DNA of 64,000 nucleotides, taken from Candidatus Omnitrophota bacterium. GTDB lineage: Bacteria > Omnitrophota > Gorgyraeia > Gygaellales > Profunditerraquicolaceae. A program made the translations under genes and the position numbers. The stretch's first letter is position 1, and each line of letters opens with the position of its first letter. The DNA is taken from contig JAQTQJ010000009.1 of NCBI GenBank assembly GCA_028712255.1, positions 13,977 through 77,976 on the forward strand, read 5' to 3'. This document shows, one piece after another, positions 1 through 64,000 of the stretch. The notes beneath the pieces were generated by a model that saw nothing but the letters and a program-made list of their open reading frames with translations, made no database searches and was not told where the DNA came from.

Positions 1-3000
1 GAACTAGACTTAGATATTGTCTGCCGTAAATTAAGGAAAGATTTAGAAAAATCCAAAGATGTTTTAAATAATCGCAAAGCCATTAAAAGTTTAAAGATTG
101 TTGAAGATTTTAAGAAAAGTGGAAATAAACCGGAATGGATGATTTTAGAAATCGTACCGGTAATTCCTCCGGATTTACGCCCCCTAGTCCCCTTAGAGGG
201 TGGAAGATTTGCCACAAGTGATCTCAATGATTTATATCGTAGGGTAATTAACCGCAATAACCGATTAAAGAAATTAATGGAATTAAGCGCCCCTGAAATT
301 ATTATCCGTAATGAAAAACGCATGCTTCAGGAGGCAGTAGATGCGCTTTTGGACAATGGCCGCCATGGTAAGGCTGTTAATGGCGCAAATAACCGCCCGT
401 TAAAATCTCTTTCCGACATGCTTAAGGGAAAGCAAGGAAGATTCCGCCAGAATCTTCTTGGTAAACGCGTTGATTATTCGGGGCGTTCAGTTATCGTCGT
501 GGGGCCTGAGTTAAAATTGCATGAATGCGGCCTTCCTAAACAAATGGCCTTAGAGTTATTCGAGCCTTTCATCATTAAAAAATTAAGAGAAAAAGGTTTT
601 GTACATACGATTAAAGGCGCACGACGCATGGTTGAGCGCGGTAAGATCGAGGTCTGGGATATTCTGGATGAAGTAATTAAAGACCATCCGATTATGCTAA
701 ATCGTGCTCCTACCTTGCACCGTTTAGGGATTCAAGCATTCCAACCATTATTAATCGAAGGAAAATCAATAAAAATTCACCCTTTAGTTTGTACTGCTTT
801 TAATGCGGACTTTGACGGAGACCAAATGGCCGTGCATGTACCGTTGTCTCTGGAATCACAGTTAGAGACCAAGGTTCTTATCATGGCCATAAATAACATA
901 TTTTCTCCTGCAGACGGGCGTCCCGTAATTTCTCCTACTCAGGATATAATTTTAGGTATGGCATATTTGAGCCGTGAAAAAGCAGGTGCCCTTGGCGAGG
1001 GTAAGATTTTTTCAAGTAGCGATGAAGTTTTGATGGCTTATGATGATAAAGCAGCGCAGCTGCATGCTAAAATCAAGATTCGGGTAATGAGTTTATATAA
1101 TTTCGATCAGAAAAAGGCTATCGATGGTAAACAGCTGGTTACTACCACTGTCGGTAGGGTATTGTTTAATCAGGTTTTACCGCCAGAGTTTGGATTTGTT
1201 AATTGTGACCTGAATAAAAGCAGGGTTAGTGATATTGTAGTTAGTTGCTATAAGAGGTTTGGGCATACTACAACTATCAAGTTACTTGATGATATTAAGA
1301 GATTGGGTTTTGAAATGGGTACCCTGGGAGGAATTTCTATCGGTATCGACGATATGACTGTTCCGGTAGATAAACCACAAGTTTTAAAGGAGTCAAAGGA
1401 AGAGGTAGCTCGTGTTGAAGATCAATACCGTAAAGGTATTATTACCGATAGTGAGCGTAAATCAAAAGTAATTGATATTTGGACGCATGCCACAGATAAA
1501 ATTTCCGATCTTTTATTCAAGGGGATGGATTCATTTAATCCTATTTTTATGATGGCAGATAGCGGTGCTCGTGGTTCGCGCCTGCAGGTTAGGCAGCTTG
1601 CCGGTATGCGTGGGCTTATGGCTAAACCAAGCGGTGAAATTATCGAAAATCCTATTACGGCAAATTTCCGTGAAGGCTTAAATGTCCTGGAGTATTTTAT
1701 TTCTACTCACGGTGCGCGAAAAGGATTGGCAGATACCGCGTTAAAAACTGCAGATGCTGGATATTTAACCCGCAGGCTTGTAGATGTTGCTCAAGAGGTA
1801 ATTGTTTGCGAAGAAGATTGCGGAACGCTTAATGGTATTACTGTTTCGGCGATTGTAGAAGGGGATGAAGAGGTTGTAGGTTTGAAGGATAGGATTATCG
1901 GAAGAGTCGCTTTGGACAACGTGGTTGATATTATTACCGATGAGGTAATTGTTGAGCAAGGCAGCGAAATAACCGAAGAAAAAACCGATAGGATAGAAAA
2001 ATTAGGAATTGAAAAAATCCGTATCCGCAGTGTTTTAACTTGTGAATCAGGCCGGGGAGTTTGTGCTAAATGTTATGGCCGTAATTTATCTACTGGTAGA
2101 TTGATTGAGTTAGGGGAAGCAGTTGGAGTTGTGGCAGCCCAGAGTATTGGTGAACCCGGTACGCAGTTGACTATGAGAACTTTTCATATCGGTGGTACGG
2201 CCTCCAGGACTATCGAGCAGTCGTTTATTAAAGCTAAGAATGAAGGTATAATCAAATACCATTCTTTAAGGGTTACACTTAAAAATAAAGAATATGTTGT
2301 TTTAAATAGAAATGGCGCTATCAGTGTCAATGATGCACAGGGAAGGGAGCTTGAACGTTACCCGCTTCCGCAAGGCGCGTTTATTCTTATTGAGGATGGA
2401 AAGGTTGTTACAAAAGGTACTTCTTTTGTGCATTGGGATCCGTATACTTTGCCGGTACTTACTGAAGTGGCAGGGTTAGTGCGTTTTGAAGACCTGCGCG
2501 AGAATGTCACTATGCGCGAAGAAATAAATCCGGTTACAAAATTAATTGAGAGGGTTGTGGTTGAGCATAAACCGGAATACCATCCACAGGTAGTTATCCT
2601 GGATGATAAAAAAGAAGTTTTAGGTATCTATCCAATTCCAATCGGTGCCCACATTATTGTCAAAGATGGTGATCAGGTGGGCGGTGGAGACCTTCTTGCA
2701 AAGATTCCACGCACCGTAGTTAAAACTCGCGATATTACCGGAGGCCTTCCGCGCGTAGCTGAGCTTTTTGAGGCAAGGCGCCCGAAAGACCCTGCGGTTA
2801 TCAGTGAAATCGACGGATTCATAGAATTTGGTGAAACCAAGAAAAATCAGCGTGTTATAGTCGTTAAATCTGCTACTGGTATGTCCAGGGAATACATTAT
2901 TCCTCATGGGAAACATCCGAATGTTTATAAAGGGGATAAGGTTACTGCAGGACAACAGCTTACTGATGGCCCGGTAGTTTTACAGGATATTTTAAGTGTT

Positions 3001-3495
3001 TGCGGTGATAAGGTTTTACAGGAATACTTGGTGAATGAGGTTCAGGAAGTTTATCGTTTACAGGGCGTGCGTATTAATGATAAGCATATTGAGGTAATCA
3101 TTCGCCAAATGCTCAAAAAAGTAAGAGTTGAAGATCCGGGTGATACCGAATTTCTTGCCACTCAACAGGTAGACAAGTGGGTGTTCCAGAAAGAAAATAC
3201 CCGTGTAATTAAGAAAGGTGCCCGGCCGGCTCAGGCAACGCCTCTTCTTTTGGGTATAACCAAAGCTTCTCTTACCACTGAGAGTTTTATTTCTGCAGCC
3301 AGTTTTCAGGAAACTACACGTGTTTTAACTGAAGCCGCCACAAGCGGTAAAAAAGACGAATTATTTGGTTTAAAGGAGAATGTTATTGTAGGGCACTTAA
3401 TTCCTGCAGGTACAGGATTTAAGGCTCACCGTGATATCGAAGTAGTAAAAATAGGCGCTGAAAATGCCCAAGAAAAAAAGGAAGAAAAGGAATAA
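1..3495 (+). CDS. rpoC: DNA-directed RNA polymerase subunit beta' (5'-truncated at window edge)
   Basis: Frame open from nt 1. [12 protein letters not shown] catalytic loop is present. Sits upstream of rpsL-rpsG-fusA-tuf. Confidence 0.95.
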
Positions 3496-3498
3496 ATT

Positions 3499-3876
3499 AT
3501 GCCCACAATTGCGCAACTGATTAGATTTGGTAGGATCTCCAAAAAGAAGAAAAGTAAATCTCCTGCTTTAAAAGCTTGCCCCCAGAGAAGAGGGGTATGT
3601 ATTCAGGTGCGTACTATGACGCCTAAGAAACCTAACTCAGCTTTAAGAAAAATTGCCAGGGTTAGGCTTACTACTGGCTTAGAGGTTACCGCTTATATTC
3701 CTGGAGAAGGGCATAATCTTCAGGAACACTCCATTGTTATGGTTAGAGGAGGAAGGGTTAAAGATTTACCGGGTGTTCGTTACCATATTGTAAGAGGTAC
3801 GTTGGATGCTTCTGGTGTTAACGCACGTAGGAGAGGCCGCTCTAAATATGGAGCAAAGAGACCGAAGGCAGCTTAA
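3499..3876 (+). CDS. rpsL: 30S ribosomal protein S12
   Basis: 125 aa. Conserved S12 sequence ([10 protein letters not shown]...). str operon position. Confidence 0.95.
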
Positions 3877-3911
3877 ACTTATATAGAATTTAACGCAATA
3901 AAGGATAATCG

Positions 3912-4382
3912 ATGAGAAGAAGAAAAGCACAGGAAAAAGTTATTCTAGCGGATCCTAAATATAACAGTAAGATAATAGCCAAATTTATGAATATGGTTAT
4001 GGTTGATGGAAAAAAAGCTATAGCTGAAAGATTGGTTTATAGCGCTTTTGATATTGTGCTCAAAAATCTAAATGAGCAAGATATCTTAAAGGTGTTTTAT
4101 AAGGCATTGGATAATGCCCGGCCACGCCTGGAAGTAAAACCGCGCAGGGTGGGTGGAGCAACCTATCAGGTGCCTATAGAAGTAAGGCAGGAACGTGGTA
4201 CTTCTATAGCATTGCGCTGGCTTCGGGATTTTGCTCAAAATAAAAAAGGTAAACCTATGCAGCAAAAATTGGCGGAAGAAATTATCGCAGCCTATAAGGG
4301 AGAAGGATCGGCAATTAAAAAGAGAGATGATACGCATAAAATGGCTGAATCTAATAAAGCCTATGCGCATTTCCGCTGGTAA
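3912..4382 (+). CDS. rpsG: 30S ribosomal protein S7
   Basis: 156 aa S7-like sequence between rpsL and fusA. Confidence 0.95.
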   Translation: MRRRKAQEKVILADPKYNSKIIAKFMNMVMVDGKKAIAERLVYSAFDIVLKNLNEQDILKVFYKALDNARPRLEVKPRRVGGATYQVPIEVRQERGTSIALRWLRDFAQNKKGKPMQQKLAEEIIAAYKGEGSAIKKRDDTHKMAESNKAYAHFRW

Positions 4383-4385
4383 ACT

Positions 4386-6482
4386 ATGAGGAAGATACCA
4401 TTAGATAAAATTAGGAACATTGGGATAATTGCCCATATTGACGCCGGAAAAACTACAACTAGTGAACATGTTTTATTTTACACGGGTAAAAATTATAAAA
4501 TCGGCGAAGTGCATGACGGGGCAGCTACTATGGATTGGATGGTTCAGGAGCAGGAAAGAGGGATTACTATTACTGCCGCTGCTACTACCTGTAAATGGAA
4601 AGATATAACTATTAACTTAATCGATACCCCAGGCCACGTAGATTTTACTATCGAAGTAGAGAGATCATTAAAAGTTTTAGACGGGGCAGTGGTTGTTTTT
4701 TGTGGAGTCGGCGGAGTTGAACCACAATCAGAAACCGTTTGGCGTCAGGCAGACCGTTATGGAGTCCCTAGAATTGCTTTTGTTAATAAAATGGATCGAA
4801 CAGGAGCCGATTTTTTTGCGGCCGTTGATCAGATGCATGAAAGATTAGGTGCAAATGTCGCGCCGATTCAGCTTCCCGTCGGCAAAGAAACAGGTTTTAA
4901 CGGCTTGATTGATCTGGTTGAAAAAAAGTTTATTCATTACGAAGATGAATTAGGAAAAGAGTTTGTGATAAAAGATCTTTCAGAGGATATGATTGCCGAT
5001 TTTGAAAAATACCGTTTGGTTTTGGTTGAAAAAGTCGCCGAAGCTGATGATTTAATTATGGAGGTTTATTTACAAGGCAAAGTTGTTACTAATGAGCAGT
5101 TGAAGGCAGCAATTCGTAGAGCAGTAATTGTAAATAAATTTGTGCCGGTGCTTTGCGGCTCAGCTTTTAAGAATAAAGGCGTGCAGATGGTTTTAGACGC
5201 GGTAAAAGATTATCTTCCTTCGCCGATTGATGTTCCCCCGGTAAAAGGTACCAATCCTGATTCTGGGGAATTTGAAGAAATTAAAGCTGATGATAGTTCT
5301 CCTTTCACTGCTTTATGTTTTAAGGTAGCAACTGATCCTTTTGTCGGAAAAATATTTTTTGTAAGGATGTATTCCGGAATACTTACTTCAGGAACTTATA
5401 TTTATAATGCTTCAAAGAGGGAAAGAGAACGTGTTACTAAAATTGTTAAATTACACGCTAATCACCAGGAGATAACTGATAGCCTTTCTACGGGTGACAT
5501 TGCTGCTTTGGTAGGTTTAAAAGATACAAAAACCGGGGATACTCTTTGTACCGAAAAGAATCCTATTCTGGTTGAGGCTATGCGTTTTCCTGATCCGGTT
5601 ATTCAGCAGGCGATTGAACCTAAATCAAAAGATGCCCAGGAAAAATTGGGCATGGCGATGCATAAACTGGAAGATGAAGATCCATCATTTAGGGTTACCT
5701 ATAATCAGGAAACTGGCCAAACCCTTATTGCTGGAATGGGACAGCTACATTTGGAAATTATCGTCGATAGAATTTTACGAGAATTTAATGTTGAGGCTAC
5801 AGTCGGCGCTCCACAGGTTGCTTATCGTGAGACGATTAGAAAGAGTGTTTCTAGTGTTGGAAAATTTATTTCACAATCGGGTGGCCGTGGCCAATACGGG
5901 CATTGCGTTATTGAAATGAGCCCGCAAGAGACCCCGGGAACCGGTATTACATTTGAAGATAAAATTAAAAGTGGCGCAATTCCGCGTGAATTTATTCCTG
6001 CGGTAAAACAGGGAGTAATGGGTGCTGTTAAAAACGGAGTATTAGCAGGATATCCGGTTACCGACGTAAAAGTTGTTTTGATTGATGGATCATTCCATGA
6101 GGTCGATTCATCAGAATTAGCATTTAAAATGGCAGGATCCATTGCTTTTCAGGACGGAATGAAAAGAGCAAATCCTGTTCTATTGGAACCGATTATGGAT
6201 ATTGAGGTCGTCGTGCCTGAAGAATTTATGGGGCAGATTATCGGCGATCTAAGCAGTAGGCGAGCAAAAATAATTGCCCTTGGCCAGAGATTAAATTTGC
6301 GTACTATCCGAGCGAATGTTCCACTGTCGGAAGTTTTTAATTACGCAACAGTAACAAGATCCTTGACACAAGGCCGTGCTTCGTATACAATGGAACCTTC
6401 CTTCTACAGCGAAGTTCCAGCACATGTAGCGGAAAAAGTTATTCAAGGTTCAACAAATACAAAAGAAAGAAAAACTTTTTAA
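4386..6482 (+). CDS. fusA: elongation factor G
   Basis: 698 aa. G-domain [10 protein letters not shown] and DTPGHVDF motifs. str operon context. Confidence 0.95.
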
Positions 6483-6487
6483 TAACA

Positions 6488-6538
6488 CACCCCGCGCTTA
6501 TAAGGAATTGCGCGGGTGTGCCCTTAGGGGCAAGGAGG
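6488..6538 (+). promoter_or_regulatory. Recurrent structured leader motif, copy 1 (upstream of tuf)
   Basis: Hairpin 1: CACCCCGCGC, loop TTATAAGGAATT, GCGCGGGTG. Hairpin 2: TGCCCTTAGGGGCA. Followed by AAGGAGG, 9 nt before the ATG. Confidence 0.6.
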
Positions 6539-6547
6539 ATAAAAGAT

Positions 6548-7750
6548 ATGGCTAAAGAAAAATTTGTAAGAAGTAAGCCGCATGTAAATATCGGAACCAT
6601 TGGACATATTGATCATGGTAAAACCACACTTACTGCTGCCATTTGTAATGTTTTATCAAAACTTGGGCAAGCTACAGCCAGAGATTATGCAGATATTGCT
6701 AAAGGTGGTACGGTTAGAGATGAGACAAAAGTTGTTACGATTTCAGTTGCGCACGTTGAGTACGAAACTGCCGCACGTCACTATGCACATATCGATTGTC
6801 CGGGGCACGCCGATTACATTAAGAATATGATTACCGGGGCTGCTCAGATGGACGGAGCAATTTTAGTTGTTTCAGCAGCAGATGGCCCGATGCCTCAGAC
6901 TCGCGAGCACATACTTTTAGCGCGGCAGGTAAATGTACCTGCAATGGTCGTGTTCATGAACAAGGTTGATTTGGTGGATGATAAAGAACTTTTGGATCTA
7001 GTTGAAATGGAAATAAGAGATCTTTTAACCAAATATGGATACCCAGGAGATAAAACTCCGATTATCCGTGGTAGTGCCAATAAAGCTTATTCCGCAACTG
7101 ATCCTAATGGAGCAGACGCTAAGTGTATTATGGATTTGATGAAAGCAGTTGATGAGTTTATTCCTCTTCCTCCTAGGGAGTTAGATAAACCTTTGCTTAT
7201 GGCAGTTGAAGATGTTTTCAGTATTGAAGGTAGAGGTACTGTTGCTACCGGAAGAATCGAACGTGGCAAAGTTAAGGTTGGAGAGGAAGTTGAGCTTATC
7301 GGTTTGAGGGATTTGCCCAAGAAGTCGGTGGTTACCGGAATTGAAATGTTCCGTAAACTTTTAGATGAAGGGCAAGCCGGAGATAATGTTGGTTTACTTT
7401 TAAGAGGTATAGAAAAGAATGATGTTGAGCGTGGAATGGTAATTGCGGCTCCTAAATCTATTCTACCTCATACAAAATTTAAAGCCAAGGTTTACATTTT
7501 AACCAAAGAGGAAGGCGGAAGACATACTCCATTTTTTAAAGGATATCGTCCACAGTTTTATTTCCGTACTACCGATGTAACCGGAACAGCTATTCTTCCT
7601 ACCGGTGTTGAAATGGTTATGCCTGGAGATAACGTGGATTTGGAAGTTGAGTTGATTATTCCGGTTGCCATTGAAAAAGAATCGCGTTTTGCTATTCGCG
7701 AAGGTGGCCACACTGTTGGAGCAGGAGTAGTTACTGAGGTTATTGCATAA
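6548..7750 (+). CDS. tuf: elongation factor Tu
   Basis: [13 protein letters not shown] and DCPGHADY motifs. ATG 6548 is preceded by AAGGAGG. The ORF-track start at 6518 lies inside the leader motif and is probably too far upstream. Confidence 0.93.
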
Positions 7751-7753
7751 ATA

Positions 7754-8059
7754 ATGAATACACAAAAGATTCGTATTAAGTTAAAAGCCTATGATCATCG
7801 CCTCTTGGATCAGGCAGTAATTGAAATTGTGGATACCGTTAAGCGTACCGGGGCCAAGATTTCCGGCCCCGTACCGCTTCCTACTAAAAGGGAAATTTAC
7901 ACGGTACTGCGTTCCCCGCACGTTGACAAAAAATCGCGGGAACAGTTTGATTTATCTACCCATAAACGCCTTATTGACATCTTTGAACCCACAGCCAAGA
8001 CCATCGATTCGTTAAGGAAATTAAACCTTCCTGCAGGGGTGGACGTAGAAATCAAGTAA
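7754..8059 (+). CDS. rpsJ: 30S ribosomal protein S10
   Basis: 101 aa S10-like sequence. First gene of the S10 cluster. Confidence 0.95.
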
Positions 8060-8081
8060 TAAATCAAAAACGGATAAATAA

Positions 8082-8717
8082 ATGATTGGATTGATTGGTA
8101 AAAAAATTGGAATGACTCAAGTGTTTACTGCAGATAATAGCCAGGTTGGCGTTACTGCTATCGAGGCTGGGCCTTGTCCGATACTTATGGTTATGGGCAA
8201 GTTTATTCAGCTGGGTTTTGATTTAGCAAGGGAAAAGAGTTTGAAAAAACCGCAGTTAGGCCTTTATAAAAAATTAAATATAACTCCTCGTAAAGTAATC
8301 AAAGATATTACAAAAGAGGCTAATGTTGAATATAAGGTTGGTAATGAACTTAGGGTTGATCTTTTTGCGGAAGGTGATTTTGTAGATGTAAGCGGAATTT
8401 CTATTGGAAAAAGTTTTCAGGGAGGTATGAAACGTTGGCATTGGAAGGGTGGGCCCAGGACGCATGGTTCTACTTCACATCGTCGAGTCGGTTCTATTGG
8501 TTCTAGCACCACTCCTGGCCGTGTATTTCGCGGGCATCATATGCCAGGGCATATGGGTGCACAAAATGTAACGGTACAGAACTTAAAAGTAATCAAAGTA
8601 GATTTAGCTAATAACCTTCTGTTGGTTGAAGGAGGGGTTCCCGGTCACAAGAACGGGTATTTAGTGGTTACTAAAGCCTTGAAGAAAAAGGCAAAGAAAG
8701 TAGCGGTAAAGAAATAA
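8082..8717 (+). CDS. rplC: 50S ribosomal protein L3
   Basis: Starts [15 protein letters not shown]. Conserved order. Confidence 0.93.
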
Positions 8718-8718
8718 T

Positions 8719-9363
8719 ATGTTTAAATTATCTGTATATAATATTCAAGGGAAAGAAGTTGAAACGATTGAGCTGGACGCGAAGATCTTTGATGGCAGCC
8801 AAAATACCGATAGTTTGCATCAAGCCATTGAGGGTTATAGGGCTAATCAAAGAAAAGGATTAGCTTCTACTAAAACCCGCGGCGAAGTTTCCGGTGGCGG
8901 TAAGAAACCCTGGAAACAAAAAGGTACAGGGCGTGCCCGCGTAGGTTCTACTCGTTCTCCGCTTTGGAGGCATGGAGGCGTAGTCTTTGGGCCACATCCG
9001 CGTGATTTTTCTTATGATGTTCCTCAGAAAATCAAGGCCCTGGCTTTAAAAACCAGTTTGAATCTTAAGTTAAAAGAAAACAACTTTATGGTGCTGGATG
9101 ATTTTAAAATCGAATTGCCCAAGACTAAAGAAGCAGTTAATGTTTTAAGTAATTTAAAATTATTCTCAGCAAAAGAAAAAAAGATAAAAAAGGTTTTATT
9201 TCTAACGCATAAGCTAGACAGCAAATTAAAGACAGCTTTGAAGAATATTAATTTTTTGACTGTAGATTTGGCTTCTGATTGCCATGCTTATGAAGTAATG
9301 AACAACCAAAAACTGCTTATTACTAAAGAGGGATTGGGGCTTCTTACAAAGAGGTTAAAATAA
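8719..9363 (+). CDS. rplD: 50S ribosomal protein L4
   Basis: 214 aa L4-like. Conserved order. Confidence 0.9.
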   Translation: MFKLSVYNIQGKEVETIELDAKIFDGSQNTDSLHQAIEGYRANQRKGLASTKTRGEVSGGGKKPWKQKGTGRARVGSTRSPLWRHGGVVFGPHPRDFSYDVPQKIKALALKTSLNLKLKENNFMVLDDFKIELPKTKEAVNVLSNLKLFSAKEKKIKKVLFLTHKLDSKLKTALKNINFLTVDLASDCHAYEVMNNQKLLITKEGLGLLTKRLK

Positions 9364-9641
9364 TGGCTCGGTTGGATTCTATAATTAAAGCGCTTTTACA
9401 AACTGAAAAATCTAGTACTTATTTGCCTGGTGGTAAATATCTTTTTCTGGTAGATAATGCTGCCAACAAGATTGAAATTAAAAAAGCAGTTGAAGTGCTT
9501 TATAAAGTCAAAGTAAAGGATGTTAATACATTTGTTTCAATTGGGAAGTTAAAAAGAGTAAGGCATCAGTTAGGGCGTACATCTGATACCAAGAAGGCTG
9601 TGGTTACTTTGGCGGCCGGACAAAAAATAGAGGTAGCATAA
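9363..9641 (+). CDS. rplW: 50S ribosomal protein L23
   Basis: 92 aa L23-like. Conserved order. Confidence 0.9.
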
Positions 9642-9642
9642 G

Positions 9643-10479
9643 ATGGGTCTTATTAAATTCAAGCCGACTACACCAAGCCGCAGGCATATGAGCGGGCCGG
9701 ATTTTGCCGAGATCACCAAGACAAAACCGGAGCGTTCATTGTTGGTCCCCTTAAAAAAAACGGGGGGAAGAAATTCTTATGGGCGTATTACTACTAGGCA
9801 TATTGGCGGCGGACATAAGCGTATGTTGCGTTTAATTGATTTTAAACGCGATAACCTCGACCAACCGGCAAAGGTTCTAGCTATTGAATATGATCCGAAT
9901 CGATCAGCCAGGATTTCTTTAGTTGAATATCCTGATAAACAAAAGAGATATATTATTGCCCCGCTTGGCCTTAATGTAGGGGATATTGTTGTTGCCAGCG
10001 ACCAGAAAGACATTGAAATTAAACCTGGTAATTGCCTTCTTTTACGCAATATTCCTTCCGGAACACTGATTCATAATATTGAATTATCTAAGGGCAAGGG
10101 TGCACAAATTGTCCGTGGTGCAGGAACTAGCGCTCAGATTATGGCAAAAGAGTCTGATATGGCCCATGTTCGATTGCCAAGCGGTGAAGTAAGGTTAGTA
10201 AGCCTAGATTGTCATGCTACTATCGGGCAAATTGGTAATATTGACCACGATGCCATTATTTTAGGAAAAGCAGGTAAAAGCCGCTGGTTAGGAATCAAAC
10301 CTTCAGTAAGAGGAGTAGTAATGAATCCATTTGATCATCCTCACGGTGGAGGAGAAGGCAAGAGTGGGCAAGGTAATCCGCATCCTGTTACTCCTTGGGG
10401 TAAGCCTACCAAAGGTTATCGCACTAGGAACCGAAATAAATATTCTAATAAATTTATCGTTAAAAGAAGGAAGCCATAA
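9643..10479 (+). CDS. rplB: 50S ribosomal protein L2
   Basis: 278 aa. Conserved L2 C-terminus (GGGEGK...). Confidence 0.95.
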
Positions 10480-10481
10480 TT

Positions 10482-10769
10482 ATGCCGCGCTCACTTAAAA
10501 AAGGTCCATACGTTGAGGAAAGTTTATTAAAAAAGATTCAAAAGCAGACTAAGGCTGGATTGCGTCAGGCAATTAAAACCTGGAGCAGAAGGTCAACAGT
10601 GTTGCCGGATTTCGTAGGTTTAACGTTTGCGGTTTATGATGGCAAGAAGCATGTTCCGGTTTTTATAACCGAGAATATGGTAGGGCATAAACTAGGAGAG
10701 TTTGCTCCGTCGAGGATATTCAGGAAACATGGCGGTATAAAAGCAAAGAAGGCTCTGGAGAAAACATAA
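10482..10769 (+). CDS. rpsS: 30S ribosomal protein S19
   Basis: 95 aa S19-like. Conserved order. Confidence 0.93.
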
Positions 10770-10770
10770 G

Positions 10771-11109
10771 ATGATTTCAAAAGCTGAAGGAAAATTTTTG
10801 AGAATTTCTCCCAGTAAGGTACGTATAGTTGCTGATCTTATTCGTGGCAAAGATGCAATTGTCGCACAAGGGATTCTTTTGCATTTAAATAAAAGGTCAA
10901 AAGAATATTTAATAAAGATATTGAAATCTGCCATTGCTAATGCTAAAATAAAAGGTTTCGTAGCTGATAAATTATATGTTTCTAAGATTGTTTGTAATCC
11001 TGGCCCGATGTGGAAGAGGTTTAAGGCAGCAGCTTTCGGCCGGGCTGCCTCAATAGTTAAGCGTACTGTTCATATAAAAATTGAATTAGATTTAAAACCG
11101 GGGGAGTAA
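10771..11109 (+). CDS. rplV: 50S ribosomal protein L22
   Basis: 112 aa L22-like. Conserved order. Confidence 0.9.
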   Translation: MISKAEGKFLRISPSKVRIVADLIRGKDAIVAQGILLHLNKRSKEYLIKILKSAIANAKIKGFVADKLYVSKIVCNPGPMWKRFKAAAFGRAASIVKRTVHIKIELDLKPGE

Positions 11110-11112
11110 TTT

Positions 11113-11820
11113 ATGGGACATAAGGTAAGTCCTTTAGTGTTAAGGATTGGTTTTATAAGACAGTGGCATTCGCGTTGGTTTGCTAAAGCCAAAGATTTCC
11201 CGCTGTTTATCCAGCAGGATCAAAAAATAAGAAAATTTATTAAAAATAAGTTTAAGCAGGCAGCGATATCTAAAATTGTTATTGAAAGGCTTGCAGAAAA
11301 AATTAAAGTTCGTATTTTTTCAGCCCGCCCTGGAATTATTATCGGCCGGCATGGTTCGGATATTGAGCGCTTACGCGCGGATCTAAATAGTTTGGTCAAG
11401 AATGAATTGTCTATTGATATACAGGAAATTAATAATCCTGCCTGGGATGCGCAATTAGTTGCGGAGAATATTGCTTTGCAACAAGAAAAGAGGATTGCAT
11501 TTCGTAGGGCAGTAAAAAGAGCTATGGAGCAGTCAATTCAATCCGGAGTAAAAGGTATTAGGGTTAGTTGTTCTGGCCGGCTCAATGGCGCAGAAATGGG
11601 CCGCCGTGAAACTTATAAAATTGGCAAGGTTCCTTTACAAACTTTACGCGCGGATATTGATTATGGTTTTGCAGAAGCCCTTACAACATACGGTTTAATC
11701 GGAGTTAAGGTTTGGATTTATAAAGGGGATATTCTGGGAAAAGAATTTGTCAAAGAAGATGTTAAAGTGGTTCAACAGGGACGGTCTCAGGAAGCATTTC
11801 GGCAGCAGTCTCAACGTTAA
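11113..11820 (+). CDS. rpsC: 30S ribosomal protein S3
   Basis: 235 aa with KH-like N-terminus. Conserved order. Confidence 0.93.
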   Translation: MGHKVSPLVLRIGFIRQWHSRWFAKAKDFPLFIQQDQKIRKFIKNKFKQAAISKIVIERLAEKIKVRIFSARPGIIIGRHGSDIERLRADLNSLVKNELSIDIQEINNPAWDAQLVAENIALQQEKRIAFRRAVKRAMEQSIQSGVKGIRVSCSGRLNGAEMGRRETYKIGKVPLQTLRADIDYGFAEALTTYGLIGVKVWIYKGDILGKEFVKEDVKVVQQGRSQEAFRQQSQR

Positions 11821-11829
11821 GAGGTAAAA

Positions 11830-12246
11830 ATGGTTTTAATGCCCAAAAGAGTTAAATATCGTAAATTACAAAAAGGCCAAAGGCGTGGGATAGCTACTTG
11901 TGGCTCGACTTTATCTTTTGGAGAGTTTGGTTTAAAATCTTTAGAAAATGGTTGGATTAAAAATACGCAAATCGAAGCAGTACGCGTGATTTTGGCGCGT
12001 CAGTTGCATAAAGGCGGTAAATTATGGATCAGGATATTTCCGGATAAATCCATAACCAAGAAACCGGCTGAAGTACGTATGGGTAAAGGTAAAGGAGATC
12101 TTGATCATTGGGTGGCTGTAGTAAAAAGAGGCCGTATACTTTTTGAATTGGGCGGAATTCCTCAGGAGTATGCTAAGTCATGTTTTCGTCTGGCAGCCTA
12201 TAAGATACCGCTACGCACAAAATTTGTAACCAGGATGCATAAATAA
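11830..12246 (+). CDS. rplP: 50S ribosomal protein L16
   Basis: 138 aa L16-like. Conserved order. Confidence 0.93.
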
Positions 12247-12247
12247 T

Positions 12248-12439
12248 ATGAAACTACTTGAATTAAAAGCTTTAACAGGAACTGAATTGTTAGAAAAAGA
12301 GAAGACGCTGTATGCTGAATTGTCTAAATTAAATTTACAGCGTTATACAGGCCGAGTAGAGAAGCCGCATAAGTTTGCACTGATAAAAAAAGATATTGCG
12401 CGCATCAGGACAATCTTAAACCAGAAGAAAGAAAGATAA
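12248..12439 (+). CDS. rpmC: 50S ribosomal protein L29
   Basis: 63 aa L29-like. Conserved order. Confidence 0.88.
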   Translation: MKLLELKALTGTELLEKEKTLYAELSKLNLQRYTGRVEKPHKFALIKKDIARIRTILNQKKER

Positions 12440-12440
12440 G

Positions 12441-12722
12441 ATGGGAAAGAAAAAAGAATTTATAGGTTTAGTAGTAAGCGATAAAATGCAAAAAACAGTC
12501 GTAGTTAAGACTATGCATTTGACCAGGCATGCGAAATATTCCAAAACAATTAAACTTCATAATAAATTCAAAGCTCATGATGAAAAAGGCACGGCTAGGC
12601 TGGGAGATACAGTAAGTATAGCAGAAACGCGTCCTTTATCCAAAGATAAGCATTTTATAGTCAAAGCAGTACTTAAAAAAGCGGCAGATACGCATCTTGT
12701 ATCTGCTGAGGAGATAGTTTAA
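12441..12722 (+). CDS. rpsQ: 30S ribosomal protein S17
   Basis: 93 aa S17-like. Conserved order. Confidence 0.9.
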   Translation: MGKKKEFIGLVVSDKMQKTVVVKTMHLTRHAKYSKTIKLHNKFKAHDEKGTARLGDTVSIAETRPLSKDKHFIVKAVLKKAADTHLVSAEEIV

Positions 12723-13090
12723 TGCTTCAATTACGTAGTATTTTCGATGTTGCAGATAATACCGGGGCCCGTAAGGCTTCTTTGATTTGTGTTTTAAAAA
12801 AAATGGGTAGTTTTAATGCAGATATCGGAGATGTCATAAAGGTTAATATTAAAGAATCTATCCCGGGAGCTGCAGTGAAAAAGGGGGAGATGGCCAGGGC
12901 GGTAATCGTGCGCACCAGGCGTGATATAAGACGGGCGGATGGTTCAATATTACGTTTTGACCGCAATGCCATAGTAATTATTGATGATAAAGATAATCCG
13001 CGAGGAACACGCGTTTTTGGGCCGGTTGCCCGCGAATTAAGGGATAAAAATTTTAATAAAATAATTTCTTTAGCGCCAGAGGTAATTTAA
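12722..13090 (+). CDS. rplN: 50S ribosomal protein L14
   Basis: 122 aa. Starts MLQLRSIFDVADNTGARK. Confidence 0.95.
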   Translation: MLQLRSIFDVADNTGARKASLICVLKKMGSFNADIGDVIKVNIKESIPGAAVKKGEMARAVIVRTRRDIRRADGSILRFDRNAIVIIDDKDNPRGTRVFGPVARELRDKNFNKIISLAPEVI

Positions 13091-13401
13091 TGCAGAAAAT
13101 TAGGAAGAATGATATTGTTCAGATAATTAAAGGTAAAGATAAAGGAAAGCAGGGCAAAGTAATTAATGTTATCGAGGAAGGCAAGCGCGCCATAGTTGAG
13201 GGTTTAAACCTTGCTAAGAAACATAAGCGTCAGAGCCGACAGGATCAAAAAGGCGGGATAATTTCGATAGAGATGCCTTTGTCTGTATCTAATCTTATGG
13301 TTTTTTGTAAGCATTGTTCAAAGCCTTCGCGTGTAGGAGCTTTGACTTTAAAAGACGGAACCAAATCCAGATTTTGTAAAGCATGTAAAGAGGCATTATA
13401 A
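13090..13401 (+). CDS. rplX: 50S ribosomal protein L24 (Cys4 zinc-ribbon variant)
   Basis: KOW N-terminus (GKDKGKQGKV). C-terminus carries CxxC-x19-CxxC (CKHC...CKAC). Confidence 0.9.
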   Translation: MQKIRKNDIVQIIKGKDKGKQGKVINVIEEGKRAIVEGLNLAKKHKRQSRQDQKGGIISIEMPLSVSNLMVFCKHCSKPSRVGALTLKDGTKSRFCKACKEAL

Positions 13402-13402
13402 G

Positions 13403-13960
13403 ATGATACCTAGACTACTAGAAAAATATCGTAATGAAATTGTTCCGAAATTAATGGAAGATTTTAAATTAAAAAATAAAATGGCAGTTCCTGCAGTTGA
13501 TAAGATTGTGGTGAATATGGGTATTGGTGAAGGTACTCAGGATGTTAAATTATTAGAGAAATCAGTCGAAGAGCTGGGAAATATAACTGGGCAGAAACCG
13601 ATTATCCGACGCGCAAAAAAAGCAATTGCAAATTTTAAGGTTAGAGAGGGCCAAGCGGTTGGCGCCAAAGTAACTTTAAGGCGTGTGATGATGTATGAGT
13701 TTATGGATCGGCTGCTTAATATCGCTCTTCCTCGTATTCGTGATTTTCAAGGGGTTTCCCGGGATTCCTTTGATAAAGGGTTTAATTATACCTTGGGTTT
13801 AAGTGAGCAGATTATATTTCCTGAGATCGAATATGATAAAATTACCCGTACCCAAGGAATGGATATTACTTTTGTAATCAAGAACGCTAAAAATATCGAA
13901 CAAGCAAGGAGCCTATTGAAATATTTCGGTATGCCTTTTAAGGCTAAGGAAGAAAAATAA
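13403..13960 (+). CDS. rplE: 50S ribosomal protein L5
   Basis: 185 aa L5-like. Conserved order. Confidence 0.93.
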   Translation: MIPRLLEKYRNEIVPKLMEDFKLKNKMAVPAVDKIVVNMGIGEGTQDVKLLEKSVEELGNITGQKPIIRRAKKAIANFKVREGQAVGAKVTLRRVMMYEFMDRLLNIALPRIRDFQGVSRDSFDKGFNYTLGLSEQIIFPEIEYDKITRTQGMDITFVIKNAKNIEQARSLLKYFGMPFKAKEEK

Positions 13961-13963
13961 AAA

Positions 13964-14149
13964 ATGGCAAAGAATTCACAGATCGCAAGATGGAAAAGAG
14001 CGCCTAAGTTTTCAACTCGTAAATACAACCGTTGTTCAATTTGTGGAAGAAGTGGTGGATACTTAAGAAGATTTCAACTTTGTCGTATATGTTTTAGGGA
14101 GCTGGTTTGGCAGGGGCTTATCCCCGGCGTAAAAAAGGCCAGCTGGTAA
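13964..14149 (+). CDS. rpsN: 30S ribosomal protein S14 type Z (zinc-binding)
   Basis: 61 aa with CxxC...CxxC (CSICGR...CRIC). Confidence 0.92.
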
Positions 14150-14153
14150 GTTA

Positions 14154-14205
14154 CACCCGGCGCTAAGCGGGATTGCGCCGGTGTTCCGCTTGTGCGGAAG
14201 GAGAG
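14154..14205 (+). promoter_or_regulatory. Recurrent structured leader motif, copy 2 (upstream of rpsH)
   Basis: Hairpin 1: CACCCGGCGC, loop TAAGCGGGATT, GCGCCGGTG. Hairpin 2: TTCCGCTTGTGCGGAA. Followed by GGAGAG SD. Stem sequences differ from copy 1 but remain complementary. Confidence 0.6.
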
Positions 14206-14209
14206 TTAA

Positions 14210-14605
14210 ATGTCAAGAACTGATTTAATTGCAGATGTTTTTACAATCATACGTAATGCTATATTGATTAAAAGGGATGTGGTTGATGTTCCGGCTTCTG
14301 GTAATATAAAATCAATTATGGCTATTCTTAAGAAGAATGAATATATTGATAATTTTAAATTGATTGAAGATAAGAAACAAGGCATGGTGAGAGTTTACCT
14401 GAAATATAATGCGGGAAAATCGGCGATCCGTAATATTAAGCGTGTTTCAAAGCCGGGTTTGCGGGTTTATGTAAGAGGCAAGAAGGTTCCCGCAGTATTG
14501 AGGGGCAGAGGGTTGGCGATTGTTTCTACCTCGAAAGGCGTTATCACTGATAAAGAAGCTAAAGAACTTGGTGTGGGCGGGGAAGTTATCGCCTATATCT
14601 GGTAA
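14210..14605 (+). CDS. rpsH: 30S ribosomal protein S8
   Basis: 131 aa S8-like. spc operon position. Confidence 0.93.
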   Translation: MSRTDLIADVFTIIRNAILIKRDVVDVPASGNIKSIMAILKKNEYIDNFKLIEDKKQGMVRVYLKYNAGKSAIRNIKRVSKPGLRVYVRGKKVPAVLRGRGLAIVSTSKGVITDKEAKELGVGGEVIAYIW

Positions 14606-14657
14606 CACTTTGCGTTTATAAGGAATTACGCGGGTATGCCCTTGTGGGCAAAGGAAA
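14606..14657 (+). promoter_or_regulatory. Recurrent structured leader motif, copy 3 (upstream of rplF)
   Basis: Hairpin 1: CACTTTGCGT, loop TTATAAGGAATT, ACGCGGGT, with the stem kept by G-U wobbles at RNA level. Hairpin 2: TGCCCTTGTGGGCA. Followed by AAGGAAA, then the ATG. Confidence 0.55.
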
Positions 14658-14661
14658 ATAA

Positions 14662-15213
14662 ATGTCTAGGATTGGGAAAAAACCGGTAACAATACCTAAA
14701 GATGTAAAAATAGAAGTCAAAGATGGAGTAGTTTTGGTCCAGGGGCCTAAGGGTAAGCTTGACCGTAAACTTTCTGATCGGATTAGTGTTGAGATTAAAG
14801 ATGATCAACTTTTGGTTAAAAGAGTAGCGGATACTAAGTTGGATAAATCTATGCATGGATTATACCGGGCTCTTATTGTGAATATGATTAAAGGTGTAAC
14901 TGAAGGTTATCTTAAGGAGCTAGAGATTATCGGCGTGGGATTTAAAGCTGCGGTGGCTGGGGATAAATTAAATATGGCCTTAGGATTTTCGCATCCGGTG
15001 AATTTTACAATTCCCGCAGGTATTAAAATCGAAACTCCTAAACCCACTCAATTAGTCATAAGAGGCATAGATAAGGAGTTAATAGGGGAAGTGGCAACTG
15101 AAATACGCGCAATTTATCCTCCTGAGCCTTATAAGGGTAAAGGGATTCGTTTTGTAGGAGAACAGGTAAAGAAGAAGGTGGGTAAGGCGCAGGCAACTGG
15201 CGGTGCTAAATAA
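14662..15213 (+). CDS. rplF: 50S ribosomal protein L6
   Basis: 183 aa L6-like. Conserved order. Confidence 0.93.
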   Translation: MSRIGKKPVTIPKDVKIEVKDGVVLVQGPKGKLDRKLSDRISVEIKDDQLLVKRVADTKLDKSMHGLYRALIVNMIKGVTEGYLKELEIIGVGFKAAVAGDKLNMALGFSHPVNFTIPAGIKIETPKPTQLVIRGIDKELIGEVATEIRAIYPPEPYKGKGIRFVGEQVKKKVGKAQATGGAK

Positions 15214-15214
15214 A

Positions 15215-15574
15215 ATGAGAAAAAAAGAAGAGTTAAGGCTAAAGAGGCATAAACGAATTAAAATGAAGATGTTGGGTACCAAAGAGATGCCACGGTTGGT
15301 TGTGCATCGTTCTCTGAAAAACATCTCCGCTCAGCTTTTGGATGATACGGCGGGTAAGGTATTATTTTCTTTCTCTACCAAAGATAAGGGGGCAAAACAG
15401 AAATTTACCAGCGCCGGAAATATTAAATCGGCGGAAATTTTTGGAGAGTTGTTTGCTAAAGAAGCAAAGGAAAAAGGATATAGCAAAGTAATTTTTGATA
15501 GGGCAGGGTATCTTTATCATGGAAGGGTTAAATCTTTTGCCGATGCATTAAGAAAAGGTGGAATGGAGTTTTAA
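15215..15574 (+). CDS. rplR: 50S ribosomal protein L18
   Basis: L18-like. ATG 15215 immediately follows the rplF stop. The ORF-track GTG at 15203 would overlap rplF. Confidence 0.88.
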   Translation: MRKKEELRLKRHKRIKMKMLGTKEMPRLVVHRSLKNISAQLLDDTAGKVLFSFSTKDKGAKQKFTSAGNIKSAEIFGELFAKEAKEKGYSKVIFDRAGYLYHGRVKSFADALRKGGMEF

Positions 15575-15577
15575 ATT

Positions 15578-16030
15578 ATGCGTGAATTAAATATTGGACA
15601 GCAAACAGACCTGATCGAGAAAGTTATTAGCATAAACCGCGTTACTAAGGTAACCAAGGGTGGAAAGAAATTGCATTTTAGTGCTTTAGTGGTTGTTGGC
15701 GATACTAAAGGGAGAGTGGGTTTTGCTTTAGATAAAGCCAATGAAGTCGCCGAAGCTATTCGGAAATCTTTGACGAAAGCTAAAAAAAGCCTGTATAAAA
15801 TCCCTCTGGAGGGGGCAACTATTCCTCATGAGGTTGTTGGTAAATTTGGAGCGGCAAGTGTCCTGCTCAAACCTGCTTCTGAAGGTACAGGTGTTATTGC
15901 AGCAGGGCCGGTACGTGCAATCTGTGAAGCGGCTGGTATTAAAGATATACTCACTAAGTGTTTAAAATCAAATAATCCGATTAATGTTATCAAGGCTACG
16001 ATGCAGGGATTAATAAGCCTAAAGGCTTAA
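15578..16030 (+). CDS. rpsE: 30S ribosomal protein S5
   Basis: 150 aa S5-like. Conserved order. Confidence 0.93.
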
Positions 16031-16039
16031 AAATTTAAA

Positions 16040-16612
16040 ATGAAAGAAAAAAAACCAGTTACAAAATCAGTAGTTAAGAAAGTGTCCGTTAAGAAAGCAG
16101 TGGCTAAAAAAGTTTCTGCTAAACCAGCTAAAGAGATTCAACAAAAAATTTCAATAAGCGGGGTTTCTTTATATAATCTGAAGAGGCCGTTTGGTTCACA
16201 CAAAAAGAGAAAATATTTAGGACGAGGTTCAAGTAGCGGGCATGGTAAGACTTCAACCCGCGGAAGTAAAGGGCAAACTTCGCGTGCAGGACGGCATTTT
16301 TATTTAGGTTTTGAGGGTGGCCAATCTCCGCTTATCCGTAAGATGCCCAAACGCGGATTTGTGAGTAATTTCAAGAAAGTTTACCAGATCGTTAAACTGA
16401 ATGACTTAAACGCAATTAAGGAAGCCACAATTACCCCGCTTATTTTAAAGAAAAATGGTTTAATTCGAAATGAATCTGCGTTAATTAAGATATTAGGCAA
16501 TGGCAGTATTAAGAATGCGGTGATTGTTCAAGCGCATGCTTTTTCAAAACGCGCCGCTAGTGAAATTGTCAACGCCGGCGGAAAAGCAGAAATCTTACTG
16601 AGTAATCAATAA
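16040..16612 (+). CDS. rplO: 50S ribosomal protein L15 (Lys-rich N-terminal extension; no rpmD/L30 gene precedes it)
   Basis: L15 core (GRGSSSGHGKTSTRG). About 45-aa K/V/A-rich N-terminal extension. Confidence 0.88.
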   Translation: MKEKKPVTKSVVKKVSVKKAVAKKVSAKPAKEIQQKISISGVSLYNLKRPFGSHKKRKYLGRGSSSGHGKTSTRGSKGQTSRAGRHFYLGFEGGQSPLIRKMPKRGFVSNFKKVYQIVKLNDLNAIKEATITPLILKKNGLIRNESALIKILGNGSIKNAVIVQAHAFSKRAASEIVNAGGKAEILLSNQ

Positions 16613-17959
16613 ATGTTTAACGCACTAATTAATGCGTTTAAGATTCCGGATTTAAAAAAACGTTTAATTATAACAGGCGCGCTTATTGCAGTTTATCGCG
16701 TAGGATGTTATATCCCTACTCCTGGTATAGACGGCGCAGCACTTGCAGATTTTTTTAACCGTATCTCTAAGACTCAAGGCGGTACGCTCTTTGGCATAAT
16801 TAATATGTTTTCCGGTGGTGCTATGGAACGCTTGACTATATTTGCCTTAGGGATAATGCCGTACATATCATCAAGCATTATCATGCAGTTACTTACTGCA
16901 GTTATTCCGGCTTTTGAGAAAATGGCAAAAGAAGGGAAATCCGGATACGAAAAAATAAATCAGTTTACGCGTTACGGAACAGTATTATTGTCGGTTATAC
17001 AATCATATTTTATAGCTCTGTGGCTTGAGAATCCGGCGCGTTTTGAAGGTTTGCAGATTGTTATGCATCCGGGCTGGGGATTTCGGATCTTAACGGTCCT
17101 GACTCTTACTACCGGGACGATCTTTATTATGTGGTTAGGAGAGCAGATTCAGGAACGGGGTATTGGCAATGGAATTTCTTTAGTTATTACTGCTGGTATT
17201 ATTTCAAGGATTCCTACGGCACTTAGCCAGCTATTTGTTCTAATTTCACCGTTTGCTCCAAGCCGCAGGCAGATTCAACCAATTACTCTTTTAATCATGG
17301 CAGTTTTATTGGTGGTGGTAGTTTTTTCGGTAATCATGATTACACAGGGAATAAGAAAGATTCCCGTGCAATACGCCCGTAGAATTGTTGGCCGTAAGAT
17401 TTACGGAGGACAGAGCACCTATATACCGCTTAAGGTAGATACTTCCGGAGTTATCGCGATTATTTTTGCACAGTCAATTATTCTATTTCCGGCGACCCTG
17501 GCTTCTTTTATTCCGAATCCGGCTTTTCAACAATTAGCCCAGAACCTTATTCGCGGGCAAATACTTTATTCAATAGTTTATGCTCTTTTGATAATTTTCT
17601 TTTGTTATTTTTATACTGCTATTGTTTTTAATCCTAATGATTTATCTGAGAACATGAAAAAATATGGAGGTTTTATCCCCGGAATTAGGCCGGGTGCACC
17701 AACCGCTGAGTTTCTTGATTATGTTATGACTAGAATTACTTTAGCAGGAGCGGCATTTATTTCAATAATTGCTATTTTTCCGGATTTCATTATGGCCTGG
17801 CTAAAAGTTCCATACTTGGTAGCTTCATTTTTTGGGGGCACAGGCGTTTTGATTATTGTCGGGGTTATGTTAGATACTTTAAAGCAAATTGAATCGCATT
17901 TATTGACGCATCATTACGAAGGTTTTATAAAAAGCGGCCAAATTAGAGGAAGAAGATAA
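16613..17959 (+). CDS. secY: preprotein translocase subunit SecY
   Basis: 448 aa multi-TM protein with SecY-like motifs. spc operon position. Confidence 0.93.
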   Translation: MFNALINAFKIPDLKKRLIITGALIAVYRVGCYIPTPGIDGAALADFFNRISKTQGGTLFGIINMFSGGAMERLTIFALGIMPYISSSIIMQLLTAVIPAFEKMAKEGKSGYEKINQFTRYGTVLLSVIQSYFIALWLENPARFEGLQIVMHPGWGFRILTVLTLTTGTIFIMWLGEQIQERGIGNGISLVITAGIISRIPTALSQLFVLISPFAPSRRQIQPITLLIMAVLLVVVVFSVIMITQGIRKIPVQYARRIVGRKIYGGQSTYIPLKVDTSGVIAIIFAQSIILFPATLASFIPNPAFQQLAQNLIRGQILYSIVYALLIIFFCYFYTAIVFNPNDLSENMKKYGGFIPGIRPGAPTAEFLDYVMTRITLAGAAFISIIAIFPDFIMAWLKVPYLVASFFGGTGVLIIVGVMLDTLKQIESHLLTHHYEGFIKSGQIRGRR

Positions 17960-18606
17960 TGTACTTAGTACTTTTAGGCCCTCCTGGGGCCGGTAAAGGC
18001 ACGCAGGCAAAAAGATTGGCGCAAAGATTGAGCCTGCCGCATATATCTACCGGAGATATCTTAAGACAGAATGTCAAAGATGGCACTGCCCTTGGTAAAC
18101 AGGCCAAAGGTATTATGGATAAGGGTTTACTTGTTTCGGATGATTTAGTGGCAAAAATGCTCGATGAACGTTTTAATAATCCGGATATAAAAAAAGGTTT
18201 TATTTTAGATGGATATCCCAGGACATTGTCTCAGGCTAAGACTTTAGATGAGATTTTAAGTAAAAAGAAACTAGCGGTAGATTTAGTAGTTTATTTGAAT
18301 ACAAGCGATGAAGTAATTATTAAGCGGCTTACCGGAAGGTTAGTTTGTTCTAAATGCGGGGCGAATTTTCATGTAATTAATATGCCTCCTAAAGAAGAGG
18401 GAGTTTGCGATAGTTGCCAGGGGTCTTTATATCAGCGTTCTGATGATAATGAGGAAACGGTGCGCAAGCGCCTTGAAGTTTATAAAAATGAAGTTGCTTC
18501 TTTGATAGAGTATTACAACCAGGTAAAAAAGCTGCACAGTTTGAATGCCGATTTAGATCCTGGGGTGGTTCTGGAGCAGATTATTAAATTAAGTACGAAA
18601 AATTAA
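17959..18606 (+). CDS. adk: adenylate kinase (zinc-lid type)
   Basis: P-loop GPPGAGKGTQ. Lid carries CSKCG...CDSC. Confidence 0.93.
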   Translation: MYLVLLGPPGAGKGTQAKRLAQRLSLPHISTGDILRQNVKDGTALGKQAKGIMDKGLLVSDDLVAKMLDERFNNPDIKKGFILDGYPRTLSQAKTLDEILSKKKLAVDLVVYLNTSDEVIIKRLTGRLVCSKCGANFHVINMPPKEEGVCDSCQGSLYQRSDDNEETVRKRLEVYKNEVASLIEYYNQVKKLHSLNADLDPGVVLEQIIKLSTKN

Positions 18607-19350
18607 ATGATCTGTTTGAGGTCTCCAAGTGAAATTGAGATGCTTAAGCGTTCAGGTAAGATCTTGGCAGCTGTTATGCGCAGGATAGAGGATATCGTAG
18701 AGCCAGGGATTACTACCTTAGATATCGATCGTTTGAGCGAAGAATTAATTCTTAAGGAAAAGGCTATTGCAGCTTTTAAGGGGTATAAAGGTTTTCCGGC
18801 AACTGCCTGTGTTTCTGTAAATGAAGAGGTTGTTCATGGTATTCCTGGTCCAAGAGTGATTTTGGAAGGGGATATCATAAGTATAGATTTAGGAGTAAAC
18901 TATCAGGGTTATTTCTCGGATATGGCAGTAACGCTGCCAGTAGGTAAGGCAGATCAGGCTAAAATAAAACTTATTGAAATAACCAAGCAATCGTTAGAAA
19001 TTGGTATTACGCAGGCGCGGGTAGGTAACTATTTAACTGATATTTCTCATAGTATTCAAAGTTTTGCAGAGGCGCAGGGATTTTCCGTAGTTAGGCAGTT
19101 TGTGGGCCATGGTATTGGGGCTGCATTACATGAAGATCCGGAGATTCCTAATTTTGGTAGGCCTCATTTGGGAGTTCTTTTAAAAAGCGGTATGGTTTTA
19201 GCAATTGAACCAATGATTAATGTTGGAAGCTGGGAATGTCTTATTCTTGAGAATGGCTGGACAGCAGTGACTAAAGATGGCACTCCATCAGCCCATTTTG
19301 AGCATACTGTGGCGATTACCGATAAAGGGCCAGTAGTACTGACAAAGTAA
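18607..19350 (+). CDS. map: methionine aminopeptidase type I
   Basis: 247 aa M24A-like. Conserved position after adk. Confidence 0.9.
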   Translation: MICLRSPSEIEMLKRSGKILAAVMRRIEDIVEPGITTLDIDRLSEELILKEKAIAAFKGYKGFPATACVSVNEEVVHGIPGPRVILEGDIISIDLGVNYQGYFSDMAVTLPVGKADQAKIKLIEITKQSLEIGITQARVGNYLTDISHSIQSFAEAQGFSVVRQFVGHGIGAALHEDPEIPNFGRPHLGVLLKSGMVLAIEPMINVGSWECLILENGWTAVTKDGTPSAHFEHTVAITDKGPVVLTK

Positions 19351-19569
19351 ATGGCAAAAGAAGAACTAATTGAAACTGAGGGTAAGATTATTGAAGCGCT
19401 GCCTAATGCTATGTTTAAGGTAGAGCTTGAAAATGGGCATGTAGTTTTAGCGCATGTTTCGGGAAAGATGCGTATGAATTTCATCAGGATTCTTCCGGGT
19501 GATAAAGTAAAATTAGAACTTTCTCCTTATGATTTGGCCCGAGGGAGAATTACTTTTAGGGTGAGATAA
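19351..19569 (+). CDS. infA: translation initiation factor IF-1
   Basis: 72 aa S1-like OB fold with IF-1 sequence. Confidence 0.93.
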
Positions 19570-19670
19570 ATGTTTTTCTTCGCCAATAGATATTTAAAGC
19601 AATGGTGTGGCTTCGAAGGAACTATTCCTGCGGAGCTCTACCATAAATTTAATGTTAGGAGCGTAGCAGA

Positions 19671-19784
19671 ATGAAGGTTAAAGCGTCGATCCGTAAGATT
19701 TGCGATAAGTGTAAAATAATAAAACGAAGAGGGGTTGTGCGTGTAATTTGCGTGACTTCTAAACATAAACAGAGGCAAGGCTAG
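19671..19784 (+). CDS. rpmJ: 50S ribosomal protein L36 (zinc type)
   Basis: 37 aa: [37 protein letters not shown]. Not in the ORF track, which lists no ORF under 60 aa. Confidence 0.9.
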
Positions 19785-19822
19785 GCTTTTTAAGGCCTTT
19801 ACTCAGTGCTCAAGGAGTTCAT

Positions 19823-20236
19823 ATGCCAAGAATTATCGGTGTTGATATACCTAAAGAAAAAAGAATTGAGATAGCGCTTACTTATTTATATGGAATAGGC
19901 AGGGCAACTTCAAATGTTGTGCTAAAAGAAGCAGGGATTAGCCCTGATAAGAGGGCCAAGGATTTAACTGAAGAGGAGGTATCGCGTATTACTAATATTC
20001 TTCAGAAAGGATCTTTGAGGATTGAAGGTGACTTACGTCGTGATATCTCACAGAATATTAAACGCTTGATGGATATTGGTTCTTGGAGGGGGATGCGCCA
20101 TAAAAAGGGCCTTCCTGTTCGTGGCCAGCGTACACGTACAAATTCGCGTACCAGAAAAGGCAAGAAGAGAGTAAATTTGGCGCCTATTAAGAAGGTTGAA
20201 AGCGCACCAAAAGCTGCAAAGCAGGCGGGAAAGTAA
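19823..20236 (+). CDS. rpsM: 30S ribosomal protein S13
   Basis: 137 aa S13-like. alpha operon. Confidence 0.93.
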
Positions 20237-20240
20237 TATA

Positions 20241-20290
20241 CACCCCGCGCTAATTGGTATTGCGCGGGTGTTGTCTAGGTAGACAAGGAG
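20241..20290 (+). promoter_or_regulatory. Recurrent structured leader motif, copy 4 (upstream of rpsK)
   Basis: Hairpin 1: CACCCCGCGC, loop TAATTGGTATT, GCGCGGGTG. Hairpin 2: TTGTCTAGGTAGACAA. Followed by GGAG SD. Confidence 0.6.
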
Positions 20291-20300
20291 ATAAAATAAA

Positions 20301-20690
20301 ATGGCGACAAAAGATAACGCAAAGAAGAAAAAAATTGCTCGCGGCATAACCAGCGGTATTGCCCATATTCAGGCAAGTTTCAATAATACGATTATTACTA
20401 TAACCGATAAACAAGGTAATGTTTTGGCTTGGAGTGCTCCAGGCTCAGTAGGTTATAGTGGTTCTAAGAAATCCACTCCTTTTGCCGCGCAACTTGCAGC
20501 AACTGATGCTGCCAGAAAAGCTAAAGAGGTAGGGGTTAAAGAGTTGGAAGTTTATGTGAAGGGGCCGGGTTTTGGCAGAGAGTCAGCAATTCGGGCGCTT
20601 CAGGCAGCAGGATTGGTCGTAACTTTGATTAAAGATGTTACTCCTATTCCTCATAATGGTTGCCGTCCCAAGAAGAAAAGGAGAGTTTAA
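20301..20690 (+). CDS. rpsK: 30S ribosomal protein S11
   Basis: 129 aa S11-like. alpha operon. Confidence 0.93.
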
Positions 20691-20693
20691 TTT

Positions 20694-21323
20694 ATGGGCC
20701 GTTATATTGGTGCAGTTTGTAGGTTATGCCGTAGGCAGGGTGAAAAATTATTTTTAAAAGGGACAAGGTGCCAGACTGAAAAATGCGCGGCTAGCAAGAG
20801 AGCATATCCGCCGGGCCAGCATGGTGAAGGCAGAAGGCAGAAGCTTTCTAACTACGGAGTACAGCTAAAAGAGAAGCAGAAGGTTAAGAGGATTTACGGG
20901 GTTTTGGAAAAACAATTCCGCATATATTTTAAGATTGCTTCAAAAACTAAAGGCGTAACCGGTAAGGTTCTTCTGCAATTGTTAGAGCGTAGGCTTGATA
21001 ATGTGATTTTTCGTATGGGGCTGGGAATTTCGCGTTCGCAGGCCCGCCAGATCGTTAGGCATAATTGGGTCGCGGTTAATTCCCGTAGAGTAAATATTCC
21101 GTCATTTTTAGTTGATAAAGATGATGTGGTTGAGATCAAAGCTAAGGATAAAGCCAAAATTAAACTTAAAGATAATCTGGAGCTTTCTAAAGACAGAACT
21201 GTTCCTAGTTGGCTTGAGTTTACCTTAGCCGATATGAAAGCCAAAGTTTTGAGGCTTCCTGAAAAAGGCGATATCCAGCAGCAGATACAGGAGCAGTTGA
21301 TCGTCGAGTTGTATTCTAAATAA
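20694..21323 (+). CDS. rpsD: 30S ribosomal protein S4
   Basis: 209 aa with N-terminal Cys cluster (CRLCRRQG...C...C) and an S4 domain. Confidence 0.93.
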   Translation: MGRYIGAVCRLCRRQGEKLFLKGTRCQTEKCAASKRAYPPGQHGEGRRQKLSNYGVQLKEKQKVKRIYGVLEKQFRIYFKIASKTKGVTGKVLLQLLERRLDNVIFRMGLGISRSQARQIVRHNWVAVNSRRVNIPSFLVDKDDVVEIKAKDKAKIKLKDNLELSKDRTVPSWLEFTLADMKAKVLRLPEKGDIQQQIQEQLIVELYSK

Positions 21324-21370
21324 TCAGGCATTAATTAAGCAGGTTTATTAAATATAATCAGGGGGGTAAT

Positions 21371-22363
21371 ATGGGGATAAAATGGAGAGATTTTCAGTTT
21401 CCTAAAAAACTTGAGTGCGATGAGTCAACATATACTGATACATATGGAAAGTTCCAAGCAGCTCCTTTTGAAAGAGGCTATGGCGTAACTTTGGGTAACT
21501 CTTTAAGAAGAGTTTTACTTTCATCTATCGAAGGAAGTGCTGTAACTGCAATTAAAATTGCTGGTGCTTCTCATGAGTTTTCTACGATTGCCGGGGTTCT
21601 TGAGGATGTCCCTGAAATCATCTTGAATATCAAAAGCCTAGTTTTAAATTCTCATTCCAAGATCCCCAAAACAATTTATTTAAAAGCGGATAAGAAGGGT
21701 GAGGTTAAGGCTAAAGATATTCAAACAGATGAGACCATTGAGATAATTAACCCAGAGCTTCATATTGCTACCCTTACCAAGGATACCAAGCTCAATATAG
21801 AAATGGAAGTATCGCGTGGCAGGGGTTATGTTGCGGCTGAGTTGAATAATAAAGAAGATAAAATTGCAGGTTTTATTGTAGTTGATTCGATATTTACTCC
21901 TATTAAGAAGATTAATTATTATGTGGAGAATACGCGTGTAGGACAGCGCACGGATTATGATAAATTGATCCTTGAGATCTGGACTAACGGCAGTATTAAC
22001 CCTAAAGATGCTTTGCTTTATGCTTCCAACATTTTACAAAGGCATTTAGATATCTTTGTCAGCTTTGGCCAGTTGCCTGAAGATATCGCAGAAGAAGAGC
22101 CGGAGATGACTAAAGAAGATGCAGCTTTATATGAAAAACTAAGGTTGCCAATCTCTGAGCTTGAACTTTCAGTGAGAAGCTCAAATTGTTTACGAGAAGC
22201 CGGAATTAAAACTATTGCTGACCTGGTTAAAAGAACCGAAGATGAGATGCTCAACTTTAAAAATTTTGGTAAGAAGTCTCTTACCGAAATTCAAGAGCTT
22301 CTTATGAGTATGGGGGTTAGTTTAGGGATGCAGGTTGATCCTAAGAAAATGAAGAAAGGTTAA
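21371..22363 (+). CDS. rpoA: DNA-directed RNA polymerase subunit alpha
   Basis: 330 aa with alpha NTD and CTD. alpha operon position. Confidence 0.93.
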   Translation: MGIKWRDFQFPKKLECDESTYTDTYGKFQAAPFERGYGVTLGNSLRRVLLSSIEGSAVTAIKIAGASHEFSTIAGVLEDVPEIILNIKSLVLNSHSKIPKTIYLKADKKGEVKAKDIQTDETIEIINPELHIATLTKDTKLNIEMEVSRGRGYVAAELNNKEDKIAGFIVVDSIFTPIKKINYYVENTRVGQRTDYDKLILEIWTNGSINPKDALLYASNILQRHLDIFVSFGQLPEDIAEEEPEMTKEDAALYEKLRLPISELELSVRSSNCLREAGIKTIADLVKRTEDEMLNFKNFGKKSLTEIQELLMSMGVSLGMQVDPKKMKKG

Positions 22364-22366
22364 AAA

Positions 22367-22927
22367 ATGCGTCACGCAAAGAAAAGGATGCAGCTTGGCC
22401 GTTTTACCAGTTGGCATGATGCAACAATAAAGAGTTTGGCCAAAAACATGATAATCTGTCAAAGCATTAAAACTACTTTGACTCGCGCCAAAGCTACTAA
22501 ACAAATGGTCGATAAGCTTATAACTTTATCTAAGAGAAATACGCTTTTTGCCCGTAGACAGGCGCAAAGGGTTTTAGGTGAACATAAGCTGGTGAATCTA
22601 CTTTTTACTGAAATTGGGCCGCGGTTTACGGGGCGCTCAAGTGGTTTTACTCGGATTATTCCATTGGGTAAACGTAGAGGAGATAATGCGGAATTGGTTA
22701 TTTTTGAGCTTACTGAGTTAAAGAGAAAAGAACCTAAGAAGGCAAAAGAGAAAAAGCCTCAAGTAGCCCAGGTAACGGAAGAAGTCAAGGATGACAAAAT
22801 CACTCAAGAGCCGAAAAAGGAAACTAAAGAGGTAGTTAAAGAGAATCCGCTTGATGCGAAGAAGCCGCAGAAGAAATTCATGGGTGGTTTAAGAACCATT
22901 TTTAGAAAGAAAAGTGATTCTTTGTAA
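22367..22927 (+). CDS. rplQ: 50S ribosomal protein L17 (with ~65-aa K/E-rich C-terminal extension)
   Basis: L17 core in the first ~120 aa, then a low-complexity lysine-rich tail. Confidence 0.88.
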   Translation: MRHAKKRMQLGRFTSWHDATIKSLAKNMIICQSIKTTLTRAKATKQMVDKLITLSKRNTLFARRQAQRVLGEHKLVNLLFTEIGPRFTGRSSGFTRIIPLGKRRGDNAELVIFELTELKRKEPKKAKEKKPQVAQVTEEVKDDKITQEPKKETKEVVKENPLDAKKPQKKFMGGLRTIFRKKSDSL

Positions 22928-23000
22928 ATTCATCTTCACAATAGCTGTATATTAAATTTCGTTAGAGTACAGATAGTGTGGGGGGTATAAGAAAAACTTT

Positions 23001-24177
23001 TATGAAAATAGATACTAGAGTTGCTGAGCGGCTGAAAAAAATAAATCCTTCCTCAACGCTGGCGATAACCTCTAAAGCTAAGAAACTTAAAAGCGAGGGT
23101 AAGGATATTGTTAGTTTTGCCGCCGGCGAACCTGATTTTGATACCCCTGACTTTGTAAAAGATGCGGCAATTGCGGCAATAAATTCAGGATTCACCAAGT
23201 ATACTCCTACCACAGGCATACCCGAATTAAAAAAACTTATTTGTCAGAAATTTAAAAAAGATAATTCTTTGGAATATGCTCCGGATCAGATCATCGTTTC
23301 CAATGGAGCAAAGCATAGCATTTTTAATGCGTTGATGGTGCTTCTAAACCGTGGTGATGAAGCACTTATTCCCCTGCCTTATTGGGTAAGTTACCCTGAG
23401 ATGGTAAATCTGTGCGAGGCAAATGTGCGTTTTATAAAAACAATCTCCGCAAATAATTTCAAAATTTCTGCAGCTGATCTTTCCAAGCATATTACTGCAA
23501 AAACCAAAATCCTTATTCTTAATAGCCCATCGAATCCGACCGGTTCTGTCTATGACCGGCAGGATTTGGAAGCTATCGCTAAAATCTGTGTGGCTAAAAA
23601 TATTTTTGTGATCAGCGATGAGATTTATGAGAAGATTACTTTTGACGGTTTAAAACATAATTCTATTGCCAGTCTAAATAAAGATATTTATAATTTAACC
23701 ATTACGGTCAATGGTTTATCTAAGAGCCATTCGATGACTGGTTGGCGTATCGGTTACCTGGGGGCTCCCAGTGATATTGCAAATGCTATTTCCAATCTGC
23801 AGGATCATACAACTTCTAATCCGAATTCTATTGCTCAGAAGGCAGCGGTGGCAGCAATGAGTGCTCCGGAAGATTTCACGCATAAATTATGCCTTGAGTT
23901 TGCCAAAAGGAGAGATTATTTGGCTGCAAGGCTTCGGGAAGTTAAGAGGCTAAGTTTTTCTATGCCGTTTGGAGCGTTCTATATGTTTTGTGATATATCT
24001 AAAACAGGCCTTGACTCTTTAACCTTTGCTAAGCGCTTGCTGGAGGAAGAATATGTAAGCGTAATTCCAGGATGCAGCTTTGGAATGGATGATCATATTA
24101 GGATAAGTTTTGCCACAAGTATTGAAGAATTACAAAAAGGAATGGATAGGATAGAGGGTTGGTTAAAGAAAATATAA
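23001..24177 (+). CDS. aminotransferase class I/II (aspartate aminotransferase-like)
   Basis: PLP fold-type I features (SKSHSMTGWRIGY, PLP-lysine context). ATG 23001 preferred over the ORF-track GTG at 22978. Confidence 0.8.
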
Positions 24178-24251
24178 ATAGGCTGTAAGTTGTAAGTCGA
24201 AAGTTTTAAGCTTAAAGCTTACGACTTATAGCTTAAAACTAAAGTTATTTT
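24178..24251. repeat. TAAGC-hexamer / AAGCTT-palindrome intergenic repeat, copy A
   Basis: GTAAGTTGTAAGTCGAAAGTTTTAAGCTTAAAGCTTACGACTTATAGCTTAAAAC. Contains inverted TAAGTCG/CGACTTA arms. Confidence 0.6.
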
Positions 24252-25508
24252 ATGGCCAAGACAATTGCAGAAAAAATTTTAAGTAAACATGCCGGTAAAG
24301 ATTTGAAGGCGGGTGACTTTGCTGTTTGTAAAGTAGATTTTACTTTTGGCCAGGATGGTACCTCCTCGATAATAATTGATCGCATTAAAGAGCTGGGTAT
24401 AAAGAAATTAAAGACTTCATTTTGTATGGTAATTGACCATAGCTCTCCAAGCCCTAGTGAAGGGGTTTCTCGTGTACATAAGAAGATGCGCGATTTTTCA
24501 CGGGATTTTAAGACAGAGATTTTTGATATTGGTTGTGGAGTATGCCATCAGGTTATTCCTGAATCCGGCAAAATCCTTCCCGGGAATCTGATTTTAGGAG
24601 CGGATTCCCATACCTGTACTTATGGAGCCCTTGGCGCATTCTCTACCGGTGTAGGGTCGACGGATTTAGCTATAGCTTTATCTACAGGGAAGAATTGGTT
24701 TAAGGTTCCTGCAACTATAAAAATTATAGTTCAGGGTAAGCTTAAAAGTGGCGTTTTTGCTAAGGATGTAATTTTACATATAATCGGTAATTTAAAAAGC
24801 GACGCAGCCACATATAAAGCAGTTGAATTTTACGGCCCTGTGATTGATAATATGGGAATGGATGGGCGTTTTACTATTGCTAATATGTTAGTTGAAATGG
24901 GGGCAAAAGCAGGCTTTATGCCGGTTGATAAAAAAACTGTTACTTGGTTAAAACCTAGAATTGCCAAAGGAGTGCGTATTGAAAGTATTGCGGCGGATAA
25001 AGGGGCTATCTATGAGAGTGTTTACGAATTTGATGTTTCTACGCTTGGCCCGATGGTTTCTATGCCGCATAGTGTAGATAATACCGCAGAGGTTACTTCT
25101 CTGAATAAGGTAAAAATTGATGAGGCTTTCTTGGGGACCTGTACTAATGGCAGAATAGATGACCTTGTGGTTGCGGCAAGAGTTTTAAATAAAAGAAAAG
25201 TTTCCCCGGCAGTCAAATTAATTATTGCTCCCAGCTCACGTGAAGTTTATCTGGAGGCTTTAAGGCTCGGGTTAGTCGAGATGTTTATTAAAGCTGGTGC
25301 TTGTATTGTAGCTCCAGGTTGTGGCCCTTGCGTAGGAACGCATAACGGAATTCCTAGCGATGGAGAAGTAGTGATTTCAACTGCTAATCGTAATTTTAAA
25401 GGCAGGATGGGCAATCCTGCGGCATTTATTTATTTAGCTTCTCCGGCTACAGTAGCAGCTTCTGCGCTGACCGGTTTTATAACTGACCCCAGAGTTTATT
25501 TTAAGTAA
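24252..25508 (+). CDS. leuC: 3-isopropylmalate dehydratase / homoaconitase large subunit (archaeal-type LeuC, ~420 aa)
   Basis: Aconitase-family motifs (GADSHTCTYGALGAF, CGPCVG, TANRNFKGRMG). leuD follows two genes downstream. Confidence 0.85.
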   Translation: MAKTIAEKILSKHAGKDLKAGDFAVCKVDFTFGQDGTSSIIIDRIKELGIKKLKTSFCMVIDHSSPSPSEGVSRVHKKMRDFSRDFKTEIFDIGCGVCHQVIPESGKILPGNLILGADSHTCTYGALGAFSTGVGSTDLAIALSTGKNWFKVPATIKIIVQGKLKSGVFAKDVILHIIGNLKSDAATYKAVEFYGPVIDNMGMDGRFTIANMLVEMGAKAGFMPVDKKTVTWLKPRIAKGVRIESIAADKGAIYESVYEFDVSTLGPMVSMPHSVDNTAEVTSLNKVKIDEAFLGTCTNGRIDDLVVAARVLNKRKVSPAVKLIIAPSSREVYLEALRLGLVEMFIKAGACIVAPGCGPCVGTHNGIPSDGEVVISTANRNFKGRMGNPAAFIYLASPATVAASALTGFITDPRVYFK

Positions 25509-25535
25509 TACCCTTTCAGGATAAGGAGGTATTTT

Positions 25536-26582
25536 ATGGAAATTCGCGATTTACTTTTGATGTGTAATGAAAACGGAGCTTCGGATTTACATATTACGGA
25601 AAATGAACCTCCGGTTTTACGAGTCGATGGTAGATTATTGCGTACACAACTGGAAAAATTAGATAAGCAGAGCCTAAAGAAAATGATTTATAGCGTTCTT
25701 TCTAATACCCAGAAAGAGATTTTCGAGCGTGAACTGGAACTCGACTTTTCTCTTGCCCTGCCTGATTTAGACCGTTTTCGAGTGAATGTCCATTTACAAA
25801 AAGGTTCAGTTGAGGCGGCATTTCGCCGTATCCCCAGAGAGATTCCTGCTGTGGAAAAATTAGGTTTACCAAAAATTATATCTGATTTAGCTCGTAGGCC
25901 AAATGGTTTGGTTTTAGTAACTGGTCCTACTGGCATGGGAAAAACCACTACTTTGGCGGCGATGATTGATCTTATTAACGGCGAGCGGGAATGCATGATC
26001 ACCTGTATTGAGGACCCGATTGAATTTATTTATGCCAATAAGAAGAGCATAGTTAAACAGCGAGAGGTTTATTCGGATACACATTCTTTTGCTGATGCCC
26101 TGCGCCATGCCCTTAGACAAGATCCCAATGTTATCGTGGTAGGAGAGATGCGTGATTTAGAAACTATTTCAACTGCGCTGACGGCAGCTGAAACTGGCCA
26201 CCTTGTTTTGGCTACTTTGCATACCCCAGATGCCCCGCAAACTATTTCTAGGATTATCGATGTTTTTCCTCCGCATCAGCAGACGCAGGTTAAATTACAA
26301 CTTTCCGATTGTTTGCAAGGAGTAATTTCACAGCTTTTGCTTCCGCATGCCTCAGGGAAGGGCAGGGTATTGGCTACGGAGGTGATGATAGCAACGGCTA
26401 GTATTCGCAACCTTATCCGTGAACAACAAATTGAACAGATTCCGACAATGATGCAGACTGGCTTACAATATGGTATGAATACCATGGATAGCTGTCTTAA
26501 GGAGTTGACTCAGAAAGGGTTGATTACTTTAGATATGGCTATGTCTAAGGTAAAGAATAGGGAAGAATTCAAACAGCTATGA
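25536..26582 (+). CDS. pilT: type IV pilus retraction ATPase PilT (twitching motility)
   Basis: 348 aa with Walker A GPTGMGKTTT. PilT/PilU-like N and C termini. 4-nt overlap with leuD. Confidence 0.85.
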   Translation: MEIRDLLLMCNENGASDLHITENEPPVLRVDGRLLRTQLEKLDKQSLKKMIYSVLSNTQKEIFERELELDFSLALPDLDRFRVNVHLQKGSVEAAFRRIPREIPAVEKLGLPKIISDLARRPNGLVLVTGPTGMGKTTTLAAMIDLINGERECMITCIEDPIEFIYANKKSIVKQREVYSDTHSFADALRHALRQDPNVIVVGEMRDLETISTALTAAETGHLVLATLHTPDAPQTISRIIDVFPPHQQTQVKLQLSDCLQGVISQLLLPHASGKGRVLATEVMIATASIRNLIREQQIEQIPTMMQTGLQYGMNTMDSCLKELTQKGLITLDMAMSKVKNREEFKQL

Positions 26583-27079
26583 GTATTGCAGGAACTAGCG
26601 TAAAATTAGGGGACAATATAAATACGGATTTTATTATTTCCGGAAGATATAAGTTTGCGATTACGGATATGAAGGAGTTGGCTAAGCATATTATGGAAGA
26701 TATTGATCCGAATTTTCCTCAAAAGATTATTCCGGGTAAAACAATTATTGTAGCAGGTAATAACTTTGGCATGGGGTCAAGCCGTGAACAGGCTCCTTTG
26801 GTAATTAAAGAGGCAGGGATTGTGGCGGTATTGTCACCACAATTTGCGCGTATATTTTTCCGTAATAGTTTTAATATCGGTTTAGCGTTAATTGAAACTG
26901 ATACCAGTAAAATTGATGAGCATGACCAGCTGGAAATTGATTTAAATTTAGGCTTGGTGAAGAATCTAACCAAAGGCATTGATTTAAAGATTAAACCTTT
27001 ACCTAAATTTATGCAGGATTTATTGGCTGAAGGCGGAATAACTAATTATTATAAGAAGCATGGAGAACTTAAAATTTAG
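26579..27079 (+). CDS. leuD: 3-isopropylmalate dehydratase small subunit (archaeal-type LeuD)
   Basis: 166 aa aconitase swivel domain (GNNFGMGSSREQAP). Confidence 0.85.
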   Translation: MSIAGTSVKLGDNINTDFIISGRYKFAITDMKELAKHIMEDIDPNFPQKIIPGKTIIVAGNNFGMGSSREQAPLVIKEAGIVAVLSPQFARIFFRNSFNIGLALIETDTSKIDEHDQLEIDLNLGLVKNLTKGIDLKIKPLPKFMQDLLAEGGITNYYKKHGELKI

Positions 27080-28177
27080 ATGGAATATAAAATAACTTTG
27101 ATTCCCGGAGATGGTATTGGCCAGGAAGTTTCTCTTGCAGCTACTCGATGTATTGACGCTACGGGAGTTAAGATTAAATGGGATACTGTGCTTGCAGGAA
27201 GTGTCGCCTTGGAGAAAATGGGAGAGCTCTTGCCACAGAGCGCATTAGATTCAATCAGGAAGAATAAAGTCGCTCTTAAGGGCCCGATTACTACCCCTAT
27301 TGGCACTGGATTTCGATCGGTAAATGTAGCTATTAGGCAGGCTTTAGATCTTTATGCATGCGTGCGTCCGGCAAAAAGTTATTTAGGAGTAAAAAGTATT
27401 TTTAAAGATATCGATTTGGTCATTATTAGGGAAAATAGCGAAGATCTTTACGCAGGTATAGAATTTGAAGAAGGTAAGCCTGAAACCAAAAATTTAATTG
27501 CTCAGATTCAAAAAGATACCAAGCGGATAATTCGTCAGGATTCCGGAATAACTATCAAGCCTATCTCTAAATTTGCCTCAGAAAGAATTGTAAAGTTTGC
27601 TTTTGAGTATGCTTTAAAGAATAAGCGTAAAAAAGTTACTTGTGTGCATAAGGCAAATATCATGAAATTTACCGACGGACTATTTTTAAAAGTTGCCCGG
27701 GAAGTCGCAGTAAATTATAAAGAAAAGATAATTTTTGAAGAAGCTATTGTAGATAATATTACCATGCAGCTAGTACAGAAGCCGCATAATTATGATGTTT
27801 TGGTGTTGCCCAATCTTTATGGAGATATAATTTCAGATCTTTGCGCAGGTTTGGTTGGTGGTTTAGGGGTTGCTCCGGGGGCCAATATCGGTTCTGATAT
27901 TGCGGTTTTCGAAGCAGTACATGGATCTGCGCCAAAATATCAGGGTCAGAATAAGGTTAACCCAACGGCTATGATTTTATCTGGGGTTTTGATGCTGCGG
28001 TATATTAATGAAGCTAAGGCGGCAGATAAATTAGAAGAGGCGGTAAAAGAGGTAATTAGTGAAGGTAAATTTGTAACATACGATTTAAAAAATGATCCGC
28101 TTGATTCAACTGCTGTAGGTACTGCGCAGATGGCTGATGCGATTATTGAGAAGGTTAAAAAATTAAATAAGGCATAA
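27080..28177 (+). CDS. beta-decarboxylating dehydrogenase (3-isopropylmalate/isocitrate/homoisocitrate dehydrogenase family)
   Basis: 365 aa IDH/IMDH family ([19 protein letters not shown]). Adjacent to leuCD. Confidence 0.8.
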
Positions 28178-28229
28178 GTTATAAGTGATAAGCCTTAAGC
28201 TTACAGCTTGTTTAGATTTTAGAAAACAC
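28178..28229. repeat. TAAGC-hexamer repeat, copy B
   Basis: ATAAGTTATAAGTGATAAGCCTTAAGCTTACAGCTTGTTTAGATTTTAG. Confidence 0.6.
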
Positions 28230-28275
28230 GGGACCGTTTCTATTTTTCTAAATTTAGAAAAATAGAAACGGTCCC
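28230..28275. repeat. 46-nt perfect palindrome (likely bidirectional terminator/hairpin), flanked by GTTT(T)AGATTT direct repeats
   Basis: GGGACCGTTTCTATTTTTCTAAATTTAGAAAAATAGAAACGGTCCC is its own reverse complement. Direct repeats sit at 28210-28220 and 28285-28296. Confidence 0.7.
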
Positions 28276-28314
28276 AAGATTCCAGTTTTAGATTTGTTAA
28301 AAGGGATATTTAGG

Positions 28315-29229
28315 ATGAAAATATCAATTATCGGTGCGGGTAATGTTGGTAGCTTAACGGCAATGCGCATCGCCCAGGATGGATTGGGCGATGTTTTGCT
28401 TATTGATGTGGTGAAGGGTTTAGCGTACGGAAAGTCATTGGATTTAGAGGATGCCCGGCCGCTTTTAAGGTATAATTACAATATTTCTGGCAGTGATGAT
28501 ATCAGCCGAATAAAGGATTCAGATATTATAGTAGTTACTGCAGGCCTGGCGCGTAAACCTGGGATGAGCCGCGAAGAATTGCTAGTTAAGAATGCGCAGA
28601 TTTTAAAAGGGGTATGTTTAAATATAAAAGAACTGGCAAAACAAGCAATTGTTATAGTGGTAACTAACCCTTTGGATATTATGACTCTTTATGCTTTAAA
28701 GATTACTGGTTTTGGCCCTAGTAAGCTTTTTGGCATGGGAATTAGTTTGGATACTGCCCGATTTGTTAACCTAATAGCCGGTGAATTAAATTTACCCGTT
28801 ACGGATATTGAGGCGCTTGTAATTGGCGCTCATGGTGAAACCATGCTTCCTTTGCCAGCTCTTACAAAAGTTAAAGGCGTTCCTTTAGATGAGTTTATTC
28901 ATGATGAAAAAATTAAAACTTTAGTCAGCCGTACTGTTGGAAGAGGTGCTGAAATTGTTGCCAGCCTTGGTACAGGTAGTGCATTTTTTGCTCCTTCAGC
29001 TGCAGTTTCGGCAATCGTTAAAACAATAGTAAAAGATGAAAAACGTATCATTGGCTTATGTAGTTATCTAAATGGCCAATATGGTATTAATGACAGTTGC
29101 CTTGGTGTTCCCTGCCGCCTGGGAAAGAATGGCATTGAGCAGATTATTGAATTGGATCTTTCAGTCGATGAAAAAGCTAAGCTGATCAAATCAGCCAAAC
29201 TTGTTACTCAGGCAGCAGCACAATTATAA
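28315..29229 (+). CDS. mdh: malate/L-lactate dehydrogenase (LDH-like MDH)
   Basis: Rossmann GAGNVGS. ATG 28315 with a plausible SD. The ORF-track start at 28294 is TTG. Confidence 0.85.
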   Translation: MKISIIGAGNVGSLTAMRIAQDGLGDVLLIDVVKGLAYGKSLDLEDARPLLRYNYNISGSDDISRIKDSDIIVVTAGLARKPGMSREELLVKNAQILKGVCLNIKELAKQAIVIVVTNPLDIMTLYALKITGFGPSKLFGMGISLDTARFVNLIAGELNLPVTDIEALVIGAHGETMLPLPALTKVKGVPLDEFIHDEKIKTLVSRTVGRGAEIVASLGTGSAFFAPSAAVSAIVKTIVKDEKRIIGLCSYLNGQYGINDSCLGVPCRLGKNGIEQIIELDLSVDEKAKLIKSAKLVTQAAAQL

Positions 29230-29237
29230 ACCATACC

Positions 29238-30527
29238 ATGTATGATCTGGCTGTTATTGGAGCAGGTTGGGCGGGTTTTAACGCTGCTCTAAGGGCAAAG
29301 GATTTTAAGTTAAAAGTTTGCCTTATTGAGTCCGATAATATCGGCGGAACCTGCTTAAACAAGGGTTGTATTCCAACCAAAACATTAATTGCCTGCGCAA
29401 AAGTATTCTCGCTTACTAAGAAATCATCAACTTTTGGAATAGAATTAGATAATCCCCGGTTTAATTTCACAAAAATCCAAGAGAGAAAAAATAAAATTAT
29501 TTATCAGCTTGCTCAAGGTATGAGAGCCAATCTTTCGGGTATTGATTTTATTCAATCAACCGCACAAATTCTTTCTCCTCATGAAATAAAAGTCGATGGC
29601 CGTTTAATTAGCGCCAAGTTTCTACTGATTTCAACCGGAAGCCATCCGCTGGAATTAGCGCAATTAAAATTCGATAAGGAAAAAATAATCTCAAGCGATG
29701 AAGCTCTGTCTTTATCAGAAATCCCGCCTTCTTTATTGATAGCCGGTGGAGGAGTAATTGGTTGTGAATTTGCCAGCCTTTTTTCTATTCTGGGTTCTAA
29801 AGTGGCTATAGCTGAGAAAATCCCTAATATATTAGCAGGACAGGATAATGATGTGGTTAGAAAGATTGAAGTTATATTTAGGAAAAAATCCATTGAAGTG
29901 ATTACTGGTGTTGATATTGCAACTTTGGCTTTACAGAATTATTCACGAGTTTTGGTTTGTGTAGGAAGGGCTCCTAATACTTCAGGCTTAGGGTTGGAAG
30001 GTTTAGGGATAAAATTGGAAAATGGTAGAATAATTGTTGATGATTACCTTAAAACTAATGTTGACAATATATATGCTGCAGGAGATTGTACTTCTAGGAT
30101 AATGCTGGCTCATTATGCTTCTTATCAGGGCAGAGCTGCGGTTGAAAATATGGTTTTGAATAATAAGCATAAAGCGGATAATTCAGTTGTGCCTTCTTGT
30201 GTATTTACTGATCCACAGATTGCTAGCGTAGGTTTGAATGAAGATAGGGCGGTGGCTACTGGTATATCGGTTAAGGCCTATAAGTTTGATTTCCGTGCTT
30301 GCGGTATGGCCTGGATTATCGATGAGGTTGAGGGATTTATCAAGGTTATTAGCAATCGGGATACTCAGGAAGTAATCGGCGCTAGCATAATTGGCCCGTT
30401 TGCTAGCGAATTAATTGCAATCTTCTCTGTAGCAATTTCTGCGCATTTGACCGTTAGTCAGATACGCGCAATAATCTTTGCTCATCCTACTCTTTCGGAA
30501 TCAATACATGAAGTTGTATGTGATTAA
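29238..30527 (+). CDS. lpdA: dihydrolipoyl dehydrogenase-like flavoprotein disulfide reductase
   Basis: FAD motif GAGWAG, redox-active CLNKGC, C-terminal dimerisation domain. 429 aa. Confidence 0.8.
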   Translation: MYDLAVIGAGWAGFNAALRAKDFKLKVCLIESDNIGGTCLNKGCIPTKTLIACAKVFSLTKKSSTFGIELDNPRFNFTKIQERKNKIIYQLAQGMRANLSGIDFIQSTAQILSPHEIKVDGRLISAKFLLISTGSHPLELAQLKFDKEKIISSDEALSLSEIPPSLLIAGGGVIGCEFASLFSILGSKVAIAEKIPNILAGQDNDVVRKIEVIFRKKSIEVITGVDIATLALQNYSRVLVCVGRAPNTSGLGLEGLGIKLENGRIIVDDYLKTNVDNIYAAGDCTSRIMLAHYASYQGRAAVENMVLNNKHKADNSVVPSCVFTDPQIASVGLNEDRAVATGISVKAYKFDFRACGMAWIIDEVEGFIKVISNRDTQEVIGASIIGPFASELIAIFSVAISAHLTVSQIRAIIFAHPTLSESIHEVVCD

Positions 30528-30530
30528 GAG

Positions 30531-30609
30531 CACCTGGCCCTTAATGGAATTGGGCCAGTGTTCGCCTGGTGGCGAAGAATTGCGCGGGTGTTTCCTTGTG
30601 GGAAGGAGG
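30531..30609 (+). promoter_or_regulatory. Recurrent structured leader motif, copy 5 (tandem 1.5 copies upstream of lipoyl-domain protein)
   Basis: Full unit: CACCTGGCCC, loop TTAATGGAATT, GGGCCAGTG, then hairpin TTCGCCTGGTGGCGAA. Partial second unit: GAATT, GCGCGGGTG, then TTCCTTGTGGGAA. Followed by GGAGG. Confidence 0.55.
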
Positions 30610-30614
30610 CTTTT

Positions 30615-30851
30615 ATGGTAAAAGTCGTTTTACCGGAATTAGGCGAAGGTATTACTAAGGCTACCGTATCATATTGGTTTTTTAAAGATGGACAGAAAGT
30701 AAGTAAGAATGATGATTTGGTTGAACTTACTACAGATAAAACTACATTTAATTTACCCAGCCCCTGTACTGGAATAATCTCTGAGATAATGTATAGTGAA
30801 GGCGATAGCGTAGAGGCAGGTCAGACACTAGCGGTAATCGATGAAGAATAA
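30615..30851 (+). CDS. free-standing biotin/lipoyl attachment domain protein
   Basis: 78 aa with E2-like lipoyl-lysine context TDKTTFNLPSPCTGII. The ORF-track start at 30558 lies inside the leader motif. Confidence 0.7.
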   Translation: MVKVVLPELGEGITKATVSYWFFKDGQKVSKNDDLVELTTDKTTFNLPSPCTGIISEIMYSEGDSVEAGQTLAVIDEE

Positions 30852-30875
30852 TCGGCAGCTGATTCCGTTAAAAAT

Positions 30876-30919
30876 AAGGGGATGGTTCTCTTAAGCAAGA
30901 GAACCATCCCCTTATTTTT
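30876..30919 (+). terminator. rho-independent terminator
   Basis: About 16-bp stem AAGGGGATGGTTCTCTT/AAGAGAACCATCCCCTT, loop AAGC, then TTATTTTT. Confidence 0.85.
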
Positions 30920-30933
30920 AACTAAGATTTTAA

Positions 30934-30962
30934 TTGCAACAGCATGCACACTTTGCTATCAT
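30934..30962 (+). promoter_or_regulatory. candidate sigma70-type promoter for HD-GYP/glycolipid operon
   Basis: TTGCAA, 17-nt spacer, TATCAT (TATAAT also 3 nt downstream). Located after the terminator, 35 nt before the ATG. Confidence 0.35.
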
Positions 30963-30997
30963 TATATAATAATTAAACTTAGGAATAGGTGAGATAA

Positions 30998-32164
30998 ATG
31001 GCAATTGATTATAAAAAAGAGCTAGAGAATGCAGCCAGAAACATGATTCTTGTTCATGATCCGGATTCTTTGATCAAGATGATTGTGCGCATGATTGTTG
31101 CCAAAACCAAAATTAATCACGCCAGTTTCTTTTTGTATGATAAGGAAAAACAGGGATATCTACTTACGGTTTCCAGGGGTTCTTTGTCCAAAAAAGTTCC
31201 TTTAGGGCTTGTTTGTATTGACAAAGATGATGTATTGATACGTTTTTTTAAAGAGCATAAAAGCAGCCTTATTTTTGGTAGAGAAGTATTGCTTTATGAC
31301 CAAGCAAGAACTGTATTAAAAAACGCAAAATTAAAGAAGGAAGTATTGCAACAGTTAGGGCAGGTTCTTTACCAGATGGAACTTTTGGAAACCCATGTTT
31401 GTATCCCAAGTTATTTTCGTGAACAGTTGCTTGGGCTTTTGTTTTTAGGTGGAAAAAGTAATGGTAGGAAATTCCTTGATGAGGAGCTGGATTTTTTTAT
31501 TGCTCTTAATTCCAATGCATCAATGGCTATCAGGAATGCCCAGCTATTTAAGGAGTTAGAAAATGAATTGGAGCACAAACATCAGCTATTTGTGCGCACT
31601 ACCATTGCTTTGGCCGCGGCCATTGAAGCCAAGGATAATTATACCCATGGCCATACTACCCGGGTAACAAATTTGAGTATTGAGATTGCTAAAAGGATAG
31701 CGCATAAATCCAGGAATAATTTTGATGGAAAGTTTTTAGAGAATTTGCATATTGCCAGTCTTTTACATGATATTGGAAAAATTGGAGTGCCGGAGCATAT
31801 TTTAAATAAAAGAAGCGATCTCACAGTGGGAGAGCGTAATCGGATTAAAGAGCATCCTATGATTGGGGTTAATATTCTAAAGCCGATTAAAGAGCTGGAT
31901 GGGCCAATGCTGGGCGTTAAATATCATCATGAACGCTTTGATGGGCAAGGTTATCCTGAAGGCTTAAAAGGCCAGCAGATCCCTTTGATTGCTTCCATAA
32001 TTTCCGTAGCAGATTCTTTTGATGCTATGAGTACTGACCGGCCATACCGCTTGGCCTTAGACAAGAAGGATGTAATTAATGAAATCAGGTCTCTAAGCGG
32101 CAAGCAGTTTTGTCCCCGTGTTACTGATACTTTTCTAGAGCTCTGCAGGGAAGGCAGAATCTAA
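30998..32164 (+). CDS. GAF-like sensor plus HD-GYP phosphohydrolase
   Basis: HD motif (HGHTTRV...LLHDIGK) and HHERFDGQGYP (HD-GYP signature). Confidence 0.85.
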   Translation: MAIDYKKELENAARNMILVHDPDSLIKMIVRMIVAKTKINHASFFLYDKEKQGYLLTVSRGSLSKKVPLGLVCIDKDDVLIRFFKEHKSSLIFGREVLLYDQARTVLKNAKLKKEVLQQLGQVLYQMELLETHVCIPSYFREQLLGLLFLGGKSNGRKFLDEELDFFIALNSNASMAIRNAQLFKELENELEHKHQLFVRTTIALAAAIEAKDNYTHGHTTRVTNLSIEIAKRIAHKSRNNFDGKFLENLHIASLLHDIGKIGVPEHILNKRSDLTVGERNRIKEHPMIGVNILKPIKELDGPMLGVKYHHERFDGQGYPEGLKGQQIPLIASIISVADSFDAMSTDRPYRLALDKKDVINEIRSLSGKQFCPRVTDTFLELCREGRI

Positions 32165-32169
32165 CTTCT

Positions 32170-33285
32170 ATGCGCCCTAAACGTATAATCTTAATGTATA
32201 TTTCTGAGGTTTCCGGCCATCGCAGCGCTACTATGGCTATAGAAAAAGCAATTAAGCAATTGCGCCCGGATACCGAAATCTTAAATATTAATGCTTTTAA
32301 TTACACTAATCCGATATCGGAAAAAGTGATTAACCGTATTTATATGGAGGTAATCAAGCGTACTCCTAAGATTTGGGATTATCTTTATGATAATCCCAGC
32401 GTAGTTAAAGGGCTTGAAAATATCAAACGGCGTGTCCATAAATCAAATTCGCCAAAACTTAAAAAACTTTTTGATAGTTTTAATCCGGATTTAGTTGTTT
32501 GTACCCAGGCATTTCCTTGCGGGATGGTTGCTGATTATAAAAAAACCTACAGTGTAAATTTACCATTAGTTGCGGTATTAACGGATTATATCCCGCATTC
32601 ATATTGGGTTTATGATACGGTAGATTACTATATAACTCCTTCCGAAGATGTATCGGCTCGCCTAGAAAAAAAAGGTGTCGCCTCCGGTAAGATTAGGTCA
32701 TATGGCATACCATTCGACCACAAGTTTAATCAGAAACTGGATATTGGGCATATTTTTGATAAGTTAGGGTTGAATAAGCAAAGACCAGTGGTATTAATTA
32801 TGGGGGGAGGCCAGGGGTTAGGTCCTATTAAAACTATCGTTGGATCCCTTGAAAAAAGTAATCATGATCTTTGCGAGCTGATTGTCGCCGGTATTAATAA
32901 GAAATTATTTAGGTCTCTCAAGCGTAAGATAAAGCATTATAAAAAAGATATTCACTTGTTTGGTTTTGTGCAGAATATCCATGAATTAATGCGGATTTCT
33001 AGTGTAATTATTTCTAAGCCTGGAGGGGTTACTACTGCTGAAGTTTTAAGTATGGGTTTGCCTATGGTTATTGTTAAACCTATTCCCGGCCAGGAAGTCA
33101 ATAACACCAGTTTTTTAACCCAGAAAGGGGCAGCAATCAAAGTGGATGAGCCTAAAGTAGTCCATAAGATTATCGACGAACTGTTAGAAAATAAAACAAA
33201 ATTAGAGCAATTGAAAAGCGCTGCTTTAAAAATTGCCAAGCCGCAGGCCAGCATGGATATTGCTAAACTTCTTTTGAGCCTATAG
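32170..33285 (+). CDS. glycosyltransferase family 28 (MGDG synthase / YpfP-like diacylglycerol glycosyltransferase)
   Basis: MGDG_synth-like N-terminus and GT-B C-terminus (GGGQGLGP). Confidence 0.7.
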   Translation: MRPKRIILMYISEVSGHRSATMAIEKAIKQLRPDTEILNINAFNYTNPISEKVINRIYMEVIKRTPKIWDYLYDNPSVVKGLENIKRRVHKSNSPKLKKLFDSFNPDLVVCTQAFPCGMVADYKKTYSVNLPLVAVLTDYIPHSYWVYDTVDYYITPSEDVSARLEKKGVASGKIRSYGIPFDHKFNQKLDIGHIFDKLGLNKQRPVVLIMGGGQGLGPIKTIVGSLEKSNHDLCELIVAGINKKLFRSLKRKIKHYKKDIHLFGFVQNIHELMRISSVIISKPGGVTTAEVLSMGLPMVIVKPIPGQEVNNTSFLTQKGAAIKVDEPKVVHKIIDELLENKTKLEQLKSAALKIAKPQASMDIAKLLLSL

Positions 33286-34142
33286 TGCTAAATTATTATC
33301 TTTACCGCTTTGGCCAATTTATCGCTTTAAACTTACCGCTAAAATTTGTTTATTGTTTTGCAATGTTTTTAGCCGACCTACATTATTTTTTTGCATTCCG
33401 TGATAGGAGATTTGTAAGAAATAACCTAAGGGTTATTTTTCCGGATAAACCGATTAGAGATTTACGAAAGATTAGTAGAAAGGTTTTTCAAAATTTTGCC
33501 AAGTACCTGGTAGATTTTTTCCGTTTTGAAAAATTGGATCTTGAGTATATAGATAAAAATATAAAGTTGGAAAATTTGCATCATTTTGATGACGCCTTGT
33601 CTAAAGGCAAGGGCGCAATAGTATTAACTGCTCATTTAGGCAATTGGGAGCTTGGAGGAGTGGTTATCGCGCAATTAAAGTATCCTTTTTGGGTGGTAGC
33701 CTTGCCCCATAAAAACAAAAAAGTTAATGGATTTTTCGACACGCAGAGGAATGGAAAAGGGGTTAAGGTTATTGCCATGGGAAAAGCTGTCAGAAGCTGT
33801 ATTTCCGAAATCAGAAATAATCATATGGTGGCTTTGGTGGGGGACCGGGATTTTACTGAAAAAGGGATTGTAATTGATTTTTTTGGTAAACCTACGCATT
33901 TTCCGAAAGGGCCGGCAGCTTTAAGCCTAATGACTGGGGCTTTGATTGTTCCCGGTTTCATGCTTAGGAATCCAGACGATAGTTTTACTTTGAGAATTGA
34001 AAAACCAATAGAATTTTCTCCTACCGGAGATAGGGAAAAAGATTTGGCAGGATTAGTTACTGTTTATAAGAAGATTATTGAAGATTATATCCGTAAATAT
34101 CCCGAACAATGGTATGTTTTCCATAAATTCTGGGTTAGCTAA
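33285..34142 (+). CDS. lysophospholipid / lipid A (LpxL/HtrB-family) acyltransferase
   Basis: 285 aa LPLAT-family architecture with N-terminal TM segment. Confidence 0.7.
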   Translation: MLNYYLYRFGQFIALNLPLKFVYCFAMFLADLHYFFAFRDRRFVRNNLRVIFPDKPIRDLRKISRKVFQNFAKYLVDFFRFEKLDLEYIDKNIKLENLHHFDDALSKGKGAIVLTAHLGNWELGGVVIAQLKYPFWVVALPHKNKKVNGFFDTQRNGKGVKVIAMGKAVRSCISEIRNNHMVALVGDRDFTEKGIVIDFFGKPTHFPKGPAALSLMTGALIVPGFMLRNPDDSFTLRIEKPIEFSPTGDREKDLAGLVTVYKKIIEDYIRKYPEQWYVFHKFWVS

Positions 34143-34144
34143 TT

Positions 34145-34822
34145 ATGCGCACCTGTGTAATTATTCCAACTTATAATGAATCTAGGGCAATTGGCAGCTT
34201 AATTAGCCAGATAACTAAATTAGGCCTTGAGGTAATTATAGTGGATGATGGCTCAAGGGATGATACAGCAAAGATTGCACTTTCAAGCGGCGCTAAGGTT
34301 TTGCGTAATGATATTAATATGGGCAAAGGCGCCTCTTTAATCAAGGGGTATAATTTTGTTATTGCTCAGGGATTTGACGCAGTGATAAGTATGGATGGGG
34401 ATGGCCAGCATTCATGCGATGATATTACGGCATTTATCCATAAGGCTAAAGATTCTCAAAACGCTTTGATTGTTGGTAACCGTATGAGCACAACTAGAGG
34501 CATGCCTGCCTTACGTGTTATAACTAATCGTTTTATGTCAGCATTAATTTCGTTAATCATTAAGCAATATATTCCTGATACTCAGTGTGGTTTCCGTTTA
34601 ATAAAAAAAGAATTACTTGAGAAAATAAACTTATCAACCTCTAAATATGAAACTGAGTCTGAAATTCTGATTAAGGCGGCGCGCCTCGGTTTTAAAATCG
34701 AATCTATCCCGATTAAAACTATTTATTCCGGGCAAAAAAGCCAGATAAATCCTTTTATCGATACTTTAAGATTCCTGCGTTTCATTATTCTGCACTCTAT
34801 AAGGAGCCCTAAGCATGTTTGA
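34145..34822 (+). CDS. glycosyltransferase family 2 (polyprenol-phosphate sugar synthase-like)
   Basis: GT-A fold with VIIPTYNE, DDGSRD and D.D motifs. Confidence 0.8.
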   Translation: MRTCVIIPTYNESRAIGSLISQITKLGLEVIIVDDGSRDDTAKIALSSGAKVLRNDINMGKGASLIKGYNFVIAQGFDAVISMDGDGQHSCDDITAFIHKAKDSQNALIVGNRMSTTRGMPALRVITNRFMSALISLIIKQYIPDTQCGFRLIKKELLEKINLSTSKYETESEILIKAARLGFKIESIPIKTIYSGQKSQINPFIDTLRFLRFIILHSIRSPKHV

Positions 34823-34837
34823 AAAGGTGTTTTCTGA

Positions 34838-35341
34838 ATGATTCAGGTTTACACAGGTAATGGTAAAGGTAAGACTACTGCGGCATTGGGCCTGGCAATA
34901 CGTGCTGCCGGAGCAGGATTTAATGTTTATATTGCGCAGTTTACAAAGGGCCGGTTTTGTAGCGAACATAAGGCATTGAAGAAAATAAAAAATATAAAAG
35001 TGGAACAGTTTGGCAGGAATTGTTTTATAAAATATAAACCTCAAGCAATCGATGTTGCGTTAGCTCATAAGGGCCTGGAAAAAGTAAAAAAAATTATTTC
35101 CCGCAGGAAATACCGCTTAATAATTTTAGATGAAATTAACGTTGCTCTGAAATTAAGGTTGGTCGAGATTAAAGACGTGCTGGATTTAATGAAATATACT
35201 CCCAGAGGCATTGAATTGGTTCTTACCGGCCGCTGCGCTCCGGAGCAGATTGTAAAATGCGCAGACTTGGTTAGCCAAATAAAGGAAATTAAGCATTATT
35301 ATAAGCGTGGTTTTAGAGCAAGAAAAGGCATTGAGTTCTAA
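34838..35341 (+). CDS. cobO: cob(I)yrinic acid a,c-diamide (corrinoid) adenosyltransferase, CobA/CobO/BtuR type
   Basis: P-loop GNGKGKTTAALG and family-typical length. Confidence 0.85.
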   Translation: MIQVYTGNGKGKTTAALGLAIRAAGAGFNVYIAQFTKGRFCSEHKALKKIKNIKVEQFGRNCFIKYKPQAIDVALAHKGLEKVKKIISRRKYRLIILDEINVALKLRLVEIKDVLDLMKYTPRGIELVLTGRCAPEQIVKCADLVSQIKEIKHYYKRGFRARKGIEF

Positions 35342-35394
35342 AAGATAAAGTTTATTGACAAATTAGAATGGAGTGTTAAAGTAATTAAGACAAT

Positions 35395-35600
35395 TTAGTG
35401 ATACAGGTTAAGGGAAATCCGTTTGGCCACAAGGCCATGGTTTGGCACAAAAAAGCCAAAGCCAGAAATCGGATGCGGTCCCGCCGCTGTAAAAGTTGAC
35501 GAAAGCTGCTAGCAGATAAAAGCCACTGTACTATGGAAATTAGTATGGGAAGGCGCAGCAAGTAGGATAAGACTTAAGCCAGAAGACCTGCCTGTATAAA
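35395..35600 (+). promoter_or_regulatory. cobalamin (AdoCbl) riboswitch
   Basis: GGGAAATCCG region and CCGCCGCTGTAAAAG. B12 box AGCCAGAAGACCTGCC at 35578-35593. A possible hairpin/U-rich expression platform lies further downstream at ~35643-35690. Precedes btuFCD-cobCUTS. Confidence 0.6.
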
Positions 35601-35689
35601 GAAAGTAATGCCTCGTGGAAGGGCCATAGTATTATCAGGGTGAAGCCCGATCCAGGTACCAGGAGTACCAGGTTCGGGTATTTTATTTT

Positions 35690-36517
35690 ATGAAGAAAAC
35701 TATTTTTCTAGCCGTATTTTTTGGTTTATTTTTTTACTCCACGGCTTTTGCGTATGCGCGCTATATCAGCCTTGCTCCTTCTACAACCGAGATACTTTTT
35801 GCTTTAGGGTTAGATGAAGAGATTGTGGGGGTAAGCTCGTATTGTAACTATCCGGCGCAGGCAAAAAACAAGAACAGGATTGGGGATTTTAGTAGTCCTA
35901 ATATTGAGAAGATAATTTCATTAAAGCCGGATTATATTTTTTGTACCGGCCTTGAGCAAGCGCCAGTAATTACACAGTTAAAACAGCTCAAACTTAATGT
36001 TTATGTCGCCGACCCGGTAAATGTCGAAGAGTTGTTAAAAACAATCAAAGAAATAGGAGAGATAACCAAGAGAACAAGTCAAGCAACTGTATTGATTCAA
36101 CAGATGAGAAACCAGATTCAGGCAGTAACTTCGAAGGTAGAACTTATTCCACAGGGAAAAAGGATTAAAGTTTTTCTTGAGATTTGGCATGAGCCATTAA
36201 TGACTGCGGCGGGTGGCTCTTTTGTTGACGAGTTAGTTACTCTAGCAGGAGGGATTAATATTGCTCATGATTTACCACGGCCATATTGCAGTTTTAGCGC
36301 TGAAAGTGTAATTAGCCTTAATCCTCAATGCATTATCCTGGCGTATATGGATAAGGAGGCTCCTTTAAAATTAATTAAACAGCGTTTTGGCTGGGAAAGA
36401 ATCGATGCCGTAAAGAATGGGCGGATATTCAACGATATTGATCCGGATATTTTACTTCGGCCCGGCCCAAGAATTACCAAAGGGCTTAGTCAAATTTATA
36501 AAAGATTGTACCAATAA
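35690..36517 (+). CDS. btuF: periplasmic corrinoid/siderophore-type ABC substrate-binding protein (BtuF-like)
   Basis: Signal peptide and class III PBP fold. Riboswitch-controlled, followed by FecCD permease and ATPase. Confidence 0.7.
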   Translation: MKKTIFLAVFFGLFFYSTAFAYARYISLAPSTTEILFALGLDEEIVGVSSYCNYPAQAKNKNRIGDFSSPNIEKIISLKPDYIFCTGLEQAPVITQLKQLKLNVYVADPVNVEELLKTIKEIGEITKRTSQATVLIQQMRNQIQAVTSKVELIPQGKRIKVFLEIWHEPLMTAAGGSFVDELVTLAGGINIAHDLPRPYCSFSAESVISLNPQCIILAYMDKEAPLKLIKQRFGWERIDAVKNGRIFNDIDPDILLRPGPRITKGLSQIYKRLYQ

Positions 36518-36529
36518 TAGAGGATAATT

Positions 36530-37483
36530 ATGCGCCTTGGAAGAAAACTTTTAATTTTATTTTTACTACTCTGTGTGGCTGTAATTCTGGGCCTGATAAA
36601 AGGTGCGGTAAACATTCCATTGCCCGATCTTTTATCCAAAGGTAACCAAACGATTATTAATTTACGTTTATTACGGATTGTTGCGGCAATTTTTGTGGGA
36701 AGTGGTCTGGCGGTGTCTGGAATAGCGCTTCAGGCAATATTAAGGAATCCACTAGCTGAACCATATTTATTGGGTACTTCAAGCGGCGCGGGCCTAGCGG
36801 CGCTTAGTGCTATGATATTGGGAGTTTCTAGGATTTATATGCCTTTGGCAGCATTTCTGGGTGCAGGTCTGAGTATTATCATTGTTTATAATCTATCCCG
36901 TGAAAGAGGTATGATTGTGGATAAAACTCTGATTCTTTCCGGTGTCATTATCTCTGTTGCTTTTTCTTCGGTAATAGTATTTCTTGTATCGTTGTTTGGG
37001 GATAAAGCAATGCATGAGATGAACTGGTGGTTGTGGGGAAGCCTGCAGGTTTTTGATTATAAGCTTTTACTTTTGGTTGCATTTCCAGTGGTATTGGGGA
37101 TATGTGTGATTTATCTGTTTGCTCAGGATCTTAACGCCATTAGCATGGGAGAAGAGGATGCAAGGCATTTGGGTATAGAGGTACAGAATATAAAGAAGGT
37201 GCTTATTTTTATTACTGCTTTGATTACTGCTAGCCTTATTTGTATCTGCGGGATAATTGGGTTTGTCGGTTTGATTGTGCCGCACATGATGCGCCTGGTT
37301 GTTGGCCCGAACCACAAAGTTTTAATCCCGGTGACGTGTCTGGCTGCTTCGGTCTTTATGGTTGCCTGTGACCTTTTAGCGCGTACACTTTTTGCGCCTG
37401 TTGAAATTCCTATTGGTGTACTTACGGCAATAATCGGGACGCCGGTATTTATCATACTTTTGAAAAAAGGGAAGAGGATTTAA
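36530..37483 (+). CDS. btuC: ABC permease FecCD family (BtuC-like)
   Basis: 317 aa multi-TM FecCD-type protein. Confidence 0.8.
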   Translation: MRLGRKLLILFLLLCVAVILGLIKGAVNIPLPDLLSKGNQTIINLRLLRIVAAIFVGSGLAVSGIALQAILRNPLAEPYLLGTSSGAGLAALSAMILGVSRIYMPLAAFLGAGLSIIIVYNLSRERGMIVDKTLILSGVIISVAFSSVIVFLVSLFGDKAMHEMNWWLWGSLQVFDYKLLLLVAFPVVLGICVIYLFAQDLNAISMGEEDARHLGIEVQNIKKVLIFITALITASLICICGIIGFVGLIVPHMMRLVVGPNHKVLIPVTCLAASVFMVACDLLARTLFAPVEIPIGVLTAIIGTPVFIILLKKGKRI

Positions 37484-38274
37484 TGCCTGCTCTGCTGAAA
37501 ATAAATAATTTAGTCGGTGGCTATTATAAAGAAGATATTATCAAGGGATTGACTCTGAATGTAAATCAAGGCGATTTTCTGGTAATTATCGGGCCCAATG
37601 GTTCAGGGAAAACTACGCTTTTACGCCTGGTAACGCGGGTGCTTAATTTAAAAGCCGGAGAGATTCTTTATAAAGATGAAAATATAGCGCGGATGGATTT
37701 AAAAGAATTTTGTCGAAGAATAGCTTTTGTATCTGGGGATATCTCAACAGATTTCTCTTTTACGGTTATGGAACTAGTTTTAATGGGCAGAATTCCTCAT
37801 TTAAAAAGGCTGCAATTTGAAACTAAAAAAGATATTGAGATTGCTATTAGTAAGCTTGCCCTCACTGATACCCTGAGCCTAAAAGACAAGCATATCGATG
37901 AATTAAGTGCTGGTGAGCGCCAGAGAGTGGTTATAGCCCGCGCCTTAGCTCAGGAACCACTTCTTCTGTTATTGGATGAACCGACTTCGCATTTGGATAT
38001 CGGGCATCAGGTGCAGATTTTGGATTTATTAAAAAAGCTTAATCGCCGTGATAACCTTACGATTGTAATGATTTTACATGATTTAAATTTAGCCAGCGCC
38101 TATGCTAATCGTATTGCTTTACTAGACAAGGGTATTGTTTTTAAGCAGGGTTCTGCGCAGGAAGTTTTAACCTATCAGAATATCGAAGCGGTGTATAAAA
38201 CAATCGTTTTAGTTAATGATAATCCCCTTACCGGTAAGCCAAATGTGGTTTTGGTTCCGGGAGATAATCAATAA
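37483..38274 (+). CDS. btuD: ABC transporter ATP-binding protein (BtuD/FepC-like)
   Basis: Walker A GPNGSGKTT, signature LSAGERQR, Walker B LLLLDEPT. Confidence 0.85.
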   Translation: MPALLKINNLVGGYYKEDIIKGLTLNVNQGDFLVIIGPNGSGKTTLLRLVTRVLNLKAGEILYKDENIARMDLKEFCRRIAFVSGDISTDFSFTVMELVLMGRIPHLKRLQFETKKDIEIAISKLALTDTLSLKDKHIDELSAGERQRVVIARALAQEPLLLLLDEPTSHLDIGHQVQILDLLKKLNRRDNLTIVMILHDLNLASAYANRIALLDKGIVFKQGSAQEVLTYQNIEAVYKTIVLVNDNPLTGKPNVVLVPGDNQ

Positions 38275-38876
38275 TGACAAGGCTTTTTTTAATCCGCCAT
38301 GGGATAACCGTTTGGAATAAGCAGGGCCGTTACTGTGGGTGTAAGGATGTGTCTTTAAGCAGCCAAGGGAAGATCCAGGTTGCTAAATTACGCATGAGTC
38401 TTGGAAGTTTAAGATTTGATAAAATTTACTGTAGCGATAGGAAACGCGCGCTCCAGAGCAGGTCAATACTCTTTGGAAGGCATAAATTTACCAAGATGAA
38501 GGGTTTAAGAGAGATTAATTTTGGCGTACTCGAAGGGTTAAAGCATGATGAAATTATGAAAAAATACTCCGAGGTTTATAAAAACTGGTTAACTAATCCT
38601 TATAAGGCTCGGATTCCTAGGGCAGAACCTATGCAGATTTTTAAAAAAAGGGTGGTGGGTACTATAAAGAAGATATTTAAAATTAATTCCGGAAAAACTA
38701 TTGCCGCGGTTTGTCACGGTGGGGTAATCGGTGCATTCGTAAGTAATATATTAAAGAAGGATCGTGAATTTTGGCGTTATGTACCCGCCTCTTCAAGTAT
38801 TACAGTTGTGGAGTATAAGGACAAGAAATTTAAGCTGAGTAAATTTTATCACAAAAAATATCTTTCTAGTAAATAA
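38274..38876 (+). CDS. cobC: histidine phosphatase family, alpha-ribazole phosphatase-like
   Basis: N-terminal RHG motif (LIRHGITVWN). Lies in the cobalamin locus. Confidence 0.7.
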   Translation: MTRLFLIRHGITVWNKQGRYCGCKDVSLSSQGKIQVAKLRMSLGSLRFDKIYCSDRKRALQSRSILFGRHKFTKMKGLREINFGVLEGLKHDEIMKKYSEVYKNWLTNPYKARIPRAEPMQIFKKRVVGTIKKIFKINSGKTIAAVCHGGVIGAFVSNILKKDREFWRYVPASSSITVVEYKDKKFKLSKFYHKKYLSSK

Positions 38877-39400
38877 TGAATAAAATAACTTTAATTTTAG
38901 GAGGAGCACGTAGTGGAAAAAGTTCCTATGCTTTGACTCTTGCTAAAAGATATAAAAAAGTTGCCTTTATTGCTACTTGCCAGGGGCAAGATAAAGAAAT
39001 GCGTCAACGTATCAAGTTGCATAAAGAAGCCAGGCCTAAGCATTGGGATACTTTTGAGGAGCCCAGAAATTTAAAAAAAGTAATAGAAGGGATAAATAAT
39101 AAATTTGAATGTATTTTAATTGATTGCCTAACTCTTTTAGTTTCTAATTTTATCTTAGCTGGAGAGAAGGAGCCAAAAATTTTTAAGGAGCTTGATGAAT
39201 TATTGTCTATTTTAGTTAAAAAAAGAGTAAAAATAATAATAGTTTCTAATGAAGTTGGTCTGGGGTTGGTTCCCGTAAATAAATTAGGAAGAGATTTTCG
39301 TGATATCGCAGGAAAAGTAAATCAATTTGTCGCAGCAAAGGCCAAGGAGGTAATTTTTATGGTCTCCGGAATACCTTTAAAGATAAAAGGAGGCAACTAA
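38876..39400 (+). CDS. cobU: adenosylcobinamide kinase / adenosylcobinamide-phosphate guanylyltransferase
   Basis: P-loop GGARSGKS. About 175 aa CobU/CobP family. Confidence 0.85.
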   Translation: MNKITLILGGARSGKSSYALTLAKRYKKVAFIATCQGQDKEMRQRIKLHKEARPKHWDTFEEPRNLKKVIEGINNKFECILIDCLTLLVSNFILAGEKEPKIFKELDELLSILVKKRVKIIIVSNEVGLGLVPVNKLGRDFRDIAGKVNQFVAAKAKEVIFMVSGIPLKIKGGN

Positions 39401-40459
39401 TTGGAAAGGATAAAAAAGATAATCGGTGAAATCTCTGAGGTCGATATCTTGATGATGAAGAAAACTCAAGAAAGATTAGATAGTTTGACCAAGCCTTTAG
39501 GAAGCCTAGGCAGATTGGAAGAATTAGCAAAACAAATCTGTGGAATTACCGGAAAAGATAATCCCTTGCTAGAAAAGAAGGTTATTTTTACCTTGGCTGC
39601 AGATCATGGTGTTACTGATGAGGGGGTAAGTGCTTATCCTCGGGAGGTAACTGCTCAGATGGTTTACAATTTTTTAAATGGTGGGGCAGGAATAAATGTT
39701 TTAGCAAGGCATGTTAATGCACGGGTAGTGGTCGCAGATTTTGGAGTTGTTGTGGATCTAAAAGCCAACCAGAAATTGAAGATTAAGAAGATAAATTACG
39801 GAACAAAAAATATGGCAAAGGGTCCGGCAATGACTAGGGATGAGGCTATAAAAGCCATTTGCGCGGGGATTGAAATACTTAAAGAAGAGCTTAAGTTTGG
39901 GGTTAATATTATTGGAACCGGGGAGATGGGCATTGGTAATACTACTGCTGCCAGCGCAATCGCTGCCTGTTTTACTAAAAGAGAAGTTGAAGAGGTAGTT
40001 GGAAGAGGGGCAGGTTTAGATAATAGAGGACTAAAAAATAAGATAGAGGTGATTAAAAAGTCTCTTTCTATTAATAAACCTAATTCGTCCGATCCTATTG
40101 ATGTTTTATCTAAAATAGGAGGATTTGAAATCGCCGGCCTTGTAGGGGTTATTCTGGCGGCTTCTGCCAATAAGATTCCTGTAGTTATTGATGGATTTAT
40201 ATCCGCAGCCAGTGCTTTGGTTGCTTTTAAAATTGAGCCTAAAGTAAAAAATTATATGATCGCCGCGCATAATTCTGTAGAAAAGGGCCATAAAATTATT
40301 TTAGAGCATATCGGTTTAAGACCCCTAATGGATTTGGATTTACGGCTTGGTGAAGGCACAGGAGGGGCATTGGGTATTGGTTTGGCTGATGCAGCAGTTA
40401 AGATCCTTACGCAAATGGCTACTTTTAAGAATGCTAATGTATCGGAGAAAAAGGAATGA
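39401..40459 (+). CDS. cobT: nicotinate-nucleotide--dimethylbenzimidazole phosphoribosyltransferase
   Basis: 352 aa with the CobT family GxGNT motif (MGIGNTTAAS). TTG start. Confidence 0.85.
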   Translation: MERIKKIIGEISEVDILMMKKTQERLDSLTKPLGSLGRLEELAKQICGITGKDNPLLEKKVIFTLAADHGVTDEGVSAYPREVTAQMVYNFLNGGAGINVLARHVNARVVVADFGVVVDLKANQKLKIKKINYGTKNMAKGPAMTRDEAIKAICAGIEILKEELKFGVNIIGTGEMGIGNTTAASAIAACFTKREVEEVVGRGAGLDNRGLKNKIEVIKKSLSINKPNSSDPIDVLSKIGGFEIAGLVGVILAASANKIPVVIDGFISAASALVAFKIEPKVKNYMIAAHNSVEKGHKIILEHIGLRPLMDLDLRLGEGTGGALGIGLADAAVKILTQMATFKNANVSEKKE

Positions 40460-41205
40460 GTAGTTTTTTATTGGCAATGCAATTTCTAACCATTCTGCCT
40501 CTAGAGATTAAAAAATTTAACCAGGTTAAAATAGCCAAGTCCCTAATCTACTTTCCGGTTGTCGGCTTATTTTTAGGATTAATACTTACTGGTATAAACA
40601 TGTTATTAACGGCTTTGGGTATTTTTCCGTTGACCGTAAACATAATCCTGGTTGTGGTTTTAATTATTCTTACCGGAGGAATGCATTTAGATGGGTTAAG
40701 TGATACAGCAGATGCGTTTTTAAGTGGTAAAGAGAAAGAAGAAATGCTTACGATTATGCGGGATTCGCATACCGGAGTAATGGGCGTTTTGAGCTTGATA
40801 AGTATTATACTTCTTAAGACCGGTTTGCTCCTGTCTGTGAGTGTTGTGCTGAAACCAGCAGCTTTAATATTGATGTGTGTTTTAGGTAGGTGGTCTGCTG
40901 TTTTTTGTATGTATTTATTTCCTTACGCGCGCCAGGAAGGCAAGGCAAAATTATTTATAGAAGGGATTAACTTAAAAATCTTTATTATTTCTTCAATAGT
41001 CGTCATTATCTGCGTATCTGTAGTTTTGAGCATAGCGGGATTGGCTATTTTATTAACTATATCCGGTTGTATTTATTTAATTGGAAAATCTATTTGTAAA
41101 AAGATCGAAGGAATAACCGGTGATACGCTGGGAGCTCTAATTGAATTGACAGAAGTTGCTACTTTATTAATTTTGTGTTTTGTTCAAGGGGTGATCAATG
41201 GATAA
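40456..41205 (+). CDS. cobS: cobalamin 5'-phosphate synthase (adenosylcobinamide-GDP ribazoletransferase)
   Basis: 249 aa polytopic membrane protein (CobS/CobV). Adjacent to cobT. Confidence 0.8.
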   Translation: MSSFLLAMQFLTILPLEIKKFNQVKIAKSLIYFPVVGLFLGLILTGINMLLTALGIFPLTVNIILVVVLIILTGGMHLDGLSDTADAFLSGKEKEEMLTIMRDSHTGVMGVLSLISIILLKTGLLLSVSVVLKPAALILMCVLGRWSAVFCMYLFPYARQEGKAKLFIEGINLKIFIISSIVVIICVSVVLSIAGLAILLTISGCIYLIGKSICKKIEGITGDTLGALIELTEVATLLILCFVQGVING

Positions 41206-41872
41206 GCAAAAGGCAATAGCATCCTGGAGCGGAGGTAAAGACAGCTGTTTGGCTTGTTATAAGGCAATACAGCAGGGGTATGATGTAAAGCTGCTTTTAA
41301 ATTTTGTCTCACGGGAATCAAAGCGCGGATGTTTTCATGGGATTGAGGGAAGGTTGCTTAAGCATCAGGCGGATTTAATCGGGATTCCTTTGGCGCAAAA
41401 AGAAGTTAGCCCGGATATGGAAAAATATGAGGAGGAATTTAAAGCTGCGGTAACCCAGCTGCGGGGCAAAGATATCGGTTCGATGGTGTTCGGGGATATA
41501 TATTTATTAGAGCATGAAAGTTGGATTGAACGGGTATGTAAAGATTTGAATATTAATGCATTAGAGCCACTTTGGAATAATCCTACAGAAAATATTATCG
41601 ATGATTTTTTAAAAGCAGGATTTAAAGCAGTTATTGTTAGCTGTAAGGCAGATGTAATGGGCAAGGAATATCTTGGCCGTTATATTGATAGAAGCCTGGT
41701 TGAAGAACTTAAGAATAAAGGAATTTGTCCCTGTGGGGAGAAAGGAGAATTTCATACTTTAGTGGTTGATGGGCCGATATTCAGCAAGCCCATTGAAATA
41801 TTAGAAGCAGAACCTGTAATTAAGGAAAGTTTTTGGAAACATTGGTTTTTAGATATTAAAAAATACGGTTAA
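41198..41872 (+). CDS. DUF71 / COG2102 PP-loop ATPase (Dph6/MJ0570-like ATP pyrophosphatase)
   Basis: N-terminal SWSGGKDS PP-loop. Sits between cobS and a second B12 riboswitch/btuB-like receptor. Confidence 0.6.
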   Translation: MDKQKAIASWSGGKDSCLACYKAIQQGYDVKLLLNFVSRESKRGCFHGIEGRLLKHQADLIGIPLAQKEVSPDMEKYEEEFKAAVTQLRGKDIGSMVFGDIYLLEHESWIERVCKDLNINALEPLWNNPTENIIDDFLKAGFKAVIVSCKADVMGKEYLGRYIDRSLVEELKNKGICPCGEKGEFHTLVVDGPIFSKPIEILEAEPVIKESFWKHWFLDIKKYG

Positions 41873-41884
41873 AATTTCTAAGGA

Positions 41885-42012
41885 TACAAAACCGGATAGG
41901 TGAAGGAAGTCTTGGTAAAATTCCAGGCGCTGTTGCGCAACGGTAAACACCTGATATTTTAAGGAGTAGCCCGGTCGATCACCTGTTGGCAGGTAAGTAC
42001 TCTCGCAGAAAG
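41885..42012 (+). promoter_or_regulatory. probable second cobalamin riboswitch
   Basis: GGTGAAGGAAG, GGTAAAATTCC, GCGCTGTTGCGCAACGGTAAA and a divergent B12-box-like AGCCCGG...ACCTG. Directly upstream of the TonB-dependent receptor. Confidence 0.5.
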
Positions 42013-42025
42013 AGAAAGGATTGTA

Positions 42026-43873
42026 ATGAAAAAAAATATAAAGAATCTAGTTGTTTCGGCAATATTGTTTTTTGTCTTATCGGGTGTTGCCAGTGCAGGC
42101 GATATTGAATTAGATAAAATCGTAGTTACCCCTTCTAGAGTAGAAGAATCTTCAGGAGATACCGGCCGCACAGTTGATGTAGTTACCTCGGCAAATATAG
42201 AAAAAAGCGGAACACAAGATTTAGCCGGGGCTCTTACCGATTTAACCTCTGTTAATATAAGTACCTATGGAGGGTCAAATGCAACAAAATCAATAAGAAT
42301 GCGCGGCTCTACCGCGGCTCAAGTTTTAGTTTTGATGGATGGCAGGCCGCTGAATAACCCCAGGGATGGTGAAGTAGATTTGTCAACTATACCTTTAGAT
42401 AATATAAGCAGAGTTGAGGTTATGCATGGGCCTGGCTCAAGCTTATATGGTAGCTCGGCAATGGGGGGAGTGGTTAATATTATTACCAAAAGTCCTCCTA
42501 AGCAAGGCCAGAAGGTTGAGGCATATTCGAGTTTTGGCACTGCGCGGACTTATGTTGAGCGCCTGTTATACGGGGCAAATATCTCAAAGTTTTCCTACCT
42601 TATTAGCGGGGGATATCAAAGTTCCCAAGGTTTTAGGGAGAATTCCGAACTAAATGCTAAAGATTGTAATCTTAAATTAGGATATGACCTTAACAACGAA
42701 AATAATTTAATTTTGAATTCTGGTTTTTATAAAAGTAAAGTAGGCGCGCCAGGGTCAATAAGTTTTTTTGATCCAGATGATAAACAGAATACGCTGAAGC
42801 GTTTTTTTGATTTTAGTTGGAATTTTAAGCCGGATGAGCAGACGGGGTTCTTGGCTAAGGCTTATCAGAATTATGACAGGTTGGAATTTATGGAAAATGG
42901 CGCCCAGCAGATATGGGAGGTCGCCAACCAGAAAGATATTCACGCTACTACTGTAAGAGGGGTTGATTTACAATTTGATAAACAATTATTAGACAAATAT
43001 AGATTGGTTTGCGGATTTAGTAATGTAAAAAATATGAATGATAGCACGACAAGCGCAAAACATGAATATAGTGTAATTTCCGGTTACCTGGAAAATCACT
43101 TGGATTTATTAGATAAGAAGTTAAATGTTGATTTGAGCGTTCGTCTGGATGATTACTCTAATCTGGATACTGAAATTAATCCTAGCTTCAGCATGCTTTA
43201 TAGCTTTAATGATAGTTTAAAATTTCACGGTTTAATTAGTCGATCTTTTCGTGCGCCTACATTTAATGATTTATATTGGCCTAATGACGGAATGAGCGTG
43301 GGCAATCCTAAATTAAAACCGGAAAAAGGGATTACTGAAGAGTTAGGGGCTGAAGCAATAATTAATAAGTATATTACCTCAGGCCTGACTTATTATCGTA
43401 GTGAATATAAACAGCTTATACAGTGGTCTATTACTGATAGTGGTTTATATCAGCCTCAAAATATCAGCTCCGCTGTAATTGATGGAATAGAACTTGCAAA
43501 TAAAATATCAATTTCGGATAATTTCGATTTAAATCTTGATTATACATATCTGATGGCCAGAGATGAGAAAACTCATAAGTATCTTGTTTATCAACCAGCG
43601 AATAAGGTTGATTCTTCTTTAAAATTCCATGATCTTAACGGGTTAACGATGGAATTAAGAGCTCAATTTACCGGGCAGAGATTTGCTGATGCTGATAATA
43701 ATAGCAAGGTTAAGGATTTTTTTGTTCTTGGGTTTAGCGTATCCAAGAAATTTAAGCCGGGACTTACTTGTTTTGCGGCGATAGATAACCTTTTAAATCG
43801 TAAATATCAGGTTATTCAGGGCTATCCTATGCCGGGTTTTTCTTTTACAGGCGGTCTAAAAGCCGAATTCTAG
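42026..43873 (+). CDS. TonB-dependent outer membrane receptor (BtuB-like)
   Basis: Signal peptide, TonB box-like DKIVVT, plug and barrel, terminal aromatic residue. Confidence 0.85.
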   Translation: MKKNIKNLVVSAILFFVLSGVASAGDIELDKIVVTPSRVEESSGDTGRTVDVVTSANIEKSGTQDLAGALTDLTSVNISTYGGSNATKSIRMRGSTAAQVLVLMDGRPLNNPRDGEVDLSTIPLDNISRVEVMHGPGSSLYGSSAMGGVVNIITKSPPKQGQKVEAYSSFGTARTYVERLLYGANISKFSYLISGGYQSSQGFRENSELNAKDCNLKLGYDLNNENNLILNSGFYKSKVGAPGSISFFDPDDKQNTLKRFFDFSWNFKPDEQTGFLAKAYQNYDRLEFMENGAQQIWEVANQKDIHATTVRGVDLQFDKQLLDKYRLVCGFSNVKNMNDSTTSAKHEYSVISGYLENHLDLLDKKLNVDLSVRLDDYSNLDTEINPSFSMLYSFNDSLKFHGLISRSFRAPTFNDLYWPNDGMSVGNPKLKPEKGITEELGAEAIINKYITSGLTYYRSEYKQLIQWSITDSGLYQPQNISSAVIDGIELANKISISDNFDLNLDYTYLMARDEKTHKYLVYQPANKVDSSLKFHDLNGLTMELRAQFTGQRFADADNNSKVKDFFVLGFSVSKKFKPGLTCFAAIDNLLNRKYQVIQGYPMPGFSFTGGLKAEF

Positions 43874-43993
43874 TAAAAAAAAGGGGAATGTGCCAGAAAA
43901 GGCGACCATTAGTAGGGGGTGTTCCCTAAGAGGATGTTTCCCTTAAGTTAGGCTTGTCTTGAAAGATTAATCTGAGTGTGTTAAAATCTTTCT

Positions 43994-44698
43994 ATGCCAT
44001 CCAATCAAATTTTACGTTTTACTTTCGCTGTGTCTATGATTGCGCACAGTGCAATTATTTTTCATAGCCCGAACCTTAATCCTTTTTCTCCTGCTCCAAA
44101 AAAGCAGGAAATAGAAGTACGTTATATTAAAGAAAAGCTGCAGGTTAAACCGTTGAATAAAGCTTTGTCAAAAACAGCCCTACAAGGGCAGTCTTTTAAG
44201 TCGGATCCTTTTCTAAGACTCGATAACCAGATTATTGCTGGAAACAGAGTTCCTCCACCATATATTGAACAGAGTAGTATTTATAAGAGGCAAGAAGCAT
44301 CTTTGAATAAAACCTTGGTAATTCCTAAGCCAACTTTTGCCAGTCCGGATCTAATAGCGATAAAAAGAAAGATTACCTTGCCGCCAATAGAGATGGCTAA
44401 AATTGATAACCCAAGCTATATAACTTATTACCAGATTGTTAGGGAGAAGATTCGCCGGAGTGCTTATCAAAATTATACTCATAATGAGACGGGAGAAGTT
44501 TATATTTCTTTTATAATTTCCAATGATGGCTTTATCAAAGACATACGTATGATTGAAGAGAAAACTACTGTTAATGACTACTTAAGAAGTGTTGCCTTAA
44601 GAAGCGTAAGAGATGCCTCGCCTTTCCCTAATTTTCCAAAAGAATTGGATTATCCCCAGCTGTCTTTTAATATCATAATTTCCTTCGAAATGGAATAG
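43994..44698 (+). CDS. TonB-like energy transducer (N-terminal TM anchor, TonB C-terminal domain)
   Basis: N-terminal hydrophobic segment, central proline-containing linker, C-terminal ~90 aa TonB_C-like. Confidence 0.5.
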   Translation: MPSNQILRFTFAVSMIAHSAIIFHSPNLNPFSPAPKKQEIEVRYIKEKLQVKPLNKALSKTALQGQSFKSDPFLRLDNQIIAGNRVPPPYIEQSSIYKRQEASLNKTLVIPKPTFASPDLIAIKRKITLPPIEMAKIDNPSYITYYQIVREKIRRSAYQNYTHNETGEVYISFIISNDGFIKDIRMIEEKTTVNDYLRSVALRSVRDASPFPNFPKELDYPQLSFNIIISFEME

Positions 44699-44717
44699 AT
44701 TTTTTAAGCTGTTATCA

Positions 44718-44746
44718 TTGACACTTTTTTAAAATAATGGTATATT
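44718..44746 (+). promoter_or_regulatory. sigma70-type promoter with extended -10 (drives rpsU)
   Basis: TTGACA (44718-23), 17-nt spacer, TGgTATATT (44738-46). 38 nt upstream of the rpsU TTG start. Confidence 0.6.
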
Positions 44747-44783
44747 ATTTACTTAAAATTACCAATGAAAGGAGATGATTATA

Positions 44784-44945
44784 TTGACTCAGGTCGAAGT
44801 AAAAAGAGATGAATCTTTTGAATCTGCTCTGCGCCGCTTTAAGAAAAAGATTGAGCAGGAGGGGATTTTGCGGGAAGTCCGCGACCGTAAACATTACGAA
44901 AAACCCAGTGAACGCAAAAGAAAGAAAGCCAAAGCTAGAAAATAA
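44784..44945 (+). CDS. rpsU: 30S ribosomal protein S21
   Basis: 53 aa: [56 protein letters not shown] start 9 nt after GGAG. Not in the ORF track, which lists no ORF under 60 aa. Confidence 0.85.
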
Positions 44946-44947
44946 GC

Positions 44948-45772
44948 ATGAGTTCTCAGAGTAATCTTCGTAAGCCTGCTGTAGCCGGGCAATTTTATCC
45001 GTCAAGCGCAGAAGGCCTTAATTCAATGATCGCTTCTTTTGCGGATACGAAAACGCAGAAAAGTGATTGTTTAGGAGTAATCCTTCCTCATGCTGGATAT
45101 ATCTATTCCGGAAAAGTCGCTACCCAGATTATCTCTGGAATAAATATAAAAGAAAATATAGTTCTTCTGGGGCCCAATCATACAGGCCGGGGGGCTGTTT
45201 TTAGCATAATGACTCAAGGATCTTGGCAGACTCCGTTGGGTAACTTAGAGATTAATTCTAAACTTGCAAATTTATTATTGAGCAAATCCAGATTCTTGAA
45301 AAATGACTCCTTAGCGCACCAGGATGAGCATTCCTTAGAAGTTGAGCTGCCTATATTACAATATTTCAGGAGAGACTTTAAGATTGTTCCAATTGCTATG
45401 ATGACTGATGATTTGTCTATGCTTAGTGAAGTGGCGGAAAGTTTAGCAGAGGTAATTAATGAGAACGATCTTAAAAATTCTACCATGTTTATTGCCAGTT
45501 CAGATATGACACATTATGAATCGCAAAAGAGCGCGCAAAGTAAAGATGCGCTGGCAATTGAAGCGATAGTTACTTTAGATGAATATAGGTTAGAATTACT
45601 TGTTAAGAAACTGAGTATTTCTATGTGTGGTTTTGCTCCGGTTGCAGTTTTAATAAAAGCAGCTAAGCTGCTCGGAGCTAAAGGGGCTAAGTTAATTAAA
45701 TATCAAACTAGCGGCGATGCCACTGGTGATACAAGCAGTGTCGTAGGCTATGCCGGAATCACAATTTATTAA
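44948..45772 (+). CDS. MEMO1-family protein (AmmeMemoRadiSam system protein B-like)
   Basis: Memo signature VAGQFYP...ILPHAGYIYSG. Confidence 0.8.
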   Translation: MSSQSNLRKPAVAGQFYPSSAEGLNSMIASFADTKTQKSDCLGVILPHAGYIYSGKVATQIISGINIKENIVLLGPNHTGRGAVFSIMTQGSWQTPLGNLEINSKLANLLLSKSRFLKNDSLAHQDEHSLEVELPILQYFRRDFKIVPIAMMTDDLSMLSEVAESLAEVINENDLKNSTMFIASSDMTHYESQKSAQSKDALAIEAIVTLDEYRLELLVKKLSISMCGFAPVAVLIKAAKLLGAKGAKLIKYQTSGDATGDTSSVVGYAGITIY

Positions 45773-45775
45773 ACT

Positions 45776-46165
45776 ATGGATGAGATAAATAAATCAGAGA
45801 ATAACGGTTTGGCTTCTGATACTCAAAATCGGAAAAAAATTGATGAAAGCTGGAAACAGGCAGTAGAAAAAGAAAAGCAGGAGCCGCAAGATAAAAAAGG
45901 TTTTGTTCCTCCTGAAGCAGATTTTAAATTTTTTATCACCACTTTGACTCTCCAGGCTTCTATTGCCCTGGGACATATGGCAAATCCATCAAGCGGTAAG
46001 GTTGAGAAAGATCCTGCTCAAGCAAAATTCCTTATTGATACATTAGCCATGTTAGAGGAGAAGACCAAAGGTAATCTTACCAAGGAAGAGATGGATCTAT
46101 TAGAGAATTTACTTTACGAGCTGAGAGTAGCCTATCTTGCCAAAGAAGAGGATAAGCCTAAATGA
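45776..46165 (+). CDS. DUF1844-like hypothetical protein
   Basis: 129 aa acidic/K-rich protein of a conserved uncharacterised family. Assignment by recall only. Confidence 0.4.
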   Translation: MDEINKSENNGLASDTQNRKKIDESWKQAVEKEKQEPQDKKGFVPPEADFKFFITTLTLQASIALGHMANPSSGKVEKDPAQAKFLIDTLAMLEEKTKGNLTKEEMDLLENLLYELRVAYLAKEEDKPK

Positions 46166-46314
46166 TCGATAAAGAGTTGCTTGATATTTTGGTTTGCCCT
46201 GCTTGTAAAGGGGATGTGGAATTAAAAGCAAGAAAAATAGTTTGTAAAAAATGCGGTAAAACTTATCCGGTGTCCGACGGAATCCCGATTATGTTAATTG
46301 ATCAGGCACAATGA
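46162..46314 (+). CDS. Trm112-like small zinc-ribbon protein
   Basis: 50 aa: [11 protein letters not shown]...[22 protein letters not shown]. Overlaps both neighbours by 4 nt (ATGA). Confidence 0.7.
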
Positions 46315-46754
46315 TAAAGATTTTGGTTATTCACGGCCCTAATCTTGATCTTCTTGGGAGGAGGGAACCGGCAATTTACGGCCACATAACTTTAGCCAAG
46401 ATCAATCAGATGCTCAAAATCGAGGCTAAGAAAAATAAAGTTACTTTGGTAATCAAGCAATCTAATCATGAAGGCGCTATCGTAGATTTAATTGGTAAGG
46501 CTAAAAAAAATAAATTCCAAGGTATTTTGATTAATCCGGCTGCTTACACCCATACAAGCGTTGCTGTCCGCGATGCTATAGCTGGTTGTGGATTGAACGC
46601 GGTGGAGGTGCATCTTTCCAATATTTATTCCCGCGAGGAGTTTAGGCATAAGTCACTGATTAGCCCTGTAGCAAGCGGTACCATTCTGGGGTTTGGCGCC
46701 AAAAGCTATTTACTGGGCTTGGCCGCTCTTCTTGACTTAATCAATAAAAAATGA
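46311..46754 (+). CDS. aroQ: 3-dehydroquinate dehydratase type II
   Basis: 147 aa. Starts [19 protein letters not shown] and contains HLSNIYSRE. Confidence 0.9.
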
Positions 46755-47812
46755 ATTATCGTTTGAGAAGTATATATCCTGTGTTAAAGCAGAGAAACCT
46801 TGATGCTTTATTAGTGACTTGCCCGGCTAATATATCATATTTGGCGCAAGCGCAAAGCCGGGATTCCTATCTTTTGGTTTCTCCAAAAGAAAATATCTAT
46901 TTTACTGATTCCCGTTATACTGAAGAAGCAAAGATTTTTTTAAAAGGCCAGGCTACTCTTAAAGAGTGTAATGGCCGCGTTTTCTGGCACATTGCTCAAT
47001 CAATTCTTGATTTGAAGTTAGAGAGGGTAGGTTTTGAGGAAAGGAATTTGCCATTTGCGGAGTTTAACAGGATTAAGGAGTATGCAGTAGGAAGTTTCAA
47101 TCTGATTCCTACGCATAGCATAGTAGAAGATAAAAGGGTTGTTAAAGACCCCCAAGAAATCATGAGGATCAAAAAAGCTACCAGTATAACTGCTTTAGCT
47201 TTGGAATATATCGGACAATTTATTGTTCCAGGAATAAAAGAGATAGAGATTGTAGCTGAATTTGAACGTTTCATAAGGTATCAGGGTGCTGGTGGCCCTG
47301 CATTTGATATAATCGTGGCCAGCGGGCCAAATTCAAGCCGTCCACATCATATATCTGGAGAAAGAAAGCTTAAAAATAATGAACCCGTGCTTATTGACCT
47401 GGGAGTTGATTATCAGGGCTATAAATCTGACTTGACAAGGGTTTTCTTTTTGGGTAAAATAAATATTCTTGTGCGGAAGGTTTACGACATTGTTCTTACT
47501 GCTCAAGAATTAGCTATAAAAAGAATTCGGCCCGGAGCAGAAATGGCTCAAATTGATAGAGTTGCGCGTTCTTACATAGCTAAAAAAGGTTATCGTAAGT
47601 ATTTTACCCATAATTTAGGGCATGGTTTTGGTATTGAGGTACATGAAGATCCGCGGATTTCAGGTAACGAAACCAGCGCACTTAAGCCGGGGATGATTTT
47701 TACGGTGGAACCGGGGATCTATTTACCTGGAAAATTCGGAATAAGAATCGAAGATATGGTTTTAATAACAAGAAAAGGATGCGAGGTGTTAAGTGGCTCT
47801 ATCAATAAATGA
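46751..47812 (+). CDS. pepP: Xaa-Pro aminopeptidase (M24B)
   Basis: 353 aa with creatinase N-domain and M24 C-domain. Confidence 0.85.
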
Positions 47813-48359
47813 AATTAAATCAGGGGTAACTATTTTAGTCGATGGTGATGTCTACGTTTGCCTTGACGCTCAGCATGTCAAGCCCGGTAAGGGGGCAGCT
47901 TTTGTGCGAGCGCGCCTGCGTAATATGAAAAATAATAATATCCAGGAGAAAACCTTCCGCGGAGATGATAAGATAGAACAGGCTTTTATTGAGGAACGAA
48001 AGTTGCAATATCAATATTCAAGCGGTGGGATGTTCCATTTTATGGATACTGAAAATTTTGAAGAGATTGCTATTTCGCAAGAGAGTGTTGGAGATAATGC
48101 CAAACTCCTGAAGGATAATCTTGAGATTCAGGGTTATTTTTATAAAGGCCAGACCTTATCCATTACTTTGCCCAATTTTATTGAATTCAATATTATCGAA
48201 ACTGAGCCGGGTATAAAAGGCGATTCATCAAAGAGTGGGACAAAACCTGCTACTGTTGATACCGGCACAACTATCCAGGTTCCTTTATTTATTAATGTAG
48301 GAGACAAGATCAAAGTAGACACGCGAACCGGTGGCACCTATGTTGAGAGGATTAATTGA
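47793..48359 (+). CDS. efp: elongation factor P
   Basis: 188 aa with KPGKG loop and three OB-like domains. Confidence 0.9.
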   Translation: MALSINEIKSGVTILVDGDVYVCLDAQHVKPGKGAAFVRARLRNMKNNNIQEKTFRGDDKIEQAFIEERKLQYQYSSGGMFHFMDTENFEEIAISQESVGDNAKLLKDNLEIQGYFYKGQTLSITLPNFIEFNIIETEPGIKGDSSKSGTKPATVDTGTTIQVPLFINVGDKIKVDTRTGGTYVERIN

Positions 48360-48480
48360 GTTTAAACTCTAAATAAGCTCTAAGCCATAAGCGATAAGCT
48401 GTAAGCTTACAGCTTAAAACTTACAACTTAAAGCTTTTGTTTTGAAGTTTTGAGTTTTAGTGTTTTAGAATTTAAGGATT
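48360..48480. repeat. TAAGC-hexamer / AAGCTT-palindrome intergenic repeat, copy C, plus GTTTTRAG octamer tandem
   Basis: AAATAAGCTCTAAGCCATAAGCGATAAGCTGTAAGCTTACAGCTTAAAACTTACAACTTAAAGCTT, including the 20-nt perfect palindrome AAGCTGTAAGCTTACAGCTT (48396-48415). Followed by GTTTTGAAGTTTTGAGTTTTAGTGTTTTAG. Confidence 0.65.
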
Positions 48481-48507
48481 ATTAACAAATAAGAAAGAAG
48501 GTGTGGG

Positions 48508-48963
48508 GTGAACATTAAAGAGATCAAAGAAATGATTAATTTAATGAATGAGAATAGCCTTGCTGAATTGGAGGTAGAGAAGGATGGTATGCGTATCCGC
48601 CTTAAAAAAACAGCCAGCGGTTTTGAGGGTTTCGAAGGCCCGGTTCTTTTACAGGGACAAGGTGTAGCTAATCAGCCTAAGGTTGGGGGAATACAGGAGC
48701 CCATAGAGAAGAATGAAATTAAAACAGTTGAGATTAAATCTCCTATGGTGGGCACATTCTACCGGGCACCAAATCCTGAAGCCCCTGCTTATGTAGAGGT
48801 TGGACAGAATATCGAACCGGGCCAGGTAATTTGTATTATTGAAGCGATGAAATTAATGAATGAGATAAAATCAGAGATTAAAGGCAAGATTCTTGAGATA
48901 CTAGTGGATAACGCTGAGCCGGTAGAATTTGGCCAGCCTTTATTTCTTATCGAGCCACTTTAG
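48508..48963 (+). CDS. accB: acetyl-CoA carboxylase biotin carboxyl carrier protein
   Basis: C-terminal biotinyl domain with EAMKLMNEI. GTG start. Confidence 0.85.
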   Translation: MNIKEIKEMINLMNENSLAELEVEKDGMRIRLKKTASGFEGFEGPVLLQGQGVANQPKVGGIQEPIEKNEIKTVEIKSPMVGTFYRAPNPEAPAYVEVGQNIEPGQVICIIEAMKLMNEIKSEIKGKILEILVDNAEPVEFGQPLFLIEPL

Positions 48964-48973
48964 TCAATAAACG

Positions 48974-50335
48974 ATGTTTTCTAAGATTCTCATTGCTAAC
49001 CGAGGCGAAATCGCCTTAAGAATAATCCGCGCCTGTCATGAGATAGGTATTCGTACTGTAGCTGTTTATTCTCAGGCGGACCGCAATAGCCTGCATGTGC
49101 GTTTTGCCGATGAGGCAATTTGCATCGGCCAGGCGTCTTCCACTAATAGTTATTTAAATATCCCCGCCATTATCAGTGCAGCTGAAATCACCGATGTCGA
49201 AGCAATACATCCTGGGTATGGGTTTTTAGCTGAAAATGCTCATTTTGCTGAAATATGTCAATCCTGTAAAATTACATTTATCGGGCCAACTCCTGAGAAT
49301 ATGCGCCTTATGGGTGATAAGATGGCTGCCCGCACCACAATGCAAAAGGCGGGGTTACCAATAGTTCCTGGAAGCCGGGAAGTTATTAAAAATAAGGAAG
49401 AGGCGCTTAAAACTGCCAAGTCAATTGGTTATCCTATAATTATCAAAGCGGCAGCCGGTGGCGGTGGCAAGGGTATGCGTATTTGCCACAATGATTTAAC
49501 TTTAGTTTCCAGTTTATTAACTGCTCAGACCGAAGCAGAAGCAAATTTTGGTAATTCCAGCGTTTACATTGAAAAATATATTGAAAGGCCGCGCCATATT
49601 GAAGTGCAGATAATTGCTGATGCTTCAGGCCATATTGTACAGTTAGGGGAAAGAGATTGTAGTATTCAGAGGAGGCATCAGAAATTACTCGAAGAATCCC
49701 CATCGCCTGCAGTAGATAGTAAGATGCGCCGTAAATTAGGTGAATTGGTTTTAAAAGGGATGAAATCAATTGGTTATGTTAGTTGTGGAACGATTGAGTT
49801 TTTGCTTGATGAAAAAACCGGCAATTTTTATTTTATGGAGATGAACACGCGGATTCAGGTAGAGCATCCGGTTACCGAAATGGTTTGTGGTATAGATTTG
49901 ATTAAAGAGCAGATCCGGGTTGCTGCCGGAGAGAAACTTAAATTCACCCAGGAAAGTATTCAGCTTAAAGGAGCGGCAATTGAATGCCGCATTAATGCTG
50001 AGGATCCAGATAATAATTTTATGCCTTGTCCCGGAAAGATTGAAACCTTAGTTCTTCCTGGAGGGCCGAATGTCCGCGTAGATACACATATTTACGCCGG
50101 ATATGAAATACCTCCTTATTATGATTCTTTGGTGGCTAAACTTATTGTTTATGGCACTAACCGTCAGGAAGCGATCAAGACTATGCGCCGGGCTCTAAGT
50201 GAATTTTATATTGCTCCTATTAAAACCACCGCGCCATTTCATCTTAAACTAATGGATAACCCTTTGTTTCGAAGGGGTGATATCTCTACACATTTTGTAC
50301 AAGATTTATTAGTAAGCGAAGGGAAGCCAGAATAG
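48974..50335 (+). CDS. accC: biotin carboxylase
   Basis: 453 aa ATP-grasp fold with typical AccC termini. Confidence 0.93.
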
Positions 50336-50695
50336 ATGAACCGTGATGAATCAAGGAATGATTTAGGAGTTGTTAAGATTCATAAAAATGTAATTTCATC
50401 CATCTCTTCTATTGCCGCTACGGAGATTGAAGGGGTCAAGCGGGTAGCCAGTAATTTAAAAAACGGTTTGCTTAAGGTTATTGGACAGAAATTCTCTTCG
50501 GCGATAAAAGTAGATATCTCTAAGAATGAAGAGGTAAAAGTTGAAATTCCTTTAATTATTAAATATGGTTATAATATTCCGGATGTTGCCTGCCGTGTGC
50601 AAGAAAATGTCCGTGCGGCACTAGAAAAGATGAGCAATCTTTCCGTAAAAGATATTAATATAAATGTGCGGGGCATAGAAAGGGGCGAGCAATGA
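50336..50695 (+). CDS. Asp23/Gls24-family (alkaline shock) protein
   Basis: 119 aa Asp23 family. Followed by an AmaP-like membrane anchor. Confidence 0.75.
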   Translation: MNRDESRNDLGVVKIHKNVISSISSIAATEIEGVKRVASNLKNGLLKVIGQKFSSAIKVDISKNEEVKVEIPLIIKYGYNIPDVACRVQENVRAALEKMSNLSVKDININVRGIERGEQ

Positions 50696-51300
50696 GATTT
50701 TTTACCGTATTAGGGATTATATTTTATGCTGCGGTGATTATTATCATCGGGGTGGCTCTGATTGTTTTTTCATTAAACCTGTTACTACCTCAAGATATCA
50801 ATAGCCTGCTTGTTTTTGCTCAAAGCAGCCAAAATTCTCGTATATTTATCGGCCTAAGCGGATTGCTTTTAATATTAATCAGTATATCATTCGCCCAGAT
50901 TATCTTGGGAAAGTTCCAGAGGGAAAAAACAATTGCTTTTGCCACAAGCAGCGGGCAGGTAACCATTTCTCTTTCGGCAGTTGAGGATTTGATCCGCAGG
51001 ATAGCCGGAATAATTCCTGAAGTAAGAGAATTAAGGCCAAATGTTGTGGCAAACAAAAAAGGTATTCTTGTGGATATGCGCGTAGTGTTACGATCTGAGG
51101 CCAATATTCCTGAGCTTACATCACGCCTGCAGGATATAACCAAATCTAAAATTCAGGAGGTCTTGGGCCTTGAAGAGCAGATTATTATTAGGATTCATGT
51201 GGCTAAAATTGTTCATGACGAAAAAGATAATCGTAAGAAAAAAGATTTTGAGAAAGAAGATTATTCAACAATGCCGTTTAGTGGTTATGGTAGAGCATAG
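50692..51300 (+). CDS. membrane protein, AmaP-like (Asp23 membrane anchor)
   Basis: N-terminal double TM. Conserved pairing with Asp23. Confidence 0.55.
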   Translation: MRFFTVLGIIFYAAVIIIIGVALIVFSLNLLLPQDINSLLVFAQSSQNSRIFIGLSGLLLILISISFAQIILGKFQREKTIAFATSSGQVTISLSAVEDLIRRIAGIIPEVRELRPNVVANKKGILVDMRVVLRSEANIPELTSRLQDITKSKIQEVLGLEEQIIIRIHVAKIVHDEKDNRKKKDFEKEDYSTMPFSGYGRA

Positions 51301-51311
51301 TTAAATGAATC

Positions 51312-51385
51312 GATCCGCCACTGAAACGTTGGCGGATTCAATTCCGGCAAACAACTTATGGATTTCTAAGGAACTCCATAAGTTG
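51312..51385 (+). promoter_or_regulatory. two stable hairpins in pfkA leader
   Basis: 8-9 bp stem ATCCGCCA/TGGCGGAT (51312-51338). 11-bp stem CAACTTATGGA/TCCATAAGTTG (51352-51385). No U-tracts. Confidence 0.4.
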
Positions 51386-51412
51386 TGCCGTCATTGAAGG
51401 AGGATATTGAAA

Positions 51413-52444
51413 ATGGTAAGGATTGGTATTTTAACAGGTGGTGGTGATTGTCCAGGTTTAAATCCGGTCATCCGGGCGGTAGTACGTAAAGCATTACTGG
51501 AGGGTTATGAAATTGTAGGCATCAAAAATGGCTGGAAGGGGTTGGTTGAGAATGATACCATGCCTTTAAATATAAATACTGTTTCAGGTATTTTACCTAA
51601 AGGCGGGACAATTTTGGGGACTAGCCGCACTAATCCATATAAAAAAGAGGGTGACCTGCAAAAAGTTAAGGATAACTTTAAGAAAATGGGATTAGATGCT
51701 TTGGTTGCTGTAGGCGGCGAAGATACTCTTGGTGTTGCCTCTAAATTAGTTAAGGATGGTTTAAGTAATATTGTGGGAGTTCCTAAAACTATAGACAATG
51801 ATTTGTCAGCTACTGATTATACATTTGGTTTTGATACTGCTTTAAATGTGGCTACTGAATGTATTGACCGCCTGCATACTACCGCAGAAAGCCACCACCG
51901 TATTATGGTTGCCGAAGTTATGGGCAGGCATGCAGGATGGATTGCGCTTGAAGCAGGAATCGCCGGAGGGGCAGATGTAATTTTAATTCCTGAAATCCCT
52001 ATTGATATGGATGAGGTTTGTAATGTAATTAAAAAGAGGCATGAAAGAGGCAAGAGCTTTAGTATTATAGTAGTTTCCGAAGGCGCTCAGTTTAAGGGCG
52101 GCGATATGGTTCTTCAGGAGAAAAAGCTTGATGCGTTTGGGCATGTTAGGCTAGGAGGTATTGGCGAGGAGTTAGCAGCTCAGATTGAGAAGAGAACCGG
52201 TTATGAAACCAGAGTGAGCGTCTTGGGGCATATACAAAGAGGGGGTTCACCTACTGCTTTTGACCGTGTCTTAGGTACACGTTTAGGGGTAAAAGCAGTG
52301 GAGTTGATTAAAAACAAGAAATTCGGAAAGATGGTAGCTTTGTCCGGGATTAAGATTATTGATGTACCCTTAGAAGATGCAGTGAAAGCTTTAAAAACGG
52401 TTGATATGGAGCTTTATGATATTGCTAGGGTATTTTTTGGGTAG
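51413..52444 (+). CDS. pfkA: 6-phosphofructokinase (ATP- or PPi-dependent)
   Basis: Contains GGDCPGLN, GGEDTL and MGRHAGW motifs. ATG 51413 preferred over the ORF-track TTG at 51407. Confidence 0.9.
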   Translation: MVRIGILTGGGDCPGLNPVIRAVVRKALLEGYEIVGIKNGWKGLVENDTMPLNINTVSGILPKGGTILGTSRTNPYKKEGDLQKVKDNFKKMGLDALVAVGGEDTLGVASKLVKDGLSNIVGVPKTIDNDLSATDYTFGFDTALNVATECIDRLHTTAESHHRIMVAEVMGRHAGWIALEAGIAGGADVILIPEIPIDMDEVCNVIKKRHERGKSFSIIVVSEGAQFKGGDMVLQEKKLDAFGHVRLGGIGEELAAQIEKRTGYETRVSVLGHIQRGGSPTAFDRVLGTRLGVKAVELIKNKKFGKMVALSGIKIIDVPLEDAVKALKTVDMELYDIARVFFG

Positions 52445-52467
52445 GAAAGCGTAAAATATAAACCTAT

Positions 52468-52517
52468 CACCCAGCGCTAAGTGGAATTGCCGCTGGTGTG
52501 CCCTTGTGGGTAAGGAG
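52468..52517 (+). promoter_or_regulatory. Recurrent structured leader motif, copy 6 (upstream of gmhA)
   Basis: Hairpin 1: CACCCAGCGC, loop TAAGTGGAATT, GCCGCTGGTG. Hairpin 2: TGCCCTTGTGGGTA. Followed by AGGAG. Confidence 0.55.
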
Positions 52518-52522
52518 AAAAA

Positions 52523-53101
52523 ATGCTGGAGAGGATAAAAGATATACTCTTGGAGAGTATTCAGGTTAAAGAAGAGATTTTACGAAATCAGATTTCTTCG
52601 ATCATGCAGATTGCGGTGTTAATGATTGATTGCCTGAAGAAAGACGGTAAAGTAATTGTGTTTGGCAATGGCGGTTCAGCTAGTGACAGCCAGCATATTG
52701 CTGCTGAACTTGTCGGCCGTTTTAAGAAGGATCGCTCAGCCTTAGCCGGCATTGCTTTGACTACTAATACCTCTATACTTACTTCTTTGGCTAATGATTA
52801 TGGGTATGATGTAGTTTTTTCCCGCCAGGTTGAAGCTTTGGGAAAGAAAAATGATGTAGTTTTAGGAATATCAACTAGCGGAAGAGCAAAAAATGTAGCT
52901 TTAGGAATTAAGCAAGCCAAGAAGATGGGAATTAAAACCGTGGCTCTAAGCGGAGGGGATGGAGGGGATATTGTAAAATTAGCAGATGTATCTTTGGTGG
53001 TTCCCTCTAAAGTAACCGCCAGGATTCAGGAAGCACACATTACCATCGCCCATATAATATGCGAAATGATCGAGCAGGAACTTTGCCAGGAACAAAAATA
53101 A
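52523..53101 (+). CDS. gmhA: SIS-domain phosphoheptose isomerase
   Basis: 192 aa SIS domain (GNGGSASDSQH). Confidence 0.85.
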   Translation: MLERIKDILLESIQVKEEILRNQISSIMQIAVLMIDCLKKDGKVIVFGNGGSASDSQHIAAELVGRFKKDRSALAGIALTTNTSILTSLANDYGYDVVFSRQVEALGKKNDVVLGISTSGRAKNVALGIKQAKKMGIKTVALSGGDGGDIVKLADVSLVVPSKVTARIQEAHITIAHIICEMIEQELCQEQK

Positions 53102-53571
53102 ATTCGCTTTCTGCCCTCAAGCGTAAAATAAGTGGTCTCAAACGTAAAGGCAAGCGTATAGTTTTTACTAACGGTTGTTTCGATATCTTACATTTTGGCC
53201 ATATCAAATACCTTCAGGATGCCAAGAATAAAGGTGACTATTTGGTTGTAGCAGTAAATAGCGATTCCTCCATTAAAAAAATAAAAGCGAAAAATCGTCC
53301 GGTAATCGGCCAAAATGATCGTTTAAAGACAATTGCGGCATTGGCAAGTGTTGATTTTGTGGTTTTATTTAACGAGGATAATCCATTGAAATTAATCAAG
53401 GCGCTTAAGCCGGATATTCTGATTAAAGGTGCGGACTGGGATAAGAGTAAAATTGTGGGTGCGGATTTTGTAGACAGTTACGGTGGAAAGGTTCTTACCG
53501 TTAATTTAGTTAAGGGACGCTCAACTAGTGCGTTAATTGAAAAAATTGTCAGGAATTTCTCAAAAAAATAA
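53059..53571 (+). CDS. D-glycero-beta-D-manno-heptose 1-phosphate adenylyltransferase (RfaE domain II / HldE C-terminal domain-like)
   Basis: Cytidylyltransferase motif FTNGCFDILHFGH. The start is uncertain because the ORF-track start overlaps gmhA by 43 nt. Confidence 0.8.
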   Translation: MRNDRAGTLPGTKINSLSALKRKISGLKRKGKRIVFTNGCFDILHFGHIKYLQDAKNKGDYLVVAVNSDSSIKKIKAKNRPVIGQNDRLKTIAALASVDFVVLFNEDNPLKLIKALKPDILIKGADWDKSKIVGADFVDSYGGKVLTVNLVKGRSTSALIEKIVRNFSKK

Positions 53572-53989
53572 TATTAATCGTATTATTGATGCAAATTTAA
53601 ACCGGGTAAAGGAAGGACTGCGCGTTTGCGAAGAGATAACCCGTTTTATTTTGGATAATCATAAATTTACCCTGCTCTTTAAGAACCTTAGGCATCGGAT
53701 TGATGGGGTAGCTGGGAAAATCTATCCTGTTTCGGCATTGCTTACTCAGCGTAATAGCAAGAAAGATGTCGGAAGATTTAATTCTTGCGGGGAACTAGCG
53801 CGCGCCAACTGCAAAGATATTTTTTGGGCTAATATCCAAAGGATTAAAGAATCATTACGCGTGCTGGAAGAGTTTAGCAAATTAGTGGATAGAAAGGCGG
53901 CTTTGGATTTTAAGCAGCTGCGGTATAAAGTTTATGAAATCGAGAAAGCATCTTTTAAAGAAATCTCAGCTTTATCTGATTCTAGATAA
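53537..53989 (+). CDS. hypothetical protein tightly coupled to thiE (possibly ThiD2-like auxiliary thiamine enzyme)
   Basis: 150 aa with no motif I recognise. Overlaps hldE-like and thiE. thiD is absent from the window. Confidence 0.35.
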   Translation: MKKLSGISQKNNINRIIDANLNRVKEGLRVCEEITRFILDNHKFTLLFKNLRHRIDGVAGKIYPVSALLTQRNSKKDVGRFNSCGELARANCKDIFWANIQRIKESLRVLEEFSKLVDRKAALDFKQLRYKVYEIEKASFKEISALSDSR

Positions 53990-54572
53990 GCCGACCCTTG
54001 GAAGGCGTTCTTTAGAAAATATATATTCTGCAGCTTGGGCAGGTAAAATTGGTTTAATCCAGCTAAGGGATAAGCAGGGCATTAAATCGGATGTATTAGA
54101 TTTAGCGATTAAGCTTTCAAGGTGTTTAAGCCGGAGTAAAACGCTCTTTATAGTTAATGATTATATTGATATAGCTGTTGCTTCTGGTGCAGACGGACTT
54201 CATCTGGGGCAGGATGATTTACCTGTAAAGGAGGCTAGAAAGATATTGGGGCAGGATAAGATTATCGGAATATCTTGTCATAATCTGGCTCAGGCCTTGA
54301 AAGCTCAAAGAGAAGGAGCAAATTACATTGGAATTGGCCCAGTATATTCAACTGCTACTAAACCTGAATATAAGCCGATAGGTTTAAGAGTTTTGCAACA
54401 GCTAAAAGATAAAATAAAAATTCCTTATTTTGCAATTGGCGATATTCATTTAGGTAATATTGGTGAGGTTATTGCTGCTGGAGCCAGGCGTATCGCGGTT
54501 TGCCGGGCAATTTTAAAAGCAAATAACCCAAAAATGGCAGCAGATGAATTTTATAAAAAATTGAATAAATGA
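53934..54572 (+). CDS. thiE: thiamine-phosphate synthase
   Basis: TMP-TENI fold (LYLILDKP, GADGLHLGQDD, GIGPVYSTATKP). The true start is probably downstream of 53934. Confidence 0.85.
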   Translation: MKSRKHLLKKSQLYLILDKPTLGRRSLENIYSAAWAGKIGLIQLRDKQGIKSDVLDLAIKLSRCLSRSKTLFIVNDYIDIAVASGADGLHLGQDDLPVKEARKILGQDKIIGISCHNLAQALKAQREGANYIGIGPVYSTATKPEYKPIGLRVLQQLKDKIKIPYFAIGDIHLGNIGEVIAAGARRIAVCRAILKANNPKMAADEFYKKLNK

Positions 54573-55858
54573 CTCAATTAGATTTTGCCAAGAAAAATAT
54601 CATTACCCCGCTTATGCGCAAAGTTGCCTCTTTTGAAGGGGTAAGTTCTGCTAAGCTTATACGCCTTATGGCTAAAGGCAAAGTAGTCATACCGCTAAAT
54701 ATAAATCATAAGATAAAAAAACCTTGTGCTGTGGGTAGCACTCTTTCTACTAAGGTTAATGCCAATATTGGTACCTCTACCGATGAATCCCGCATTTCTG
54801 AAGAAATTAAAAAATTAAAAATTGCCATAAAACATGGCGCAGATGCTGTTATGGATCTAAGCGTGGGAGGGGATCTTACGAAGGTAAGGAAAGAGGTTCT
54901 AAAGTATTCTAGTATCCCAGTTGGCACTGTTCCGGTTTACGAAATAACAGTCAGGGCCCAGGAAAAGAATAAAAATTTTCTTCAATTCGATGCCGATGAT
55001 CTTTTAGCTGTGTTGGATGAACAAGCTAAACAAGGAGTCGATTTTTTTACCATACATAGCGGAGTAACGCAAAGAAACTTAAAAATTTTGGAGAAACAGA
55101 AAAGGTTAATGGGGGTAGTTTCGCGTGGTGGTGCAATTATTGCCAGTTGGATAAAATATCACAAGAAAGAGAATCCTTTTTTCACGCATTTTGAACAGAT
55201 TTTGGATATTGCTTATAGATATGATGTGACTTTAAGTTTGGGAGATGGGTTAAGGCCAGGTTCCATTTTAGATGCTACGGATAAGGCTCAGATAGCAGAG
55301 TTAAAAATCTTAGGGGAATTGGCAAAGCGTGCTTGGAATAGAGGTGTTCAGGTAATGATTGAAGGCCCGGGACATGTGCCTCTGGACCAAATAGAAAAAA
55401 ATATTGCTTTAGAGAAAAAATACTGTAATGGAGCGCCTTTTTATGTATTAGGGCCTTTGGTTACTGATGTTGCCCCGGGATATGATCATATTACATCTGC
55501 AATCGGAGGAGCGTTGGCGGCAAGCTATGGAGCAGATTTCCTTTGTTACGTAACTCCTGCTGAGCATTTGCGCCATCCCTCAGAAAGCGATGTGCGTGAA
55601 GGTGTAGTTGCCAGCCGCATCGCTGCTCATGCCGGCGATTTGATTAAGCGAAAAAAAATTGCCATAGAATGGGATAGAAATATATCGATTGCCCGAAGAG
55701 CGCGCGACTGGAAAAAACAAATTGAGTTATCCATTAATCCTGAAAAGGCTCGTGAGTATCGATTAAGCAGCAAACCTAAGCTTTCTAAGGTGTGTACGAT
55801 GTGTGGGAAGTATTGTTCTATCAAATTAATGGATGATTGCGTATCTACCGATAGATAG
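54569..55858 (+). CDS. thiC: phosphomethylpyrimidine synthase
   Basis: 429 aa ThiC core with C-terminal CTMCGKYC cluster. Confidence 0.9.
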   Translation: MTQLDFAKKNIITPLMRKVASFEGVSSAKLIRLMAKGKVVIPLNINHKIKKPCAVGSTLSTKVNANIGTSTDESRISEEIKKLKIAIKHGADAVMDLSVGGDLTKVRKEVLKYSSIPVGTVPVYEITVRAQEKNKNFLQFDADDLLAVLDEQAKQGVDFFTIHSGVTQRNLKILEKQKRLMGVVSRGGAIIASWIKYHKKENPFFTHFEQILDIAYRYDVTLSLGDGLRPGSILDATDKAQIAELKILGELAKRAWNRGVQVMIEGPGHVPLDQIEKNIALEKKYCNGAPFYVLGPLVTDVAPGYDHITSAIGGALAASYGADFLCYVTPAEHLRHPSESDVREGVVASRIAAHAGDLIKRKKIAIEWDRNISIARRARDWKKQIELSINPEKAREYRLSSKPKLSKVCTMCGKYCSIKLMDDCVSTDR

Positions 55859-55862
55859 ATGT

Positions 55863-55933
55863 GCGGGTGTAATTCAGTGGTAGAATGGCAGCTTCCCAAG
55901 CTGCATATGGCGGTTCGATTCCGCTCACCCGCT
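55863..55933 (+). tRNA. tRNA-Gly (anticodon CCC)
   Basis: Cloverleaf: acceptor GCGGGTG/CACCCGC, anticodon stem GCAGC/GCTGC with loop TTCCCAA, T-arm GGTTCGATTCC. CCA is not encoded. Confidence 0.85.
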
Positions 55934-55960
55934 TATAGATTGGAGATTCAGTAGATTAAT

Positions 55961-56620
55961 ATGAGAAACATTATTTTTTTATTGATAATTTTATTTGTTG
56001 CCGGATGTTCAACGGTACCTCCTTATACGGGGCCGGTTATACCTGTCTCTACTCAAGCGGTTGCAGGGTTCCACCATCGTGTAGAAGCAGGCCAGACTCT
56101 TTGGAGGATATCCAGGCTTTATAATGTAGATATAGATGAAATCTTACAGGCAAATCATATCCCAGAAGAGGCAAAGATCGAGATAGGCCAATTACTTTTA
56201 ATTCCCAATCGTAATAAGCCTCAAAATTTTGCTGTGAAATCCTCCGGGGATGATTTTATCTGGCCGCTTAAGGGCAGAGTAATTTCGGGTTTTGGCCTTA
56301 ATTACCGTAATTTGATGAATAAAGGTATTAATATTCAGGCCTCAGTGGGATCTGGAGTTTTTGCTACTCGTTCCGGGAGGGTAGTTTTCTATGCTGCTAA
56401 TTTCGGTAATTTTGGTAAAACGATAATTATTGACCATGGGGATGGGCTGCGCAGTGTTTATTCTAGAGTTTCACAAGTTTATGTGCAATTAGGTGAGATG
56501 GTGCAAAGTGGCTCTATGATCGGCAGCGTTGGAACCAGCACAAGAGATAAGAACAGTTATTTACATTTTGAAATACGCAAAGGAGCTCTTCCTCAGAATC
56601 CGTTATTCTATTTACCATGA
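55961..56620 (+). CDS. LysM-domain M23 family peptidase lipoprotein
   Basis: Lipobox LLIILFVAGC, LysM (GQTLWRISRLYNVDIDEI), M23 motifs (IDHGDG...HFE). Confidence 0.85.
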   Translation: MRNIIFLLIILFVAGCSTVPPYTGPVIPVSTQAVAGFHHRVEAGQTLWRISRLYNVDIDEILQANHIPEEAKIEIGQLLLIPNRNKPQNFAVKSSGDDFIWPLKGRVISGFGLNYRNLMNKGINIQASVGSGVFATRSGRVVFYAANFGNFGKTIIIDHGDGLRSVYSRVSQVYVQLGEMVQSGSMIGSVGTSTRDKNSYLHFEIRKGALPQNPLFYLP

Positions 56621-58212
56621 TAAAGAATAGATTTTTTGACCGAAAAAATTATATTCAGATATTAGAGAAACGCGTCAGTAGCCTAAAGGAAGGGTATCGG
56701 CAGAATATTGCTATTATTGGTGAAGAGAATGTTGGCAAAACCAGCATTGTTACTAAATTCTTAGCCAACTTTTATGACCCCAGGATTATTACAGTTTTTC
56801 TTGAAGTGCGTCCTGAATCTCTGGATGGTTTTGTCAGGAGATTTATCGGTGCGCTACTTTATAATTTTCTTTTAAATAGTTCCCTGCCTTTAAAAGAAGA
56901 TTTGGATTATCTGATATTAAAATCTGCTAAGTATATACCTAATACTGTAGAAAAGATAAATTTTATACTTAAAGAATTAGCGCGAAAGAAAAAGTTAAAT
57001 ATTATTAATGAACTTTTTAGCCTTCCTGAATCAATTAATCAGGAAACGGGTAAATTTACGGTTTTGTTCCTGGATGAATTCCATAATCTTGAGAATATCG
57101 GAGTTAAAAATTTATATCGGGATTGGAGCAAGCTGCTTATTCTGCAGAAAAACACGCTTTATTGTATTACAAGTTCAATGATTTTTAAAGCCAGGGCCGT
57201 TCTTTCTAAACAACTTTCTTTGTTATTTGGGAATTTTGAAATTGTAGCTATCGAACCTTTTGATATACATACAAGTTCACGTTATCTTGATCAGTACCTG
57301 CCATTTCTGAAATTAGATCCGGGTTTAAAAAATTTTATCATTAATTTTACCGGAGGCTATCCACTGTATCTTGAGTTAATAGCGGATGCATTATCAAAGC
57401 GGGATATCCCTACTGACCTACCGGATGTTTTAGAAGATTTATTGTTTAACTCCTCTGGTATCCTTAACATGAGATTCTCTAATTATATCAAACGATTTTC
57501 GGATGGACCGGCCAGTAATGATTATATCTCTATATTTTATTTGATAGCCAGCGGTAGGAACCGCATTAAAGATATTGCCCATATTTTACATAAACAAAAA
57601 AAAGAACTTTCTGTCAGAATAAATCATCTTCTAGAATTAGATGCTATCATAAGATGCGGCGATTTTCTTAAAGTAAGTGACCGCCTATTTGCTTATTGGA
57701 TACGTTTTGTATATCAAGAGAAATTATATTCGTTATCATTTGACGCAAAAAACCAAAAAGAGAAATTCCATGATAGTATTACTGAACTTATCCTTGAGTT
57801 CTCTAAGCAGGCTGCTAATCCATTGATCAACCGCGTTTCTGAGTTATTGCAGTTATTTGAAGATGATCTTATGCAAATTGAACGTAAAAAAATCAGGCTT
57901 AACCATTTTCGTGAAATAAAGCCCCTGATATTTAATCATCGTTATTTAAAAGACGGCCTATTAGGCCGTTCAACTGAGGCTCTTTGGATTATGGCAATTA
58001 AAAATGAAGCGCTTACTGAGGCTGATATTACTGAGTTTGCTAAGGAATGTAAGAGGTATCATCATAAATCTCAGCGTAAAATTATGGTTACATTAAAAGA
58101 GGTTGATCCGAATGCCCGTTTGAGAGCGCTAGAAGAAAAAATTTGGACATGGGATTTAAATAGCTTAAATCAGATTTTGGATTTATTTTCAAAACCCCGC
58201 GTAATCGCATAA
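56617..58212 (+). CDS. Arch_ATPase/DUF234-type AAA+ ATPase (function unknown)
   Basis: N-terminal FFDR motif, Walker A GEENVGKTS, Walker B LFLDEFHN, ~530 aa. Confidence 0.7.
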   Translation: MIKNRFFDRKNYIQILEKRVSSLKEGYRQNIAIIGEENVGKTSIVTKFLANFYDPRIITVFLEVRPESLDGFVRRFIGALLYNFLLNSSLPLKEDLDYLILKSAKYIPNTVEKINFILKELARKKKLNIINELFSLPESINQETGKFTVLFLDEFHNLENIGVKNLYRDWSKLLILQKNTLYCITSSMIFKARAVLSKQLSLLFGNFEIVAIEPFDIHTSSRYLDQYLPFLKLDPGLKNFIINFTGGYPLYLELIADALSKRDIPTDLPDVLEDLLFNSSGILNMRFSNYIKRFSDGPASNDYISIFYLIASGRNRIKDIAHILHKQKKELSVRINHLLELDAIIRCGDFLKVSDRLFAYWIRFVYQEKLYSLSFDAKNQKEKFHDSITELILEFSKQAANPLINRVSELLQLFEDDLMQIERKKIRLNHFREIKPLIFNHRYLKDGLLGRSTEALWIMAIKNEALTEADITEFAKECKRYHHKSQRKIMVTLKEVDPNARLRALEEKIWTWDLNSLNQILDLFSKPRVIA

Positions 58213-58225
58213 AAAGGAGTATTGA

Positions 58226-58726
58226 TTGAGAATAGGAGTAATTTCGGATACGCATATTCCCGATAGGTCTGAACATATTCCTGAAGTGGTATTGAATGCT
58301 TTTAAGCATGTGGATTTGGTCGTTCATGCTGGAGATATAGTGAATTTAGAAGTAATTAATGAATTGAAGTTGGTATGTCCAAAAATAATTGCCGTAGCTG
58401 GAAACATGGATTCTCAGGCGATCGTGAAGAATTTTCCGGTAAAGGATGTCTTTGAAATATCGGGCCTAAAGTTTGGTATTATGCATGGTTATGGATCGCC
58501 AATGAATCTTATTGATGTGCTCAAAGATTCTTTTAAAAAGGAGAAGCCGGATGTTATAATTTTTGGGCATTCACATGAAGCTATGAATAAGTATTTGGAT
58601 GGCGTATTGTTTTTTAATCCCGGTAGCGCTACTGACTGCTTGTCAGCAGAAGCTTCCTATGGGTTAATTGAGATAGAGGATAGCCAACAAGGCCATAAGA
58701 TTAACGCTAAAATAATTAAAATTTGA
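58226..58726 (+). CDS. YfcE/MJ0936-family metallophosphoesterase
   Basis: Contains GVISDTH, GDIV and GNMD motifs. 166 aa. Confidence 0.85.
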   Translation: MRIGVISDTHIPDRSEHIPEVVLNAFKHVDLVVHAGDIVNLEVINELKLVCPKIIAVAGNMDSQAIVKNFPVKDVFEISGLKFGIMHGYGSPMNLIDVLKDSFKKEKPDVIIFGHSHEAMNKYLDGVLFFNPGSATDCLSAEASYGLIEIEDSQQGHKINAKIIKI

Positions 58727-59202
58727 TGGATAGACTTTGGGCACCATGGAGGTTAAATTACTTAAGTGGCAAAAGAAAAGAGAAAGGTTGTATTTTCTGC
58801 CATGCCAAAATTGACAGTACCAACGATTATGTTATTTTTAAGACGAAAAAATCCATATGTTTACTCAATAGGTACCCATATAATAACGGCCACGTTATGA
58901 TTTGTCCTTTGAGGCATATTAATGATATAACAAAATTGACTGAAGAAGAGATTATTGATTTATTTAAATCTCTAAACCGAACAAAGGGCCTTTTGCAGAA
59001 AGTTTTAAAGCCTCAAGGCTATAATATAGGTTTGAACCTTGGGAAAGTTGCAGGGGCTGGGATTACTGGCCATTTGCATTTACATATTGTACCCCGTTGG
59101 TTAGGGGACAAGAATTTTATGCCTTTGATTTCCGGTACAAAGGTAATTTCGGAGTCGCTGGATGAGTTAGTTAAACGCCTAAAAAATGCCATCAACAAGT
59201 AA
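58723..59202 (+). CDS. HIT-family nucleotide hydrolase/transferase
   Basis: Histidine triad HLHLHIV. Confidence 0.85.
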   Translation: MMDRLWAPWRLNYLSGKRKEKGCIFCHAKIDSTNDYVIFKTKKSICLLNRYPYNNGHVMICPLRHINDITKLTEEEIIDLFKSLNRTKGLLQKVLKPQGYNIGLNLGKVAGAGITGHLHLHIVPRWLGDKNFMPLISGTKVISESLDELVKRLKNAINK

Positions 59203-60340
59203 AATCGAAGAATACGAATCAAAATTTTTGGCTCCTTATGCCAGTAAGAGCTGTAATTCACGTGGACGCGCGCATAAAGAGGAAGAGCATTCTTATCGCT
59301 CATGTTATCAACGTGACCGGGATCGTATTATTCACTCCGCTGCTTTTAGGAGGCTTGAGTATAAAACTCAAGTTTTTGTAAACCATGAGGGTGATTATTA
59401 CCGTACTCGTCTGACACATAGTATTGAGGTTTCCCAGATTGCCCGTACCATTGCCTGCGCACTAAGTTTGAACATGGATTTGACAGAAGCTATTGCTCTG
59501 GCTCATGATTTAGGGCATACTCCATTTGGGCACTCCGGAGAAGAAGTGCTTAATGAATTAATGATTAAGTTTGGCGGGTTTAATCATAATCTTCAAGGCT
59601 TAAGAGTAGTTGATTATCTGGAAGAGCGTTACCCGGATTTTCCAGGTTTGAATTTGAGTTGGGAGGTAAGAGAGGGGATAGTTAAACATTCCTCAGTTTT
59701 TGATATCGCGGTTAAAATCAAGGAGTTTTTCCCCAAAAGGATGCCTTCGTTAGAAACTCAGTTGGTCGACGCTGCTGATGAAATAGCCTATGATAATCAT
59801 GATTTAGACGATGGTTTGACTTCAGGTTTGATAAAAGAAAGCGACCTAGAGGATTTGCAGATATGGAAAGAAATAAATCGCCAAATCAACGCCAAATATG
59901 CTAAAATTAACCCCAATTGCCATAAATACCTGATTATTCGAGGCTTGATTGATTTGCAGGTTACTGATTTAATCCGGAATACTCAATCGGAGATCTTGCG
60001 GCTGAAAATTAAGAAATATACCGATCCTTATAAGGTTGATTTTAAGATAGTAGATTTTAGCAAGAAGATTAAGGAATTAAGGAAGCCTTTGCGGCAGTTC
60101 CTGATGCAGAAGCTCTATAAGCATTATCGGGTTATGCGTATGAGTATTAAAGCAAAACGTTTCATCAGGGAATTATTTTGTGAATACCTTTTGCGTCCTG
60201 AGCAGTTGCCTTCTGATGTGCAGCTTAGGATTCCTAAGGAAGGAGTAAGACGGGTAGTTTGTGATTATATTGCCGGAATGACTGATCGGTATGCCTTAGA
60301 TGAATACAAAAAACTATTCAACCCCTACGAAAAAGTATAG
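59186..60340 (+). CDS. dgt: dGTP triphosphohydrolase-like HD-domain protein
   Basis: HD motif (HSIEVSQIAR...AHDLGHTPFGH) and dGTPase-type architecture. Confidence 0.85.
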   Translation: MPSTSKIEEYESKFLAPYASKSCNSRGRAHKEEEHSYRSCYQRDRDRIIHSAAFRRLEYKTQVFVNHEGDYYRTRLTHSIEVSQIARTIACALSLNMDLTEAIALAHDLGHTPFGHSGEEVLNELMIKFGGFNHNLQGLRVVDYLEERYPDFPGLNLSWEVREGIVKHSSVFDIAVKIKEFFPKRMPSLETQLVDAADEIAYDNHDLDDGLTSGLIKESDLEDLQIWKEINRQINAKYAKINPNCHKYLIIRGLIDLQVTDLIRNTQSEILRLKIKKYTDPYKVDFKIVDFSKKIKELRKPLRQFLMQKLYKHYRVMRMSIKAKRFIRELFCEYLLRPEQLPSDVQLRIPKEGVRRVVCDYIAGMTDRYALDEYKKLFNPYEKV

Positions 60341-61373
60341 GTTTTTAATTTCGGCGGTGCATAGTATTTACCGCCTGCTCAACTCCACTTATGGTGTTAA
60401 TGAGTTGATTTGCCGCATGGGCCGGCTGTTTTGTCAATTTTTTAATGCTCAGTATTGCCAGATCATTCTATTAGATTCTAGTAAAAAATATTCTAGTGTT
60501 GGGTGTGTAATTAGTGATAATAAGAAATGTGTAGTTTCTAATAAGAAAAAGATAAATGGCAAAATCGAAGAAAAAATTCTCAGGCATGCATCTGTAATTA
60601 GAAAAGGAAATCTTTTAGGTATTCCGCTTATCTGTGAAGACATGATGGGCCTTATTATTATAAAACGCACTAAAACCAATCAGCCGTTTGATATCTTTGA
60701 CCAGGAGATGCTTATGACTATGGCAGAGCAGGCGGTTGTTGGAATAAAAAACTTACAACTTTACGAGGAGCAGCAGCGGATAGTCTTAGGTAGCATAAAA
60801 TCTTTAGTTACGCTTTTGGATACCCGGGTTTCCAGGGAATATACGCATTCACCGCATTTTAGCAAGCTGGTCTGCGCTTTAGGCTGCGAAGTCCATCTCA
60901 ATGATAAACAACTTGAGAGCCTTAAATATGCAAGCCTTTTGCATGATGCCGGTAAAGCTGGCATACCAGCTGAAATCTTAACTAAGACCACCAAGCTTAC
61001 CGATGAAGAATATGATATTATCAAGAAACATCCAGTTAAGGGTGCGCAGATTTTAAGGCCTTTGCAGGTACTGCGTCCGGCTATTCCGATTATTATGTAT
61101 CATCATGAAAAATATAACGGAACAGGTTATCCATCTCATCTTAAAGGATGCCAGATACCTTTAGGAGCTCGTATCATGTCGGTAGCCGATGCTTTTGAAG
61201 CGATGGTTTATGGCCGGCCGTATCGCCAGAGAATGAATATTACTTCAGCTATCCGGGAAATTAAGAAAAAAAGCGGTATTCAATTTGATCCTAAGATAGT
61301 TGAGGCCTTTTTAAAAGTGATAAAGAAATTTAATAAAAGAATTTATTTGAAACAAGATAACCCTAAATTATAA
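60300..61373 (+). CDS. GAF-like sensor plus HD-GYP phosphohydrolase (paralog of 30998-32164)
   Basis: HHEKYNGTGYP and LLHDAGK. The start is uncertain because it overlaps dgt by 41 nt. Confidence 0.8.
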   Translation: MNTKNYSTPTKKYRFLISAVHSIYRLLNSTYGVNELICRMGRLFCQFFNAQYCQIILLDSSKKYSSVGCVISDNKKCVVSNKKKINGKIEEKILRHASVIRKGNLLGIPLICEDMMGLIIIKRTKTNQPFDIFDQEMLMTMAEQAVVGIKNLQLYEEQQRIVLGSIKSLVTLLDTRVSREYTHSPHFSKLVCALGCEVHLNDKQLESLKYASLLHDAGKAGIPAEILTKTTKLTDEEYDIIKKHPVKGAQILRPLQVLRPAIPIIMYHHEKYNGTGYPSHLKGCQIPLGARIMSVADAFEAMVYGRPYRQRMNITSAIREIKKKSGIQFDPKIVEAFLKVIKKFNKRIYLKQDNPKL

Positions 61374-61380
61374 AAATTTT

Positions 61381-61827
61381 ATGGCTGAAAATCAAGATTC
61401 TCAGCAATCTGAGCTTTTTACTCAGGGCTCTAATACTGGTGGACATTATAAGGGGCATCTTTGGCATAAGTTATTCTTTTTACGTATCCGGGTTTATGAA
61501 AAAATTATTCTTCTGATTATGGGCTTGAGTTTGGCCAGCATTATTTCTTTTTCCATTGGCGTAGAAAGAGGAAAGCGAATTGTTTTTACAGAAACTAATA
61601 ATGCCGGCCCATATACCTATACTATTCAGGTAGCTGCTTTTAAAAACAGGGCGCTTGCTTTGAGCCATGCTCAGTTTTTGACAAAAGAAGTAATGGCTCC
61701 AATGGTTTTTACTAAAGGAAGTTATGTTATTTTGTGCGTAGGCAAATTTTCTAATCAAGAGAGCGCGCAACCTTTGCTGACTCAGCTGCAAAAAACCTAC
61801 GCTGGTTGCCGCATAAGGAGGTTATAA
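61381..61827 (+). CDS. SPOR-domain protein
   Basis: TM segment and C-terminal SPOR-like region (YTIQVAAFKNRALA...). Confidence 0.6.
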   Translation: MAENQDSQQSELFTQGSNTGGHYKGHLWHKLFFLRIRVYEKIILLIMGLSLASIISFSIGVERGKRIVFTETNNAGPYTYTIQVAAFKNRALALSHAQFLTKEVMAPMVFTKGSYVILCVGKFSNQESAQPLLTQLQKTYAGCRIRRL

Positions 61828-61831
61828 AAAC

Positions 61832-62119
61832 ATGTCAATGCATCCGTCATTAACTATTTCGGAAAAGGACAAGAAGGTCCGCTCGGTATTGAAACGTTCT
61901 GAGCGCATAAAACTGATGCAAGAAAAAAGTAAATGGCAGCAAGGTGATTCGGTTTATGGCCTTCCGAAGCTCAAATCTTTAAGGATTAAGATTAAAAAGG
62001 AAAAAGTTGAAAAAGCTGAAAGCGCAACTGCGCAGGCTGCTACACCAGCAGCTGGTGCTACTAAAGAAGCTGCCAAAGCTGCTCCTAAAGCTGCCGCCAA
62101 GGCTCAAGAGAAGAAATAA
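61832..62119 (+). CDS. small basic protein Sbp-like (A/K-rich histone-H1-like tail)
   Basis: N-terminus MHPSLTIS...VRSVLKRSER resembles the Sbp family I recall from PVC-group bacteria. C-terminal AKAAPKAAAKA tail. Confidence 0.45.
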   Translation: MSMHPSLTISEKDKKVRSVLKRSERIKLMQEKSKWQQGDSVYGLPKLKSLRIKIKKEKVEKAESATAQAATPAAGATKEAAKAAPKAAAKAQEKK

Positions 62120-62193
62120 AATTTGATTATAAGCTTTAAGCTGTAAGTTTTAAGCTATAAGCTTAAGGGTTATCGCTTGCAGCTTACTTAAAT
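62120..62193. repeat. TAAGC-hexamer intergenic repeat, copy D
   Basis: ATAAGCTTTAAGCTGTAAGTTTTAAGCTATAAGCTTAAGGGTTATCGCTTGCAGCTTACTTA. Confidence 0.6.
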
Positions 62194-62979
62194 ATGCCGT
62201 TAAACCTTAAATATAGGGTAACTTTTATTATTTTAGTTATTTGTTTTGTATGGTCCATTGTTGCCTTTGGGGCTGATGCTGTTGTTTTCAAAGGACAGGT
62301 CAACACAGAAAATATAAATGTGCGGGTTGATGCAACGGTAAGCTCTGCTATAATTTGTGGTCTTTCTAAATGGGAGTTGGTAGAGGTTATCTCAGAGAGC
62401 TATGATTGGTACAAGATTCGCCTACCAAAAGAAGCGCCTTCATATGTAAAAGAAGACCTGCTTGAGTGTCTTAATTCTGATACGGTAACTAATCCAGGAA
62501 GATGCCTTAGTGCCAAGGTGATTAAAGACAGAATAAATATCCGGTTGGAGCCAAGTGAATCTGCTTGGATATTAGGGAAAGCTAATAAGTCAACCGTAGT
62601 TAGTATTTTGGGTAAAAAAGGAGACTGGTATAAAATTCAACCAATTTATCAAAGTTATGGATGGGTAAATAAAAAATTTATCAGTAAAGAAATAAAATTC
62701 TCTCAAAAGAAAGAACTCCCGGATTTACCTGTTAAAGATATTCAATCTCCAGATTTTTTGGTTGTTGAAGGTATGGTTAGCCCATACGGGGTAGTGTTAT
62801 GGCGCAAAGCCACGCATAAATTAGTTACTCATGAGAGCAAGATTTATTTATTAAAAGGAGACCGTAAAGCCTTAGATAGCCTCAATTATCATAAGGTTAA
62901 AGTTACCGGGAAATTAATCAGCCCGGCTCTAGCTAAGTATCCTATTATTCAGATCGATATTGTCGAGGCGTTGAGTTGA
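62194..62979 (+). CDS. secreted protein with two bacterial SH3 (SH3b) domains
   Basis: Signal peptide and two NIRxxP...DWYKI segments. Confidence 0.65.
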   Translation: MPLNLKYRVTFIILVICFVWSIVAFGADAVVFKGQVNTENINVRVDATVSSAIICGLSKWELVEVISESYDWYKIRLPKEAPSYVKEDLLECLNSDTVTNPGRCLSAKVIKDRINIRLEPSESAWILGKANKSTVVSILGKKGDWYKIQPIYQSYGWVNKKFISKEIKFSQKKELPDLPVKDIQSPDFLVVEGMVSPYGVVLWRKATHKLVTHESKIYLLKGDRKALDSLNYHKVKVTGKLISPALAKYPIIQIDIVEALS

Positions 62980-63330
62980 GCTTCTTAAGCTTAGTTATTT
63001 ATTTTACCATATCATTTTCACTTTTATTGATCGCCATGACTGTGCATGAATTTGCACATGGTTTGACTGCTTATAAGGATTCTACGGCTAGTTTAAGTGG
63101 CCGTTTAACTTTGAATCCGCTGGCGCATATCGACCCATTCTGGACATTTCTTTTACCGTTCATACTTTTTATAACTACAAGCGGGCGTTTTGTTTTTGGC
63201 GCGGCCAAGCCTGTTCCTATAAATTACTGGGCCCTGAAAAATCCTAAAAGAGATATTATTAGGTGCTCTTGACCGCATACTTTGGCCGTTGGTCAATTTT
63301 GTGATTAGTATAATGGGAGTAAATTTTTAA
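62976..63330 (+). pseudogene. M50-family (site-2 protease-like) metallopeptidase, apparently frameshifted/truncated
   Basis: HEFAHG zinc motif and NPLAHIDPF. The frame breaks near 63262 and continues in +1 (GALDRILWPLVNFVISIMGVNF*). The product is far shorter than typical M50 proteins. Confidence 0.4.
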
Positions 63331-63331
63331 T

Positions 63332-64000
63332 ATGCGTAAAGCCAAGGTTAATTTGGGTAAACGAACTTATTCAATAATAATTGGAAGTGGTATTCTTAGC
63401 CAGCTTGGGGTATTTTTAAAGAAGCTAGATATCGGCACAGGCGCCTTTATTATTACCAACAAATTTTTAAAAAACAAATATGGTTCTAAGTTAGCCAGGG
63501 TTTTGTCGAATTCGAATTTTAGCTTTCATTTTCAGGTTGTTGCCGATAGCGAGAAAAGTAAATCTATCCAAACAGCAGGCAACGTAATTAGGAATCTGTC
63601 TAAGTTTGACAAAAAGAAAAGAATTTTTATTATTGCTTTTGGCGGAGGAGTTATAGGAGATTTATCGGGTTTTGTGGCCTCAGTTTATAAGCGGGGGACT
63701 AGTTACGTGCAGATTCCGACAACTCTGCTTGCCCAGGTAGATTCTAGTATTGGCGGTAAAACCGCCCTCGATCTGGATTTGGGCAAAAACTTAGTCGGTG
63801 CAATTTATCAGCCAAGATTAGTATTTAGTGATATCGATTTTTTAATGAGTTTGGATAAAAAACAGCTCTCAAGCGGGATGGCCGAGGTTATAAAATACGC
63901 GGTGATTAAAGATAGAAGGCTTTTTAATTACCTGGAAGATAAATATAAATATATAATTGAAGGCAACCCGAATGCGCTTGAAAAAATAGTGGCTAGCTGT
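63332..64000 (+). CDS. aroB: 3-dehydroquinate synthase (3'-truncated at window edge)
   Basis: AroB motifs (FGGGVIGDLSGF, SSIGGKTALD). No stop before the window end. Confidence 0.85.
   Translation, partial: MRKAKVNLGKRTYSIIIGSGILSQLGVFLKKLDIGTGAFIITNKFLKNKYGSKLARVLSNSNFSFHFQVVADSEKSKSIQTAGNVIRNLSKFDKKKRIFIIAFGGGVIGDLSGFVASVYKRGTSYVQIPTTLLAQVDSSIGGKTALDLDLGKNLVGAIYQPRLVFSDIDFLMSLDKKQLSSGMAEVIKYAVIKDRRLFNYLEDKYKYIIEGNPNALEKIVASC

Follow-up and report, generated by a model that had tools for sequence, protein, structure and literature searches.

The window analysed here is a 64 kb stretch of Omnitrophota DNA in which all 72 large ORFs lie on the + strand. Five consecutive ORFs had been predicted to form an operon of an orphan ATPase followed by four phosphohydrolases, and the coordinates and strand given for them proved exact, with the catalytic motifs intact. 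The features of the locus are as follows.

55863-55933, + strand: tRNA-Gly(CCC) (ARAGORN; Rfam RF00005, 68.2 bits)
55961-56620, + strand: lipoprotein with LysM and degenerate M23 (LytM) domain, NlpD/DipM/ActS-like
56617-58212, + strand: 531-aa ATPase with AAA+/STAND-like NTPase, winged helix and Mrr-like nuclease fold
56617-57402, + strand: ATPase residues ~1-262, nucleotide-binding domain and helical lid
57502-57732, + strand: ATPase residues ~296-372, winged-helix domain
57853-58209, + strand: ATPase residues ~413-531, restriction-endonuclease-like (Mrr_cat-like) fold
58226-58726, + strand: YfcE-family metallophosphoesterase (TIGR00040, 124.9 bits vs cutoff 56.25; Metallophos_2, 124.1 bits)
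58723-59202, + strand: HIT-family protein, Ap4A-phosphorylase branch (PF01230, 56.9 bits vs 21.5)
59186-60340, + strand: dNTP/dGTP triphosphohydrolase of the short PRK01286 / Thermus Tt-dNTPase type (NF002326, 518.1 vs 390 bits)
60300-61373, + strand: GAF-HD-GYP phosphodiesterase (HD_5, 139.1 bits vs 27)
61381-61827, + strand: membrane-anchored SPOR-domain protein (PF05036 SPOR, 37.9 bits)
61832-62119, + strand: small basic protein, last gene of the tight run (TIGR04137, 64.8 bits vs cutoff 50)

The junctions between the five ORFs measure +13, -4, -17 and -41 nt. Such overlap nevertheless carries little meaning in this window, since all large ORFs share one strand and 44 of the 71 junctions (62%) are no longer than 15 bp, 20 of them being overlaps; the chance of four consecutive tight junctions is about 0.62^4 = 0.15. 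The tight run in fact comprises eight genes, from the degenerate LysM-M23 lipoprotein to the small basic protein: the last 4 bp of the LysM-M23 gene are shared with the ATPase gene, SPOR starts 7 bp after HD-GYP, and the small basic protein gene follows after another 4 bp and is itself followed by a 74-bp gap. Upstream of the run just one gap is sizeable, and in it lies the tRNA gene, 27 nt before the M23 gene. The five-gene boundary is thus arbitrary, the flanking LysM-M23, SPOR and small basic protein genes being equally tight. Scans for promoters and terminators performed no better than on shuffled sequence, and so lent no support to co-transcription.

With its archaeal-type AAA+ module (ATPase_2 family), its winged helix and a nuclease fold of the Mrr-like type (AF2 model, pLDDT 93.5), the ATPase constitutes a minimal STAND/ORC-like switch. 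Its nucleotide-binding module carries the motifs FFDR, GYRQN, Walker A, Walker B DEF, SS and LLFGNFE; the FFDR and Walker motifs that had been read from the sequence are present at residues 6-9 (FFDR), 35-43 (GEENVGKTS) and 150-155 (LFLDEF). The domain assignment draws on a PDB profile alignment to 2fna and on the secondary structure of the model. Profile matches to 2fna and 2qen continue through residue ~370, with MarR/ArsR-type regulators matching at 308-361, and the winged helix shows an H-H-H-E-E pattern in the model and weak HTH Pfam matches in relatives. While the ATP-binding motifs are conserved (among 97 diverse members: N30 97, F207 97, G40 96, K41 96, E154 90, D153 88), the nuclease catalytic positions, D...(E/Q)xK in the Mrr-like domain, are not conserved across the family.

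Compared with ATPase_2 proteins (PF01637 / COG1672; SSO1545, 2fna; PABY2304, 2qen), to which it is ~18% identical, the window ATPase belongs to a bacterial, phylum-restricted family at a fixed locus, in which the PLFGR motif has become LLFGNFE (Asn in 82/97 members), an invariant, family-specific GYRQN precedes the P-loop, and a helical linker and the Mrr-like domain are added at the C-terminus. Its general architecture is that of the known AAA+ and PD-(D/E)XK fusions (DUF234-type, DUF1703/PDDEXK_9-type), in which an ATPase_2-like AAA+ module is followed by a restriction-endonuclease fold (PMC3424549, PMC1913061). The label "DUF234-like" could not be confirmed, however, because the Pfam search returned no DUF234 match; the ATPase_2 score lies just under its gathering threshold (29.6 vs 33.2 bits), and, unlike in DUF234-type fusions, the C-terminal domain resembles Mrr_cat/AF1548. 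In contrast to STAND NTPases such as MalT, IniR and NLR/Avs, the protein is much smaller and has neither a repeat-type sensor (TPR, WD40, LRR) nor a separate effector or output DNA-binding domain.

The family calls for YfcE, HIT, dGTPase and HD-GYP all hold, with TIGR00040, PF01230, NF002326 and HD_5 above their cutoffs. The HIT protein retains an intact HLHLHIV (HxHxHxx) motif and matches Ap4A phosphorylase in the PDB (Rv2613c, 3ano, and 3wo5; E 4e-31), although it stays under the cutoff of the ATP adenylyltransferase equivalog NF052622 (135.8 vs 290 bits). The dGTPase, with HD and HD_assoc domains, matches the Thermus thermophilus dNTP triphosphohydrolase (2dqb) / PRK01286 over its full length (E 7.8e-104) and passes the ordinary NCBIfam equivalog NF002326, whereas the anti-phage models NF041026 (252 vs 400 bits) and NF003701 (217 vs 383) are not reached, so that it is not of the anti-phage Dgt type.

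In the GAF-HD-GYP protein, which had been predicted to carry both domains, HD-GYP is clear (residues 169-333) and its motif HHEKYNGTGYP preserves the HHExxxGxGYP pattern of PmGH (4mcw, E 1e-33) and V-cGAP3 (5z7c, E 3e-32). GAF is more qualified: its Pfam score is under threshold (18.6 vs 22.4 bits), but residues 16-165 (nt 60345-60794) align by hhalign, profile to profile, with the GAF region of distant Pfam-passing orthologues at 99.9% probability. Distant Omnitrophota orthologues also carry an N-terminal region of ~170 aa that the window protein lacks. The upstream LysM-M23 lipoprotein (Peptidase_M23 84.8 bits, LysM 44 bits; lipobox VAGC) reads NKGIN at the position of HxxxD and YLH at that of HxH, and its top NCBIfam matches, DipM, ActS and NlpD, all fall under cutoff.

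Far from being an orphan, the ATPase has 1082 homologues, every named one from Omnitrophota, including an exact match annotated from an Omnitrophota MAG. Full-length sequences fall into 233 clusters (50% identity, E <= 1e-30), with members of ~540 aa. Among the GTDB species loci it was seen as a single copy in each genome, the exception being one MAG that has two nearly identical copies. The ATPase is under strong purifying selection; over 80 species its median identity is 72%, compared with 76% (thiC) and 80% (dGTPase), and ATPase identity follows neighbour identity with a Spearman coefficient of 0.77-0.94. No other gene in the window has so low an overall GC (z -2.4), but the GC3 of the ATPase gene falls inside the usual range (z -1.3), so that nothing points to recent transfer. 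The ATPase-led cluster looks vertically co-inherited at a fixed locus.

Gene order proved to be conserved in relatives, contrary to the lack of linkage that would have refuted the original prediction. The ATPase adjoins HIT, dGTPase and GAF-HD-GYP down to 25-30% ATPase identity, also at loci whose upstream neighbours are wholly different. Seventeen dereplicated lineages (ATPase identity <50%) retain GAF-HD-GYP in 17, dGTPase in 14 and HIT in 13 cases; among 34 distant loci that extend 5 kb or more downstream, HD-GYP is found in 34, HIT in 30, dGTPase in 23, and YfcE and SPOR in one each. HIT is also present in 66/71 close loci; it is missing in several lineages, and the dGTPase in one subgroup. 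YfcE accompanies the ATPase in 76/76 close loci and in the lineages L082 and L167, yet in only 1/17 dereplicated lineages. It is therefore a member in a subset of lineages only, gained in one branch, and, together with the eight-gene run of the window, this speaks against the proposed five-gene operon as a natural unit. SPOR, present in 54/55 close loci, joins the tight run only in the clade of the window; there, the SPOR-to-small-basic-protein gap is 3-9 nt in 52/52 loci, whereas the median distance from the small basic protein gene to the SH3 gene is 166 nt.

An M23 or LysM gene lies upstream in 77/77 close loci and in several deep lineages. The conserved core consists of (LysM-)M23, ATPase, HIT, dNTPase and GAF-HD-GYP, and the ATPase is its founding gene. 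In distant lineages the ATPase heads the unit: its upstream neighbour is either divergent or separated from it by more than 100 bp, and 22/64 distant loci share a conserved sigma70-like promoter 150-210 nt before the ATPase. Among 35 distant loci that extend 5 kb or more upstream, the window's upstream genes are retained in just 3-5. An OmpA-family lipoprotein and murE-murF-mraY directly follow the core in most other lineages.

We therefore favour, with a probability of roughly 55%, the reading that these genes form a housekeeping cluster that is inherited vertically and is characteristic of the candidate phylum Omnitrophota, and not a mobile or defence element. Functional coupling of its genes is plausible. 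Since the ATPase stays linked to HIT, dGTPase and GAF-HD-GYP, the nucleotide or second-messenger theme of the original prediction is still plausible, though not the five-gene unit to which it was attached.

The strongest competitor, which we consider unlikely but well worth weighing, is that unrelated housekeeping genes are held together by compact, co-directional, slow-rearranging genomes, the role of the ATPase being unconnected to the hydrolases. Conserved adjacency may indeed mirror such a backbone, as HD-GYP is linked to OmpA-murE-murF about as persistently as the genes within the cluster are to one another. The single-stranded, tightly packed window points the same way, as do a 16-gene block from pfk to an M50 protease that is colinear in 80 species, an upstream accBC-gmhA-thi block that survives to 28-34% ATPase identity, and the absence of individual members while the ATPase is kept; in L167 the core is broken, both dGTPase and HD-GYP being missing. 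Against this, HIT, dGTPase and HD-GYP are retained downstream of the ATPase across many independent changes of upstream neighbour, and the cluster outlasts the break by which the mur genes were parted from the window's clade. The overlaps of stop and start codons are likewise conserved (the 41-nt dGTPase/HD-GYP overlap persists, at a median of -38 nt by HSPs, in 59/61 loci; the M23/ATPase junction is tight in 67/77), and three to four nucleotide phosphohydrolase superfamilies in one run form a coherent theme.

A cell-cycle or replication checkpoint appears improbable. Here an ORC/Cdc6-like ATPase at the head of a division and cell-wall cluster would bind DNA and tie replication or septation to the levels of dNTPs, Ap4A and c-di-GMP, which would suit its position, either between an NlpD-like M23 gene and SPOR or ahead of OmpA-murE-murF-mraY, and the continuation of the cluster in L167, where ATPase-YfcE-HIT run on into guaA and dnaE, dGTPase and HD-GYP being absent. 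The argument, however, is one of association only; the ATPase is matched by STAND NLRs at least as well as by ORC, and neither origin-like features nor a DnaA context came to light. In STAND proteins, moreover, the winged helix is often structural rather than DNA-binding.

The suggested antiviral, dNTP-depleting module, with a STAND-like ATPase that bears a nuclease-fold domain sensing infection and the dGTPase and other hydrolases depleting nucleotides, is very improbable: the Mrr-like domain and PADLOC's generic dGTPase (341.7 bits) and ThsC-type HIT (40.5 bits) models speak for it, but PADLOC matched no multi-gene system and only the generic single-gene dGTPase, the ATPase lacks sensor repeats and conserved nuclease positions, the dGTPase passes the ordinary equivalog but neither of the anti-phage models, genes for biosynthesis and the cell envelope surround the cluster, and the locus is fixed, highly conserved and vertically inherited across the phylum.

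Within a vertically inherited housekeeping cluster, the ATPase could act as an ATP-dependent switch or scaffold, possibly DNA-binding and probably no nuclease, co-expressed with three enzymes that would clear signalling or precursor nucleotides. Going by homology, from which their putative substrates are assigned, GAF-HD-GYP may remove c-di-GMP or a related cyclic dinucleotide, HIT (phosphorylase branch) Ap4A-type dinucleoside polyphosphates, and the Tt-dNTPase-type enzyme dNTPs. If these hydrolases are co-expressed with the ATPase, nucleotide status might be managed jointly with the growth of the envelope and with division; the envelope context consists of M23/LysM upstream in deep branches and OmpA-murE-murF-mraY downstream.

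A gene cluster around the ATPase is conserved and vertically inherited in Omnitrophota, and its persistent core consists of the ATPase, the HIT protein, the dNTPase (dGTPase family) and the GAF-HD-GYP protein. This core is usually flanked by an NlpD-like M23 gene upstream and by cell-wall genes downstream. In the window, the relevant features are the following, with the best curated model and its cutoff where one applies:

55961-56620, + strand: LysM-M23 lipoprotein, metal-binding motifs degenerate (NKGIN for HxxxD, YLH for HxH)
56617-58212, + strand: ATPase, 531 aa
58226-58726, + strand: YfcE metallophosphoesterase (TIGR00040, 124.9 bits, cutoff 56.25)
58723-59202, + strand: HIT protein (PF01230, 56.9 bits, cutoff 21.5)
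59186-60340, + strand: dGTPase (NF002326, PRK01286.1-1, 518.1 bits, cutoff 390)
60300-61373, + strand: GAF-HD-GYP protein (HD_5, PF13487, 139.1 bits, cutoff 27.2)
61832-62119, + strand: small basic protein, sbp (TIGR04137, 'Chlam_Ver_rRNA', 64.8 bits, cutoff 50)

The five ORFs from the ATPase to HD-GYP lie exactly where the original prediction had placed them, all on the + strand, with junctions of +13, -4, -17 and -41 nt. Because the + strand carries all 72 large ORFs of the 64 kb window, with 44 of the 71 junctions between them at most 15 bp long and 20 overlapping, this arrangement alone is not beyond chance in this genome; in a genome whose genes are all co-directional and tightly packed, same-strand overlaps do not count as evidence for an operon. 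With a positive GC skew in each of its 1-kb bins, the window (1-64000) represents a part of one replichore with extreme co-directionality. Over the same range, all ORFs of 110 aa or longer that resemble genuine genes lie on the + strand. The genes had also been taken as a unit of five, but that boundary is arbitrary: the M23 gene runs 4 bp into the ATPase gene, a SPOR-domain gene starts 7 bp past HD-GYP, and sbp follows 4 bp past the SPOR gene. Larger gaps occur only before M23, where a tRNA-Gly is located, and after sbp. Promoter and terminator scans gave the same result as shuffled sequence, and the repeats in 55800-62200 were short chance matches only. Judging by its motifs, the M23 lipoprotein resembles amidase activators of the NlpD/EnvC/DipM type more than an active peptidase.

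Among close relatives (80 species-level genomes, ATPase identity 57-87%), the genes sit in a colinear block of 16, in the order pfk, gmhA, rfaE2, thiE-N, thiE, thiC, M23, ATPase, YfcE, HIT, dGTPase, HD-GYP, SPOR, sbp, SH3 and M50 protease. Losses within this block include HIT (5 of 71 loci) and thiE (12 of 61 loci). The junctions from M23 to sbp are tight throughout, sbp always starting 3-9 nt past the SPOR gene in the window's clade, and the only consistently open junctions are thiC to M23 (median 182 nt) and sbp to SH3 (median 166 nt). Conserved order at this depth carries nothing specific to the five genes, and the informative test is the one on distant relatives. One MAG, JAZDLL01, holds two full copies of the block on separate contigs (loci L008 and L010, ATPase identity 81% and 80%), for which strain mixing in the bin is more likely than a true duplication.

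Distant relatives were sampled as 82 further loci found by a diverse profile, plus several by exact look-up; for some of the most divergent members the contigs ended too soon to show what follows the ATPase. In 34 loci the ATPase identity was below 50% and the sequence extended 5 kb or more downstream, and there the genes past the ATPase included HD-GYP in 34, HIT in 30 and dGTPase in 23, with YfcE and SPOR in one each. Conserved linkage in relatives had been proposed as a check on the cluster, and it was found: after dereplication at 60% identity, HD-GYP was present in 17/17 lineages, dGTPase in 14/17 and HIT in 13/17, with all three in 10. YfcE, which had been counted in the five-gene operon, was present in one of these 17 and belongs to one branch only. 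The identity of the ATPase correlated with that of its neighbours (Spearman 0.77-0.94), which fits vertical co-inheritance. On the upstream side, any of the window's upstream genes were kept in only 3-5 of 35 distant loci with at least 5 kb of upstream sequence; the genes found there are diverse and often on the opposite strand (Trypsin_2, Exo_endo_phos, giant ORFs, a response regulator joined to CofD). In several deep branches, members at 25% identity among them, the gene directly 5' of the ATPase is again an M23 or LysM gene.

The conserved core can also break. A locus from an Omnitrophota MAG (L167, 7286-17044) carries LysM-M23, ATPase, YfcE and HIT and then guaA, dnaE and a PilZ-T2SSE ATPase, with dGTPase and HD-GYP missing; at another (L081), RadC ends the cluster after dGTPase, and one subgroup of the distant lineages is without dGTPase. 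Beyond HD-GYP, most distant lineages have a small membrane ORF, a coiled-coil lipoprotein of the OmpA family, a protein of ~150 aa and then murE-murF-mraY. This OmpA-murE-murF-mraY arrangement is seen, for instance, at 8449-13807 of the distant locus L163, with equivalents in L084-L141, L165 and L166. The usual head of the division and cell-wall cluster, mraZ-rsmH-ftsL-ftsI, was not seen in those distant mur regions, and the 64 kb window has no mur genes.

The reading we favour is a coupled housekeeping module, to which we assign a probability of roughly 0.55. Of the nucleotide or second-messenger module suggested by the original prediction, the linkage of ATPase, HIT, dGTPase and HD-GYP has been kept in relatives; conserved adjacency alone cannot prove coupling, since the link from HD-GYP to murE persists as well as the links inside the core. 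That same persistence argues for the main alternative, in which the genes stay together through synteny inertia only, an explanation that is possible but that we tend to doubt. Pointers to a shared transcription unit are all indirect, namely the conserved overlaps, the short gaps and a conserved promoter in one distant lineage. This sigma70-like promoter, CTTGCTTTC-N13/14-(C/T)GTAAGATA, lies 150-210 nt 5' of the ATPase start in 22 of 64 distant loci, which form one large lineage (L083-L108 and L163; for example 7802-7832 of L107), and is followed by a leader of ~170 nt. In this lineage the ATPase is predicted to head its own transcription unit.

A riboswitch or structured leader 5' of the ATPase was considered and rejected, leaving the conserved promoter alone. 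When the window and five further loci were scanned at gathering thresholds, the only Rfam matches were tRNAs and an unrelated cobalamin riboswitch; the conserved leader of L107 had no match even at permissive Rfam settings, and the leader structure was not significant (RNAalifold -4.95 kcal/mol; single-sequence fold z +1.23). The cobalamin riboswitch (RF00174, window 35388-35609, + strand, 86 bits, gathering score 31.5) precedes ORFs starting at 35690. In a further locus, L103 (8010-10190), ATPase and HIT share one frame of 726 aa, created by a 1-nt deletion relative to L101, L104, L106 and L107, in which the two ORFs overlap by ~70 nt. Either a genuine fusion or a mistake in the assembly may lie behind this frame, and because it depends on a 1-nt deletion on a single contig we set it aside as Rosetta-stone evidence.

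The ATPase itself had been described as an orphan, but it has 1082 homologues and belongs to a large family so far found in Omnitrophota only, the source of every named homologue. Its exact match is annotated from a Candidatus Omnitrophota MAG, and the best 120 of the 1082 match over the full length with 66-88% identity. When the representatives of 50%-identity clusters were searched exhaustively, 607 clusters reached E <=1e-3 and 233 reached E <=1e-30; almost all have ~540 aa and align end to end, down to 25% identity. A 3.8-kb contig with M23-ATPase-YfcE-HIT-dGTPase, at 59% ATPase identity (L076, JBAZLD010000045.1), is assigned to a Candidatus Babeliales MAG and is probably mis-binned. The motifs quoted earlier are all present, with FFDR at residues 6-9, Walker A GEENVGKTS and Walker B LFLDEF. 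Pfam ATPase_2 (PF01637) covers profile positions 1-223 of 225 with 29.6 bits (E 7.5e-7), below its gathering threshold of 33.2; many close homologues carry a precomputed PF01637 match, and the protein has both the fold of solved ATPase_2 members (NBD, lid, winged helix) and their motifs (Walker A GxxxxGK[ST], Walker B hhhhDE). Since the Walker motifs are nearly invariant in 97 diverse members (G35 95, G40 96, K41 96, D153 88, E154 90), ATP binding has probably been retained. The invariants specific to the family include a GYRQN before the P-loop, and where the archaeal AAA+ relatives have PLFGR, the Omnitrophota family has LLFGNFE. The 'DUF234-like' label was not borne out, as DUF234 (PF03008) was unmatched at E <=0.01 with the full protein and at E <=1 with residues 401-531.

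Comparison of the ATPase with known folds (score)
Archaeal AAA+ PABY2304 (2qen), ~315 residues: 23.8
Archaeal AAA+ SSO1545 (2fna), ~315 residues: 22.0
Plant NLR resistosomes: ~16
Orc1/Cdc6: 13-15
TnsC: ~12.8
Avs: ~11-13
Mrr-like AF1548 (1y88), C-terminal domain only: 12.0

A PDB-sequence profile search agreed with this comparison (2fna, E 1e-9), and MarR/ArsR-type winged helices matched residues 308-361. The C-terminal domain has a PD-(D/E)XK fold, and an AAA+ module followed by such a domain is a known type of architecture (PMC3424549, PMC1913061). In the window ATPase, the nuclease matches are faint and confined to Mrr_cat (PF04471, 13.5 bits, gathering threshold 21) and 'inactive REase'; one homologue, P0309, passes the Mrr_cat threshold with 23.1 bits. 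With the catalytic positions placed on predicted strands by our own inference, D...(E/Q)xK is not conserved (n=97: position 446 D 17; 460 A 29, Q 18; 462 K 39), so the nuclease fold probably serves binding or assembly, not cleavage.

As part of a coupled housekeeping module, the ATPase may act as an ATP-dependent switch or scaffold of the STAND/ORC type, and would be co-expressed with enzymes removing c-di-GMP-type messengers, Ap4A-type dinucleotides and dNTPs. A cell-cycle checkpoint seems to us unlikely. In its full form, which we regard as similarly improbable, the ATPase would be a switch of the ORC/STAND type, specific to Omnitrophota, that senses nucleotides and binds nucleic acid through its winged helix and an inactivated nuclease domain. 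With GAF-HD-GYP, an Ap4A-phosphorylase-type HIT protein and the dNTPase it would form a checkpoint that ties peptidoglycan synthesis or division to the levels of second messengers and dNTPs. If true, this would explain why, across a phylum whose members are ultra-small and possibly host-dependent, the cluster has an NlpD-like activator on one side and mur/SPOR genes on the other. Each hydrolase is an ordinary representative of a known family, and the ATPase, restricted to this phylum, adds a new member to an architectural type already known; on present evidence this is not a new kind of system, nor does the finding yet open a long-standing question. Within a searchable library, the literature on Omnitrophota with dGTPase or c-di-GMP, or on DUF234, yielded no paper on this cluster, and that on the solved archaeal ATPases yielded only papers on IniR and on PD-(D/E)XK proteins. 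In conservation the ATPase surpasses several biosynthetic enzymes, and it is fixed beside nucleotide-signal hydrolases and cell-wall genes; confined so far to a widespread, uncultured phylum, it is a reasonable target for cell biology, and the cluster a good candidate for such study.

Curated models bore out all four hydrolase families, and their signatures are present in translation: DTH, GD, GNMD and GHSH in YfcE, HLHLHIV in HIT, an HD motif in the dGTPase (HD 61.5 bits, HD_assoc 91.4 bits) and HHEKYNGTGYP, of the form HHExxxGxGYP, in HD-GYP. The solved structures nearest to the HIT protein are Ap4A phosphorylases (E 4e-31), and it scores 135.8 bits against the ATP adenylyltransferase equivalog NF052622 (cutoff 290). 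GAF in the window HD-GYP protein reaches 18.6 bits against a Pfam threshold of 22.4; hhalign aligns residues 16-165 to the GAF region of distant orthologues (probability 99.9%, E 1e-34), which scores 38-45 bits in Pfam. These distant orthologues are 500-530 aa long (L165 3819-5366, L163 6864-8456, L119 11275-12861) and have an extra conserved N-terminal region of ~170 aa, without a Pfam match, that is absent from the 357-aa window protein.

The antiviral dNTP-depletion module once suggested is very improbable, given a fixed, vertically inherited and highly conserved locus (median ATPase identity 72%, against 76% for thiC, in close relatives), biosynthetic and envelope neighbours, a base composition without sign of recent transfer, and a dGTPase that passes the ordinary equivalog NF002326 (518.1 against 390 bits), falls below the anti-phage cutoffs (NF041026, 252 against 400 bits; NF003701, 217.4 against 383 bits) and has a Thermus dNTPase as its nearest solved relative (2dqb, E 7.8e-104). 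Finding a dGTPase beside a STAND-like ATPase does not amount to evidence of defence. The PADLOC check matched no multi-gene system of PADLOC-DB v2, only a generic single-gene dGTPase model (341.7 bits), and its other matches were weak and isolated (ThsC HIT 40.5 bits, PDC-S10 28.5 bits, ATPase E ~2e-3). Recent horizontal transfer of the ATPase was likewise rejected: its overall GC is the lowest of the window (z -2.4), but its GC3 (z -1.3) is not out of range, and in all relatives the locus is fixed.
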